NCBI GenBank assembly: GCA_963815855.1
Contig: CAWFIJ010000017.1
Location: 13,416-77,415 of the forward strand
Length of the DNA stretch: 64,000 nt
Source: Terriglobia bacterium
GTDB lineage: Bacteria > Acidobacteriota > Terriglobia > Bryobacterales > Bryobacteraceae
Direction of reading: 5' to 3'
Shown: one piece after another, positions 1 to 64,000 of the stretch
Position numbering within the stretch: position 1 is the stretch's first letter
Layout: the number at the start of each line of letters is the position of its first letter
Position numbers and translations under genes: made by a program
The notes under the pieces: generated by a model
Seen by the model: only the letters and a program-made list of their open reading frames with translations
What the model was told of the DNA's origin: nothing
Database searches by the model: none

Positions 1-60
1 ACACCGGCGGGTATGCCGGCCGGAAAGCCGGCATGGCAAGCTGAAAGCTTGCTCCACGCG
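1..60. repeat. REP1-type hairpin-module repeat (partial, cut by window edge)
   Basis: ATGCCGGC-CGGAAA-GCCGGCAT (13-34) then GCAAGC-TGAAA-GCTTGC (36-52). Same module grammar as the copies at 2839, 13231, 27101, 33111 and 58633. Confidence 0.6.
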
Positions 61-71
61 CCGAGAGCGGC

Positions 72-2764
72 TTAGTTCGCTGCCGAAGCGTTCCAGCCGT
101 CCAGCTGAATCTGTACGGGTCCGCCCAGATCCTTGCGGTGAACCGTCGCCGTGACTGCCCGCGTTTCGCCGGGGAGCAGCGAGAAATCGTTGTCCTCCCA
201 AACACGGGAGCGATGTCGCGGCCGGCGGCGACGACGCGCAGGTGCACGAAAAAGGCGAGATGCGTGGTCGGGTTGGCGACTGTGATGCGCTCCGATTTCA
301 TCCGCGCCTTTGGATTCGGCGCGCGAGGCAGCTTCAACTGCACCGGCGGGAGTTGATCGAGCGCGGTGAAATCGGCGTAGGTTCTTGAGCGGCGTGGTGT
401 ACCAATTGGCTGCCTTCCAGTCGGAGACGTCCGGCTTGCGTGGAGAGCCAGTAGAAGTTGGAGCCCGGCGAGCGCGCCGGCGTGGTCGCGCAAGTCCAGC
501 TTGACGAAGTAGACGGCGGAGAGGCCGGCGATTTCGGGAAGCGTCGAGCACGCGGGTGGAGCTGTCCGCGGCGATATCGACGGGCGCGGACTTCGAAATT
601 TCTCGGCTGCGTCCAGGTTGTAAACCTTGGCCGTCACGGTGTAGCCGGGGAAGGCGCGGTAATAGGAGTTCACCACCACCACCGAGCGATCGTCGTAGGA
701 ATACTGCACGTGCAGCGGCTCGCTGGCTATTCTTGGTGCCGAAATAGCCGCCGCCGGGGCGCAGGTACTAGTCGTAAAGATGCCAGATGATGGAGGGCCA
801 GGCGTTGTTGAGCATCCACTGGACCACGCCGGTGGCGGCGTACTTGTTGCGGCCGTAGGCCTCGAACATGGCGCGCTCGCCTTCGTAGGCCATCACCTGG
901 CTCTTGCGGACGTAATCCTCCAGGTCCTTGGCCTTGCCGTAGCGGTTTTCGAGGGCCGTGGTGAAGAGCCTTGACGGTGCGAAACTCGCCGCCGCCGGCG
1001 TGGAAATTCCAGAACTCGTCGATGGGCCAGAGGTGCTCCTTGGGCAGCATCTCCCGCAGGCTGGCCAGCTCCGGGATGGCCGGGCCGGGGCTGGTTTCGG
1101 TGTTGAAGCCGAAAGCGCCGCCTGGCCGAGACAGGCCGGCGCGGCGCGCGGCGGCTGACTCGTCCTCCCTCGCGCGGGGCGCACTGCCCGCCCTCGCCGG
1201 CGGGACGCGTGCCGGGATCCTGCAGCCAGTAATTGGGCGCCACGTAATCGTACGGGCCGGTCATTTTGACGCCGGTTACGCCCGGCGCCTGGGGTGGTGC
1301 GGTCGGCGGCGGAAGAGATGTAGGGGTCGGGCCAGCGCTCCTCTTCGAGCACCTTCAGGTAGACCTTTTCGGCATCGGGAACGGGCGAATTGTCGCTGCC
1401 GTAGAGAAAGGCGAGGACGCTGGGGTGGTTGCGGATGCGCCGCAACTGGTCGCGCAGCGATTCGCCGGCGATGGTGTAATCCTCGGGCTTCCAGTTTCGC
1501 CAGCGCTCCCAATAGGAGCAGCAGCACCAGCCGGCCATGACCAGAATGCCCTGGCGGTCGCAAGCCTCATAGAAATGGTCGTTCATGAGCTTGCCTTCCA
1601 GGCGGATGGTGTTGAGGTGCATGTCGCGGACGTAGCGCAGCTCGTCGTCTTCGCGCGCGGGCGAGAAGCGCAGCATCATGTCCTGCGTCCAGCCGCCGCC
1701 GCGGATCAGGATTTTCTGGCCGTTGATCTGGAAGAGGCGATGCTTCTGCGCGTCGAGCTCGGAGGTGACTCGGCGGATGCCGAAATCGAATTCCTGGACG
1801 TCGGAGACCTGGCCGCCGACGATGAATTCCAGGCGGGCGCGATACAGATTCTGCGGGCCGAGCGGGTAGGGCCACCAGAGCTTGGGATTGTGGATCGTGA
1901 GCTGCGGGTAATCGGCGGGGGTGAGCGCGGTGCTGAGGTTTTGGTGCGGCCCAAGCTTCACGCTGCGCGACACGGAGATATTGCCGATGGTGGCCTTGAG
2001 CGTGCCTTCGATTTCACGGCCGGAGGCGTTGCGCAAGTCCGCGGCGAGGGTCAGGCCGGCGGAATCGAGCGAAGGGGCGAGATCGGTGAGCGCCTGCGGG
2101 TGGCGCACGGCCACCGGGCCGCTCATCAGCACGTAGACATCGCGCACCAGGCCCATATCTTTATCCGGCGGCATGGGGTTCCAATCCACGAAGGTGAGGC
2201 TGAGGTCGTTCTGGGTGGGCGGGAGCACTTCGACGGCCAGGGTGTTGACGCCGCCGGGCGAAGCGAATTCGGTGATATCGAATTCGAACATGCGGTACAT
2301 GCCGGCGGCCTTATCCGCGGCCGCCGATCTGGTGGCCGTTGAGCCAGATGTTGGCGCGGTAGTTGATGGCATCGAAGTTCAGCCAGATGGTCTTGCCTTT
2401 GGCCGAGGCGGGCAGGCGGAAGGCGGTGCGATACCACCACGATTTGGCGAACGGGCTATCGGCCGGCATGGGCAGGTTGGAGAAATTCTGGCCCGACGTT
2501 GTAGCTGACCCCGGGATAGGAACGGAGGTTCATGCCGAAATCAGGGTCGGGGTAGACCTTGTTGGCGACCAGCGCGGCCACCACGGTGGAGGGAACGGAC
2601 GTGGCGTACCAGGCGCGCGCCTGGAAGGCGGCGGTGGAGATGACGGCGCCATTCTCCGCCACGCGGGCGGAAGCTTGGATGCGCCAGTCGAGATCGAGAC
2701 TGACGCGGGTGGAAGGCTGAGCCAGGAGTACGGGGCAGAGGGCGGCCAGAAGCAGGCAACGCAT
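72..2764 (-). pseudogene. GH2-family glycosidase (exo-beta-D-glucosaminidase/beta-mannosidase-like), frame-interrupted as assembled
   Basis: Fragments in several minus frames join into one protein. ORF 2456..2926 gives the signal peptide MRCLLLAALCPVLLAQ. ORF 768..2372 gives the core (LFQINGQKILIRGGGW, NTIRLEGK, ILVMAGWCC). ORFs 893..1264, 727..1050 and 72..551 give the C-terminus. At least 4 frame changes. Confidence 0.75.
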
Positions 2765-2838
2765 ACGTCCGCACGGTAACACGGTGCGAGGCGGGGTGGA
2801 CGGGTAGTCCTGTATACCGCTCCCCGGCGGTCGCCCTT

Positions 2839-2952
2839 CCGTAGCGCCGCCTTCCAGGCGGCCCGTGCCGGCTTCCCAGCCGGCATTCCACGGCAACGAC
2901 GTATGCCGGCAGGTATGCCGCGGCATGGCCGGCCGGAAGCCGGCGCTACAGG
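2839..2952. repeat. REP1 composite palindromic repeat
   Basis: CCGTAGCG-GCCGCC/TTCCA/GGCGGC ... TGCCGGC/TTCCCA/GCCGGCA ... GCCGGC/CGGAA/GCCGGC-GCTACAGG. Terminal 9-bp inverted repeat GTAGCGCCG/CGGCGCTAC. Lies between the GH2 start and the tauE stop. Confidence 0.7.
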
Positions 2953-2968
2953 CTGGCGCGCAGGCGCT

Positions 2969-3718
2969 CTACAGCGCTCGCCAGCAAAGTTGCAGGCCCA
3001 CGAACATCAGCCAAAGGCACAGCACCGCCCGCAGCGGCTTGGCCGGCAAAGCGCCGGAAAGCTGTACTCCCGTCAGCCCGCCCACCATGCCGCCGGTGAG
3101 CAGCGGCTTGAGAATCGCCGGGGTGGCGTGCGCCATGCTCCAGTGCACGCCGCCCCCGAGCAGCGACAGGCCCAGACCGAAGCAAATGTCCGTGCCGATG
3201 ACTGTCGCCGCGGCCAGCGGCGTCAGGTTCATGAGCGCCAGCGTGCCCAGGGCTCCCGCCCCGGCCGAAGAAAAACCCACCTCCGCGCCGATCGGCAGCG
3301 CCACCAGCGGCAGCCAGCCCGAGCGGTCTTTGGCCACGCAACTGTTGTGCTGGCACCACCACAACCGCCACAGGTTGAATGCCGCCGTGGCCGCGATGGT
3401 CCCGCCCAGAACCGAAGTCAACAGCGCCGATTGTCGCGACGCGCTCAGCTTTTCGAGCAGCAGCGATCCCGCCAGCACGCCCGGCAGCCCGCCCGCCAGC
3501 AGACGCCCCAGGATGCGGAAATCCACCTGTCCGCGCCACAGATACGCCGGCGCCACCAGCATCTTCACCGCCGCCGCGAACAGCAGCGACACCGTCACCG
3601 CCTCTACCGGCGGCACGCCCAGGAACAGGATGAGCACCGGCGCGGTAACCACCCCGCCGCCCACCCCCGTCACCCCGATCGCCACCGCGATCAGAAATCC
3701 CAGCAGCACCGCCAGCAT
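2969..3718 (-). CDS. TauE/SafE family sulfite exporter-like membrane protein
   Basis: ORF 2969..3793. Internal start MLAVLLGFLIAVAIGVTGVGGGVVTAPVLILFLG is the typical TauE N-terminus. Polytopic and hydrophobic. ATG lies 1 nt after the cysH stop. Confidence 0.85.
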   Translation of the reverse strand: MLAVLLGFLIAVAIGVTGVGGGVVTAPVLILFLGVPPVEAVTVSLLFAAAVKMLVAPAYLWRGQVDFRILGRLLAGGLPGVLAGSLLLEKLSASRQSALLTSVLGGTIAATAAFNLWRLWWCQHNSCVAKDRSGWLPLVALPIGAEVGFSSAGAGALGTLALMNLTPLAAATVIGTDICFGLGLSLLGGGVHWSMAHATPAILKPLLTGGMVGGLTGVQLSGALPAKPLRAVLCLWLMFVGLQLCWRAL

Positions 3719-3719
3719 A

Positions 3720-4481
3720 TCAGTTCCCTTCGGAAACCCCTTGTGACCGCTCCGCCGGATCTTCCCGCAGGTCCGGTCCGCCGGAGGCGGCATGCCGCCC
3801 TGCCAAGGGCTTGGCCGCCCCGATGTGGATGCCGCACTCCAGCTTGTGCCCGCCCCACCGCCCCGACCGCAAATCCTCCTGGCTGGCCGGCAGCGACGTG
3901 CACGGCGCGCACCCGATGCTGGTGTATCCCGCCTCGTAAAGCGGCAGCGCCGGAATGCCGGATTCCTTCAGGTAAGCCCAAACCTCGCGGTTGCGCCACG
4001 CCGCCAGCGGGCTGATTTTGCGCAGCTCTTTTCCCGTCGGCAGGCGGAAAACGTCGCTCGCCAGCAGATTGGCGCGCGTCGGCGATTGCTCCCGCCGCAG
4101 GCCCGTAAACCAAACCTCGTACCCTTCGAGCGCCCCGAACAGCGGCGCCACTTTGCGCATCGCGCAGCAGCGGTCCGGCGCCGTCTGGTACAAAATCCCG
4201 AACTGCGCTTCCTGGTCCGCCACCGTCTGCGCCGGCGTCAGATTCACCAGGTTCAGATTCCAGGCGGCCGCCATGCGGTCGCGGTACTCATAGGTCTCGG
4301 CGAAATGGTAGCCGGTGTCGAGGAACAGCACGGGGATTTCCGGCCGCTCGCGCGTCACCAGGTGCGTCACCACCATGCACTCGGCCTGAAAGCTGGAGGT
4401 CACGCACGCGTTCTCGCCCGCTTCCGCCAGCGCCTCGCGAATCAGGGCGCGCGCTTCTTCGATTTGTTTTTCTAAATCCAT
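3720..4481 (-). CDS. cysH: Adenylyl-sulfate (APS)/PAPS reductase, Fe-S type
   Basis: [10 protein letters not shown]... start at 4481 inside ORF 3720..5012. Motifs DRCCAMRKV and SIGCAPCT (CC...CxxC) plus the catalytic ECGIH. Confidence 0.9.
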
Positions 4482-5911
4482 CTGGCCGCGATCTCCACCT
4501 CGAATCCCGCTTCCCGCAGCACGCGCACGGCTTCCTCGTGCCATTCGGTCAAAATTGCCGTCTTGCGCTCCCGCGGGCCGCCGTCGCCCGCCGGCGGCTC
4601 GATCGCCCCCGCGATCATCCCCGCCGCTACCGTCGCATTGGTTCGCGGGTCGATCGCCACCAGGCAGCCCGTCCTCCGGTTGGCCCGGTACGGATCGAAA
4701 TACAGCGGCCGCATGGCGTCGATCTCCACCACCCCAATCTGGTTCATCTCGAGCGTGGCCGCCGCCTCGCCCTCCAGCGACTCGATGTTCACCCGGTGGC
4801 GCACCGCGCGGATTTCCGCCGGCACCAGCTGCGCCCCGTGTTTCAGCAGGTATCGCCGCGAACCGTCCATTGGGCGTTCGTTCATCCACACCAGCGTGGC
4901 TTCGAAATGCCGCGAGGCCTTCGGCGCATCGCCCTCGCCCGCCGCCATCAAATCGCCGCGGCTGATATCGATCTCGTCCTCCAGCACCAGCGTCACCGAC
5001 ATCGGCGCCCAAGCCTCGTCCAGGTCGCCGTCAAACGTCACGATCCGGCTGACGCGCGTGCGCCGGTTGGCCGGCAGCACCAGGATCTCGTCTCCCGGCC
5101 GGACGCTGCCCGAAGCGATCTGCCCCGCGTACCCGCGAAATTCATGGTCGGGCCGGATGACGCGCTGCACCGGAAACCGGAACGGCGCCGCCGCCGCGCG
5201 GTCCGCAATCTCCACCGTCTCCAGGTGTTCCAGCAGCGCCGGCCCGTGGTACCACGGCATCCGCGCGCTGCGCGCCACCACGTTGTCCCCGTGGAGCGCG
5301 CTGATGGGGATAAAGGTGATGTGCGGCGCCCCCAGCCGCTCCAGAAACTCGCCGAATTCCGCGCGGATGGCTTCAAACACGCCCCGGTCGTAGTCGACCA
5401 GGTCCATCTTGTTCACCGCCACCAGGAAATGCGGAATGCCCAGCAGGGAAGCGATGCAGGCGTGCCGGCGGGATTGCGCCAGCGCCCCGTTGCGCGCATC
5501 CACCAGCACAATGGCCAGGTCCGCCGTGGAGGCGCCGGTCATCATGTTGCGCGTGTACTGCTCATGCCCGGGCGTGTCCGCGATGATGAACTTGCGCCGC
5601 GCCGTGGCGAAATACCGGTAGGCCACGTCGATGGTGATGCCCTGCTCCCGCTCCGCCCGCAGGCCGTCCGTCAGCAGCGAAAAATCCAGCGGCCCGGCGT
5701 TCCGGTTCACCGAGGCTTTCGCCATGGCGTGGACTTGGTCTTCGTACACGTTCTTCGAATCGTAGAGCAGGCGCCCGATCAGCGTGGACTTGCCATCGTC
5801 CACGCTCCCGGCGGTGGTGAAGCGGAGCAGGTCCTTCCGCGCCTCGCCCGCCAGGAAGGCATCTACATCGAAGCCGCTGTCGGCAAGCGGAAAGGTTTGC
5901 GTAGCCGCCAT
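4472..5911 (-). CDS. cysN: Sulfate adenylyltransferase subunit 1 (GTPase), no APS-kinase domain
   Basis: MAATQTF... start at 5911 within ORF 4472..6826. G-motifs [21 protein letters not shown]. Intact 480 codons. ATGA overlap with the cysD stop, and a 10-nt overlap with the cysH start. Confidence 0.9.
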
Positions 5912-6826
5912 CAGAAGTAACCCTCCCGTTTCTTCATTTCCATGGAGCCGTCCTGGTCGTGGTCGATCACCCGGTTTTCCCGCTCCGACCGCCGGAATCC
6001 CACCAACTCCTCGATGATCTTCGGAATCGTGTCCGCCTCCGAGCGGATCGCGCCCGTGCACGGACTGCACCCCAGCGAGCGCATCCGGCATTTCACCAGC
6101 TTCGGGCTCTCCCCCGGCAGCATGGGCACGAACGGCTGCTCCAGCGAAATCAGAGACTCGCCCCGCACCAGCATCCAGCGCTCTTGCGCGAAGTACAGCG
6201 GTACCACCGGAATATTTTCCACGTGAATGTAATGCCAGACATCCATTTCGGTCCAGTTCGAAAGCGGGAATACGCGGATGCTCTCGCCCGGCTCGATGCG
6301 CCCGTTGTACAGGTTCCACAGCTCCGGCCGCTGGTTTTTCGGGTCCCATTGGCCGTGCACGTCGCGGAACGAATAAATCCGCTCCTTGGCGCGCGATTTC
6401 TCCTCGTCCCGCCGCGCCCCGCCGAAAGCCGCGTCGAAGCCGCCCTCCCGCAGCGCATCCAGCAGAGATTGCGTCTTCAGCAGGCCGCAGCAGCGCTGCG
6501 TTCCCAGCCGGAACGGGTTGCGCCCCTTCGGCCAGCGCCGCCTCGTTGCGGTGCACAATCAGCCTGACCCCCAGCCGGGCCGTGTACGCGTCGCGGAACT
6601 CGATCATTTCCCGGAACTTATATCCCGTGTCCACGTGCAGCAGCGGAAACGGAATCGGCCCCGGATGGAACGCCTTCTGCGCCAGCCGCAGCATCACCGA
6701 CGAGTCTTTGCCGATGGAGTACAGCATCACCGGCCGCTGGAATTCCGATGCCACTTCGCGGATAATGTGGATCGCCTCCGCCTCCAGCGCCTCCAGGTGC
6801 GTCAGCCGTCGCATTCCACAGAGCAT
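5911..6826 (-). pseudogene. cysD: Sulfate adenylyltransferase subunit 2, one frame change as assembled
   Basis: The N-terminus ([28 protein letters not shown]) is in the frame of ORF 4472..6826. The C-terminus ([16 protein letters not shown]...[16 protein letters not shown]...) is in ORF 5911..6558. The switch lies near 6517-6527. Confidence 0.85.
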
Positions 6827-6926
6827 ATCACGTCAATGGTCACAATGTCTATGGGAATAGGGGTGAATACGGTCGACGTGGCCTTGGGATTGCACCTTAC
6901 CAAAGTGAAGCCTCAAGAGGTGGAAT

Positions 6927-7680
6927 ATGTACACCGGATTTAAACAGCTTGAGCGTTTAACCTTATCGGCAGCACTGGCGCTCGGTCTGGTCGGCATCAC
7001 TGGAACCGCCCAGGCCAAGTGGTCGAACTGCAATAGCGCCAATCGCTCGGTCTCATACAACAGCTATAACCAGTTTCATTCCCGAATGACCATCAGCCAC
7101 GTCCAGCGAGTGCTCCGTAAAGACGGCTACTATCGCGGCCGCATCGACGGTCTGGACGGCCCCGAGACGCACGCCGCCCTCCGGCACTTCCAGCGAGACA
7201 AGGGGTTGGCCATAACCGGTCGGCTCACTCCCCGGACCATGTCCACGCTCGGCGTCCCGGTCTCCGGACAGGCCAGCCGCAGCCAGAACTGGGAACAACA
7301 ACCAGAATACCAGCCGGAATTCCGGCGCTTACGGCTACAACAACAACATGCAGCCGCAACAGTCTCAGAGCAATATGCCGGCTCAGAGCAACATGCCGGC
7401 CAACCAGGCTGGCAACGGCAAGCCGGCCAACCAGGCCAACAGCGGCAACCAGAACAACACGGCCTTTCGCGAAGAACAACATGAACGGCTCGGCCACACA
7501 GCGTCGGTGGTCCGCACCGTCCAGCGCGATCTCCAGCAGAAAGGTTTCTATAGCGGCGCGGTGAACGGCGTCCTGGGCCCGCAAACCCGGGAAGCCATCC
7601 GCAAATTCCAACGCACCAACAATCTGAGTGACACCGGCCGGCTGGATCAGCAGACGCTCAGCCGCCTGGGTGTGGATTAG
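6927..7680 (+). pseudogene. Secreted protein with two PG_binding_1 (peptidoglycan-binding) domains and a Q/N-rich linker, one frame change
   Basis: ORF 6927..7484 has a signal peptide ending TGTAQA and VQRVLRKDGYYRGRIDGLDGPETHAALRHFQRDKGL. ORF 7348..7680 has VQRDLQQKGFYSGAVNGVLGPQTREAIRKFQRTNNL. They join near 7270-7290. Confidence 0.7.
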
Positions 7681-7741
7681 TTCTTTTTCGCAGCGATCTA
7701 CAGACCTCTCGATCGCCGGGGCCGGGGTCACCCGGCCCTTC

Positions 7742-8253
7742 TTATCTCACCGTGAAATCCACCGAAGCCACCACATTCTCCCAAGCCAGTTCCAGTTTGC
7801 CGCGGTTGCCGCCGAGCCCGGTCAGCGTCATCTTATAGGTTTCGATGGGCGCGGCGGGCCTCGTGATCGTCATCGGCACGCGGCCCAGGTCGGCCGACTT
7901 GGTCGTAGTCCAGCCCCCATTCGCCGGTGCGCTTGTTGACGATGAGCTTCCACGGGGTGGCGCCGGTGTCCACAAACAGGGTGTAATTGCCCGCGGGCAC
8001 GGTCAGGTTGCCGATCTGGAGCGGCGCATCGGTGTGCAGCGCGGTGGCCTCGTTGGCGCCCGCCCGCCAGACCGGATAATGCGGGTCGTTGCTGATGATT
8101 CCACCCGGTCCGAAAGCGTGGCGATGGCGCAGCGACGGCGCCGAGTACTTGATGGAAATGGTCTTTCCGACCGATCGAGACGGAGGTCTCGGCCGGCGGG
8201 CTGGGCATCTGCGCCAGTGCGAAGCCGGCCGTCAAGCAGGAGCGTGATTGCAA
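7742..8253 (-). pseudogene. DUF2911-like secreted protein, frame-interrupted
   Basis: My own minus-strand translation of about 7900-8160 gives ISIKYSAPSL...YPVWRAGANEATALHTDAPLQIGNLTVPAGNYTLFVDTGATPWKLIVNKRTGEWGLDYD. The N-terminal signal is in ORF 7870..8253 and the C-terminus is in ORF 7742..7975. Confidence 0.65.
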
Positions 8254-8340
8254 ATCGCATCATGAGTACATTGTGTCAAACTAAGGTCATGCCCATCGTG
8301 CCGTTCGCAGTTCTGCGCGGCCTGCTCGGCGGCGTTATGC

Positions 8341-8592
8341 GTGGTGTTCGCCCACATGGCCGGCCGCACCTGGATGGGCGTCCGCAAACGCCGGGTGCGC
8401 CCGGCGCGTTTCTACGCCTGGCTCCTCCGCACCGCCGCCTGCGCCGCGGTGTTGCTTTTCCGCAATCCGCTCGACACGCTCACCATCGTCGTCTGGACTC
8501 TGGCCGCCGCCGCTTTCGCCGCCGGCGCGTGGGCCGTCTCCCGCGAAAGACCGCCGGAAGACCTGACGCAACAGATGTTCCCAGAGCCGTAG
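8341..8592 (+). CDS. Hypothetical small membrane protein
   Basis: ORF with two hydrophobic segments. It may extend upstream to the ATG at about 8289 through a frame change. No recognisable family. Confidence 0.3.
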   Translation: MVFAHMAGRTWMGVRKRRVRPARFYAWLLRTAACAAVLLFRNPLDTLTIVVWTLAAAAFAAGAWAVSRERPPEDLTQQMFPEP

Positions 8593-8651
8593 CGGCACAC
8601 GCAGCCAGGTAGCTGGCATACCGGGCCGGGATTGCTACAATCTCTGTTTAC

Positions 8652-9575
8652 ATGTCACTCATCGTCGTTGGCTCCGTTGCGTATGATGGCGTGGAAACGC
8701 CGCACGGCAAAGTGGACCGCATGCTCGGCGGCGCCGCCACCTATATTTCTCTCGCCGCCAGCTACTTCACCCCCGTCAAAATCGTGGCCGTGGTCGGCGA
8801 CGATTTCGCGCCGGAGGATTACGATCTGCTCGCCTCCCGCGATATCGGGCTCGGACGGCCTGGAGCGCGTCCCCGGCGGCAAGACTTTCTTCTGGGCGGG
8901 CGTCTACTCGGCCGACATGAACGACCGCACCACCCTCCGCACCGACCTCAACGTCTTCGCCGGCTTCGACCCCAAGCTGCCGGAATCCTACCTGCGACTC
9001 GCCCTACCTGCTGCTCGGCAATATCCAGCCGGCGCTGCAGCGCAGCGTCCGCACCCAGATGCCCGGCGCCCGCCTCACCGGCGGCGACACCATGAATTAC
9101 TGGATCAACGATTACCGCGCCGAGCTGCTCGAAACCCTCCGCCAGTGGGACTTCCTGCTGATCAACGACAGCGAAGCGCGCCTGCTTTCGGGCGAGCACA
9201 ACCTGCGCCGCGCCGCCGCCAAGATCATGGAGATGGGCCCGCACACCCTGGTGATCAAGCGCGGCGAGTACGGCGCCATCCTGTTCCACCACGGCTGCCA
9301 CTTCTTCGCTCCCGGCTATCTGCTCGAAGACGTCTTCGATCCCACCGGCGCCGGCGATTGCTTCGCCGGCGGCTTCATCGGCTACCTGGCCGGCCGCGGT
9401 GTTCAGCCGTCGCGACGGCAATCTGGATATGGACGAGCTGCGCCGCGCCGTGATCTACGGCTCCGTGATGGGCAGTTTCTGCTGCGAGAAGTTCGGCGTG
9501 GACCGTTTCCGCACGCTCACTCGCGAGGAAATCGAGGGCCGCTATCAGGAATTCAAAAGCTGCACCTCGTTTTAG
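8652..9575 (+). pseudogene. PfkB-family carbohydrate kinase, frame-interrupted
   Basis: MSLIVVGSVAYDGVETPHG... in ORF 8652..9095. DFLLINDSEARLL and DPTGAGDCFAGGFIGYLA in ORF 9059..9772. The tail ELRRAVIYGSVMGSFCCEKFG... ends at TAG 9573-9575. Confidence 0.75.
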
Positions 9576-9603
9576 CCCGGGCCAGGCCGCCGTCTTTTTC
9601 GGT

Positions 9604-11038
9604 TTGCCCCTGCTCAGCGCGGCCGCCGTCTGGTATTTCTACTCCCGCGGGTACCTGCTCTGGTACGGCGATGCCGAAGCGCATCTCAACGCCGCCCGCC
9701 GCCTCTTCGATTCCCAAACTCCCGGCGCCAGCCAGGTGGGCACGCCGTGGCTGCCGCTGCCGCATTTTCTGACCGCGCCCTTCACGGCGGTGGACGCCTG
9801 GTGGCGCAGCGGCATCGCCGCCGCCGTTCCGGCCGCGTGCGCCTTCGTGGCCGGCGGCTTTTTCCTGTTCGCCGCCGCCCGCCGCATCTTCCAATCCACC
9901 GCCGCCGCCGTCGCCGCCACCGCCCTGCGCCGCCTTCAACCCCAACCTGCTCTATCTCCAATCCACCTCCATGACGGAGGCCTATTTTTCGGCGAGCTGG
10001 CCGCGCTTCTGTATTTCACCGTCGCCGATTGCCCCAGTCCTGGCCGCGCTGCGCTGACCATCGCCGCCACCTTCACCCGCTACGAAGGCTGGTTCCTGCT
10101 GCCGTTCGCCGCCGCCTGGTTCTTCTTTCGGCAAACCGCGCCATGCAGTGCTGTATGCCGCCATCGCCGCGCTCGGTCCGCTGGCCTGGCTGCCCACAAC
10201 TGGTACTGGACCGGCGACGCCCTCGCCTTCTATCGCGGCCCCTATTCCGCCCGCGCCATCCAGCACGGCCTGCCCTATCCCGGCCTGCACGATGCGGGCG
10301 CCGCCTGGCTCTACTACCGCACCGCCGTCGCCCTCTGCGCCGGTCCCGGGCTGCCGCTGATGGCCACGGCCGGCGCCGTGGTGGCGCTGGCGCGAAAAGC
10401 CGTCTGGCCCCTAATCCTTCTGGCGCTTCCGCCGATCTTCTATCTCTGGAGTATGTACTCGTCCGGCGGAACTCCCATCCACGTGCCCGGCCTGTGGCCG
10501 CATTCCTACTACAACACCCGCTATGGCCTGGCCGCCCTGCCGCTGCTGGCCTTTGCCTCCGCGGCGCTGGTGCTGGCCGTTCCGCCGCGGCTCCGCGCCA
10601 TTACCGCCGTGCTCGTCATCCTGGCCGGCTCCGTCCACTGGGCCGTCCATCGCCGACCCGAAGCCTGGATCACCTGGGCCGAATCCCGCGCCAATTCCAC
10701 CGGCCGCCGCGCCTGGACCGCGCAGGCCGCGCAGTATCTGGCCGCCCGTTACCATCCCGGCGTCGGCATCCTGTCCTCCGGCGGCGACGATTTTTTCGGC
10801 ATCTATCGCAGCGCCGGCATTCCGCTGCGCGAAACCTTCAGCATCGACAACGGCCTGGCCTGGGATGCCGCGCTGGCGCGCCCCGATCTCTATTTCCGCC
10901 AGGGATGGGCAGTCGCAGGCAGGGCGACGAACTGGACGACGCCATCCGCCTCTCCGGCCAGTATCAGCTCTCGAACTCACCATCGTCGAAAAGGATGAGC
11001 CGGTCATCGCCATTTACCGGCGCATCGGAGGCCCATGA
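9604..11038 (+). pseudogene. Polytopic membrane protein, GT39/ArnT-like putative glycosyltransferase, frame-interrupted
   Basis: ORF 9604..10998 (WYGDAEAHLNAARRLFDSQTPG, many TM segments). Frame hops include 10029..11294. The C-terminal tail ELTIVEKDEPVIAIYRRIGGP is in ORF 10523..11038. ATGA overlap with dapF. Confidence 0.55.
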
Positions 11039-11836
11039 AAATTCCCTTCACCAAGGCGCACGGCGCCAAGAACGATTTCCTGCTCACCTGGCAACGCGGA
11101 CGCGCCCGAGGACGATCTGCCGGCCCTCGCCCGCGCCATCTGCGACCGCCATACCGGCGTGGGCGCCGATGGCTGGATGCTGGTCGCGCCCGCCCGCGAC
11201 GCCGACGCCGAAGCCGCCATCCGGCTCTACAACTCCGACGGCAGCACGGCCGAAATTTCCGGCAACGGCACGCGCTGCGCCGCCGCATTGCTGATCCGCC
11301 ATGGCCTGGCGCCCGGGCGTGGTCCGCATTCGCACCGGCGCGGGCATCAAGACCCTGCGCCTGCTGGCCCGCTCCGAACCTGGAATTTCGAGTTCGAAAT
11401 GAATATGGGCCGCGCCGAGATGCGCGACCCGCGCCTCGACCTGCCGCTCGCCGCCGGCCCGCGCGAAGTCACCCTGGTCTGGGTGGGCAATCCGCAATGC
11501 GCCGTGCCCGTGGACGATTTCGATTTCGACTGGCGCGCGCTGGGCGCCGAAATCGAATCGCATCCGCACTTTCCCGATCGCACCAACGTTTCCTTCGTCA
11601 AGCGCGTGGACGCAACACACCATCGATGTGCGCTTCTATGAGCGCGGAGCGGGCGAGACCATGAGTTCCGGCACCGGCTCGACGGGCGCCGCCGTCGCCG
11701 CTGTGGCCCGCGGTACAGTGGAATGGCCGGTGTGCGTGCAGACTCCCGCCGGCCCGCTCGAAATCCGTTGCCAGGACGACGATTTACCTGACCGGCCCGG
11801 CCGAAATCGTCGCGCGAAGGCGAATTCTTCGTGTGA
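11035..11836 (+). pseudogene. dapF: Diaminopimelate epimerase, frame-interrupted
   Basis: MKIPFTKAHGAKNDFLL, GADGWMLV...YNSDGSTAEISGNGTRC, VWVGNPQCAV, YERGAGETMSSGTGSTGAA are spread over ORFs 11035.., 11159.. and 11628... The stop is read as TGA 11834-11836. Confidence 0.8.
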
Positions 11837-11853
11837 GAAAATCGCTTTAATCA

Positions 11854-13185
11854 TGCCCGAAGCTCAAATTGCAGTCGCATCGCATCGCACAGGTTCTGGA
11901 AGAAAAGATCCGCAGCGCGCACGGCCCGCGTGGGCATCGTCGGGCTGGGCTACGTCGGCCTGCCGCTGGCCGTGGAATTCGCCAAAGCCGGCTTCACCGT
12001 CACCGGCATCGACATCAGCGAAGCGAAGACCCGCGCGTCAACGCCGGCGAATCCTACGTCGGCGATATCCCCAGTCCGCCACTCTCGGCCCGCTGGTCGA
12101 ATCCGGCAAGCTCCGCGCCACCACCGATTTCTCCGCCGTCCTCGATCTGGACACCATCAACATCTGCGTGCCCACGCCGCTGCGCAAGACCAAGGACCCG
12201 GACATGAGCTACATCGTCTCGTCCTGCCAGGAGATCGCGCAAGTATTTCCACGCCGGCATGCTGGTGATTCTGGAATCCACCACCTATCCCGGCACCACC
12301 GACGAAGTGGTGCTGCCCATGCTCGCGAAATCCGGCCTGGAAGTGGGCACGCGATTTCTTCCTGTGCTTCTCGCCCGAGCGCGTCGACCCCGGCAACCCC
12401 AAGTACCAGACCGCCAACATTCCCAAAGTGGTGGGCGGCGTCACCGCCGCCTGCACCGAGATGGGCCGCGCTGTTCTATTCGCAGGCGCTCGAACACGTG
12501 GTGCCGGTCAGCTCCACGCAGGTGGCGGAAATGGTGAAGCTGCTCGAAAACACCTTCCGCATGATCAACATCGGCCTGGTGAACGAGATCGCGCTGATGT
12601 GCGACCGCATGGGCATCAACGTCTGGGAAGTGATCGACGCCGCCGCCACCAAGCCGTTCGGCTTCATGCCGTTCTATCCCGGCCCCGGCCTGGGCGGCCA
12701 CTGCATTCCCATCGATCCGTTCTACCTTTCCTGGAAGACCAAGCAGGCCGGCATCGAAGCGCGCTTCATCGAGCTGGCCGGCTACATCAACGGCCAGATG
12801 CCGCACTTCGTGGTGGACAAGGTGCAGAACGCGCTGAACGACGCCGGCAAGCCGGTGAAGGGCTCGCGCATCCACGTCATGGGCGTGGCTTACAAGCGCG
12901 ACATCGACGATATGCGCGAATCGCCCGCGCTGGACGTGATGCTGCTGCTCGCAGCGGCGCGGCGCGCAGCTGACGTATAGCGACCCGCACGTGCCCGTGC
13001 TGCGCCTGGACGGCCTGAACCTGCAGGCCTGCCCGGAAGCAGCCGCCGCCGACGCCGATTGCGCCGTCATCATCACCGACCACACCGCCTTCGACTACCG
13101 CGCCCTGGTGGAGCGCGCGCCGCTGATCGTGGACACGCGCAACGCCCTGAAGAAATTCGCCTCGCCGAAAATCGTGAGGCTGTAA
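11854..13185 (+). pseudogene. Nucleotide-sugar (UDP-N-acetyl-hexosamine/UDP-glucose family) dehydrogenase, frame-interrupted
   Basis: GIVGLGYVGLPLAVEFAKAGF, ILESTTYPGTT, FSPERVDPGN, GLGGHCIPIDPFYL, GVAYKRDIDDMRESPA, IITDHTAFDY across ORFs 11930, 12259, 11628 and 12991. The start is uncertain. Confidence 0.8.
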
Positions 13186-13230
13186 ACTTTCGGCGATCAG
13201 CTTTCGAGCGTGTCAGGGACCGCGACACGG

Positions 13231-13340
13231 CCGTGGAGCAAGCTTTCAGGTTGCCATGCCGGCTTTCAAGCCGGCATACCGGATCCAGCCGGAATGCCGG
13301 CAAGGACGCCGGCATGGCCGCCTGAAAGGCGGCTCTACGG
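13231..13340. repeat. REP1 composite palindromic repeat
   Basis: CCGTGGAGCAAGC/TTTCAG/GTTGC-CATGCCGGC/TTTCAA/GCCGGCAT ... TGCCGGC/AAGGAC/GCCGGCA-TGGCCGCC/TGAAA/GGCGGCT-CTACGG. Confidence 0.7.
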
Positions 13341-13433
13341 GGCCGCTGCTAGAATGAATCCTTGCACTGGCCGATTAGCCGCAATCGGTGGGCAAACCGC
13401 GGGATTGCTGATCGTTCGAAACTGGCGGCGTGC

Positions 13434-13917
13434 ATGAAAACCGTCTATCTCAGCCTCGGCTCCAATATCGGCGACCGCGAGGCCAATCTCAATGCCGCCA
13501 TCCACGCCCTGCCGGCGGCCGGAATCGGCGTGGTCCGCGTCTCGCCCATATACGAAACCGAGCCCGTCGATTACACCAATCAGCGCTGGTTCCTCAACCT
13601 CGTGGTCGAGGCCGAAACCGAGCTGATGCCCATGCAACTCCTCGCCCGCACCGCCCGCATCGAGCGCGAGCTGGGCCGCACCCGCGGCATCGCCAAGGGA
13701 CCGCGCACCATCGATATCGACATCCTCTTCTACGGCAAGGCGGTGGTCCACGCCGCCACCCTCGAAATTCCGCATCCGCGCCTGCGCGGAGCGCCGCTTC
13801 GTGCTCGCGCCCCTGGCCGATCTTGCCCCCGACCTCCGCCATCCCGTCACCCGTCAGACCATCCGCGGCCTGCTCGACGCCGCCCCGCCCCAGACCGTCC
13901 GCCTGTTACACTCGTAG
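13434..13917 (+). pseudogene. folK: 2-amino-4-hydroxy-6-hydroxymethyldihydropteridine diphosphokinase, one frame change
   Basis: MKTVYLSLGSNIGDREANL...SPIYETEPV...GPRTIDIDILFYG...LEIPHPRL, then RRFVLAPLADLAP in another frame. TAG at 13915-13917. Confidence 0.8.
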
Positions 13918-13923
13918 TTCACA

Positions 13924-15900
13924 GTGCCCGACCTCCACGCAGCCCTGAAGCGCTACTGGGGCTACGATTCCTTCCGCCCCATGCAGGAGCGCATTATCCA
14001 GAGCCTGCTGGCGGGCCGCGACGCCGCCGTGGTCATGCCCACCGGCGGCGGCAAATCGCTGTGCTACCAGTTGCCCGCGCTGGTGCTCGGCCAGACCGTG
14101 GTGGTGGTCTCGCCGCTCATCGCGCTCATGCAGGACCAGGTGGCGCAACTCGCCGAAATGGGCATTCCCGCCGCGCTCGCTCAACAGCTCGCAGGCGCCC
14201 GACGAGCAGCGCGCGGTCATGCGCGCCGCCGCCCAGGGCGCCTTCCGCCTGCTCTATCTTTCGCCCGAGCGCCTGGCCCGCCCCGACACCGTCGCCTGGC
14301 TGGAGCGCGTGCCGCTGGCCTTCTTCGCCATCGACGAAGCCCACTGCATCTCCGAATGGGGCCACGAATTCCGCCCCGAATACCGCCAGCTCAGCCTCGC
14401 TGCGCCGCAACTTTCCCGATAAGCCCATCGCCGCCTTCACCGCCAGCGCCACCCGCCGCGTCCGCCACGACATTCTCGAACAGCTCCAGCTCCGCGACCC
14501 GCGACAAGTTCATCGCCAGCTTCCATCGCGCCAACCTGCGCTACGTCGCGCATCAATGCGAAAAGGAGCACGCACCGCCGCCTGCTGCTGGCCGCCGCTG
14601 CGCGCCTACGCCGGCGAAAGCGTGATCGTCTACGCGCCCACCATCGCCGCGGTGGAGGAGACGGTCGATTTCCTGGGCGGCCACGGCATCGCCGCCGTCC
14701 CCTATCACGGCCAGATGGAAACCGCCGCGCGCCGCCGCAACCAGGAGCGCTGGATGAACGACGAAGTGCGCGTGCTGGTGGGCACCATCGCCTTCGGCCT
14801 GGGCATCAACAAGCCCGCCGTGCGCGCCGTGATCCACACCTCGCTGCCCAAATCCATCGAGCAGTATTACCAGGAAGCGGGCCGCGCCGGCCGCGACGGC
14901 CTGCCGTCCGATTGCGTGCTGCTCTGGCAGCCCAAGGACGCCGGCCTGCTGGCCTATTTCATCGACCAGCTGCAGGATCCCGCCGAGAAGCGAGCGCGCC
15001 TGGCAGCGCTACCACGACGTGCGCAACTTCGTCGAAGGCGACCGCTGCCGCCATCTCCAGATCTGCACCCACTTCGGCCAGACTCCGAAATGGCAGCGCT
15101 GCGAAATCGTGCGACGTCTGCGGCAGCCTGCCGGATTGGCTCGAAGCGCCTCCGCCCGCCGAGACCGCGCCGAAAAAGAAGAAAGCGCAAGAGCGCGCAG
15201 CCGCCAGCGTGGGGCAGGCGGTTTCGCCTGCCAAGCCCAGCGATCGGTTGGCCGGCGAAACCGCCCGGCCCACACGCCGCCGCGCGCACGCCGCCTCCGC
15301 CCGCCGCCGCGCCGGACGTCGATCTCGATCTGCTGGCGTTCTTCAAGGAATGGCGCCGCCGCACCGCCGAGCGCGCCGCCGTGCCCGCCTACATCGTGCT
15401 CAGCGATGCCGCGCTGGCCGATCTCTGCCGCAAACAGACCCGCGAATCTGCGCGAGCTGCTGGCCGTCAGCGGCTTCGGCGAGCGCAAGGCGGAGCTGTA
15501 CGGCGCGCGAAATCTTCGCCGCCTTCGAGGCCTTCCGCAACGGCGCCCGCGCCGCCGCCCGCAAAGCCGACGCAGGTCTCCCCCGCCGAGGAGACCATCC
15601 GCCTGCTGGCGGAAGGCAAGAGCTTCGACGAGATCGCCGCAGATCCGCGGCCGCCAGGTCTCCACCGTGGTCAACATGGTGGCCGACCTGGTGGAAAGAG
15701 GCCGCCTGGAATACCGCATGGAATGGGTGGGAGAAGCCGCCCACGACCAGATCGCAGCCGCCATCTCCCGCCTGGGCTCGCAATGGCTGAAGCCGCTGCG
15801 CGAAGCCCTGCCCGCCGAGATCACCTACGAGCAGATCCGCCTGGTGGTGGCGTACGCGCGCGCGGCGGAATCTGCAATTCCCCAGCCGGACCCGGAATAG
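13924..15900 (+). pseudogene. recQ: ATP-dependent DNA helicase RecQ with HRDC and C-terminal HTH-like extension, heavily frame-interrupted
   Basis: GYDSFRPMQERII, MPTGGGKSLCYQLPA, FAIDEAHCISEWGHEFRPEY, AFTASAT, IVYAPT, VGTIAFGLGINKPAVRAVIH, QEAGRAGRDG and the HRDC-like AYIVLSDAALADLC are scattered over ORFs 13924, 14219, 13362, 15019 and 14912. Confidence 0.85.
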
Positions 15901-15918
15901 GATACACTTTTCCCCAGC

Positions 15919-16341
15919 ATGTTTCCGCAACCGGGCAGGCTGTTCCCGCAATTCGGCTCACGGGAGAGGATCGACAGCCTGGTCGGGCCGGAGATCACCA
16001 GGCCCATTCACAAGGGACGCATCATCGAAGCGCGGGTTTCCTTCTGGCTGGCGGTTGCCCTGGTGATTGCAGGCGTTGGCATCTTGATCTGGGCCGTGAT
16101 CGGCGGCTCCGACTTGAGATCAAGCAAGTTCATCGGGGGGCTTCTTGTGAATGTGTTCGGCGGCTTCGTCTTGAAGCTGCACCGCAATGCGGATGCGGAA
16201 CTTTCGATCGCCGTTCGGGATAACGAACGGCAAGAGCTGATCCGCGGCATCCAGGATCCGGTGAAAAGGGATCAGGCGATTCTGGACTACCTGCAATCGC
16301 TCCAGAAAAAAAGCTGGTTCAAACGCGTGTTCGGGCAGTAG
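15919..16341 (+). CDS. Hypothetical 2-TM protein (visibly AT-richer than its surroundings)
   Basis: Intact 140-aa ORF with two TM helices (FWLAVALVIAGVGILIWAVIG, FIGGLLVNVFGGFVL) followed by a charged helical tail. Confidence 0.5.
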   Translation: MFPQPGRLFPQFGSRERIDSLVGPEITRPIHKGRIIEARVSFWLAVALVIAGVGILIWAVIGGSDLRSSKFIGGLLVNVFGGFVLKLHRNADAELSIAVRDNERQELIRGIQDPVKRDQAILDYLQSLQKKSWFKRVFGQ

Positions 16342-16343
16342 TT

Positions 16344-16685
16344 CTATGCGCCGATGCCCGGCAAAACGATCTCTTTCAGCGGTGTCCCGTTTTCGTCCGC
16401 GATGATCAGCTTCCTGTTTCTCTTCGCCTCGTTAGCGGCGATCTTCAGAATGCCGAACGCGTACCGGAACAACTCCTTCATGGAGATGCCGAGATCGTTC
16501 GCCAGGGTTTTCACCTCGAGGGCCACCGACGGCGATACATTAAAGTTCAGCCTCACCGTTTCCGGGCTGGATAGGGCGGGCTGAGACATCACCGGCGCGG
16601 CTACTGGAGGCATCCCTTCTCTGGAGATCCACCACATATCGCCAGGATTCGGAAGCTGCGGTGTTGGTTCTGTCGACATTTCCAT
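16344..16685 (-). CDS. Ribbon-helix-helix (CopG/Arc-like) DNA-binding protein
   Basis: Intact 113-aa ORF. VRLNFNVSPSVALEVKTLANDLGISMKELFRYAFGILKIA fits a beta-strand/helix/helix RHH pattern after a disordered Pro-rich N-terminus. AT-richer codon usage. Confidence 0.55.
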   Translation of the reverse strand: MEMSTEPTPQLPNPGDMWWISREGMPPVAAPVMSQPALSSPETVRLNFNVSPSVALEVKTLANDLGISMKELFRYAFGILKIAANEAKRNRKLIIADENGTPLKEIVLPGIGA

Positions 16686-16693
16686 CTCCTGTC

Positions 16694-16743
16694 TACACCT
16701 ATCTTACACCTTTTATACACCAAACGGACGTAATTTATACACC
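16694..16743. promoter_or_regulatory. Four phased TACACC direct repeats (putative RHH operator)
   Basis: TACACC at 16694, 16705, 16716 and 16738, giving spacings of 11, 11 and 22 bp. They lie immediately upstream of the minus-strand RHH gene start at 16685. Confidence 0.4.
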
Positions 16744-16785
16744 GCAGAGGACGTCGAGATGTCATGACGTGGACTGACCCGCCGG

Positions 16786-17411
16786 TCAGATGAACATTTC
16801 TTCGTCTTGCGTGGCGGAATCGACGGTGGGGCGCCGCTGGCCTTTGGTCAAGGCGGATAGCACGGCCGAAATTCCCGCCGCAATCCCGGTGACTTCGCGC
16901 GCCGGCCGCGTCACCGCGCGTTTCACCGTGCCGATGGCATCCACGGTGGTCTCCACCGTCTGGTCGATCTGCTCCAGGCGCGTGCGCGCGCGCTCGCCGG
17001 CATCCGAGAGCAGGCCGCCCAGCCGCTCCACCTGCTTGCGGCCTTCGCGCGCCACTTCCCGCGCTTCGGCGGAAATCTGCGCCACCAGCGGCCGCGACTC
17101 CTCCACCAGTTGATGGCTGGAAGCCAGCAGCAGCGCCAGTTGGTCCGCCACCGGCCCGAATTTCTCCACCGCGGGGCCGATTTTCTCAATCGCCGGCCCG
17201 GCCTGCTCCGAGAAGCGGTCCGATCTTTTCCATGGCCGCGCCGCCGCTTGCCACCAGCGGTGCGGCTTGCTCGGCCAACTCCTCGATTTTTTTCTGCATG
17301 GCGCGGGCGGCGCGCAAGCGTCGCCGCCCCGATGAGCGCCTGGACAATAAACGCCAGGCACGCCAATCCTACCGCAACCGCAATAAAGATACGAAAAACG
17401 TCATCGGACAT
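16786..17411 (-). pseudogene. Membrane-anchored helical-repeat protein (apolipoprotein/DUF948-like), frame-interrupted
   Basis: The N-terminal TM segment MSDDVFRIFIAVAVGLACLAFIVQALIGA is in ORF 16923..17411. The helical repeats (AIEKIGPAVEKFGPVADQLALLL...) are in ORF 16786..17361. Confidence 0.45.
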
Positions 17412-17435
17412 CGGGCGAATCTTCTCCGGTACTGC

Positions 17436-17756
17436 TTACGGCTGCACCGGTCCCTCGGCTGGCGGCGGGGTTTCGCGGTTCACCGTCTCGCGGTAAGCCT
17501 GCCGGCCGGCCTGCATCGCGTCCGCCAGGTTTTCCTTCTGGCGGTTCAAAGCTTCCTTACCCTTGTCCACCCACTCGGAGGCCGACTGCTTGAACTCCGA
17601 GCTCCGCTGTTTGACGAAGTCCGATCCCTCATTGGCCTTATCTATGATGATCTTCCGGGTCTCTTCCCCGGCTTTCGGCGCAAAAAGTAGGCCGATTCCC
17701 ACACCTACGCCCAATCCTAATAAGAAGCTGGATAATCCGTTCTTGTCCATGTCCAT
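17436..17756 (-). CDS. YtxH domain-containing protein
   Basis: GLSSFLLGLGVGVGIGLLFAPKAGEETRKII is the typical YtxH N-terminus, followed by a helical tail. Intact. Confidence 0.75.
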   Translation of the reverse strand: MDMDKNGLSSFLLGLGVGVGIGLLFAPKAGEETRKIIIDKANEGSDFVKQRSSEFKQSASEWVDKGKEALNRQKENLADAMQAGRQAYRETVNRETPPPAEGPVQP

Positions 17757-17828
17757 GTGATCCTCCTGCGAGCGACGCTACATCACTATTTACGCCATTT
17801 TCAGTATACTCCGCATAGGGAGCCAACG

Positions 17829-18494
17829 ATGGAAGAACGGAAAGCCCGCCTGCTCGAGGCCGAAGCGCTGTGGGCGTATGCGCTCAAAGCCCTGGGCGCC
17901 CGCGCCCATTCGGCTGGAGAATTGCGCGAGAAACTCCGCCGCCGCGCGGCCCGCGCCGCCGACATGGACGAAATTCTGGCCCGCCTGAAGCAGGCCGGAT
18001 ACCTCGACGACCGCCGCTTCGCCGAGAGCTTCGCCTCCGCCCGCCTGGCCAACGACCGCTTCGGCCGCACCCGCGTCCTCCAGGACCTGCGCCAGCACCG
18101 CATCGCCCCCGCGCTGGCCGAGCGCACCGTGAGCCAGGTTTATGAAAACGTGGACGAGCAGGCGCTCATCGAAGCCTGGATCCGCCACAAATACCGCCGC
18201 GAGCCCCGCGAAGGCCTGTTCCAGGACGAAAAGGACATGGCCTCCGCCTACCGCCGCCTGCTCCACGCCGGCTTCCGCACCGGTGAAATCCTTCGCGCCC
18301 TGAAACGCTTCGCCAAGAACCCGGAGCTGCTGGACAGCTTCGAGCCGCCGGCGGAGCAAGAGGGGAAGGACTGGGACCCTCTTAGGGAACGCGGAAGGCG
18401 CGGCGGACAGTTCCAGGGTCTCGCGGCAGAAGGGGCTCTGGCTCCGCGCCGCGCTCCGCGTACGCCGCGCCCGCGATCTAATGCTGACCCCTAA
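17829..18494 (+). CDS. recX: Recombination regulator RecX
   Basis: MEERKARLLEAEALWAYALKALGARAHSAGELREKLRRR...LKQAGYLDDRRFAESFA...RVLQDLRQHRI (three-helix repeats). The C-terminal roughly 45 aa looks like a non-conserved extension. Confidence 0.8.
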   Translation: MEERKARLLEAEALWAYALKALGARAHSAGELREKLRRRAARAADMDEILARLKQAGYLDDRRFAESFASARLANDRFGRTRVLQDLRQHRIAPALAERTVSQVYENVDEQALIEAWIRHKYRREPREGLFQDEKDMASAYRRLLHAGFRTGEILRALKRFAKNPELLDSFEPPAEQEGKDWDPLRERGRRGGQFQGLAAEGALAPRRAPRTPRPRSNADP

Positions 18495-18497
18495 TCC

Positions 18498-19343
18498 CTA
18501 TTCCACCACCGCCGCCCGGTTCACCAACTCCCCGATCTCCGGCACCCGGATGGTCACCATGTCTCCCGCCGCCAGCGCCGCGCCTTCGGGCATGATGATT
18601 CCGGTGCCGGTCAGCATCACCGTTCCCGCCGGCACGCGGTTGGCGCGTCTCAGGAATTCGATCAGCGTTTCGATCCGCCGGTGCAGCCGCTCGGTGGAAA
18701 CGCTGCCCGAAAACAGCTCCCGGCCCTCCCGCGTCACCGTACAGGTCATCTCCAGCCGGTACGGATCGGGCAGCTCGTCCGCCGTCACCATCACCGGCCC
18801 CAGCGCGCAACAGCCGTCGTAGATCTTCGATTGCGGCAGGTACAGCGGGTTTTCGCGCTCGATATCCCAGGCCGAAACGTCGTTGGCCAGCGTGTACGCC
18901 TCGATGCGCCCGCCGCGCCCCAGCACCACGCCCAACTCCGGCTCCGCCGCCGTGAAACGCGAATCCGGCCGGATGCCGATGGCCTGCCCCGTGCCCACGC
19001 AGACTCGCGCCGTGCCCTTGAAGAAAATCTCCGGCCGCGCGCCCCGGTAGACGTCCGCGTACATGCCCTGCACGGTGCCGTGCTCGGCGTCGCGGAACGT
19101 GGCGCTGGCTTCGTAGGTGCACCCGCACGCCCACACTTCCGGCGGATGGATGGGCAGCAGCGGCGGCATTGCCTCGGCGTGGCGGCTGGCCAGTTGCGCC
19201 GCCATCCGCGCCAGCGGCTCGCCCTGCGCCGCCGCCCGCCGGATCAGGTCGAGCGTGCTGTGCACCGGAATCGGCCGCGCCAGCCCGCCCTCGAATACCG
19301 CGGCAATCACCGCCCCTTCGGATTTGACTTGTCCAAGTTGCAT
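18498..19343 (-). CDS. Fumarylacetoacetate hydrolase (FAH) family protein, 2-keto-3-deoxy-pentonate dehydratase-like
   Basis: Intact 281 aa. EPELGVVLGRGG, NDVSAWDIE, KIYDGCCALGPV and LTGTGIIMPEG fit the FAH fold. Confidence 0.85.
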   Translation of the reverse strand: MQLGQVKSEGAVIAAVFEGGLARPIPVHSTLDLIRRAAAQGEPLARMAAQLASRHAEAMPPLLPIHPPEVWACGCTYEASATFRDAEHGTVQGMYADVYRGARPEIFFKGTARVCVGTGQAIGIRPDSRFTAAEPELGVVLGRGGRIEAYTLANDVSAWDIERENPLYLPQSKIYDGCCALGPVMVTADELPDPYRLEMTCTVTREGRELFSGSVSTERLHRRIETLIEFLRRANRVPAGTVMLTGTGIIMPEGAALAAGDMVTIRVPEIGELVNRAAVVE

Positions 19344-19389
19344 AAGAAGAATTCAGACGTGGGTTCCAATCCAAGACCGTCCGACTCAC

Positions 19390-19432
19390 GCCGGCGGCTC
19401 CGATTGCTGCCGCCACCGTAAGGGAGCGCTGC
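19390..19432. repeat. REP2-type repeat (single arm, degenerate)
   Basis: GCGGCTCC...CCACCGTAAGGGAGCGCTGCA. It translates as the spurious MQRSLTVAAAIG of ORF 18478..19434. Confidence 0.5.
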
Positions 19433-19434
19433 AT

Positions 19435-20883
19435 CTAGTATTTCAGATACACCGTCTTGTAATCGCTATAAAATTCCAGCGCCGCCGGGCCCTGCTCCTT
19501 CGGCCCGAAGCTGGATTCCTTGGTGCCGCCGAACGGCAGTTGGTATTCCACGCCCGCGCTCGGCAGGTTCACCGTCAGCAGGCCCGCCTCGGCGCGGTAA
19601 ATATATTCGAACGCGCGCGACAGGTTGCTGGTCTGAATGGACGACGAAAGCCCGAACGGAATGGCGTTGGCGATGCGCATGGCGTCGTCGAAATCCCGCG
19701 CCCGCATCATCGCCAGCACCGGCCCGAAAATCTCTTCGCGCGCGATGGCGTGGTCCTCGGCCACGTCGGCGAACACCGTGGGCGCCACGAAGTAGCCCTT
19801 GGCGAGCCCGTTCGTCCGTCAGCCGCCGGCCGCCGCACTTCGGCTCGCCCGATTCCTTCCGCGCCGATCTCGATGTACCGCAGCACCGTCTCCATCTGCC
19901 CCTGGTCCACGCACGGCCCGATGTCGACGCCCGGCTGCATGCCGTCCCCGACCTTCAGCCGCCGCGTCCGCTCCACCACCGCCGCCACAAAACGGTCGTA
20001 GATCGCCGTCCTCCACAATGGCGCGGCTGGTGGCCGTGCATTTCTGGCCGGTGGAAAAGAACGCCGCGTTGACCACGTTCTCCACGGCCCGTTCGAAATC
20101 GGCGTCCGCCAGCACGATGGTGGGGTTCTTTCCGCCCATCTCCAGTTGAATCCGCAGCCGCCGCTTGGAAGCTTCCCCGTGCAGCCAGTTGCCGGTCTCG
20201 CAGGACCCGGTGAAGGAGACCGCGCGCAGCGGCGCGGCATTGATCAGAGCCTTCCCCAATTCGCCGCCCGGTCCGGCCACGAAATTCACCACGCCCTTGG
20301 GCACGCCCGCTTCGTGCAGCGCCTCGACGATCCGCCACGCGCTCAGCGGCGCTGCCGAAGCCGGCTTCAGCACCGCCGTGTTGCCGCAAATCAGCGCCGG
20401 CGCCAGCTTCCACGCCGGAATCGCGCTGGGGAAATTCCACGGCGTGATCAGCCCCACCACCCCGATCGGCTTGCGCAGCGCGAACATGTGCACGCGCTCG
20501 CGCTCCGACGGCACCAGCATGCCCGGCATGCGCGCGCCCTCGGCCGCGAAGTAGCGCAGGATATTGATGGAGCGGCGCACCTCGCCCTTCGCCTCCGGCA
20601 GCGTCTTGCCTTCCTCGCGCGTCATGTCCGCCGCCATCTGGTCGAAGCGCCCGTCCATGATGTCGGCCGCCTTATACAGAATGTTGCCGCGCGCCGGCCC
20701 GGCCATGCCCGACCACCCCGGCAGCGCCGCCGCTGCAGCCGCCGCCGCATCCTCTATGTCCTGCGCCGTGCCCTTCACAAAGCAGCCGGCCACGTCGTCC
20801 GTGTTGGCGGGGTTGCGGTCCGCAAACGTGTCCGCGCCCTTCACCCACTCGCCGTTGATGTAGTTCGCAAAGATGGTTGTCAT
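19435..20883 (-). pseudogene. NAD(P)-dependent aldehyde dehydrogenase (alpha-ketoglutarate-semialdehyde dehydrogenase-like), frame-interrupted
   Basis: MTTIFANYINGEWV...ITPWNFP...VLKPAS...FTGSCETG...ELGGKNP-like EMGGKNP...STGQKCTA in ORF 19819..20883. The middle is in ORF 19707..20240. EEIFGPVL...PFGGTKESS is in ORF 19435..19788. Confidence 0.85.
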
Positions 20884-21481
20884 TTCCGTAGAGGTTCGTG
20901 CTCCTCTCGGGAACCACGGTGTGACCGTGTTGCCGAATTTTTGGACGAGGCCCCTCCGCCCCGGGCGGCATGCGGACCTGCAAGGCTTCGGTTGGCAGAT
21001 AGTTGGGGTCGCGCCGGAAACCCGCCAGCCGGGCCACGATGTTGTCGGGAAAACGCTGGATCAGCGCGTTGTAGTGCTCCAGCATTTCGTTATAGCGCCG
21101 CCGCTCGACGGCGATGCGGTTTTCCGCGTCCGAAAGCCTCTCCACCACTTCTTCCGATTTCGGCCGCGGCAGCTTCTCCAGCGCCGCCGAAAGCGCGCTG
21201 TTGGCGCGAATCTTGGCGGCGGGCGCGGCCGCCGCCTCGATCGCCCCGGCCGCGCGCAGCAGTTCTTCGCGCGCCGCGGCCTCGCGCCCGCCCTTCGCAG
21301 CCGGCGGGATCAGCTTCGCCACCAGGTCCGCCCGCGCTTGCATCGCTAGGTCCACCTGCGCCCATTCCGTCCCGATGCCCTCCTGCTGCTCGGTCAGCCG
21401 CGCCCGCACCGCGCTATACTCGCCCCACGCCGCCAGCGCGAGCGCGAGCAGCAGCAGATTGACCAGGAGCACAGTGCGCAC
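20880..21481 (-). CDS. lemA: LemA family protein (3' end uncertain)
   Basis: N-terminal TM segment MRTVLLVNLLLLALALAAW, then RIAVERRRYNEMLEHYNALIQRFPDNIVARLAGF. ORF 20672..21481 runs into the ALDH gene. An alternative frame stops at a TGA that overlaps the ALDH ATG. Confidence 0.7.
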
Positions 21482-21489
21482 TCGGTCTC

Positions 21490-22209
21490 CTACTTCTCCA
21501 ACCGGTCCACCGCGTCCACCACCACTTCGATGCTTTTCAGGTAGGCGTCCAGCAGGCTCACCGGATCCACTTCCCGCGGCTTGACTTTCTCCTCGCGAAT
21601 ATCCAGCAGGCGCTCGAAGGGCAGCGCCTCGGCCCCGAGCAGCGCCGCCACCGCCTGCACCACTTCACGCTTGCGGGTGGGCGGCTCCACGGCATGCAGC
21701 GCCAGCGCGTGCCGGAAGAGCACGCAAAAAGTGGAAACCGAATCCGCCAGGAGGCGCCGCAACTGGTCCGGCTCGCTCAGCATGCCCGCCGCCTTCTGCC
21801 GCAGCCGCAACAGCTTGGCCCGCAGGTCGTGCTCCACCTGCGCGCGGTAGAAGGAATCGTCCACCACCAGCGGCGCGATCACGTCCTTGCCGAACAGCAG
21901 GCGGTGGTGCTTCTGAATATCGTGGAATTCAATGGCGAAGCAGTCGGTGGAATTGGCCACTTCGCTCTCGGTGAGCAGCAGCGGCGACGGGCTGCCCTGC
22001 TCCCGCCACCAGCGGAAAATGGCCTCGCTCGCGGCCAGTTCCCGGCGTGTGATTTCGCGCAGCACGCACAGCACGTTGTAATCGGAGAATTTGGGATGGT
22101 GGTCGCCGGACGCCGCCGATCCGTACAGCACCACCGCCACCAGCCGTTCGCCGAAGGCCTGCTGCAGTTTCTCCACCAGCTGTTTCAGCAACTGCTCCGT
22201 GTTCCGCAT
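21490..22209 (-). CDS. Nucleotidyltransferase-domain protein with helical C-terminal domain (KNTase-like)
   Basis: Internal start MRNTEQ at 22209 in ORF 21490..22611. The motif LYGSAASGDHHPKFSDYNVLCVL is the Pol-beta NTase GS...D-x-[DN] pattern. Its ATG overlaps the TPM gene stop (ATGA). Confidence 0.7.
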   Translation of the reverse strand: MRNTEQLLKQLVEKLQQAFGERLVAVVLYGSAASGDHHPKFSDYNVLCVLREITRRELAASEAIFRWWREQGSPSPLLLTESEVANSTDCFAIEFHDIQKHHRLLFGKDVIAPLVVDDSFYRAQVEHDLRAKLLRLRQKAAGMLSEPDQLRRLLADSVSTFCVLFRHALALHAVEPPTRKREVVQAVAALLGAEALPFERLLDIREEKVKPREVDPVSLLDAYLKSIEVVVDAVDRLEK

Positions 22210-22996
22210 CACCAGTCGCTTGAAGCGCCTCCGCCCCCGAAATCGCCGCCACCGAACCCGCCGAAACTGTCGCCCGAATCGTAACCGCCGAACCCGCCGC
22301 TCGACCGTCCGCCCCAACTGGAGCGCCCCATCATGTTCCCCAAAATCAGCCAGGGCAGGATTCCGCCGCCGCCCCCTCCGCCATACCCGCGGGGAGCGCC
22401 GGAAGAGAGCAGCCAGACCAGCAGCAGCCCGCCGCCCACCAGCACCGGCCACGGCAGCCAGTCTCCCGTCTCCGGCCGCGTTTTCCGCGGCAGGGTGGCA
22501 TCGATTTTGACGTCGCCGCGCTTTGGCCACCGTCTGCCCGATGGTTTCCGCCGCGGCCATCAGCGCCTCGCCGTATTGCCCGCGCCGCAGGGCCGGGCGC
22601 ATTTCACTCAAAATCGTTGCCCGTCAGCGAATCCGGCAGCACCGATTCCAGCCCCGATCCCACTTCCAGCCGCGAGCGCCGGTCCTGAATGGCCAGCAGC
22701 AGCAGGATGCCGTCGTTCTGCCCCTTTTGTCCCACGCCCCACGCGCGCGCCAGTTCGTAGGCCACGTCCTCGATCGGCTCGCCTTCAAGCGAAGGAACGG
22801 TCACCAGCGCGATCTGCGCGTGCGTGGCGCGCTCCACCGCCGCGCCATAATTCTCCAATTGGCTGCGGCTGGCCGGGTCGATGACGTTGGCGAAATCGCT
22901 CACGTATCCCTGCGGCTTGTATGCCGTCCAATCCACGGCCCACGCTGCCGCGGCGCATACCAGCAGCCCCACGGCAAACCCGCGCCAATTCTTCAT
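22209..22996 (-). pseudogene. TPM-domain (YgcG-like) protein with TM and Gly-rich tail, frame-interrupted
   Basis: MKNWRGFAVGLLVCAAAAWA...YVSDFANVIDP...IALVTVPSLEG...GILLLLAIQDRRSRLEVGSGLE in ORF 22604..23017. The TM segment and GGGGGG...GGFGGGDFGGGGASSDW tail are in ORF 22209..22445. Confidence 0.7.
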
Positions 22997-23017
22997 TGAT
23001 TTTTCAGTGTAGCGCAA

Positions 23018-23163
23018 GGGGGGCCGGGGGCCGGGGATCAGGGGCCGGGGAGGAGCGCGGTATCGAGCGCGTGCGCGTTGTTCTGTTTGCGGGATGCCCC
23101 GGCCGACGGGCCGGTGAATGACGCCGGGCGCGTCCCCGGCCCTGGCCCCCGGCCCCCGGCCCC
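23018..23163. repeat. G-rich/C-rich inverted repeat bracketing a divergent intergenic region
   Basis: GGGGGGCCGGGGGCCGGGGATCAGGGGCCGGGG (23018-23050) against CCCCGGCCCTGGCCCCCGGCCCCCGGCCCC (23134-23163). Lies between the TPM start (22996, -) and the SDR start (23185, +). Confidence 0.7.
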
Positions 23164-23184
23164 TAAGCGGTACGATGGTCCTTC

Positions 23185-23964
23185 ATGCCCGAACCCTCGC
23201 TCTTTTCTCTCGACGGCGAAGTGGCCCTGGTGATCGGGGGCGGCGGGGTGCTGGCGGGCGCCATGGCGGAAGGACTGGCCGAGGCCGGCGCCCGCATCGC
23301 CATCGCCGGGCGCACCCGCGAGCACGCCGAAGCCCGCGCATTGCGCGTCGCCGACTCAGGGCCATGACGCCGCCGGCTTCCAGTGCGATGCCACCCGCAA
23401 AGCCGATCTCGAAAGCCTGCGCGAGGCCGTGCTCGAGCGCTTCGGGGCCGGGTCGATATCCTCATCAACGCCGCCGGCGTCAACTCCGCCACGCCGTTTT
23501 TCGACATTACCGAAGAGGAGTGGCAACGCATCCTCGATATCGACCTGAAGAGCGTTTTCCTCGCCTGCCAGGTTTTCGGTAAGGCCATGGTGGATGCCGG
23601 CCGCGGCGGGTCCATCATCAATCTCAGCTCGGCATCTTCCGGCCCGCCGCTCTCCAAGGTTTTCACCTACAGCATCGCCAAGGCCGGCGTCAACCAGATC
23701 ACGCACTTCCTGGCGCGGGAGTTGGCGCCCCACAACATCCGCGTCAACGCCATCCTCCCGGGCTTCTTTCCCGCCGAGCAGAACCGCCGGGTGCTTACGC
23801 CCGAACGCGTGGCCAGCATCCTCGGCCACACGCCCATGGGCCGCTTCGGCGAAGCCGCCGAACTGGTGGGCGCAACCGTCTATCTGGCTTCCCGCCGCGC
23901 TTCCGGCTTCGTCACCGGCGCAATCCTGAACGTGGACGGCGGTTTCATGGCAATGTCGATTTGA
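23185..23964 (+). pseudogene. SDR-family oxidoreductase, frame-interrupted
   Basis: [30 protein letters not shown] in ORF 23185..23367. [35 protein letters not shown] and PGFFPAEQN in ORF 23383..23964. Confidence 0.8.
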
Positions 23965-23975
23965 CCTGCACCAAA

Positions 23976-24043
23976 CAGAGCCGCGACCGTAAGGGAGCGT
24001 ACTCATGAGCTGCGCGCACCGCTCCCTCACGGCCGCGGCTCCG
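23976..24043. repeat. REP2 palindrome (two arms)
   Basis: CAGAGCCGCGACCGTAAGGGAGCG (23976-23999), a 20-nt loop, then CGCTCCCTCACGGCCGCGGCTCCG (24020-24043). Confidence 0.75.
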
Positions 24044-24058
24044 AACGAAGGCGCATAA

Positions 24059-25576
24059 ATGTCCCGCCGCTGGCTCGCCGTCATCTGGGCGTGCGCGCTG
24101 GCCCGCCTGCTCTTCTACGCCGCCATGCTGCCGCTGTGGGAAGGGTACGACGAATGGTCGCACTTCTCCGTGGTGCGCGCCGTAGCTTCCGGCCAACTGC
24201 TGCCCCCGCGCGACGCCCCCGTCCCGCCCGATGTCCAGGCCTCTCTCCGGGCCGTGCCCGTCCCCTGGGAACTGCGCTATCTTCCTCCGCCCGCGCAATC
24301 GCACGATGATTTCTGGCGCCACGGCGGTTCCCCGACCCCGGGCCCCTGGCCCCCGGCCCCCAGGCTGACGGCGTACGAATCCCTGCAAGCTCCCCTCTAC
24401 TACTGGCTGATGGCGCCCGTGCTGCGCATGGTGGGCGGCTGCTCGCTGGCTACCCAGGTGCTCACCCTGCGCTTCGCCGCGGTGCTGATTGCGTCTTTCA
24501 CCATCCCGCTCATCTTCGCCCTGGCGCTCGCAATCTTCGCCGACGCCCGGCTGGCGCTCGGCTGCGCCGCCGTGGCTGCCCTCATGCCGGGATTCGCCTT
24601 CGATGTCGCCCGTGTCGCCAACGCCTGCCTCGCCGTCCTCCTCTTCACCGCATTTCTTTTGCTCGCCGCAAGGCGGAAGACCGGAGTGGGGCAGACCGTC
24701 GTTTTTCGCGGTCTGCCAACCTGGCTAGCCGCCGGTGTCATCCTCGGCCTCGGCCTGCTCACCAAGGCCTATTTTCTGGCGGCGCTGGTGGCCGCGCTAT
24801 GGATTCCCCGCGCCGCGCTGGTGGGCCTGGCGATTTCCGGCTGGTGGTATGCCCGCAATCTCCTGACCACCGGAACCCTCACCGGCCTCAGCGAATCCGT
24901 GATGCTGCGCCACACCGGCCCCGGCGTGCTGCTTCACAATGCCTTCGCCCTTCCCTGGCGAACCGCCATCGATTCCATCCTGCTTTCGCACCTTTACTTC
25001 GGCGGCTGGAGCTCGCTGACGGTCCGCTCCTGGATGTACCACGTCTTTTATGTGGTGACCCTCGCCGCCGCCGTGGGCTGCCTGTTCGCGCTCCGCGGCA
25101 ACCCGCGCCTGCTGCGCCTGGCGATTGTGTACGCCGCCTTCTGGCTGGGCCAGCTTTACAACGTGGTGCTGATTTACTCCAGCAAGGGCGTGCCCACTTC
25201 CATGGGCTGGTATCTCTACGCGGTAATCGGCGCGGAAGTGGTGCTGGCGGTGGGCGGCCTGCGGCGCATCCTCGGCTTATGGGCGCCGGCGGTGGGCGCG
25301 GCGCTGTTCGCCCTGCTCGATCTCTACGCCACCCACTTCGTGGCCATTCCCTATTACACCGGCTTCATTCGCCACCGGCCGAATGGCGCGCTCGAATCGC
25401 TGCACCTTTCGGCCATCCGTCCCGGCCTGATGTTCACGCGGCTGGCCGCCTTCAAAGCGCCGCTGGTTTCGCCGGGGGTCATGATCGCGCTCTGGGCGCT
25501 GTACCTGGCCGCCACCGTGGCCGCCGTGGCGGCGTGCATCCGGTTCGCCCTCTACCCGCACCCTGAAAAACAATAG
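24059..25576 (+). CDS. Polytopic integral membrane protein (DUF2142/ArnT-like, putative glycosyltransferase)
   Basis: Intact 505-aa ORF with more than 10 hydrophobic segments. The N-terminal motif is LPLWEGYDEWSHFSVV. Family assignment is tentative. Confidence 0.55.
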   Translation: MSRRWLAVIWACALARLLFYAAMLPLWEGYDEWSHFSVVRAVASGQLLPPRDAPVPPDVQASLRAVPVPWELRYLPPPAQSHDDFWRHGGSPTPGPWPPAPRLTAYESLQAPLYYWLMAPVLRMVGGCSLATQVLTLRFAAVLIASFTIPLIFALALAIFADARLALGCAAVAALMPGFAFDVARVANACLAVLLFTAFLLLAARRKTGVGQTVVFRGLPTWLAAGVILGLGLLTKAYFLAALVAALWIPRAALVGLAISGWWYARNLLTTGTLTGLSESVMLRHTGPGVLLHNAFALPWRTAIDSILLSHLYFGGWSSLTVRSWMYHVFYVVTLAAAVGCLFALRGNPRLLRLAIVYAAFWLGQLYNVVLIYSSKGVPTSMGWYLYAVIGAEVVLAVGGLRRILGLWAPAVGAALFALLDLYATHFVAIPYYTGFIRHRPNGALESLHLSAIRPGLMFTRLAAFKAPLVSPGVMIALWALYLAATVAAVAACIRFALYPHPEKQ

Positions 25577-25595
25577 CCCGCAGTGCCGCGCGCCT

Positions 25596-26915
25596 CTACA
25601 CCTTCTCCGGCACCACGAACGGCTTGCGGTATTCGCGCGTGAACATGCGGTTGGCTTCGGCGTCGCCCTTGCACGGAATAGGTGGCTTCGTCGAAATGCA
25701 GGGTGCGGCCCAGCCGGTAGGAGATGTTGGCCAGGTGCACCAGCGCTGGTGGAGATGGCGCCTTCTTCGATCTCGGCGTGCAGCGATTCGCGCTTGCGGC
25801 TGCGCACCGCCTCGATGAAGTTCAAATAGTGGTCGCCGCCGGCCTTGCCCTGCGGCCCCGGCTCTTCCGGCCACCCGCCCTTGGGGTCCTTCGTGCCCAG
25901 CCAGGTCTTGTATGACGCGTAGCTGTCCACGGCCAGGTAGCCCTTGGAGCCGTAGAAGAGGTTGCCGATGGCGTTGTTGCCGCGCTCGCGGATGGTGGCT
26001 TCGCGGTTCGACATCCAGTGGCGCACTTCGAACTCCATCATCTTGCGCTTGCCGTTGTCGTCGAATTCGAAGGCGCAGTTCAGCGTGTTGGGCGTCTCCT
26101 GGTCGTCGTCGAACATGAAGTGGCCGCCCATGGCGCTGACCTTCATCGGGATACTTCACGCCCAGGCCCCAGCGCGCGATGTCCACCTCGTGGATGCCCT
26201 GGTTGCCCAGGTCGCCGTTGCCGGTGTCCCAGAACCAGTGCCAGTTGTAGTGGAAGCGGTTCTTGCGTGAACTGGTGCATGGGCGCAGGGCCGGTCCACA
26301 GGTCGTAATCCACGCCGGCGGGCACCGGCTCGACGGGCGTGCGGCCGATGGTGTCGCGCCACTTGAAGCACAGCCCGCGCGCCAGGTAGACGTCGCCGAT
26401 CAGCCCCTCGCGCATCTTCTGCACGGCTTCCTGCACCGCCACCGAGGAGCGGATCTGGCTGCCCTGCTGCACCATGCGGTTGTACTTGCGCGCCGCCGCC
26501 ACAATCTGTTTGCGCTTCGAAAATATTGTGCGAGCACGGCTTTTCCACGTACACGTCCTTGCCCGCCTGGCAGCGCCCAGATGGTCATCAGCGTGTGCCA
26601 GTGGTTGGGCGTGGCGATGGAGATCGCGTCGATGGATTTGTCTTCCAGCAGCTTGCGGATGTCCGTGTAGGTTTGCGGCTTGGGCTTGCCCAGGCTTTCG
26701 AGTCTGTTTCAGCCCGTTGGCGACGTGCGAATCGTCCACATCGCAGATCGCCGCGATCTCCACATTGTCCAGGTTGCTGTAGCCGCGGATGTGGTCCCGG
26801 CCGCGGCCGCCGATGCCGATGCAGGCAACGCGCACCGGTCGCTGGCCGCGCCGAACGCGGAAGAAGCGGCGCCCAGAGCCGCCGCCGAACCCATCAAGAA
26901 CTGCCGTCGATCCAT
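25596..26915 (-). pseudogene. Gfo/Idh/MocA-family oxidoreductase with Tat-type signal, heavily frame-interrupted
   Basis: MDRRQFLMGSAAALGAA (26915), VACIGIGGRGRDHI, ATPNHWH, YVEKPCSHNIFE, FHYNWHWFWDTGNGDLGNQGIHEVDIARW (my own reading) and the final KPFVVPEKV are spread over at least 6 frames or ORFs. Confidence 0.75.
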
Positions 26916-27100
26916 GGGAACTCCTTCAGGCTTAGATTTCCTTACTGTATAATAATCCGGATCCGCAGGGGTTGGAGGCGAAAGGTCAGCTCACCACGTT
27001 GACCGGTTTGCCCGCCAGGAACGCGGCCGGGTTGTCCACCGCCAGTTGCATCAGGCGCGCCCGCGCCTCGCCGCTCCTGCCCGTGGGGATTCCGCGCGCT

Positions 27101-27155
27101 CCGCACGGATGCCGGCACGAATGCCGGCATGGCCGGCTGGAAGCCGGCGCTACGG
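27101..27155. repeat. REP1 repeat (short copy)
   Basis: CCGCACGG-ATGCCGGCA-CGA-ATGCCGGCAT-GGCCGGC/TGGAA/GCCGGC-GCTACGG. The terminal CTA (27150-27152) is the PPTase stop codon on the minus strand. Confidence 0.6.
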
Positions 27156-27731
27156 GAAATCGTGCATCGCCACGCGCATGCCTTCGCGCGGCGCGGCGGC
27201 GGCGGCGGCATAGCCGGGCGCGGCGTCCAGCTCCGCAATCGTCCACGGCCCGACGATCTCCGTGCCGGCCGCGTAGATCCCGATGCCGCGCGCTTTCACC
27301 ACGGCCTCGATGCGCGTCCAGCGGCGGAAAAAATCCGGCTCGCTCTCCACCTCCGCCGCCTGGGACGGCGGAAAGAAGCGCTCCGCCAAAGCGGCGTATT
27401 CGGGCATGGGGCGGATCCATTCCACGTCCACGCCGACTTCCACCTCCAGCGCCACGGCCACCAGCGCCATTTCGTGCGAGTGAGACAGGTTGAATTTCAG
27501 GTGCGGCGCGGCGGGCAGAAACGGCTTGCCCATCTCCGCGACGGCGAAGTCCAGGCGGGCGTCCGTCATTCCGCCGAGGATTGCACGCAGAGCGGCGTGC
27601 GAGCGCAGGTAGCGCCGCCGCAGGTCGGGGGTGGCGAAGCGCGCCGCGCGCGCCGCTTCCCCCGCGGTAGGCTCCGGCGTTTCCGCCGCGTCCAGCCGCA
27701 CGCGCCAGACATGGATTTCGCCTTCGTTCAC
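27150..27731 (-). CDS. 4'-phosphopantetheinyl transferase, Sfp/EntD type
   Basis: C-terminal part of ORF 27150..28400: GEIHVWRVRLD...GKPFL...KFNLSHSHEMALVAVA...GVDVEWI...FFRRWTRIEAVVKARG. Its GTG start overlaps the TE stop (GTGA at 27728-27731). Confidence 0.75.
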   Translation of the reverse strand: MNEGEIHVWRVRLDAAETPEPTAGEAARAARFATPDLRRRYLRSHAALRAILGGMTDARLDFAVAEMGKPFLPAAPHLKFNLSHSHEMALVAVALEVEVGVDVEWIRPMPEYAALAERFFPPSQAAEVESEPDFFRRWTRIEAVVKARGIGIYAAGTEIVGPWTIAELDAAPGYAAAAAAPREGMRVAMHDFP

Positions 27732-28470
27732 GCCGCGTCGGCCTCCAGCGCGCGACGAAACTCCGCCGCGCTCTCGCGCCAATAAAAGTGGCCGCCGGCG
27801 AACAGGCGCACGGCGAACGAAGCGGTGGTCTCGCCGGCGCCAGGCTTCCAGGTGATGCGGCAGAATGTCGGGATCGCCGCTGCCGCCATAGGCGCGGATG
27901 GGGCAGGCGAGCGGAGCGTCGTCCCGGTAGGCGTAGTAGCTGTAGAGATTGGTGTCCGCCCGCAGCGCCGGCAGCACCGCGCCGGCCAGCTCCGGGGCGA
28001 TGTTGAGCTGCTCCAGCAATTCGCCGTCTGATGCCGGCGGCGGCGGCACGTGGCCGCGGCGGAACTGCGGCGCGCGCGCGGCCGAGGCGATCAGGATGCG
28101 CGGCAGCGGCAGGCCGCGCCGCCGCAGCGCCCGCGCCAGCTCGAACGCCACCACCGCGCCCATGCTGTGGCCGAAGAACGCAAAACGGCTCGGCGGCGTA
28201 CGGCTCGATGGCCGCGGCCAGTGCTTCCACCAGCGGCTCCATGCGCTCGAAGGGCGCTTCCAGCAAGGCGCGATTCGCGGCCGGGCAGGCGCACCGGGAT
28301 GTGGGGCAGATCGAGCGCCTGTCCCGCGAGCGTGCCGCCGCCCGCGTGCGGGAACCAGAACAGGCGGGGCGCGGAGACCCGATCGATTCCCGGGAACCAC
28401 GCCGCCGCGTGCGCCCGCTGGCGCAGCCGCAGCCCGAGCAGCCGCCGTTTTTCGGGCGAGAGGGCCGATA
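27728..28470 (-). pseudogene. Type-II thioesterase (alpha/beta hydrolase), frame-interrupted, 5' end unresolved
   Basis: WFPGIDRVSAPRLFWFPHAGGG (ORF 28091..28975), FAFFGHSMGAVVAFELA and LRADTNLYSYYAY (ORF 27150..28400). My own reading of the tail FAGGHFYWRESAAEFRRALEADAA ends at TGA 27728-27730. Confidence 0.7.
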
Positions 28471-28479
28471 ACCCTTTAT

Positions 28480-28548
28480 CAGAGCCGCGACCGTCGGGGA
28501 GCGGTTCATTCGGGCTCTCTGTGTCGCTCCCTGACGGTCGCGGCTCTG
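28480..28548. repeat. REP2 palindrome (two arms) inside an open frame
   Basis: CAGAGCCGCGACCGTCGGGGAGCG (28480-28503), a loop, then CGCTCCCTGACGGTCGCGGCTCTG (28525-28548). Confidence 0.75.
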
Positions 28549-28550
28549 GT

Positions 28551-29728
28551 TCAGGCCTGCGTAGACATTCCTCCAGCAGCTTTTCGAACGGCTCTACGCT
28601 CAGGTGGCTGCGTAGTCGAGCGCGGCCCGCCGCGATGCCCGTGCGATCTCTTCGTAATGGGCGCGTTCCGTAAGCAGCCGCGCCAGCGCCTCGCGCCACG
28701 GGCCGATATCCTGCGGCGGCACTTCCGCCACCGGCACCATCTGCTCGTCCACCTCCGGCCGGTATCGTTCGATGCGGCTGCACCGGCAGCAGATAGGGCA
28801 CGCCCATCTTGGCCTCCGGGATGCCGCCCACGTTCGCGGCCATCACCGGCACGCCGCGCAGCATGGCCTCCAGCACGATGCGCGAACGCGCCTCGGCCCA
28901 CAGCGAAGGCACCAGCAGCACGCGCGTGCGGGCGAACAGCAGGTTGATATCGTCCACCGGGTGGAGCAGGCGCACGTTGGGCCGCGCCGCGCAGCGCGGC
29001 GCGGTCGCGCCGGTTGGTGCCCCAGCCGGTCACGGCGGCGAACGCGGTTGCGGGGAACGCATCGGCCAGCGCCAGGAAGATGTCGATGCCTTTTACCGCG
29101 CAGGGGTTGACCATGGTGACGAACTCGTTGTCGAAGCGCCCCAGCTCCGGCCATGCCTCCGGCTCCAGCAGCGAGATGGGCACGTGCACGGCATCGATGC
29201 GCGGCATAGCGGCGGCAGTAATCGGCCACGTATTGGCTGACGCCCACCACGCGGTCGCAGGCGCGAATGCGGGCGGTTTTGGCTTCGCTCGGAAAGGCGC
29301 AATCGGGGCCGAACGGAAGGGCCAGGGTGGCCCGCGCCAGGTAGACGACGCGCGCGCGCGGGCTGCCGCAGCGCCGCTTCCAGCAGAAGCTGCGCGGGAT
29401 CGTCGGTGGAAGCCAGGATCACGTCCGGGTGGAATTCCTCCGCCTGCGCGGCGAAGTAGGCGCGCGGGTTGGCGTTCGTGACCACGTGCACGTCCACGCC
29501 GTTGCGCGCGAAGCGCACCACGCCGGCCGCTGCTTCCGGCGCAACGCCGCGGGCCGCCAGTTCCGCCAGGTACTGCCGCTCTTCGCGCTCTCCGAAGACG
29601 CTGATGCGCGCCACCGCGCGGCATTCGTGCCCGCGCGCGGCCAGCGCTTCCATCAGCAGGCGGTTGGATTTATCGCCGCCGCCGTGGGCCGGATAGTAGA
29701 GCGAATTTTGCGCCAGCAGGATGCGCAT
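28551..29728 (-). pseudogene. GT4-family glycosyltransferase A, frame-interrupted
   Basis: MRILLAQNSLYYPAHGGGDKSNRLLMEALAARGHE (29728). VTMVNPCAVKGIDIFLALA (ORF 28551..29624). VPSLWAEARSRIVLEAMLRGVPVMAANVGGIPEAK (ORF 28091..28975). The 3' end is ambiguous, see findings. Confidence 0.7.
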
Positions 29729-29758
29729 GGGTCACGTAGCAATGGCGCGCAGTGCGTT

Positions 29759-31012
29759 TCAGGCGGTTGCTGGCCGCAGGCCGTTGCCGCGCAGGAGCGC
29801 GCGCTTCTCCGGGCGTAGAGCGGATTTCGCATCGGTGCGCGCTACGATCCTCCGGCGGCGCGCTCGCGCGGCGCGTCTCGGCGAAGCGATCGAGGTCGGC
29901 CAGGCCAGGAAACGCGCTCCGATAGCTCGCCGGCGCATCCAGCCCGCTCGACGAACGCCAGCGCCGCCGCGCGCGAGGCCGCCGATTCGCGCTCGTACGC
30001 GGCGCGATCGCCAGCAGCTCTTCGCATGGCCTCCACCCACGGCGCGATGTCGTTCTCGCGGCACCACCGGCTGCGGCATGGCGTGCTCGTCGAACACCGG
30101 CAGGTAGCGCTCGATGGTGCGCACCGGAATCACGTAGCCGGTGCCGCGCTTGGCTTCGTGCAGTCCGCCGGAATCGCTGGCCACCACCGGGATGCCGCGC
30201 AGCATGGCCTCCATCACGATCAGGCCGAAGCCTTCGTACCACAGCGAGGGCATCAGCAGCATGCGCGTCTGCGCCAGCAGTTCGTCGATCTGGCGCGCGT
30301 TGGGCGAGCAGGCGGACGTTGGGCAGGCGCGCCAGCGCGCGCGCGGTCCTCCGCGGTGGTGCCCCATCCCGGCACGGCGGCGAACGGCGCGCGCGGGCAG
30401 GCGCTCGGCCAGGCGCAGAAAAATAGCGATGCCCTTCACCGCGCAGGGATTGATCATGGTGACGAGCGCCGCGCTCGAAGTTGCCGAAATTGCGGGAACG
30501 GGCCGGGGCCGTAAATGGGCGGATGAATCACCAGCGGCGCGGCCGGCCCAGAGTCGCGCTCGATATATTCCGCCATGTGCCGGCCGATGGCGACGATGCC
30601 GGCCGACGCGCGCCACCAGTTCGGCGGCGTGCGGGTCGGGATTCCAGCTGGCCGGGCCGAAGGGAAAAAACTGCGGCGTGTGCGCCAGGTAGACCACGCG
30701 CCCCGGCGCCGCGTGGTGCGCTTCGCGCAGCAGGCCGTGGCCGAGGTCCTCGGAGGAGACCAGCACCCAATCGGGCTGGAATTCGCGGATCTCGCGCCGC
30801 AGCGTCTGCACGCGGCGCGCCGGGTCCTCCACCGGCAGCACCGCGATGGAAGGGTGGATGCGCCAGTTCGGCGGCGGGCGCGGACGGGCCGCAGACCACG
30901 CGGCAGCTGGTGGCCGGCGCGCGCCAGGTGATCCAGCCAGATCGAGATTGCTGCGCGTGGCTCCGCCGCGCGGCGGCGCGTAGGAGGCGTTGGCCGTCAG
31001 CAGGATGCGCAT
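29759..31012 (-). pseudogene. GT4-family glycosyltransferase B (paralog of A), frame-interrupted
   Basis: MRILLTANASYAPPRGGATRSN, VTMINPCAVKGIAIFLRLA, MPSLWYEGFGLIVMEAMLRGIPVVASDSGGLHEAK in ORF 29759..31012, with hops into 29670..30242. Its ATG lies 4 nt after the PCP stop. Confidence 0.7.
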
Positions 31013-31015
31013 CGG

Positions 31016-33061
31016 TCAGGACGTGCATCCTGCTCTTCGGCCAGCAGCGCGCGCACTTCGTCGTCGGACAGCCGTTCCAGCTCCGCGCAGCAGGTCCTGG
31101 TAGTCGCCGCCCGCCTGCTCGATTTCCTTCAGCTCGACGGCCTTGGCCAGCTCGGCCACGGTGAATTCGCCGCTGTAGACCACTTCGAGCGAGAGCTCCA
31201 CGCCGTAGATCTGGCGCACGCGCGAGAGCAGTTGCACGGCCAGCAGCGAATGGCCGCCCAGCTCGAAGAAATTTTCGATGGGGCCCGACCGCGGGGACGT
31301 TCAGCAGGTCCGCCCAAAGCTCGGCGAGCTGGCGCTCCAGGCGGTGCGCGGCTGGATCGGCGCGGCGCCGGCGCGGGTTTTCCGGAGGCCGCGCGAACGC
31401 GCTCGAGCACCGCCTCGGGAGTGCGCAGGGCGGTGGCGATCCTGACGTAATCCGGGACCGCCCGTTTACGCTCGCGGCTCTGCTGCGCGGGGTGGTGGCG
31501 CCGCCGCCTGCCGCTCCACCCGGTACCGGACGGCCGCGGCCGCTTCGGCGCTCAGAAATCCGGCGGGCGCCATGCCGGTGGATTCCAGGAACAGCGCCGC
31601 CGGCCGGTTGCGCTGGTCCGGCCACGAACGGAATCTCCACGCGCGCCAGGCCGCGCTCGCGGGCGATTTCGCCCAGCCGCGCCACCATGCGGTGCTCCAC
31701 GCCGCGGCCCAGCGCGCGGCAGCTCAGCAGGAACGTATCCACCGCCAGCGCGTCCGCGGCTCGAGCGGAAGATCATCACGCCGGAGAGGCCGTAGTCGCC
31801 GAAGCGGTCGCCCACCTCGACGGCGAGGCATTTCGGAATCGAGCGCGCGCGATTTCGGCCTCGTTGCGCCGCGCCAGCGTGGCGTTCATCTGGTTGGTGC
31901 GCTGGGTGAGCTGCGCCACGCGCGCGACTTCGCGCGGCGGCCATCGGCGCGAATGCGAACTTCGCAGGCGCAGCGAGGCCAGAAACTCTTCCAGGCTGCC
32001 GGCGGCGCGGCCGGCGCGCGCGCGCTCCGCGTGCTGCGCGTAGAATTGCGCGCGGCGCGCGGTCCTCGGCGGTGACGCGGGCGCGGTCGAAGGCCCAGAC
32101 GTGGCGCAGAAAATCGGGAATTTCGGCGGCGTCGGCGGGCAGCGGCAGCGCCAGCACCTCCGGCGCGGCGGCCTGCGCTTCGGTGCATTCCTTGGGGTTG
32201 TCGTCCACCAGGATGAAGCTGTCGAGGCCCAGCTCCAGCTCTTCGGCCAGCGCCGCCAGGTTGGCGCCCTTCGGCTCCCAGTTGATGCGGCGGGCGGCGA
32301 AATCGTCCAGCCGCAGCGGCATTTCGGGATGGGCGCGCGAAGGTCTCGAGCACGTCGTGCTTCGTTGTTCTTGCTGCCAGCGCCAGCAGCATGCCCTCGC
32401 GCTTGCGCTCCGCCATGAACTGCTGCAGCGCGCGGCGCGGCGCGTCGAGGGTGACGCCGTGCGGGCCCTTCCTCGCCGCAGATGCCGGCCCACAGGGTGT
32501 CGTCGCAATCGAGCGCGATCACCTTGTACGGCGGCGTGCGAAATGGCGTGGATTTTGCGCGCGATGGCGGTGGCCAGCGCGGCGAAGAAGTCCGGCGTGT
32601 AGGGCAGGTGGCCGAGCTGGTCGGCGTGGGGATCGTGGACCTCCGCCACCGGATAGAGCGCCTGCACCTCGCACGGCGGCGATGACGTGGACTCCGGCCA
32701 GGTCGGCCAGCGCGAATGGCGGACCGTGGCTTCGGCGGCAGCCTCGGCCGGCGGGCAGATGACCAGGATCAGCGGGGCAGGAAAAGCGGCGGCCGTGCGC
32801 ACGGCCTCCACCAGCCGGCGCGCTTCGGCTTCCATGCCGGCCTCGCGCCAGTCCGCGAAGCGCACCAGCGCGACGTTGAAGCCGCGATTGCGGGCGAACA
32901 GGCCGGCGGGATCGAGAAGCTGCTGGAAAACCTGGTTATAGCCGGCGAAGCGGAGAACCGGGTCGAGGCCCAGTTCGGCGGCCCAGAAGGACAAGCGAGG
33001 GCTCGATCGCTTCGGCGGTGAAGGTGGCGCTCAGGGCGATCGTGCGATCGTCGGTGGGCAT
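31016..33061 (-). pseudogene. FkbH-like (HAD-IIIC) loader with GNAT-like domain fused to a PCP-type carrier domain, heavily frame-interrupted
   Basis: MPTDDRTIALSATFTAE (ATG 33061), FAGYNQVFQQLLDP, IALDCDDTLW (DxDxT), INWEPKGANLAALAEELELGLDSFILVDDNPKEC, DRFGDYGLSGVMIF, LLSCRALGRGVEHRMV. My own reading gives IENFFELGGHSLLAVQLLSRVRQIYGVELSL. Stop at 31016. Confidence 0.75.
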
Positions 33062-33110
33062 GAAACTCCATTATACGGAGGGGAGATGGATGAGGGGGGC
33101 AGGGACGATT

Positions 33111-33183
33111 GGCGGCTTATGCCGCCCTAGCGGATATGCCGGCAAGAATGCCGGCATGGCCGCCTGGAAAGGCGGCTCTACGG
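33111..33183. repeat. REP1 repeat
   Basis: GGCGGC/TTAT/GCCGCC ... ATGCCGGCA-AGA-ATGCCGGCAT-GGCCGCC/TGGAAA/GGCGGCT-CTACGG. Confidence 0.7.
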
Positions 33184-33567
33184 AGGGGGTGGCCGTGAAA
33201 ATGGCAGGGTTCGGATGTGGGGTGGGCCGGTTGGGCGGGTTTTGATGGAGTTTCTGATCGTTGGCGGGCCCGTTTTCGGGCTGGACTGCAAGGAGCGCTC
33301 CCTGTCTCCCCGGCCAGCGGGGAGATTTCCGCGGGTGCTGCCGGCTGGAACGCCGCACGCGTGGTCTCCGGAGTTTAGCATTTTCGCGCGAACTAAATGC
33401 CAGAGCCGGACGCGGCTTCGACCCCGGCTGCTCCCAGCCGAGCCAACAGCACTTCGTCGATGGAGACGTTAGCACGGGGAGCGGTAGCCGCTGCGGGTGC
33501 GGACGGAAAAGAGCTTTGGAATCAAGCGGAAAAAAAATTTGAATTGTGGTGACGAAGGCGCGCCATC

Positions 33568-33960
33568 CTACCAGGTTTTGCCCCGCCGCGTGGAGCCCAG
33601 GGCGGCAGCGCCCGATGCCAACTCCCGGTTTTGCGCCGCGCGCCGACGCGCCGCGGACAGGTAATCGTCGGCCCGCGCATGGATTGGCTCCGCCGGGGCG
33701 GGTTCGGGCAAGGCGGCGGGCGTGGCCACCAGCCTCGGTTCCACGTGCCAGACGCGCATCAGCGTCACCACCGCCGTGATGCCGATCAGGGCTCCCGCGA
33801 TCACCGCCAGCGGTTTATCGAACCAGTCCCCATACCGCCATGCCAATGCCGCGAAGCGGTACCCGACCGGCACAAACACCAGAAATGCCAAGGTATAAAA
33901 CCAGTCGCGCAGACGCCGTTGTTCGTAAAGCCGAAAGATAAAATCGCGAAACCCAGACAT
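33568..33960 (-). CDS. Hypothetical membrane protein
   Basis: Intact 130-aa ORF with two TM helices (WFYTLAFLVFVPVGYRFAALAW, LAVIAGALIGITAVVTLM). No recognisable family. Confidence 0.45.
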   Translation of the reverse strand: MSGFRDFIFRLYEQRRLRDWFYTLAFLVFVPVGYRFAALAWRYGDWFDKPLAVIAGALIGITAVVTLMRVWHVEPRLVATPAALPEPAPAEPIHARADDYLSAARRRAAQNRELASGAAALGSTRRGKTW

Positions 33961-34154
33961 TGCCGAACCCTCCCTGATTCAATCGTAGAGCCGGCCGTTC
34001 CGCCTTCCCATCCCGTAAAAGCAGTATTGTTCGCGATCAAAAGGGCTAGCAACCCGCAGCTAATTTGGCACACCCGCGAGTGTGCCGCAGGCCCCACCCA
34101 GCCTGGTACGCAACCGGCGCACCGTGCGGTTGCGCCGGGCCTGCCCTCCTACTG

Positions 34155-35868
34155 CTATTCCGGCAGCGCAAACACGTACATGGTGCCTTCGCCCGTCCCC
34201 ACGATGTACTGTTTCCCTTTCACCGCGTAACTGATGGGGCCGCTGGCATTCGGCCCGCCCAGGTACGCATGCCACAAAAGCTCGCCCGTGCGCGCATCGA
34301 GGCCCACGAAGTCGCCGTCCATTCCGCCGCCGAAGACCAGGCCGCCGGCCGTCGAAAGCACGCCGCACTCCGTGTAGCTCACCATCTTGAAATCCCACTT
34401 CTTCTCGCCGGTCTTCGGGTCGAGCGCGCGAATCGCGCCGTAGCCTTCTTCCTCGGTCTTATATTGCGGCGGTGCGGCACGGCCACCGCCAACACGCCCG
34501 GCCGCGCCACGACCGGCGGCGCGACCTCCTGCCGCCATCACGGGTTGACCGGGGCGGAAATCATGTCCGGTGCCCGTGTAGCGGTAGCCTTCCATCCACG
34601 TGCCCGGGTCGCCCTTGGGCGAGTTGCCGCCCGAATTCTCCCACGTGGGAACGTAGAACAGCCCCGTCTGCGGGCTGTAGGACGGCGGATACCAGTTCGT
34701 GCCTCCCTGGTTGCCGGGCTCGATGTGCGTGCCGCCCATCGGCTTCGGCCACCGCGCCGGGTCCTTCATGGGCCGCCCCTTCTCGTCAAATCCCACGTTC
34801 CAGTTCTGCTTGACGAAATTCTTCGCCATCAGGAACTGGCCCGTCTTGCGGTCGAGCACGTAGAAGAAGCCGTTGCGGTTCGCCCACAGCATCACTTTCC
34901 GCGGCTGGCCCTTGAACTCCATGTTGACCAGCACCGGAACCTGGGTCGCGTCCCAGTCGTATTCGTCGCCCGGCGTGAACTGGTAATACCATTTCAGTTT
35001 GCCGGTGTCGGCATCGAGCGCGATCACCGAATTGGAGTAAAGGTTGTCCCCCGGAAGGCGCGGATCGCCGTTCCACCCCGGGTTCGGATTGCCCGTGCCC
35101 CAGAACGTCAGGTTGGTCTCCGGATCGTAGGCCCCGCCGTTCCAGATGGGCGCCCCGCCGTGCTTCCAGGAATCGCCCGCCCACGTCTTCGCCTCCGGCT
35201 GGTCCGCCGAAGTGGGCGCGGTGTTGAAGCGCCACAGCTCATTTCCGGTCTTGACGTCGTACGCCACCACCCAGCAATTGGCGCCCGCCTCGTTGGTGGC
35301 CGGCCCCAGGATCACCATGTTGCGGACGACCAGCGGCGCCACGTTGAACTGGTAGCCCTTATTCCACTGCGCCATCTCCTTGTCCCACATCACGCGCCCG
35401 CTCTTGGCGTCGATGGCCAGCAGATGGCAGTCGATGGTGGCCCAGAACACCGTGTCCCCGGCGACCGCCAGCCCCTTGTTGACTTCGTAGGCGTTGTAAT
35501 ACGCGTTGGGATCGAGCGAGCGCGAGATCTTCCAGAATTGCCGCCCCGTCACCGCGTCGAGCGCCACCACTTCGAGCGCCGTCCCGGTGTACATGATGCC
35601 GTCCACCACGATGGGCGTGTTCTCCATCTTCGACTGGTTTTTCGCCGTCTTCTGGTAGATCGGGTGGTACACCCATTTCATCTGCAGCAGTGTGCACGTT
35701 ATCGTGGTTGATCTGCGTCAGCGGGCTATAGCGCTGGCCCGCGTACCCGCCCGAATACGTCAGCCAGTTCTGCGGCTCGCGGTCCGCGTGCAGAAGACGG
35801 TCGTAGGTCACCTGCGCAAGCAAGGAGCCGGAAAGAAACACAAGCGGCAGCAAAATCCGATTCTTCAT
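34155..35868 (-). pseudogene. PQQ-dependent dehydrogenase (methanol/ethanol family beta-propeller), one frame change near the N-terminus
   Basis: ORF 34155..35681 carries repeated W-motif blades (TPIVVDGIMY, AIDAKSGRVMW, AYDVKTGNELW, ALDADTGKLKW, ALDPKTGEKKW, GLDARTGELLW). The signal peptide MKNRILLPLVFLSGSLLAQ is in ORF 35359..35877. Confidence 0.85.
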
Positions 35869-35960
35869 ATCCCTCACCGAGTGCGGAGCCGATTATATCC
35901 CCTTCGCCGCCGCCCGGCAACCGAGGCTGTTGCGGACCGTAAGCGGCCCGTCTCACCCGG

Positions 35961-35989
35961 TTCATATTCGTGACGCGTCCATGTATACT
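35961..35989 (+). promoter_or_regulatory. Candidate sigma70-type promoter (TTCATA-17 nt-TATACT)
   Basis: -35-like TTCATA at 35961-35966, a 17-nt spacer, then -10-like TATACT at 35984-35989. It sits about 50 nt upstream of the ATG at 36040, and AAGGAAG precedes that start. Confidence 0.3.
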
Positions 35990-36039
35990 AGCCGTGCTGG
36001 GGAAACCAGCCGAAATTCGTATATAAGGAAGATCGATCC

Positions 36040-37959
36040 ATGTTCGACAAGCGTGCGTATGGAATCGCGGCTCTGGCCGCGCTGCTGTTGGCGCCGGTCT
36101 TCGGCGCCGGGCCCACGTTCCTTCCGGATAAAACCTTCAAGGGTTCGAGCCTCGCCGGCTGGCACACGCTCGGACAGGCCGACTGGCACGCGCAGAACGG
36201 CGCAATCACCGGAACGGTAAAAGCGGGCGGCCAGGGCGGCTGGCTGGTGCTCGACAAATCCATGCAGGACGTGGGCTTCTACGCCTCGTTCCACTGCGCC
36301 GCCGGTTGCCGCACCGGCGTTCTGCTGCGCGCGGAAAAGACGGCCGACGGCATGAAGGGCGTCTTCGTGTCGCTCGACGAGGGGGACATCGCCTCCTACC
36401 GGGTTACGCTTGGCGCCGACGGGCAGGTGCTCAGCCGCGAGCCACTGCGCCGCATCAACGGCACGGTGCGCATCGCTCCTCCGGCGAATCCGAATGCCGC
36501 CGGCCGGAGCGGGCGCGGACGCGGCAACGCTCCCGCGGTGAATCCCCACGTGCCCATTAAAGCGCCGCCGCGCGGGCTGCGGGCGGGCGAATGGAACCGG
36601 GTGGAAATTTTCCTGGATGCCAACATCGTCCGCGCGTTCCTGAATGACGATCCCGAAACCGCGGGCGGCGTGGCCGAAGACGCGGACGGCCGCTACGGCC
36701 CGATCGCGCTATATGTGGGCGGCACGGGCGAAGTGCAGTTCAAGGACGTGGCCTACAGGGACGTCGCCATGAGGACCATGCCCAAGGAGCAGGTCTCCAG
36801 CCGCTTCCGCATGCAGCGCCTCAACGAGTTTTACTACGCCTGGTCGGAGGCCGCGGCCGATTTCAATCGCGACGGCATCCTGGACATCGTGGCCGGCCCG
36901 TACATTTACTACGGCCCCGACTACACCAAATCGCGCGAGATCTTCCTGACGCAGGCGCACGGCCCCTCCCGCGAATACGCCAGCGACTGCATGGTGCAGG
37001 GCGCGGCCGATATGACGGGCGACGGCTGGCCGGACGTGGTCTGCTCGAACCTCGGCACGCCCGTGTATCTGTATGTGAATCCCAAGGGCGAATCGCGCCG
37101 CTGGGACAAGTACGAGGTGGTGCCGCGGATCAACAACGAGATCATCGCGCTCCAGGACATCGATGGCGACGGCGTTCCCGAGCTGGTTTATGTGGCCGAT
37201 GGCTGCCTGCGCTACGCCAAGCCCGACCCCGCCCGGCCCACCGAGCCATGGATCGTCCACACCATTTCCGAGCCAGGTATGGTGACCGGGCACGGCATCG
37301 GCGTGGGCGACATCAACGGCGACGGGCGGCCCGATATTCTCAACGCCTACGGCTGGTGGGAGCAGCCGCCCGCCGGCAGCAAGCAGGAGCTGTGGACGTA
37401 CCATCCGCAAGTTTTCGGCACGTGGAGCCGCTGCTGCGGCGTGGGCGGCGCGCTGATGGCGGTCTACGACGTCAACGGCGACGGCCTCAACGACGTGGTG
37501 ACTTCCCTGCAGGCGCACGGCTTCGGCCTGGCCTGGTACGAGCAGAAGCGCGATGCCGCCGGCAAAATCTCGTTCGTCGAACACATCATTTCCGGCGATT
37601 ACTCCTACAAGAATCCCGGCGACGTCACCTTCTCCGAGCCGCACGGCGCGACCTTCGCGGATGTGGATGGCGACGGCATTCCGGATTTCATCGTGGGCAA
37701 GCGCTACTGGTCGCACCAGGACGATTGGTACGACGCCGATCCCTACGGTCCGCCGGTTCTCTACTGGTACCGCACCGTGCGGGACAAGAATGCGCCCGGC
37801 GGCGCGCGCTTCGAGCCGGAGTTGATCCACAACCGCTCCGGCGCGGGGTCTGAAATCCTGGCGGTCGACCTCAACAAAGACGGCGCCATCGATATCGTCA
37901 CCGCCACGGACCGCGGCACGTTCATCTTCTGGGGCAAGCCGAAGACCGCGGCGAAGTAA
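36040..37959 (+). CDS. Secreted DUF1080 (3-keto-disaccharide hydrolase-like) plus FG-GAP/VCBS-repeat protein
   Basis: Intact 639 aa. Signal peptide, then GWHTLGQADWHAQNGAITG...GEVQFKDVAYRD (DUF1080 pattern), then repeated DxNxDGxxD-like motifs (DFNRDGILDIV, DMTGDGWPDVV, DIDGDGVPELV, DINGDGRPDIL, DVNGDGLNDVV, DVDGDGIPDFI, DLNKDGAIDIV). Confidence 0.8.
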   Translation: MFDKRAYGIAALAALLLAPVFGAGPTFLPDKTFKGSSLAGWHTLGQADWHAQNGAITGTVKAGGQGGWLVLDKSMQDVGFYASFHCAAGCRTGVLLRAEKTADGMKGVFVSLDEGDIASYRVTLGADGQVLSREPLRRINGTVRIAPPANPNAAGRSGRGRGNAPAVNPHVPIKAPPRGLRAGEWNRVEIFLDANIVRAFLNDDPETAGGVAEDADGRYGPIALYVGGTGEVQFKDVAYRDVAMRTMPKEQVSSRFRMQRLNEFYYAWSEAAADFNRDGILDIVAGPYIYYGPDYTKSREIFLTQAHGPSREYASDCMVQGAADMTGDGWPDVVCSNLGTPVYLYVNPKGESRRWDKYEVVPRINNEIIALQDIDGDGVPELVYVADGCLRYAKPDPARPTEPWIVHTISEPGMVTGHGIGVGDINGDGRPDILNAYGWWEQPPAGSKQELWTYHPQVFGTWSRCCGVGGALMAVYDVNGDGLNDVVTSLQAHGFGLAWYEQKRDAAGKISFVEHIISGDYSYKNPGDVTFSEPHGATFADVDGDGIPDFIVGKRYWSHQDDWYDADPYGPPVLYWYRTVRDKNAPGGARFEPELIHNRSGAGSEILAVDLNKDGAIDIVTATDRGTFIFWGKPKTAAK

Positions 37960-37967
37960 GCTAAAGA

Positions 37968-38981
37968 ATGCGCATTCAGAAGACGCTTTTGGCGGCAGCC
38001 GCGTTTGCCGGTCTGGCTGCCGCCCAGCCGCAGCACCTCACTGATCTCCGCCAGCTCACCCACGGCGGGCAGAACGCGGAGGCGTATTGGAGCCCGGACG
38101 GCAAGCGCCTCATTTTCCAGAGCACCCGGGAACCCTACGAGTGCGACCAGATGTTCGTGATGAACGCCGATGGCTCCGACGTGCATCGCGTCTCCACCGG
38201 GAAAGGCCGCACCACCTGCGGGTATTTTCTGGGCGACAACCAGCACATAGTCTACGCCTCCACGCACCTGGCCGGCGACGCCTGCCCCGCTCCGCCCGAT
38301 CGCAGCAAGGGATACGTTTGGGGAGTCTTCGCCGGCTACGACATTTTTCTCGCTACCGATGCCGGCAAAATCGAAAAGCGCCTCACCGACACGCCCGGCT
38401 ATGACGCCGAGGCCACGGTCAACTGGAAAACCGGAACCGTTGTCTACACCTCCGTGGCCTCCGGCGACCTGGACCTCTGGACCATGCGCCCCGACGGCTC
38501 CGCCAAGCGCCAGATCACACATAAAACGGGCTACGACGGCGGCGCCGTGTTCTCCCGCGACGGCAAGAAACTGGTGTGGCGCGCCAATTACCCGAAAACG
38601 GCCGAGGAAACGGCACGCTACAAGTCGCTGCTCGCCGACCATCTCACCGCGCCCATGAAAATGGAAATCGTGGTGGGCGATGCCGATGGCGGCAACGCCA
38701 GAACCGTGACCGATTTCGGCTGCGCCAGCTTCGCCCCCACGTTCACGCCGGATGGCAGGAAGATTCTCTTCTCCTCCAACCGGCACGCCTGCGACAGCCG
38801 CAAGTTCGAGCTCTACCTGATGAATCTGGACGGCAGCGGCCTGGAGCAGGTGACGGATTTCGGCGGCTTCACTTCGTTCCCCGAATTCTCGCCCGACGGC
38901 AAAACGCTGGTCTTCTGTTCCGACCGCGAAGCCAAGGGGCAGTACGAATTCAATATTTTTACGGCGAAGTGGAACCGGTAG
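37968..38981 (+). CDS. PD40/TolB-like beta-propeller periplasmic protein
   Basis: Intact 337 aa. Signal peptide, then repeated SPDGK/RPDGS/SRDGKKL/TPDGRKILF/SPDGKTLVF blades. Confidence 0.8.
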   Translation: MRIQKTLLAAAAFAGLAAAQPQHLTDLRQLTHGGQNAEAYWSPDGKRLIFQSTREPYECDQMFVMNADGSDVHRVSTGKGRTTCGYFLGDNQHIVYASTHLAGDACPAPPDRSKGYVWGVFAGYDIFLATDAGKIEKRLTDTPGYDAEATVNWKTGTVVYTSVASGDLDLWTMRPDGSAKRQITHKTGYDGGAVFSRDGKKLVWRANYPKTAEETARYKSLLADHLTAPMKMEIVVGDADGGNARTVTDFGCASFAPTFTPDGRKILFSSNRHACDSRKFELYLMNLDGSGLEQVTDFGGFTSFPEFSPDGKTLVFCSDREAKGQYEFNIFTAKWNR

Positions 38982-39000
38982 GGCAGACCATCGTCTGCCC
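38981..39000. terminator. Hairpin between convergent genes (candidate bidirectional terminator)
   Basis: GGGCAGAC-CATC-GTCTGCCC, a perfect 8-bp stem that overlaps the PD40 stop codon (TAG 38979-38981). No clear T-tract. Confidence 0.35.
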
Positions 39001-39007
39001 CGCCCGG

Positions 39008-39742
39008 TTACATGTACATGCCGCCGTTGACGGCCAGCACGTGGCCGGTGATGTAGCCGGCGTCTTCGCTGGCCAGAAACTTCACGGCGGCGGCGATATC
39101 TTCGGGCTTGCCCATGCGTCCCAGCGGCACGGCCGCCAGAATCTTCTGCCGCACTTCTTCCGGCAGCACCTTGGTCATGTCGGTATCGATATAGCCCGGC
39201 GCCACGGCGTTCACGGTGATGCCGCGGCTGGCCATCTCCTGCGCCAGCGCCTTGGTCAGGCCGATCAAGCCCGCCTTGGACGCCGCGTAATTGGCCTGGC
39301 CCGCGCTGCCCGCCTGTCCCACCACGGAGGCGATATTGACGATCCGCCCCCAGCGGTTCTGCATCATGACCGGCAGCACCTGCTGGCAGCACAGGAAGGC
39401 GCCGTCCAGGTTGATCTGCATGACCAGGTCCCAATCGGCGGGCTTCATGCGCACGGCGAGGCCGTCGCGGGTGATGCCGGCGTTGTTCACCAGCACGTCG
39501 ATGCGGCCCTTGTCCGCCAGCGCCTTCTGAAAGCCGGCCTTGACCGATTCGGCCGAGGTCACGTCCAGATTCAGCGTCATGGCTTCGCCGCTGCAGGCGC
39601 GGATCTCTTCCGCCACTTCCTCGTTGTTCTCGATTTCCGGCGAGGCCACCACGATATCGAACCCGGTCCGGCACAGCGATAAAGCGATGGCCCGGCCGAT
39701 TCCGCGGCTGGCGCCCGTGACGAACGCAACCCGATTGAACAT
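39008..39742 (-). CDS. fabG: 3-oxoacyl-[acyl-carrier-protein] reductase
   Basis: Intact 244 aa. VAFVTGASRGIGRAIA, NNAGITRD, NIASVVG, YAASKAGLIGLTKALA, VNAVAPGYIDTDM. Confidence 0.85.
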   Translation of the reverse strand: MFNRVAFVTGASRGIGRAIALSLCRTGFDIVVASPEIENNEEVAEEIRACSGEAMTLNLDVTSAESVKAGFQKALADKGRIDVLVNNAGITRDGLAVRMKPADWDLVMQINLDGAFLCCQQVLPVMMQNRWGRIVNIASVVGQAGSAGQANYAASKAGLIGLTKALAQEMASRGITVNAVAPGYIDTDMTKVLPEEVRQKILAAVPLGRMGKPEDIAAAVKFLASEDAGYITGHVLAVNGGMYM

Positions 39743-39793
39743 GCTTCTCCTTTGGGGACTGGCTGGTCTGAAACTGACATGATAACAGGGGGC

Positions 39794-39941
39794 GGGAGTG
39801 GGGTTGGGGATTAGGGATTAGGGATTGGGGGTGCGGCTTTTCGGTTAGGGGACGGATATTCGGAACCTGTCGGTCCGGAAGCCGGCGAGTTCGAGCGGCG
39901 GCTGGACTCCCCAATCCCCAATCCCCAATCCCCAACCCCCG
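39794..39941. repeat. Telomere-like G-rich/C-rich inverted repeat bracketing the fabG-ubiD divergent region
   Basis: GGGAGTGGGGTTGGGGATTAGGGATTAGGGATTGGGGGTG (39794-39832) against CTCCCCAATCCCCAATCCCCAATCCCCAACCCCCG (39907-39941). The arms are near-complementary, differing by 2 A/G positions in the core. Confidence 0.75.
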
Positions 39942-39968
39942 TTCACGGTACACTCAACGTTTACCCCC

Positions 39969-41422
39969 ATGGCCTATCGCGATCTGCGCGATTTCATTCG
40001 CGCGCTGGAAGAAAACGGCGAACTGAAGCGCATTCCGTTCGAAGTGGATCCCATTCTGGAGATCACCGAATTCGCCGACCGCGCCGTGAAACAGGGCGGC
40101 CCGGCGCTGCTGTTCGAAAAGCCCAAGGGCTACGCCGTCCCGGTGCTGATCAACGCCTTCGCCTCCATGCGCAAGATGGAGATCGCGCTGGAAGTGGCGA
40201 TCGCGTGGAGGAGGTGGCCGCGCGCATCGTCGAGTTTCTGGAAATGCGCATGCCGGAAGGGCATCATCGGCAAGCTGAAAATGCTGCCCAAGCTGGCCGA
40301 AATGGGCGCGTTTTTCCCAAGATCGGTTTCCAAAGGGCGCGTGCCAGGAGGTGGTGCGCACGGAGGGCTTCTCGCTGCTCGATTATCCCGGTGCTGCAAT
40401 GCTGGCCCGGAGACGGCGGGCCGCTTCATCACGCTGCCGCTGGTCTTTTCGCGCAATCCCGATACCGGCAAGCGCAACTGCGGCATGTACCGCATGCAGG
40501 TGTTCGACGAGCGCACCGCCGGCATGCACTGGCAGACGCACAAGCAGGGCGCGGAGCACTACCGCCGCATGCGCCACCACGGGCGCACGCGCATGGACGT
40601 GGCGGTGGCCATCGGCGCCGACCCCGCCACCATGTACTCCGCCATTCTGCCGCTGCCGCCGGACCTGGACGAGATGATGATCGCCGGCTTCCTGCGCCAG
40701 AGCCCGGTGGAGATGGTGAAGTGCCAGACGTGCGACCTGGAAGTTCCGGCCAACGCCGAGATCGTGCTGGAAGGCTACGTGGAGCTGGGCGAGCTGCGCA
40801 CCGAAGGGCCGTTCGGCGACCACACCGGCTTCTATTCGCTGGCCGACGAGTACCCGGTCTTCCACGTCACCTGCATGACGCAGCGCCAGCGATCCCATCT
40901 ACGCCACCACCATCGTGGGTCCGCCGCCCATGGAGGACTACTACATGGGCAAGGCGATCGAGCGCATTTTCCTGCCGCTGATGCGCCTGCAATTGCCCGA
41001 GGTGCGCGACATCGCCATGCCGCGCCGAGGGCGTGTTCCACAACCTGATTCTGGTGTCGATCCGCAAGTCGTATCCCGGCCACGCGCGCAAGGTGATGCA
41101 CTCCATCTGGGGCACGGGCCAGGCCATGTTTTCCAAGTGCATCGTGGTGGTGGACGAAGACGTGGACGTGCAGAACGTGCGCGAGGTGGCGTGGAAGGCG
41201 CTGAACAACATCGACCCGCAGCGCGATATCCAATTCGTGCTGGGCCCGGTGGATTCGCTCGACCACTCCAGCCGCCTGCCCAATTACGGCTCGAAGATGG
41301 GCATCGACGCCACCCGCAAATGGCCGGGCGAAGGCTTTACACGCCCCTGGCCGGGGGTGATCGAGATGTCGGCCGAAGTGAAGCGGCGCGTGGACGAGAT
41401 GTGGAAGCGCGTGGGTTGGTGA
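39969..41422 (+). pseudogene. ubiD: UbiD-family (prenylated-FMN dependent) decarboxylase, frame-interrupted
   Basis: MAYRDLRDFIRALEENGELKRI, GGPALLFEKPKG, NCGMYRMQVFD, WQTHKQGAEHY, PFGDHTGFYS, VFHNLILVSIRKSYPGHARKVM...VVVDEDVDVQN across ORFs 39969, 40205, 40915 and 41033. Confidence 0.85.
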
Positions 41423-41445
41423 TAGGATAAGAAAAGTCCCAACGC

Positions 41446-41522
41446 GGTGGGTGTAGCTCAGCTGGTAGAGCGCCGGATTGTGGTTCCGGTGGCCGAGGGT
41501 TCGAATCCCTCCACCCACCCCA
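41446..41522 (+). tRNA. tRNA-His (anticodon GUG) with encoded G-1 and CCA
   Basis: 8-bp acceptor GGTGGGTG/CACCCACC (G-1:C73). D arm TAGCTCAGCTGGTAGAGC. Anticodon stem CCGGA/TCCGG with loop TTGTGGT. T arm GAGGG-TTCGAAT-CCCTC. 3' CCA at 41520-41522. Confidence 0.9.
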
Positions 41523-41755
41523 AACGCCGGGACAAGACCTCCCTCTCCGGCTTTACGGCCCCGAAGCTTCCTTGGTGAACGGCGTAGGCGTCGTCCTATC
41601 TGCCCGGTTCTATTTTGTGTCCGATTTCACTAACCCGCATTAATCCGCATTGATCGATGGTTCTTAAATAGAACCGTGGGTTATAATCCTCACACGTGCG
41701 CGGCCGCCGCTACAAGGAGAATGCGGAAGCGCAACTCACTCACTCGGAGAAACTT

Positions 41756-43082
41756 ATGCCACTTGCAGTAACCCGGGCACAACGTGTCCGAAACGCGGTC
41801 GTACTGTGCGGTCTGGCCAGCCTGGGGATGGGCCATCCCGCATCGGCCAAAACATTGTGCGTGAATCCGGCGGGCACATCCGGATGCTACACCACCATCG
41901 GCGCCGCGGTCGCGGCCGCGGCTGCCGGAGACCAGATCAATATCGGCGCGGGCCAATATGCGGAGGACGTGATGGTGAACAAACCGCTGGCGCTGGTCGG
42001 CGCGGGGGCGGCTTCCACCATCATCAACGCGCGCGGGCTGGCCAACGGCGTGTATGTCGACGGATTGGATAACGCCGGGCTGTCCGATGTGCTGATAACC
42101 GGCCTCACCATCACTAATGCCAATTACGAAGGCATTCTGGTCACCAACACCAACAACAGTCTGATTTCGAGTAACCATGTCGCCAACAACGACCAAAGCC
42201 TCAACTATGCCGCCAGCACGTGCGCCGGGCAACCCGCTTTTGAAACCAGCGAAGGCGACGACTGCGGCGAGGGAGATCCACCTGGTAGGCACGTTCGGGG
42301 TGACGGTAGCGAACAATGAAGTGGACCTGAACGCCGGCGGGATACTGCTCAGCGATGAGACCGGGGTGAACTCGGAAAACGTGATCACCGGCAACTCGGT
42401 GCACGACAACGCCCTGGATTGCGGCGTTACGCTGGCCTCGCACCCGCCCTCTCCGCAAGCCGCTTCCAAGCTGCCTTACGGGTTGATCGCCAACACCGTC
42501 GTCGGCAACAATATCTCGCGCAACGGGCTGATCGGACAGGGGGCCGGTGTCGGAATCTTCGCGCCGGGCCCGGGGAATTTGAACCTGCAGAACCAGATCA
42601 TCGGCAACACCATCGAGAACAACGGCCTTCCGGGCGTGACCATGCACAATCATGCCGCTCCCCCGGGAGCGCCCGGCGTCAACCTGAACGGCACGGTGAT
42701 CGTCGGCAACTTCATTTCCGGCAATGGAGCGGACACCGAAGACGCCGCCACGCCGGCCACGGCGGGCATCAACATCTACGGCGTGGCGCCGATCTATGCT
42801 ACGCAGATTCTGGGCAACACGATCCAGAACGAGGGGATGGGGGTAGTGGCCAACAACCCCGGCGGCATGGTGGTGCACCTGAACAACCTGACGATCAGCG
42901 GCGGGGTGGGCGTGGCGAACCTGGGCAAGGGCACGGTGGATGCGAGCATGAACTATTTCGGCTGCGCGACCGGTCCCGGCATCACCGGGGGATGCTCCTC
43001 GGTAAGCTCCGGAGTGGGTTTCTCGCCCTGGCTGACCGCGCCCGCACCGTCGGCGCCGGGTTCGGCGAGAGGACACCTGTAA
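41756..43082 (+). pseudogene. Secreted right-handed parallel beta-helix repeat protein, one frame change
   Basis: GGAGA RBS plus ATG at 41756 and a signal peptide ending HPASA. Repeats such as ITGLTITNANYEGILV, ITGNSVHDN, VVGNNISRNG, IIGNTIENNG, IVGNFISGNG and ILGNTIQNEG. ORFs 41696..42319 and 42177..43082 join near 42270. Confidence 0.7.
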
Positions 43083-43124
43083 GGCCGCTCGGACAAGGCG
43101 CACCGCGGTTCAGTGGAAGACTAC

Positions 43125-43153
43125 AAGGGCGGCAGCCGAAGCTCCCGCCCTTT
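43125..43153 (+). terminator. Candidate intrinsic terminator after the beta-helix gene
   Basis: AAGGGCGG, a 12-nt loop, CCGCCCTT, followed by a T (TTT run at 43151-43153). Confidence 0.35.
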
Positions 43154-43165
43154 CGCAGCCGGTTG

Positions 43166-44032
43166 TCAGGCCGCCCGCCGTTGGGTCCAGTGGAGCGAAA
43201 GCCAGCGGTCGAAGCCCATCAGCGCGGGGTACTCCTGGCGCAGGGCGGAGATGTCGACGTTATAGCCCACATCTTCGAACCAGCGCCACATCGTTGTCAT
43301 CTCCGCGCCCGCGCGTTTTTCCCATTCCTCCCACGGCACCTGCCGGTAGGCGACGTCGCGGCCGATCATGCGGCCGAATCGCTCCGCCAGCTCCGTCATG
43401 GAAAGCTCGTCCCCGGCGATATCCACGGCGCGCCCCTGCCAGTGTCCGGGCTTTTCGAACGCCATGGCGACGAACGCGCCGATGTCGTCCACGGCGATCA
43501 TCTGCAGGCGCGTCTCGGGAGATAGCGGCAGCGCCAACTGCCCTTGTTCGATGGTCTCCCGCATGCCCAGCCAGTTCTCCATGAAGAAGACCGGGCGGAA
43601 AATGGTGTAGCGCATGCCCGTGCCGCGGATATGCTCCTCGATGCGGAACTTGCTGTCGAAGTGGGGGATGCCGGTGCGGCGGTCCGCGGATCCCACCGAG
43701 CTGTAGACGAAGTGGCTGATGCGCGAGCGTTTGGCCGCGTCCGCCAGCGCCGTTCCCTGGCGGATTTCCACCTCCGGGCCGGGGGTGGACGCCTGCACGG
43801 AATACACGCCGTACACGCCGTCAAGGGCGCGCGTGAGCGAGGCGGGGTCGTCCAGATCGCCCCGGACTACTTCGGTTCCGTGTCCCACCAGCGAGCGGGC
43901 TTTCTCGTCATCGGGATTGCGGGTGAGGGCGCGCACCGGAAAACCGCGCTCGCGCAGCTTGCGCAGCGCCGCCCCGCCTTGGTGACCGGTCGAGCCGGTG
44001 ACCAGAATTACACGATCGTTGCCTTTCGCCAT
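43166..44032 (-). CDS. NmrA-family NAD(P)-binding protein
   Basis: Internal start MAKGNDRVILVTGSTGHQGGAALRKL at 44032 in ORF 43166..45271. The rest of that 701-aa ORF is an antisense shadow of the next gene. Confidence 0.85.
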   Translation of the reverse strand: MAKGNDRVILVTGSTGHQGGAALRKLRERGFPVRALTRNPDDEKARSLVGHGTEVVRGDLDDPASLTRALDGVYGVYSVQASTPGPEVEIRQGTALADAAKRSRISHFVYSSVGSADRRTGIPHFDSKFRIEEHIRGTGMRYTIFRPVFFMENWLGMRETIEQGQLALPLSPETRLQMIAVDDIGAFVAMAFEKPGHWQGRAVDIAGDELSMTELAERFGRMIGRDVAYRQVPWEEWEKRAGAEMTTMWRWFEDVGYNVDISALRQEYPALMGFDRWLSLHWTQRRAA

Positions 44033-44134
44033 GAGTTTTCGCTCCTTCGCCGATGGCGAGCAGATTTGTTTCCAGCCGCTGTATTTTAACCACCACATTG
44101 AGGGGGTGCCCGTTTCCCGATCCGGCGCTACACT

Positions 44135-48214
<4,080 letters not shown>

Positions 48215-48238
48215 ACCGAGCGGGCTCCGAAGATTCAT

Positions 48239-49220
48239 ATGACCGAATCGTTCGACGCTATCGTGGTGGGCGCCGGTCCTACCGGGCTGGCCTGCGGGAT
48301 CGAGCTGCAGAATCGCGGCGTCAAGGCCGTGCTGATCGAAAAGGGCTGCGTGGTCAATTCCATTTACCACTACCCCACGCATATGACCTTCTTCACCACG
48401 CCCGAGCTGCTGGAAATCGGCAACATCCCGATGACCAGCCTCAACGAGAAGCCCAATCGCACCGAGGCGCTCAAATATTACCGCCGCGTGGCCGATCACT
48501 TCCACCTGGATATCCGGCAGTACGAGCGGGTGGACCGGCATCGCCGGCGAGGACGGCGATTTCGAGGTTTCCACCACGGACCGGCTGGGATGCCGCCATC
48601 TGTATCGTGCCCGCAAGATCGTGCTGGCGACGGGCTATTACGATGTCCCCAATCGCCTCGACGTTCCCGGCGAAGACCTGCCCAAGGTGATGCATTATTA
48701 CAAAGAGCCGCATCCCTATTACAACCATGACGTCGCGGTGATCGGCGCGAAGAATTCCGCCGCCATTGCCGCGCTCGAATTGTGTTGGACGGGCGCGCGG
48801 GTCACACTGATTCATCGCGGAGCGGGTATTTCGGATCGCGTAAAGTACTGGATCAAGCCGAATATTGAAAACCGCATTCAGAACCGCGAAATCGCCGGTT
48901 ATTTCCATTCGCGAGTTACGGAGATTCTGCCCGAATCGATTCGCGTGGCTACGCCTGAAGGTGAAATTTTCTTAAGAAACGATTTTGTCTTCGCCCTCAT
49001 CGGCTATCGCCCGGATCTGGAATTTCTCAACAGTATTGGCATATCGCTCGAGCCGGAGACGCAGCGCCCGCGTACCAACCCGGATACGCTGGAAAGCCAG
49101 CGCGCCGGAATCTACCTGGCGGGCGTGATCGTCGCGGGTATGCATACTAATGAGATTTTTATTGAAAATGGTAGATTTCACGGCCAGTTGATCGCGACCT
49201 CCATCGCAGCTTCCCTGTAA
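48239..49220 (+). pseudogene. YpdA-family FAD/NAD(P)-dependent (putative bacillithiol-disulfide) reductase, one frame change
   Basis: FDAIVVGAGPTGLACGIEL, VVNSIYHYPTHMTFFTTPELLEIGNIP, ALKYYRRV in ORF 48239..48730. ATGYYDVPN...VIGAKNSA...YLAGV in ORF 48621..49220. Confidence 0.75.
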
Positions 49221-49246
49221 ATGGAGCTGCCCTCTGAATCTGTCCG

Positions 49247-49291
49247 AAGTAGTACATACCACTGTCTAAAGTAGTACCTCATTAGTACTAC
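49247..49291. promoter_or_regulatory. GTAGTAC repeat cluster in an AT-rich intergenic region (putative operator)
   Basis: AAGTAGTAC at 49247 and again at 49269, which is 22 bp apart. Inverted pair GTAGTAC (49271-49277), 7 nt, GTACTAC (49285-49291). Upstream of the ORF at 49359. Confidence 0.35.
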
Positions 49292-49522
49292 ACGTATTCA
49301 TACGAACTGAAACCTCTGTCGTACTTACTGTATCTATTGTTAGGAAGGGAGCCAAACCATGTTTCAGTCGATACTCAACAGCTTATTCGCATGTTCGCAT
49401 CAACGCACGACGTTTCCCCTGACGCCCTCGCGCAGGAACGGTTATCAGGCTCCCGGTGCTTCGCGGCACGGCACTTACGTGGTCTGCCTGGACTGCGGCA
49501 AAGAGTTTGCCTACAACTGGGA

Positions 49523-50619
<1,097 letters not shown>

Positions 50620-50623
<4 letters not shown>

Positions 50624-53263
50624 CCCTGCCGCAACTTCCTTCAACTCCTTCTGCAAATCGGCCAGCAGGCGCAGCGCTTCGATGGGCCGCAGTTCGTCCA
50701 GGTTCAGACCGCGGATGCGCTCCGCGATGCCGTAACCCACCGGCTCGAACAGTTGAATCTGCACCGGCCCGGCTCGGCTTCGGCTGCGGCGCCAGTTCTT
50801 CGGTGACCACGTGCTCGCTGCGCTCGTGCAGCTTCAGCACCTCGCGCGCGCGCTCGATCACGCCCAGCGGCAGGCCGGCCAGGCGCGCCACTTCGATGCC
50901 GTAGCTGCGGTCGGCCTTGCCCGGCTCGACTTTGCGCAGAAAGATGATGTGGTCGCCCGCTTCTTTCACCGAGACCATGCAGGTTGCGCACGCCGTCCAG
51001 CTGCTCCGGCCAGTTCGGTCAGCTCGTGATAATGCGTGGCGAACAGCGTCTTGGCGCGGGTGCGCGCGTGGATGTGCTCCACCACCGCCCAGGCCAGCGC
51101 CAGGCCGTCGTAGGTGGCGGTGCCGCGGCCGATTTCATCCAGCACGATGAAGCTGCGCGGCGTGGCGGTGTTCAGGATGACGGCCGTCTCGGTCATCTCC
51201 ACCATGAAGGTGGAGCGGCCGCGCGCCAGGTTGTCGGACGCGCCGATGCGCGTGAAGATGCGGTCGATGATGGGCAGGCTGGCGGATTCGGCCGGCACGA
51301 ACGAGCCCATCTGCGCCAGGATCGCGATCAGCGCCGCCTGCCGCAGGTAGGTGGATTTGCCGCCCATGTTGGGCCCGGTGATGATGGCGATCAGGTCGGT
51401 GGTGTCGTTCAGGTACAGATCGTTGGGAATGAAGCGGCCGGCCTCCTGTTCCGCCAGCCGTTCGATCACCGGATGGCGGCCCGCCATGATGCGCATCTCG
51501 CCGGTATCGGAAAACGCCGGCGCGCTGGTAGCGGTTCTCGGCGGCCACCTGCGCCAGCGCGGCGGTCGACGTCCAGCTTCGGCCACGGCGCGCGGCGGTG
51601 GCGCGGATGCGCTGCGCCTCGGCGGCGGCGCGCTGGCGCACGTCAGCGAACAGCTCCTTTTCGAGCGCCAGGATCTTCTCTTCGGCGTCCAGCACTTTGC
51701 GCTCGTAATCCTTCAGCTCGGGCGTGGTGAAGCGCTCGGCGTTGGCCAGCGTCTGCTTGCGCTCGTAATCGGCCGGCGCCAGGTGCAGGTTGGCGCGCGT
51801 GATCTCGATGTAGTAGCCGAAGACGTTGTTGAAGCGCACCTTGAGCGACTGGATGCCGGTGCGCTGGCGCTCGCGCGCTTCGATCTGCGCGATGTACTGC
51901 TGGCCGTTCTGGCTGAGGTCGCGCAGCTCGTCGAGCTCGGCGTGGTAGCCGGCGCGGATGGTGCCGCCGTCGGCCAGGTTGAGCGGCGGCTCGTCGGCGA
52001 TGGCTTCGAGAATCAGCCCGGCGACGTCGGGCAGTTCGTCCAGCCGGTCGTGCAGCGCGCGCAGGCGCGCGGCCTGCTGCGGTATCGAAGCAGCGCTTCA
52101 GCGCCGGAATCTTCTCCAGCGAGCGGCCCAGCGCCAGCAGCTCGCGCGGCCCGGCCGAGCCCAGCGTGACCTTGGCCAGCAGGCGCTCGAGATCGAGAAT
52201 GCCGCCGAGCTGCTTGCGCAATTCCGCGCGCAGGATGGTCTGCTGCAGCAGCTCGCCCACCGCGTCCAGGCGCTGCTTCGATTTCCGCGCGGTCCATGGA
52301 AGGCCGCAGCAGGCGCTGGCGCAGCAGCCGCCCGCCCATGCCGGTGAGCGTCTGGTCGAGGACGGCCAGCACGCGTGGCCTCGCGGCCTGCCGCCGCGCA
52401 TCGGCCGCGAAGATCGGCTCGACCAGCTCCAGGTTGCGCACCGTGACGGCGTCCAGCACCATGGAATCGGCGCGGTCGTAATACGTGGGCCGGTCCAGAT
52501 GATCCGAGCGCGGCGCGCTGCGTGTCGCGCAGGTAATGCAGGATGGCGCCGGCCGCGCCCACCGCCGCCGGCGGTTCGGCCAGGCCGCAGCCATCGAGCG
52601 AGAGCAGCTTGAAGTGGTCGCGCAGGGTGCGGTCGGCGTAGTCGCGAGCTGAAGACCCAGTCTTCCAGTTCGGTGCGCACGAAGCGCGGGCCCGGCGATC
52701 TTCGGCGCTGTCGACCAGCGGCAGATCCGCCGGGGAACAGCACCTCGCGCGCGCCCAGCTGCTCGAGCGCGCCGGCCACTTCCGCCGGCGTCCATTTCGG
52801 TGACGCGGAATTCGCCGGTGGAAACGTCCACGTGCGCCACCGCCGGCAGCGCGCCGCCGGCGCGCGCCACCGCGGCCAGGTAATTGTTCTCGCGCGAGCG
52901 CACCAGGTTGGCGTCCATGGCGGTGCCCGGCGTTACCACGCGGGTGATCTCGCGCTTCACCAGCTTCTTGGCGAACTTCGGATCCTCCATCTGCTCGCAG
53001 ATGGCCACGCGGTGGCCTTTCTGGATCAGGCGCGCGATGTAGCCCTCGGCGGCGTGGTAGGGCACGCCGCACATGGGAATGGCCGCGCCCTTTTCCTTGT
53101 TGCGCGCGGTGAGCGTGATTTCGAGCTCGCGCGCGGCGATCACCGCGTCTTCGAAAAACAGCTCGTAGAAATCGCCCAGGCGGAACATCAGCAGGGCGTT
53201 GGGAACCTGCTGCTTGATGCTGTTGTACTGCCGCATCAGCGGCGTGGAGGCGTCAGAGGACAT
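50620..53263 (-). pseudogene. mutS: DNA mismatch repair protein MutS, heavily frame-interrupted
   Basis: [124 protein letters not shown] across many ORFs. The 3' end is approximate. Confidence 0.9.
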
Positions 53264-53284
53264 GGCCCGCCCAGCGCACAATCG

Positions 53285-53362
53285 AATTCACCGCCGAGAC
53301 GCCGAGACGCCGAGGAAAGACATTTCTGCTTCTCGCGCGTCTCTGCGTCTCCGCGGTGAATT
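53285..53362. repeat. REP3 palindrome (26-bp arms)
   Basis: AATTCACCGCCGAGACGCCGAGACGC (53285-53310), 26 nt, GCGTCTCTGCGTCTCCGCGGTGAATT (53337-53362). 2 mismatches. Lies between the gdh stop and the mutS start. Confidence 0.7.
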
Positions 53363-53367
53363 GGAGC

Positions 53368-54659
<1,292 letters not shown>

Positions 54660-54683
54660 GTCCTCCGGTTATCATTATTACGC

Positions 54684-55457
54684 ATGGCATGGAATGCTGC
54701 CCGTTATCTCACGTTCGCCGATGAACGCACGCGCCCGTGCCGCGACCTGGCCGCGCGCCTGGAACTTCCGTCCCCGCGCCGGGCGATCGATCTCGGCTGC
54801 GGCCCCGGCAACAGCGCGGGGGTGCTGGCCGCCCGCTGGCCGGACGCCGGAATCACCGGCCTGGACAGCTCCCCCGAAATGCTCGCCGCCGCGCGCGCGG
54901 CCTATCCGGCCGTCGAATGGGTGGAGGGCGATATCGCCGGATGGGCGGCATCGGCCGCGGACCCTTTCGACCTGGTCTTCTCCAATGCCGCCCTGCAATG
55001 GGTGCCCGGTCACGGGGCGCTTCTGCCGCTCCTGCTGGCGCACGTCGCGCCGGGCGGCGCACTGGCTTTCCAGGTCCCCGCGTCTTTCGATTCTCCCGCC
55101 CAGCGCCTCATCCGCCAGCTGGCCGATTCCCCGCGCTGGCGCAGCCGTTTTTCCTCCAGGCCCGTGGATTGGCACTCCGAGCCGCCGGGCTTCTATTACG
55201 AGGTCCTCGCGCCGCGTTCCGCCCGCGTCGATCTGTGGCAGACCGATTATTTCCACGTTATGGACGGTCCCGAAGCGATTGTCGAATGGTATCGTGGGAC
55301 CGGCCTGCGCCCGTTCCTCGAAGCGCTGCCGCCGGGCGACCGCGAAGCCTTCCTGGCCGAATACCTCACTGTTCTCCGTCCCTGGTACCCGCCGCAGGCC
55401 GACTCCCGCGTTCTGTTTCCGTTCCGCCGGCTGTTCGTGGTGAGCTATCGGAAATGA
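54684..55457 (+). CDS. tam: Trans-aconitate 2-methyltransferase-like SAM methyltransferase
   Basis: MAWNAARYLTFADERTRPCRDLAARL...IDLGCGPGNSAGVLAARWP...GLDSSPEMLAAA...FSNAALQWVP. Intact. Internal start in ORF 54453..55457. Confidence 0.8.
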   Translation: MAWNAARYLTFADERTRPCRDLAARLELPSPRRAIDLGCGPGNSAGVLAARWPDAGITGLDSSPEMLAAARAAYPAVEWVEGDIAGWAASAADPFDLVFSNAALQWVPGHGALLPLLLAHVAPGGALAFQVPASFDSPAQRLIRQLADSPRWRSRFSSRPVDWHSEPPGFYYEVLAPRSARVDLWQTDYFHVMDGPEAIVEWYRGTGLRPFLEALPPGDREAFLAEYLTVLRPWYPPQADSRVLFPFRRLFVVSYRK

Positions 55458-55556
55458 GGGGCCGGCACGAGCCCAAATGCGCGCAGCATCCCGGTGCAGT
55501 TTTTCACGCGGCAGTCCCCGCGCCCGGTTTGGCCCTTAAACGGCAAGTAGCGTTAC

Positions 55557-56321
55557 GTGGTCCGCGCGGTCATCGGCGCCTTCGAGTGGTTCGGCGAATT
55601 GGGGATTTTTTTCGCCCGGCTCCTGCGCGCGGCTTTTACGCGGCCGATGGAATGGCGCGAAGTTGTGCGCCAGTGCGATCAGATCGGCTCTCTCTCGCTG
55701 CCGCTGGTGGCGCTGGCGGGCGCGGCGACGGGCGTGGTGTTGGAACTGGAGACGCGCGACAGCCTGACGCGCTATGGCGCTAAATCCATGCTCCCCGCGG
55801 TGATCACTTTCGCCTTAATCAAGGAAAGCGGGCCGATCATCGCCGGACTGATGGTGGCGGCCCGCGTGGGCGCCGGCATCGGCGCGCAACTCGGCTCCAT
55901 GCGCGTCACCGAACAGATCGACGCCATGGAGGTTTCGGCCGTCGATCCTTACAAATTTCTCGTCTTCACCCGCGTCCTGGCTTGTGTCCTTATGGTGCCG
56001 CTTCTCACCGTGGTGGCCGGTTTCTTCGGCATAATTTTCGGCTGGCTCGCCAACACCGTCACCGACCACATCTCGCTGCTTCTGTTCGTGGAGCGCGGGT
56101 TCCAGGCGGTGGCTTTCAGCGATTTTTTTCCGTCCACGCTCAAGACCGCGATTTTCGGTTTCATCATCGGGCTGGTGGCTTGTTTTCAGGGCATGCGCAC
56201 CACCGGCGGCACGGAAGGCGTGGGCCGCGCCACCACCAGCTCTGTTGTGCTGTCTTCCCTGTTCGTCATCCTGGCGGATGTGGTGCTCGTGCGCCTCATT
56301 CTGGTGATCTGGCCGCTATGA
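55557..56321 (+). CDS. mlaE: MlaE-family ABC transporter permease
   Basis: Intact 254 aa. ESGPIIAGLMVAARVGAGIGAQLGSMRVTEQIDAMEV is the MlaE signature. GTG start. Confidence 0.85.
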   Translation: MVRAVIGAFEWFGELGIFFARLLRAAFTRPMEWREVVRQCDQIGSLSLPLVALAGAATGVVLELETRDSLTRYGAKSMLPAVITFALIKESGPIIAGLMVAARVGAGIGAQLGSMRVTEQIDAMEVSAVDPYKFLVFTRVLACVLMVPLLTVVAGFFGIIFGWLANTVTDHISLLLFVERGFQAVAFSDFFPSTLKTAIFGFIIGLVACFQGMRTTGGTEGVGRATTSSVVLSSLFVILADVVLVRLILVIWPL

Positions 56322-57061
56322 GACCGCCCCCGAATCCCATCGAAGTTCGCGGCCTGTGTAAGTCCTTTGGCTCGCAGACGGTGCTGGACGAGGTCAATCT
56401 CACGGTGCGGCGCGGGGAGACTGTGGCGGTGCTCGGGCGCAGCGGCGCCGGCAAGAGCGTGCTGCTCAAAATCCTGATCGGCTTGCGGCCCGCCGATTCC
56501 GGCTCGGTCCGCATTTTCGGCTGCGAAATCCGCAACGTGCCGGTGGACCGCCTCAACCGGATGCGCCGCCACATGGGCTTCCTCTTCCAGGAGTCCGCAC
56601 TTTACGATTCGCTCACCGTGGAAGAAAACGTGGCTTTTCCCCTGCAACGCCTGAGCACGTTGGCGCCAGAGCACCAGAAGCGGCGCGTGCGCGAACTATT
56701 GGTCGCCGTCGGCATGGACGCCCATCGGCATAAGTTCCCGTCCGAAATTTCGGGCGGCATGCAGAAACGCGTAGGCCTGGCGCGCGCGCTCGTAATCGAT
56801 CCCGAAATTGTGCTTTATGACGAGCCCACCGCCGGCCTCGATCCCATCACCAGCGCCGAAATCGGCCATCTCATCCTCGACCAGCAAACCCGGCGCCGGA
56901 CCACCGGGATCGTGGTCACCCATGATATCCCGGCAACCCGCATCTTCGCCGATCGCATCGTGCTGCTCCGCGACGGCCGCTTCGTGGCCGAAGGCAGTTA
57001 CTCCGACCTCCGCGACAGCCGCGATCCCTTTGTCCGCGACTTCCTGCGGGAGGCCGCATAG
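56318..57061 (+). CDS. mlaF: MlaF-like ABC transporter ATP-binding protein
   Basis: MRPPPNPIEVRGL. Walker A GRSGAGKS, signature ISGGMQKRVGLARAL, Walker B VLYDEPTAGLD. ATGA overlap with mlaE. Confidence 0.85.
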   Translation: MRPPPNPIEVRGLCKSFGSQTVLDEVNLTVRRGETVAVLGRSGAGKSVLLKILIGLRPADSGSVRIFGCEIRNVPVDRLNRMRRHMGFLFQESALYDSLTVEENVAFPLQRLSTLAPEHQKRRVRELLVAVGMDAHRHKFPSEISGGMQKRVGLARALVIDPEIVLYDEPTAGLDPITSAEIGHLILDQQTRRRTTGIVVTHDIPATRIFADRIVLLRDGRFVAEGSYSDLRDSRDPFVRDFLREAA

Positions 57062-57069
57062 GTGGGCTT

Positions 57070-58623
57070 ATGAACCGACCGCTTCGCCTGGGTATCTTTA
57101 TCGCCTTCGCTCTTGCTGCCGCCTCCGGGGCAATTTTCCTGATCGGAGACAAGAGCTTACTGTTCACCCACACCTACCGGCTCTACGCCAATTTCACCGA
57201 CGTCGCCGGCCTGCAGGGCGGCGCGCAGGTCCAGGTCGCCGGAATCCAGGAAGGCGCCGTGAGGCGCATCTATTTGCCGTCCAGCCCCGGCCAGCCCGTA
57301 CGCGTGGAAATGAAGCTGAAAGATTCCACCCAACGCGTGGTCAAGCAGGATTCCCGGGCCTCCATCCAAACCCAGGGTCTGGTTGGGGATCAGTTCATCA
57401 CAATCTCGATCGGCTCCCCCAAGTCCCCGCCCGTGCGCAATGGCGATACCATCCAGGGCCAGACGACGCCGCAGGTTGGCGACCTCGTCACCAAGGCGCA
57501 AACCGTTATGGATAACGCCAACCGCCTGATCGGCTCCATGAACGGCGCGGTGGGCAACATCTCCAAGGCCGCCGGCAATCTGGATTCGATCACCGGAAAA
57601 ATCGACAAGGGCCAGGGCTCGCTCGGCGCGCTCGTCAATAATCCCGCGCTATTCAACCATTTCGACCAGGCCGCCGGGAATCTGGCCGCCGTCACCGGGA
57701 AAATCAACAGCGGCCAAGGCTCGCTGGGCGCCCTCATCAACAATCCTTCGGTATACCAGCACTTCGACCAGGCCGCCGGCAACCTCGCTGCCATCACCGG
57801 GAAACTGAACAGCGGCCAGGGCTCGCTGGGCGCGCTGTTGACCGATCCTTCCGCCTACCAGAATTTCAGCGCGGCGGCGGGCAACCTGGCCGCCGTCACC
57901 GGGAAACTGAATAGCGGCCAGGGCTCGTTGGGCGCGCTTATCAACGATCCTTCCGCGTACCAGAACTTCAACGCGGCAGCGGCCAACCTGAACGCGATCA
58001 CGGGGAAAATCAATTCCGGCCAGGGGTCGATAGGACAGATGATCAATAATCCCAGCGCGTACGAAAACCTGAACCGCACCGCCGAAAACTTTCAGGATAC
58101 AAGTGAGGCGCTCAAGCATAATTTCCTGGTGCGCGGCTACTTCAGGAAGCACGGGTATGAAGACGAATCGGAACTCAGCCAGTACGAGATTGCCGGGCTT
58201 CCGGCCGGAGCGCCGGCGCGTCGCTTCAACATCCCCGCCTCCCGGCTCTTCAAAGGCAACAACACAGCCGCGGTCAAGAACGGCAAAGTGTTGGACGGGG
58301 TAGGCGCTTACTTACAATCGCATCCGTTCTCTATGGTGGTGGTGCAGGCTGAAGCCGGCATGCTAGGCGATACGGACACACAGCGCAAGCTAACGGAAGC
58401 CCGGGCATACGCCGTCCGCGAATGGCTGGTGAATCATTTTCCGGTGGACGATACGCGGATCAAGATGATCGGCCGAGGCAAAACTCCGGACGTTCCGCCT
58501 ACCGGCGCGGTCTCCATCCTCGTCTACACCAATGCCGCCGCGCCCGCCACCGGCGTGGCCGACCGCAGCGCCAAGAACCCGGCTGCTCCGGCGCCTGCCG
58601 CGTCCGACCCACACAAGCACTAG
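57070..58623 (+). CDS. mlaD: MlaD/MCE-domain protein with five 34-aa tandem repeats and an OmpA-like C-terminal domain
   Basis: Intact 517 aa. N-terminal TM segment. MCE core (YRLYANFTDVAGLQGGAQVQVAGIQEGAV...). Repeats at aa 167-336. C-terminus GDTDTQRKLTEARAYAVREWLVNH...IKMIGRGKT. Confidence 0.8.
   Translation: MNRPLRLGIFIAFALAAASGAIFLIGDKSLLFTHTYRLYANFTDVAGLQGGAQVQVAGIQEGAVRRIYLPSSPGQPVRVEMKLKDSTQRVVKQDSRASIQTQGLVGDQFITISIGSPKSPPVRNGDTIQGQTTPQVGDLVTKAQTVMDNANRLIGSMNGAVGNISKAAGNLDSITGKIDKGQGSLGALVNNPALFNHFDQAAGNLAAVTGKINSGQGSLGALINNPSVYQHFDQAAGNLAAITGKLNSGQGSLGALLTDPSAYQNFSAAAGNLAAVTGKLNSGQGSLGALINDPSAYQNFNAAAANLNAITGKINSGQGSIGQMINNPSAYENLNRTAENFQDTSEALKHNFLVRGYFRKHGYEDESELSQYEIAGLPAGAPARRFNIPASRLFKGNNTAAVKNGKVLDGVGAYLQSHPFSMVVVQAEAGMLGDTDTQRKLTEARAYAVREWLVNHFPVDDTRIKMIGRGKTPDVPPTGAVSILVYTNAAAPATGVADRSAKNPAAPAPAASDPHKH
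57568..58077 (+). repeat. Five tandem 102-bp (34-codon) coding repeats
   Basis: Unit AAGNLAAVTGK[IL]NSGQGSLGALINNPSAYQNF[DNS]x starts at aa 167, 201, 235, 269 and 303 of the mlaD-like ORF. The DNA copies are visibly similar. Confidence 0.85.
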
Positions 58624-58632
58624 TGAGACACC

Positions 58633-58731
58633 CCGTAGCGCAAGCTTTCAGCTTGCCATGCCGGCATACGCCGCCCCAAGCAGTATGCCGGCTTGAAAGC
58701 CGGCATGGCCGCCCTGGAGGGCGGCTCTACG
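58633..58731. repeat. REP1 composite palindromic repeat
   Basis: CCGTAGC-GCAAGC/TTTCA/GCTTGC-CATGCCGGCAT ... ATGCCGGC/TTGAAA/GCCGGCAT-GGCCGCCC/TGGA/GGGCGGC-TCTACG. Confidence 0.75.
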
Positions 58732-58761
58732 CAAGGCATGAGCGCGATTATTCCGCTGCAA

Positions 58762-58785
58762 CGCTCCCTTACGGTCGCGGCTCCG
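58762..58785. repeat. REP2 single arm
   Basis: CGCTCCCTTACGGTCGCGGCTCCG. Confidence 0.6.
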
Positions 58786-58821
58786 CATGAAGCCGCACAC
58801 TGAGCCGCCCGAGGCCTTCGC

Positions 58822-59850
58822 CTACGGCTGGTGGTGGCTCTGCTGGTAGTGCTCCTGCAGCAGATCCTCGCCCCAATCCCCATTGAAGTCGCGCCACACC
58901 GAGTGGATGTGGTTGGCGTGGTCCTGGGTGTCGTCGAACTCGATGAGGAAGGCCGAGGTCTGCACGCGGTAATAATGCGGCTCGCCGGGGTCGATTCCGC
59001 CGGACCAGGCGAAATAAATGTTCTTTCCCGCCTGGCGGACCTGCTCCTCGCGCGCCTGCTGCAATTGTCCCGGCACGTTGTCGGCGTACTCGTCTACGAG
59101 CGCGCGCAGTTTTTCGAACTGCTGCGAGGTCATTTTGGACGCCGGCAGGCCGGAAGGCCGGCCTTCCAGCGCCGCCTTGCGGGTGTTGGTGGTCAGGATA
59201 TCGGCCGGCGCTTTCGCCTCCACGATGGCAACTTTGCGCTGCTCCGGATCGAGCGAGCTCACCAGGTCGCGGCCCAGGTCCTCTTCCGCCGCCAGCACGC
59301 GCAGCCCCGCCCGCGGCCCTTGCTTCACTTCCGCCGGATTGGAGCCGAAGAAGCTTGGCGCATCCACCACCCTGCCGTTCACCACCGTGTAGTTCTGGCT
59401 GAGGTGGTGACCGTCGATGCGGTAACCCCAGGGCTGTGTGTCGGAGGGTTCGCCGAAGATCGAGAAGTAATATTTCTCCGGGTTGCGGTACTCTGTGCTG
59501 GCCTTCTCCATCACCAGCAGCACCTGTTCCAGGCTCATGATGGTCATAGCCTTGATGTAGCCGGTCTGGCTGAGGCCGGCCGCCAGAAGAGCGCTCGCCA
59601 GGCGCTGCTGATAGGCCGACATTTCCCGCAGCGCCAGGCCCTTGCGCGGCACCGGGGTGTAGAACCAGCGGTAACGCTCGGCGTCGTTCAGCGGGAACAT
59701 GGCCACGGCTTTCTGTTCCGGCGTGAGGGAGGAAAGAAACTGCTTCGCCGCTGTCGTCATGAGCGAAGCGGAATTGGTCCGGTCATAAGCGGCGGTCAGC
59801 AACAGCGCCCCCACCGCAATTGCACCCAGGCGTGGCAGCATCGCATTCAT
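58822..59850 (-). CDS. DUF3500 domain-containing protein
   Basis: Intact 342 aa. Signal peptide, then ERYRWFYTPVPRKGL, GYRIDGHHLSQNYTVV, HYYRVQTSAFLIEFDDTQDHANHIHSVWRD. Confidence 0.8.
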   Translation of the reverse strand: MNAMLPRLGAIAVGALLLTAAYDRTNSASLMTTAAKQFLSSLTPEQKAVAMFPLNDAERYRWFYTPVPRKGLALREMSAYQQRLASALLAAGLSQTGYIKAMTIMSLEQVLLVMEKASTEYRNPEKYYFSIFGEPSDTQPWGYRIDGHHLSQNYTVVNGRVVDAPSFFGSNPAEVKQGPRAGLRVLAAEEDLGRDLVSSLDPEQRKVAIVEAKAPADILTTNTRKAALEGRPSGLPASKMTSQQFEKLRALVDEYADNVPGQLQQAREEQVRQAGKNIYFAWSGGIDPGEPHYYRVQTSAFLIEFDDTQDHANHIHSVWRDFNGDWGEDLLQEHYQQSHHQP

Positions 59851-59906
59851 GGCTGCCCATCATATCAAAAGCGGGGCAGGCGCAACCGCATGCCCCACCA
59901 CTCCAA

Positions 59907-61254
59907 TCAGCCGGGCAGCCGGAACCGCGCCACGCATCCGGCGGCGTCGCGCCGGTTTTCCAGGGTCAGCGCACCGCCGTGACCCTCCGCAATCTGCCGG
60001 CTCAGCACCAGGCCGATGCCCGATCCACCCGGCTTGGTGGTGAAAAAAGGCACAAACAGGTTGGACGTGCTGGAGATGCCGGGTCCCGAATCCTGCACCC
60101 AGACCTCCAGCATGGTGCCGTCCCGCCGCCAGCCGATCCGGACGCCGGGGCTGGAGCGCTCCGCCCCGCCGGCCAGCGTGGCATCGGCCGCGTTGCGCAG
60201 AAGATTGATCAGCACCTGCTCCAACTGGTCCGGATCGCCCTGCACTACCGCGGCCGGTCCGCCCGCCACTTCCACCGGGATCCGCCGTTCCACGCTCACG
60301 GCACGCGCGACGCAGGCGGCGACATCGAGCGGCTGCAGTTGCGGCCGCGGCAGCTTGGCCAGGCGCGCGTATGCTCCGATGAACCGGCTCAAACTGTCCG
60401 GCGCGGCCGGTGATGACTTCGAGGCCGCGCAGCGTGTCCACGCGCCAGTCCTCAGGCAGCGGCTCGCGACCGAGCAGGCTGGCCAGGCTTCCGGCAATCG
60501 ATTTGATGGGCGCCAGCGAATTGTTTAGCTCGTGCCCGAGCACGCGCACCAGGCGCTGCCACGCCTGCAACTCCTGCTCGCTCAGGGCCTGGGTCAAATC
60601 CGAAATCACCACCAGCTCCAGCGGCAGCCCACGCTCGCGGATGCGCGTGCGCCGCACTCCCCAGCGCCCGGCGCCGCCCGGGAAGGCCTTCTGGATGGTG
60701 CTCTGGGCAGCGCCCTCCAGGCAGTGCTCCAGTTCCAGCGCCACCGCCGTCCGCCCCAGCAGTTGCTCCGCCGGCGCCGCCAGCAGCCGCTCTCCGGCGC
60801 GGTTCACCAGGCGCAGGCGCCGGTGCTCGTCGAAGGCGAAGACCGCGACGTCGATTTCGCGCATCACCGCCCGCACCAGCAGGCCGGCTTCTTCCGCCCC
60901 CAACCGCTGTTCCTGCAGGGTGCTGCCCAGCAGGTTGACTTCGCGCATCACCCCGCCCAGGGCGTCGTCCGGGCGCGGCGCCCGGCCGCGGATGGAAAAA
61001 TCTCCCTCGCGCAGCGCGCCCAGCAGGTTCGCCACGGTCTGCAGCGAATACACCACGCGCTCGCGCACCGCCAGCACGCAGCCGATCCACACCACCAGAA
61101 CGACGCCCGTTACCGCCCACTCCACGCGGCCGGAAAAATTTCCCGACCAGACCAGCCACAGCGCCACCGCCGACCCCGGCAGTCCCGCCGCCAGAGCCAG
61201 CAGCACAATCCGGCCTTCGTGGCTGACGCGCGCGATTTTTTCATCCGGCCGCAT
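59907..61254 (-). pseudogene. Sensor histidine kinase (TM-HAMP-PAS-HisKA-HATPase), one frame change
   Basis: ORF 59860..61254 has two TM segments, LGALREGDFSIRG (HAMP) and the H-box LGHELNNSLAPIKS. ORF 59907..60497 has the N-box INLLRNAADA and the G-boxes DSGPGI and GGSGIGLVLSRQI. Confidence 0.8.
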
Positions 61255-61330
61255 GGGGCGATTCCGTGTCGAAAATGGCCGCCAGTCCGAACGCCTGTCC
61301 TGGCGTCCCGTTCCGAAACAGGTCCCACCG

Positions 61331-61352
61331 CACCCTTACGGTCGCGGCTCTG
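61331..61352. repeat. REP2 single arm
   Basis: CACCCTTACGGTCGCGGCTCTG, between the HK start and the response-regulator stop. Confidence 0.55.
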
Positions 61353-61376
61353 AACGGAAGCGGTTTACCAGGCACG

Positions 61377-62753
61377 CTACAGCCCGTATCTCTGCAGGCG
61401 CCGGTACAGGGCGCTGCGGCTCAAGCCCAGGGCGTTGGCCGCATGGCTCACATTGCCGTCGAAGCGCGCCAGGGCTTTCTTGATCAGCAGCGCTTCCACA
61501 TCCTCCAGGCTCATCTCTTCCAGGCGCGGCGGTCCCTCGCGGCCGGTGCGCAGCCCCAGGTCGACCGCGCGAATGGTTTCGACCTGCGCCATCAGCACCG
61601 CGCGCTCCACGGCGTGGTCCAGTTCCCGCACGTTGCCGGGCCAGGTGTGGGCCAGCAGCGCCTTCATGGCGCCCTCCTCGAATCCGTGGATCGCCTTGCG
61701 GTAATGCTCCGCGTGCTGGCGCAGAAAATGCGCGGCCAGCAGCGGGATGTCCTCGCGCCGCTCGCGCAGCGCGGGCAGGTGAATCTCGATGGTGTTCAGC
61801 CGGAACAGCAGATCCTGGCGGAAGCGGCCCTCCGCCACGGCCGTGTGCAAATCGGCGTTGGTGGCCGAGAAGATGCGCACATCCACGCGCCGCGTTTTGG
61901 ACGAGCCGACGCGCTCGAATTCGCCGGTTTCGATGGTGCGCAGCAGCTTGGCCTGCAGGTTGAGCGAGAGGTTGGCGATTTCGTCCAGGAACAGGGTTCC
62001 GCCCTCGGCCATCTCGAAGCGGCCGACGCGGTCGCTCCTGGCGTCGGTGAAGGCGCCCTTCACGTGCCCGAATAGCTCGCTTTCGAAGATTCCTTCGGCC
62101 AGCCCGCCGGTATTCACCGTGACCAGCGGCCGGGTGGAGCGCCGCGAAACCGAGTGCAGGGTCTGCGCCACCAGCCCCTTGCCGGTTCCGTTCTCGCCCG
62201 TGATGACCACGTTGGCGTCGGACGGGCCGATGCGCGAAATCACCTCCAGCACCGGGCGCATGGCCGCCGATTCCGCGATCAGCTGCGGGAAGCGCTCAGC
62301 CCGCAGCGCCCGATTCTCCGCCTCCAGGCGCATGCCCACTTTGAGCGCGCGGCCGAGCTCGATCTGGGTCTTGAGGATGGCCGCCAGGCGCGCGTTCTCC
62401 CACGGCTTCTGGATGAAGTCGCGCGCCCCGCGCCGCATCGCTTCCACTGCCAGTTCCACCGAACCCCAGGCCGTCATCACGATCACCGGCAGGGTGGCGT
62501 CGAGCGCCTGGATGCGGTTCAGCAGGTCCAGCCCCTCTTCGCCCGAAGTGGTGTCGCGCGTATAGTTGAGGTCCATCAGCACGGCGTCGAAATCACGCGA
62601 TTCCACCGCCTCGACGGCCGCAGCGGGCGAGTTCACGGCCTCGGCCTGATAACCCTCTCCCTTGACCAGGAGGCGCAGGGCCTCCAGCACGTCGGGCTGG
62701 TCGTCGGCAATCAGAATGGTAGGAGCGCGCATCGAAGCATTATCGTAGCGCAC
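61377..62753 (-). CDS. Sigma-54-dependent Fis-family response regulator (REC-AAA+-HTH)
   Basis: Intact 458 aa. ILIADDQPDVLEAL...DLNY (REC), GENGTGKG (Walker A), KGAFTDA (GAFTGA variant), LFLDEI, ELDHAVERA, C-terminal HAANALGLSRSALYRRL. The start is possibly M8 (62732). Confidence 0.9.
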   Translation of the reverse strand: MRYDNASMRAPTILIADDQPDVLEALRLLVKGEGYQAEAVNSPAAAVEAVESRDFDAVLMDLNYTRDTTSGEEGLDLLNRIQALDATLPVIVMTAWGSVELAVEAMRRGARDFIQKPWENARLAAILKTQIELGRALKVGMRLEAENRALRAERFPQLIAESAAMRPVLEVISRIGPSDANVVITGENGTGKGLVAQTLHSVSRRSTRPLVTVNTGGLAEGIFESELFGHVKGAFTDARSDRVGRFEMAEGGTLFLDEIANLSLNLQAKLLRTIETGEFERVGSSKTRRVDVRIFSATNADLHTAVAEGRFRQDLLFRLNTIEIHLPALRERREDIPLLAAHFLRQHAEHYRKAIHGFEEGAMKALLAHTWPGNVRELDHAVERAVLMAQVETIRAVDLGLRTGREGPPRLEEMSLEDVEALLIKKALARFDGNVSHAANALGLSRSALYRRLQRYGL

Positions 62754-62802
62754 GACACGTCTGGATTCGGCGGCCCGCGGGAAGCGGCCGGGCGTGCCCG
62801 GC

Positions 62803-63108
62803 CTACGACGCGGCTTTGTAAGGACCGGCCATGGCCAGCCCAGGCGCCCCCTGCAAACCGCTCCGGCGCAAATACTCGATCAGGACGAGCATCTTGTGGC
62901 TGCGGTCCGGCACGCGGCGCATGCGAATCTCTCCGGCGCCGGGCGGCGCCCACATCTGCGCGTGCACGATGGACGCGCCCAGGAACTCGGCGATGAATTG
63001 CATTTCGTCGGCGGAAAGACCATCGAGGAACCGGCGCGCTTCCGGACGGAAAGCACCATGGGCGCAGTCCGCCAGCGCTGCCACCAATTCGCGACGTCGG
63101 TCAAGCAT
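62803..63108 (-). CDS. Hypothetical protein
   Basis: 101-aa ORF upstream of, and co-directional with, the response regulator. No recognisable motif. Confidence 0.35.
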   Translation of the reverse strand: MLDRRRELVAALADCAHGAFRPEARRFLDGLSADEMQFIAEFLGASIVHAQMWAPPGAGEIRMRRVPDRSHKMLVLIEYLRRSGLQGAPGLAMAGPYKAAS

Positions 63109-63166
63109 ATGATTCCGCTGGTCCTGAGCCGTATTATGGCGAAAAGCCCCGCCCCGTGCAAGCGCC

Positions 63167-63316
63167 TCAGATCCGGCCCATCAACAGAAGAATCACGATG
63201 ATCAGCACCACCAGGCTGATGCCCCCGCTCGGATAGTATCCCCATCCGCGGCTGTAAGGCCAGGCCGGAACCGTGGCAAACAGCAGGACGATCAGAATCA
63301 GCAACAGCAGAAGCAT
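63167..63316 (-). CDS. DUF3309-like small membrane protein
   Basis: MLLLLLILIVLLFATVPAWPYSRGWGYYPSGGISLVVLIIVILLLMGRI, an internal start in ORF 63167..63367. Two TM helices around a W/Y/G-rich turn. Confidence 0.6.
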   Translation of the reverse strand: MLLLLLILIVLLFATVPAWPYSRGWGYYPSGGISLVVLIIVILLLMGRI

Positions 63317-63391
63317 GGATGCACCCCCATGCCCGGTCCGAGCAGGTACGGACCCGTTGTGCGACAAACCACCGTGGGGCAGGCGGCCGGC

Positions 63392-64000
63392 TTACTCCGC
63401 TTGCGCCGCCGGCTGCAGCAGGCGCCGCGCGGCCAGGCGGCCCAGCACGGTGAGGGCGGAAAGGATGGGCGATTGCAAAGCGCTGGTCTCATGCCCGCGC
63501 CGGCTGGTTTTTTCACCGCCGGAGGGCAGCAGCCAGGCGTCCACCAGGCTCATCAGCTCGGAGCTGAGCCCCGGAAAGAGGCCATGAAAGGCGGCCAGCA
63601 GGTTGGCCTGCGTGGTCAGGATCTTCTCCGCGCGGTTGTGCCGGGTGGCGGCGACAACCTGGCGCGCGGCGCGCTCCGCGCTCATGCTCACCCCGGGCAG
63701 CGTGGCGCCCAGGCTGAACCAGACCGATTCCCGATCCGGCGCCCCTTTGAACCGCGCGTTCAGGTGCGAGCCGGTGCGCATCAGCCCGGGTGCGATGGTG
63801 ATCACCCCTACCCCGCTGCCCGCCAATTCCGCGCGCAGCCCTTCGGAGAAGCCGACCGCCGCGAATTTGGCGCATCCATAGGGCAGCAGGTGCGGCACCG
63901 CCACCTTGCCGCCGATGGAAGTGATGTTCACGATGCGCCCGCTGCCCTGCCCCCGGAAATGCGGCAGCAGCGTCATGGTGGGATAGACGGCGCCCCAGAA
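63392..64000 (-). CDS. SDR-family oxidoreductase (5' end beyond the window)
   Basis: NITSIGGKVAVPHLLPYGCAKFAAVGFSEGLRAEL gives the YxxxK active site. The frame stays open to the window edge. Confidence 0.7.
   Translation of the reverse strand, partial: FWGAVYPTMTLLPHFRGQGSGRIVNITSIGGKVAVPHLLPYGCAKFAAVGFSEGLRAELAGSGVGVITIAPGLMRTGSHLNARFKGAPDRESVWFSLGATLPGVSMSAERAARQVVAATRHNRAEKILTTQANLLAAFHGLFPGLSSELMSLVDAWLLPSGGEKTSRRGHETSALQSPILSALTVLGRLAARRLLQPAAQAE

Follow-up and report, generated by a model that had tools for sequence, protein, structure and literature searches.

What might a bacterium make with a glyceryl-loading enzyme, a carrier protein, two glycosyltransferases and a thioesterase (TE) when the usual chain-building enzymes are missing? 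This question is raised by a compact cassette in a 64,000-nucleotide stretch of genome from a Terriglobia bacterium of the family Bryobacteraceae, the whole of which is referred to here as the window. An initial annotation of the same stretch had proposed that a carrier-tethered glyceryl unit is glycosylated by two GT4 enzymes and then released by the TE.

Cassette architecture and frame interruptions

The shared minus-strand orientation of the genes and the motifs first attributed to them are both borne out in the sequence, but the count of five genes is not. The second glycosyltransferase and the thioesterase form a single ORF in all intact relatives, leaving four genes, which are given here with the features around them.

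33146..33169, plus strand: REP-like repeat upstream of the FkbH-T start
33061-31016, minus strand: FkbH-PCP (FkbH-T) gene with docking tail
31012-29732, minus strand: GT4-a gene
29728-27728, minus strand: fused gene for GT4-b and a type-II-like thioesterase (GT-TE)
27731-27150, minus strand: Sfp-type PPTase gene
27119..27142, plus strand: REP-like palindromic repeat within the 237 bp that separate the PPTase gene from the GFO/IDH/MocA gene
25599..26915, minus strand: gene for a TAT-signal GFO/IDH/MocA oxidoreductase (PF01408, PF19051), with eight frameshift artefacts

The reported GTGA overlap between the TE stop and the PPTase start can be read directly at 27731-27728, and the PCP stop does lie close to the GT4-a start, with a TGA at 31018-31016 followed by three nucleotides (CCG) and an ATG at 31012. 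The junction between GT4-a and GT4-b likewise consists of a TGA, three nucleotides and an ATG (TGA-CCC-ATG, 29734-29726). Assignment of the PCP stop to 31016-31018 holds only in part; comparison with relatives suggests it, on removal of one more +2 insertion, but reading on from the end of the alignment without a change of frame leads to a TGA at 30999-30997.

The early caveat that every cassette gene except the PPTase is frame-interrupted was correct, but the density of breaks is far above what it implied, as frameshift-aware alignment revealed 18 interruptions in FkbH-PCP, at least 11 in GT4-a, eight in GT-TE and none in the PPTase. It is highly unlikely that the cassette is a decayed relic, non-functional in this genome, in which the approximately 37 interruptions of the three broken genes are real mutations. 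Such decay would agree with the sequence as given, where only the PPTase gene of the cassette reads through without a break, and with a dN/dS against the relative L006 that, at no more than 0.39, is not very low. However, 42 of the 45 frame events are +1 or +2 insertions, whereas gene decay in bacteria is deletion-biased; in-frame stops are absent and every catalytic motif is retained; the FkbH-T gene of L006 is intact and has 94.7 % nucleotide identity to that of the window; and the essential alaS, along with other genes of the window, is equally and just as patchily broken. The frame breaks are insertion-type assembly errors rather than signs of gene decay, and it is because of these errors that the operon looks broken.

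Domain content and catalytic residues

Frame-corrected proteins were obtained by frameshift-aware alignment to intact homologs and then searched against profiles (Pfam, TIGR/NCBIfam). The families that the initial annotation had named for such a search (TIGR01686, PF00550, PF00534, PF00975 and PF01648) were all matched, and the cassette domains passed curated model cut-offs. FkbH-T, a protein of approximately 674 aa, consists of an N-terminal BF1531-like domain, a HAD-IIIC/FkbH core of the phosphatase-glyceryltransferase type, a GNAT-like domain bearing an invariant LLSCR cysteine, a PCP-type carrier (GGHS) and a C-terminal docking-like helix tail. In the frameshift-aware alignment, 615 of its 674 residues are identical to those of P0001, without in-frame stops. 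TIGR01686 (FkbH) matches residues 177-492 with 274.8 bits (cut-off 146.65 bits), TIGR01681 (HAD-IIIC) is also matched, and PF00550 (PP-binding) covers residues 572-636 with 58.7 bits. Loss of catalytic residues upon frame correction, raised earlier as a concern, did not occur; the FkbH DxDxT, SKNN, K, DD, LLSCR Cys and GGHS Ser are all kept and are invariant in an alignment of 26 sequences (including D183, D185, T187, C443 and S598). A fold search returned 3slr for the N-terminal domain plus HAD, GNAT folds, which back the GNAT-like character first ascribed to the Cys-bearing domain, and PaxA T1-CDD (7b2b), whose NRPS C-terminal docking domain resembles the tail of the T domain. An AlphaFold model is of moderate confidence (mean pLDDT 71.6; 37-60 in the HAD core).

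GT4-a is a GT-B glycosyltransferase with an EX7E motif (YEGFGLIVMEAM), and 311 of 408 residues are identical to its L004 ortholog in a frameshift-aware alignment that resolves the C-terminal ~50 residues poorly. Its Pfam matches above cut-offs are PF13692, PF00534, PF13439 and PF20706, the first three of which are found in both reconstructed glycosyltransferases; its sole PDB sequence match spans just the nucleotide-binding motif. GT4-b occupies residues 1 to ~385 of GT-TE, has an EX7E motif of its own (WAEARSRIVLEAM; E278/E286 invariant in alignment A3) and is followed by a linker. The two enzymes are indeed paralogs, as first suggested, with 41 % identity over 374 aa (E = 4e-79).

GT-TE as a whole is approximately 664 aa long, with 550 of 669 residues identical to the L004 protein by frameshift-aware alignment. 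Its TE part (residues ~450-660) contains GHSMG, Asp and GGHF, with G522-H523-S524, D621 and H649 invariant in A3, and PF00975 is matched at residues 454-653 with 95.2 bits, alongside the GT4 families. Since the nearest solved structures are thioesterase 3qmv (E = 1e-32), RifR 3fla, TesA and the surfactin synthetase TE subunit, the TE is, as judged by homology, closest to stand-alone type II thioesterases. Stand-alone type II thioesterases act on acyl-S-carrier proteins and are hydrolytic. The last gene, frame-intact with a GTG start, encodes a 193-aa Sfp/HetI-type 4'-phosphopantetheinyl transferase with 166 of 193 residues identical to its L004 ortholog and zero frameshifts; it matches PF01648 (ACPS) with 37.6 bits against a cut-off of 25, and the HetI model NF042922 with 108 bits, under the equivalog cut-off.

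Distribution, gene fusions and neighbourhood

The expected synteny was found, with FkbH-T, GT and GT-TE following one another in the same order at 50 non-redundant loci from different species, mostly Bryobacterales. Across these loci, FkbH-T is 44 to 86 % identical to that of the window and stop-to-start gaps are typically 0-13 nt, and the cassette appears to be a small operon that is widely conserved among soil Acidobacteria. The reported absence of KS/C/A partners also extends beyond this genome; C, A, KS and AT domains were not detected across the whole 64 kb window, and their signature motifs were found within ±10 kb of none of the 50 loci.

Every intact relative seen (e.g. L001, L003 and L004) encodes the GT4-TE fusion in a single gene, for a protein of 620-669 aa, and GT-GT-TE triple fusions occur in four of the 50 genomes; the triple-fusion length is shared by 72 of the best 120 protein clusters, in a ranking that favours long matches. 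On the evidence of gene fusion, the glycosyltransferases and the TE are functionally linked. In other phyla, a homologous GT4 with 46-50 % identity to the window enzymes is the N-terminal domain of NRPS proteins (GT4-C-A-T). Among the three loci with FkbH-T present and the neighbourhood seen, the gene for this protein immediately follows FkbH-T in two (L063 and L084) and lies one gene downstream of it in the third (L087). NRPS-embedded GT4 domains also occur without FkbH nearby (L088, L089), and the embedded clade is therefore not strictly glycerate-specific.

The cassette flanks are unrelated between loci. The REP-like element (GAATGCCGGCATGGCCGSCTGGAA) has copies at 27119 and 33146 and a third, more diverged, at 13304 (three in the window versus zero expected by chance); repeats on both sides of the cassette had been read as fitting a discrete unit, but they are ordinary intergenic repeats and give no evidence for a mobile unit. 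In close relatives, the position of the spacer between the PPTase and GFO/IDH/MocA genes holds a D-2-hydroxyacid dehydrogenase gene. The GFO/IDH/MocA protein (364 of 430 residues identical to the L001 ortholog) is encoded downstream of the cassette at about 12 of the 50 loci in a tblastn map, and one called-ORF cluster spans nine loci; its gene is probably outside the pathway, with synteny to the cassette confined to the closest clade.

Proposed pathway and competing readings

It is about an even call that these four genes form an intact 'glyco-thiotemplate' operon complete in itself, in which a glyceryl-S-carrier would be glycosylated on line and freed as (di)glycosyl-glycerate. The core of the original proposal is supported by the synteny, the missing extension partners, the genomic context and the catalytic residues, and gains further strength from the GT-GT-TE fusions and the NRPS-embedded GT4 domains; the chemistry, namely substrate, sugars, glycosylation site, step order and release mode, we infer from sequence. 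Based on its family, the PPTase would turn the PCP domain of FkbH-T holo. By analogy with FkbH/OzmB (PMC9057759), the motifs of which are present here, FkbH would take 1,3-bisphosphoglycerate to form a phosphoglyceryl-S-enzyme, the HAD site would dephosphorylate it, and D-glycerate would pass to the in-cis carrier as glyceryl-S-T; glycerate loading by an FkbH domain has also been proposed for an NRPS loading module (PMC8609519). The gene fusions and NRPS-embedded homologs suggest that both GT4 paralogs may use the T domain with its C-terminal tail as a docking site and O-glycosylate the tethered glycerate, one sugar per GT4, so that either both hydroxyls would be modified or a disaccharide would be formed; PtmJ is a precedent for a glycosyltransferase acting on a carrier-bound intermediate (PMC9092360). 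The TE fused to GT4-b would finally hydrolyse the thioester to free (di)glycosyl-glycerate.

The known GpgS/GpgP route avoids a thioester, whereas the proposed route would hydrolyse one to free a glycosylated primary metabolite. Such hydrolysis looks energetically wasteful for that purpose alone, which hints at another acceptor for the acyl group. This might be a sugar, a glycolipid or an oligosaccharide that the glycosyltransferases build or bind, with the TE moving carrier-bound glyceroyl onto the glycan as an ester or amide, or oligomerising or cyclising glycosyl-glycerate. This is rather unlikely, although thioester activation suits acyl transfer better than hydrolysis, the TE shares one polypeptide with a GT, and an exported product is suggested both by an EntS-like MFS exporter adjoining the operon at 13 of the 50 loci (about a quarter) and by an MFS_3 domain fused to the terminal NRPS TE in L087. 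Against it stand the hydrolytic nature of the nearest solved TE relatives, the lack of recurrent acyl-acceptor-building genes, lipid-carrier GTs or flippases in the flanks, and the position of GT4 upstream of the C domain in NRPS, as expected for addition of sugar to a tethered acyl unit.

Less probable still is a pathway divided across the genome, in which FkbH-T would load an NRPS or PKS encoded elsewhere, the docking tail would recruit that partner in trans, the GTs would tailor the starter and the TE would just proofread. The T domain is of NRPS type and its NRPS-type docking tail could be a sign of such a partner, more distant FkbH-T homologs lie within or beside NRPS/PKS genes (L052, L063, L077, L080, L084 and L087), and type II thioesterases are often editing enzymes; yet a TE-GT fusion is unexpected for a generic editing enzyme, the searches of the window and of ±10 kb around the 50 loci found no partner, and the compact cassette, with its translational coupling, moves as a unit between unrelated neighbourhoods. 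That the GT4s serve an EPS/LPS pathway to which the carrier protein has no relation or adds no more than decoration is very improbable, even though cell-wall or EPS glycosyltransferase is a common annotation for GT4s, the window GTs have weak NCBIfam matches to EPS and LPS enzymes, and L003 has LpxD/LpxA-like acyltransferase genes 3-5 kb upstream (the sole such genes among the Pfam-annotated flanks inspected). Consistent with the initial view, Wzx/Wzy, polyprenyl-phosphate GT, chain-length and export genes are absent from those flanks and from the commonest recurring neighbour clusters, flank conservation is lacking, and the GTs occur in fusions, with a TE here and with NRPS C domains in other phyla.

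Among the papers searched, none was found that describes the cassette or such a route. Were release of (di)glycosyl-glycerate from the carrier indeed its function, the operon would represent a route to a sugar-acid metabolite that dispenses with the usual chain-building enzymes.

Gene models and the source of the frame breaks

On the minus strand from 33061 to 27150, the unprocessed ORF map shows many frames overlapping one another, and the genes were modelled by frameshift-aware protein-to-DNA dynamic programming, in which intact homologs were aligned to the window's DNA. This superseded plain tblastn, which, owing to the high GC content, returns long spurious out-of-frame alignments. The models, with the gene downstream of the cassette, are as follows.

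Cassette genes and the downstream gene, with identity to intact homologs and number of frame events
33061-31016, minus strand: FkbH-T, an FkbH loader fused to a PCP-type carrier (T) domain; 615/674 residues identical to the intact homolog P0001; 18 frame events
31012-29732, minus strand: GT4-a (GT-a), a GT4 glycosyltransferase; 311/408 identical to the ortholog in related locus L004; 11 frame events
29728-27728, minus strand: GT4-b-TE, a second GT4 (GT-b) fused to a thioesterase (TE); 550/669 identical to the L004 ortholog; 8 frame events
27731-27150, minus strand: PPTase of the Sfp type; 166/193 identical to the L004 ortholog; 0 frame events
26915-25599, downstream of the cassette: GFO/IDH/MocA gene; 8 frame events

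The cassette thus contains the parts that the initial annotation had listed, in four genes rather than five, since GT-b and the thioesterase form one fused gene. Two junctions read from the uncorrected sequence also hold, namely the GTGA overlap between the GT-TE stop and the PPTase start (27731-27728) and the TGA-CCG-ATG that joins FkbH-T to GT-a (31018-31010); the GT-a/GT-b junction has a like arrangement, TGA-CCC-ATG, at 29734-29726.

Frame breaks of this density could be taken for decay of the cassette or for errors in the consensus. The five alignments contain zero in-frame stops, and between 25.6 and 33.1 kb (7.4 kb) 42 of the 45 frame events are insertions. When the DNA of the FkbH-T gene is aligned with its intact ortholog in locus L006 (94.7 % identity), the window has 20 insertion events versus 2 deletions, most inserts being one G or C at GC-rich sites outside homopolymers; dN/dS for this pair is at most 0.39, since dN is inflated by short stretches read out of frame. 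Across the window, nearly all frame events are again single-base insertions in GC-rich, non-homopolymer contexts, and a GC3 phase scan finds frame switching to be patchy over the whole length, with 36-40 kb and 56-60 kb clean. Pfam searches on overlapping ORFs further indicate that alaS (46523-48687), encoding the essential alanyl-tRNA synthetase, is likewise split between frames, as are the genes for UDP-glucose dehydrogenase and a PfkB kinase, seen as an ORF chaining DAP-epimerase and UDP-glucose dehydrogenase fragments (11628-12977) and as a truncated kinase (9059-9769). Given that an essential gene is similarly broken, that the bias towards insertion is strong and that stop codons are lacking, the breaks are best read as consensus errors in the assembly; pseudogenisation of the cassette is unlikely, and the practical lesson is that dense frame breaks here stem from assembly and not from biology.

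Domains and catalytic residues of the cassette proteins

An FkbH-like protein stitched by hand from the window served as the first query and retrieved >3,000 homologs, the best 120 of which are 70-91 % identical, measure about 635-823 aa (most 665-700), carry a PP-binding domain, are named FkbH-like or HAD-IIIC phosphatases at source and come mostly from Bryobacteraceae. The frame-corrected FkbH-T scores above the curated cut-off for TIGR01686 FkbH (274.8 bits against 146.65, residues 177-492) and also matches TIGR01681 (45.9 bits against 35.75). Its catalytic HAD residues, i.e. the DxDxT nucleophile, S/T, K and DD, survive frame correction in the motifs LDCDDTLW, SKNNE, NWEPK and VDDNP, the SKNNE codons being flanked by a -1/+1 indel pair, and D183, D185, T187, S228, K262, D284 and D285 are invariant in the 26 closest sequences, for which mean column identity is 77 %. 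Equally invariant in that set are Cys C443 (LLSCRALGRG), located in the GNAT-like domain, and S598, the GGHS serine of the carrier motif FFELGGHSLLAV. For FkbH and OzmB, an S-enzyme intermediate is stated, the residue carrying it not being named (PMC9057759). The carrier domain (PF00550, 58.7 bits against 20.8, residues 572-636) is, by its sequence, of the NRPS type, and its tail is helical and conserved, matching in sequence and fold the end of PvdL and the C-terminal docking domain of PaxA T1.

An AlphaFold model was made of P0001, which is 91 % identical to the window protein; its mean pLDDT is 71.6, with values of about 80-90 in the N-terminal domain, about 85-95 in the C-terminal Cys-bearing domain and a poor HAD core. 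In Foldseek searches against the PDB, BF1531 is the match for the N-terminal domain together with HAD (3slr, E = 3e-13), GNAT acetyltransferases are found for the Cys-bearing domain (probability 1.0, target-normalised TM about 0.5-0.68), and PCP domains (1.3-2 Å rmsd) and the PaxA T1 docking construct for the C-terminus. The earlier remark that the loader is 'GNAT-like' is supported, at the level of the model, by the second of these matches.

Both glycosyltransferases match PF13439 plus PF00534/PF13692 above cut-offs, a GT-B two-domain profile that places them in GT4, a family of retaining enzymes. The EX7E motif reads EGFGLIVME in GT-a and EARSRIVLE in GT-b; alignment A3, which gathers GT-TE relatives including GT-GT-TE fusions, shows no variation in the GT-b pair, and its fused members conserve the motif of GT-a. 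A PDB sequence search gave one uninformative match for GT-a. Among NCBIfam models, the best matches of the two proteins are the GT4 enzymes BshA and MshA (E = 7e-11 and 1e-6), which act on small hydroxy compounds (malate or inositol phosphate); these matches are weak, confined to the C-terminal nucleotide-sugar half and far under the family cut-offs, and neither window GT belongs to those families.

The TE domain occupies residues 454-653 of the GT-b fusion protein (PF00975, 95.2 bits against 26.4), and its Ser-Asp-His triad (GHSMG, Asp621 and the GGHF His649) is invariant in A3. Its best PDB matches are 3qmv (E = 1e-32), which we take to be RedJ, and RifR, followed by TesA and the surfactin TE subunit. 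Stand-alone type II thioesterases act on acyl-S-carrier proteins. Together with YbtT, the enzymes just named share the triad, GHSMG and GGHF with the window domain; however, they are free-standing, whereas the TE considered here is the C-terminal domain of a GT or GT-GT-TE protein, and all intact relatives examined share with the window its fusion to GT4. Of the best 120 database matches, in a ranking that favours long matches, 72 measure 900-1150 aa, and the 15 of these included in A3 have GT-a, GT-b and TE in one chain; among species-level cassette loci, such a GT-GT-TE fusion occurs in only 4 of 50.

The PPTase matches the ACPS profile PF01648 (37.6 bits against 25), and its length falls in the range of about 190-240 aa of the two-lobed Sfp type; it scores 108 bits against the HetI model, under the equivalog cut-off of 370, and its membership is therefore given at family level only.

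Distribution, gene neighbours and NRPS-embedded relatives

Four homolog neighbourhoods (L001-L004) share the order FkbH-T, GT4 and a single GT4-thioesterase gene, which is followed by a PPTase (L003, L004), a D-2-hydroxyacid dehydrogenase (L001, L004) or both; further out, the flanks of the four are mutually unrelated. With one genome per species scanned and loci mapped by tblastn plus NRPS/PKS signature motifs, the arrangement FkbH-T, GT, GT-TE recurs in at least 50 non-redundant loci among the best 80 listed, with FkbH-T identities of 44 to 86 %, which bears out the expectation of synteny. Nearly all of these 50 loci belong to Bryobacterales or other Terriglobia, and their GT-GT stop-start distance is mostly 0-13 nt. 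In some loci, the cassette is split by 1.3-5.4 kb of extra DNA that separates GT-a from GT-b or FkbH-T from GT-a (L025:13264-14706, L028:5186-6625, L026:12094-17520). A Bryobacteraceae variant (L035:12208-14398, L043:12478-15063) has FkbH-T followed by one GT4 plus an FkbM methyltransferase, without thioesterase; in L043 the GT and the FkbM-family methyltransferase are fused as GT-MT.

The proposed absence of KS, C and A partners stands over the regions searched. Over the whole 64 kb window, tblastn (E ≤ 0.01) and signature motifs detect no C, A or KS-AT, and only one carrier-domain motif occurs; KS, AT, A or C motifs are found within ±10 kb of none of the 50 loci. A modular NRPS or PKS contains at least one C, A or KS/AT domain, and the cassette contains none. 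Nor do the GTs appear to belong to an EPS/LPS locus, as had been considered: the Pfam tables of the L001-L004 flanks and the neighbour clustering over the 50 loci show no initiating polyprenyl-phosphate GT, flippase/polymerase or export genes. The window's own flanks were screened by ORF inspection plus Pfam on the GFO gene.

Among the 50 loci, a PPTase accompanies 11 and a 2-hydroxyacid dehydrogenase 12, and an EntS-like MFS transporter, divergent and directly upstream of FkbH-T, is present in 13 (e.g. L003:8110-9405; TIGR00900, 179 bits, under cut-off) and absent from the window. The TAT-signal GFO/IDH/MocA oxidoreductase occurs in about 12 of the 50, in the closest clade only. It and the dehydrogenase were considered as pathway members and left out, since they are restricted to the closest clade, the former has a TAT signal and the latter is absent from the window, where a REP-like repeat occupies its spacer. 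This repeat is as follows.

Copies in the window of the palindromic intergenic REP-like repeat GAATGCCGGCATGGCCGSCTGGAA, all on the same strand
13304-13327: third copy, away from the cassette
27119-27142: in the PPTase-GFO spacer, where close relatives have the D-2-hydroxyacid dehydrogenase
33146-33169: upstream of FkbH-T

The repeats flanking the cassette had been read as fitting a discrete unit; as a sign of a mobile unit they were rejected, the element being a general intergenic repeat with a third window copy at 13304. The sole tRNA in the window, tRNA-His (GTG), is at 41447-41522.

At greater distance, homologs of FkbH-T are found within NRPS or PKS systems. Loci L063 (Herpetosiphonaceae) and L084 (Pyrinomonadaceae) are examples: the protein that follows FkbH-T there starts with a GT4, 47-50 % identical to the window GTs, and continues as C-A-T. 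About a hundred cluster representatives match the GT4-C segment, either as GT4-C-A-T (about 1,500 aa) or as GT4-C (about 920 aa); they span several phyla, including Acidobacteriota, Chloroflexota and Myxococcota, and all are unnamed. Some of these proteins lie just downstream of FkbH-T and others downstream of an ordinary C-A-T module, and in L088 and L089 no FkbH lies near the GT4-C unit.

GT4-NRPS proteins
L063:12154-19551
L084:12248-16072
L087:10001-14557
L088:10001-12754
L089:10001-14725

The L087 locus (Chloroflexia bacterium SDU3-3) runs from two sugar nucleotidyltransferases, a HAD hydrolase and FkbH-T to a GT28/EryCIII-like GT, GT4-C-A-T and a C-A-T-TE-MFS_3 fusion protein. This last, terminal NRPS (L087:14572-19992) is called as one 1,806-aa product, C-A-T-TE plus an EntS-like MFS_3 domain, and is either a true fusion or a gene-calling read-through; such a synthetase-exporter fusion seems unusual. 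One NRPS region of L082, a MAG of an uncultured member of Chloroflexia, houses two FkbH-T modules (1924-3957 and 10001-11989) at a distance of 8 kb, which implies two glycerate-type units in one product. The placement of the GT4 after a loaded carrier and ahead of the condensation domain that follows is as expected for on-line tailoring, with the reservation that GT4-C is not always close to an FkbH. As single-GT variants score best against GT-b, it was asked whether GT-b is the core partner and GT-a an add-on; this idea was dropped as too firm, for in L087-L089 the embedded GT resembles both to nearly the same degree (46-49 %).

A proposed carrier-dependent route to glycosyl-glycerates

Evidence that the cassette parts would work together comes from the fusions, the retained catalytic residues, the type of thioesterase, the docking tail and the NRPS-embedded GT4 homologs. 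In the proposed scheme, the PPTase would prime the T domain and FkbH would load glyceryl-S-T in cis, as family knowledge and motifs suggest; the tethered glycerate would then be glycosylated by the two GT4s, a step to which the fusions and embedded homologs point, and the fused thioesterase, from its similarity to type II enzymes, would free a mono- or diglycosyl-glycerate, a product that may be exported in some relatives. The literature on FkbH/OzmB, NRPS loaders and PtmJ makes this four-step reading the best supported, and the interpretation in the initial annotation, of which it is the fuller form, is supported by every comparative test available. Its steps merit different degrees of confidence: glyceryl loading by FkbH is probable, glycosylation on the carrier is slightly favoured, and simple hydrolytic release by the TE is put forward with some doubt.

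Several known systems resemble the cassette in part. The FkbH/OzmB loaders with discrete ACP, from methoxymalonyl-ACP and tetronate pathways, have in common with the window protein the TIGR01686 core, the HAD DxDxT and a Cys-bearing C-terminal domain, and the expected chemistry is alike, in that 1,3-bisphosphoglycerate gives a phosphoglyceryl-S-enzyme, which is dephosphorylated before glycerate passes to the carrier protein (PMC9057759, PMC7489565); unlike them, the window loader has an extra N-terminal domain and a fused NRPS-type PCP with docking tail. Moreover, FkbK/FkbI-type dehydrogenases, an O-methyltransferase, a FabH-like tetronate synthase and a PKS are not seen in the Pfam-annotated flanks, and no cassette locus has a KS motif, so the cassette is not that pathway. 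FkbH-PCP fusions are proposed to load glycerate in the loading modules of glyceric-acid NRPSs (SuoB/suomilide and the aeruginosin/dysinosin family) (PMC8609519), and such NRPSs house the more distant homologs of FkbH-T; however, the window and 50 related loci are without an accepting C or A domain, and have a GT-fused thioesterase instead, so the cassette is not an NRPS loading module. PtmJ of the pactamycin pathway offers a precedent in which an acyl intermediate is glycosylated on its carrier prior to release; it joins N-acetylglucosamine to an ACP-bound beta-ketoacyl intermediate within a larger polyketide-derived pathway (PMC9092360), whereas in the cassette a hydroxy acid would serve as acceptor, with glycosylation as the sole chemistry.

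GpgS/GpgP and the mannosylglycerate, mannosylglucosylglycerate and diglucosylglycerate synthases make the same predicted class of product, mono- or diglycosylated glycerate. These canonical routes start from 3-phosphoglycerate or glycerate in free form, employ GT81/GT78-type enzymes together with a phosphatase, and involve no carrier, PPTase or thioesterase. In the cassette, both GTs are GT4 and would act with a carrier protein, and the sole phosphatase is the HAD site inside FkbH, and hence it is not of the GpgS/GpgP type. The main doubt about release of a glycosyl-glycerate is energetic, for a thioester is usually made for passing on; the TE may instead transfer the acyl group or oligomerise, or a partner may be encoded at an unlinked site.

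On a broader reading, which we place just short of even, the cassette would be part of a distinct thiotemplate class in which dedicated GT4 domains O-glycosylate a carrier-tethered hydroxy acid, in three architectures. GT-TE or GT-GT-TE, as in the window, would be a stand-alone, condensation-free route to glycosyl-glycerates in Bryobacterales; a GT4 as N-terminal domain of NRPS modules (GT4-C-A-T or GT4-C) would give glycosyl-glyceroyl peptides; and the third would be the GT4 module with an FkbM methyltransferase.

Judged by homology, every component of the cassette is from a known family, and what appears new is a condensation-free thiotemplate cassette with glycosylation as its only tailoring, tied to a broad, uncharacterised GT4-NRPS family. 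No published description was found, in a searched literature that covers few subscription journals, so that absence is no proof. As KS, C and A are missing, rule-based tools such as antiSMASH would be expected to overlook it. If the proposed route is true, the cassette would be a minimal system with glycosylation the sole chemistry on a carrier protein, and thereby a clean in vitro model; on-line glycosylation would count as an assembly-line tailoring step; and the link to NRPS proteins with embedded GT4 would open onto a large, unstudied family. Within soil Acidobacteria, Bryobacterales count among the most common groups, and most of their members are uncultured. The very strong conservation of FkbH-T, together with the presence of the cassette in at least 50 species-level genomes, suggests that the cassette is probably important to host physiology, e.g. 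in stress protection, envelope chemistry or as the source of an exported metabolite; if the broader reading is true, these abundant soil bacteria would have a second, carrier-dependent route to glycosyl-glycerate metabolites.
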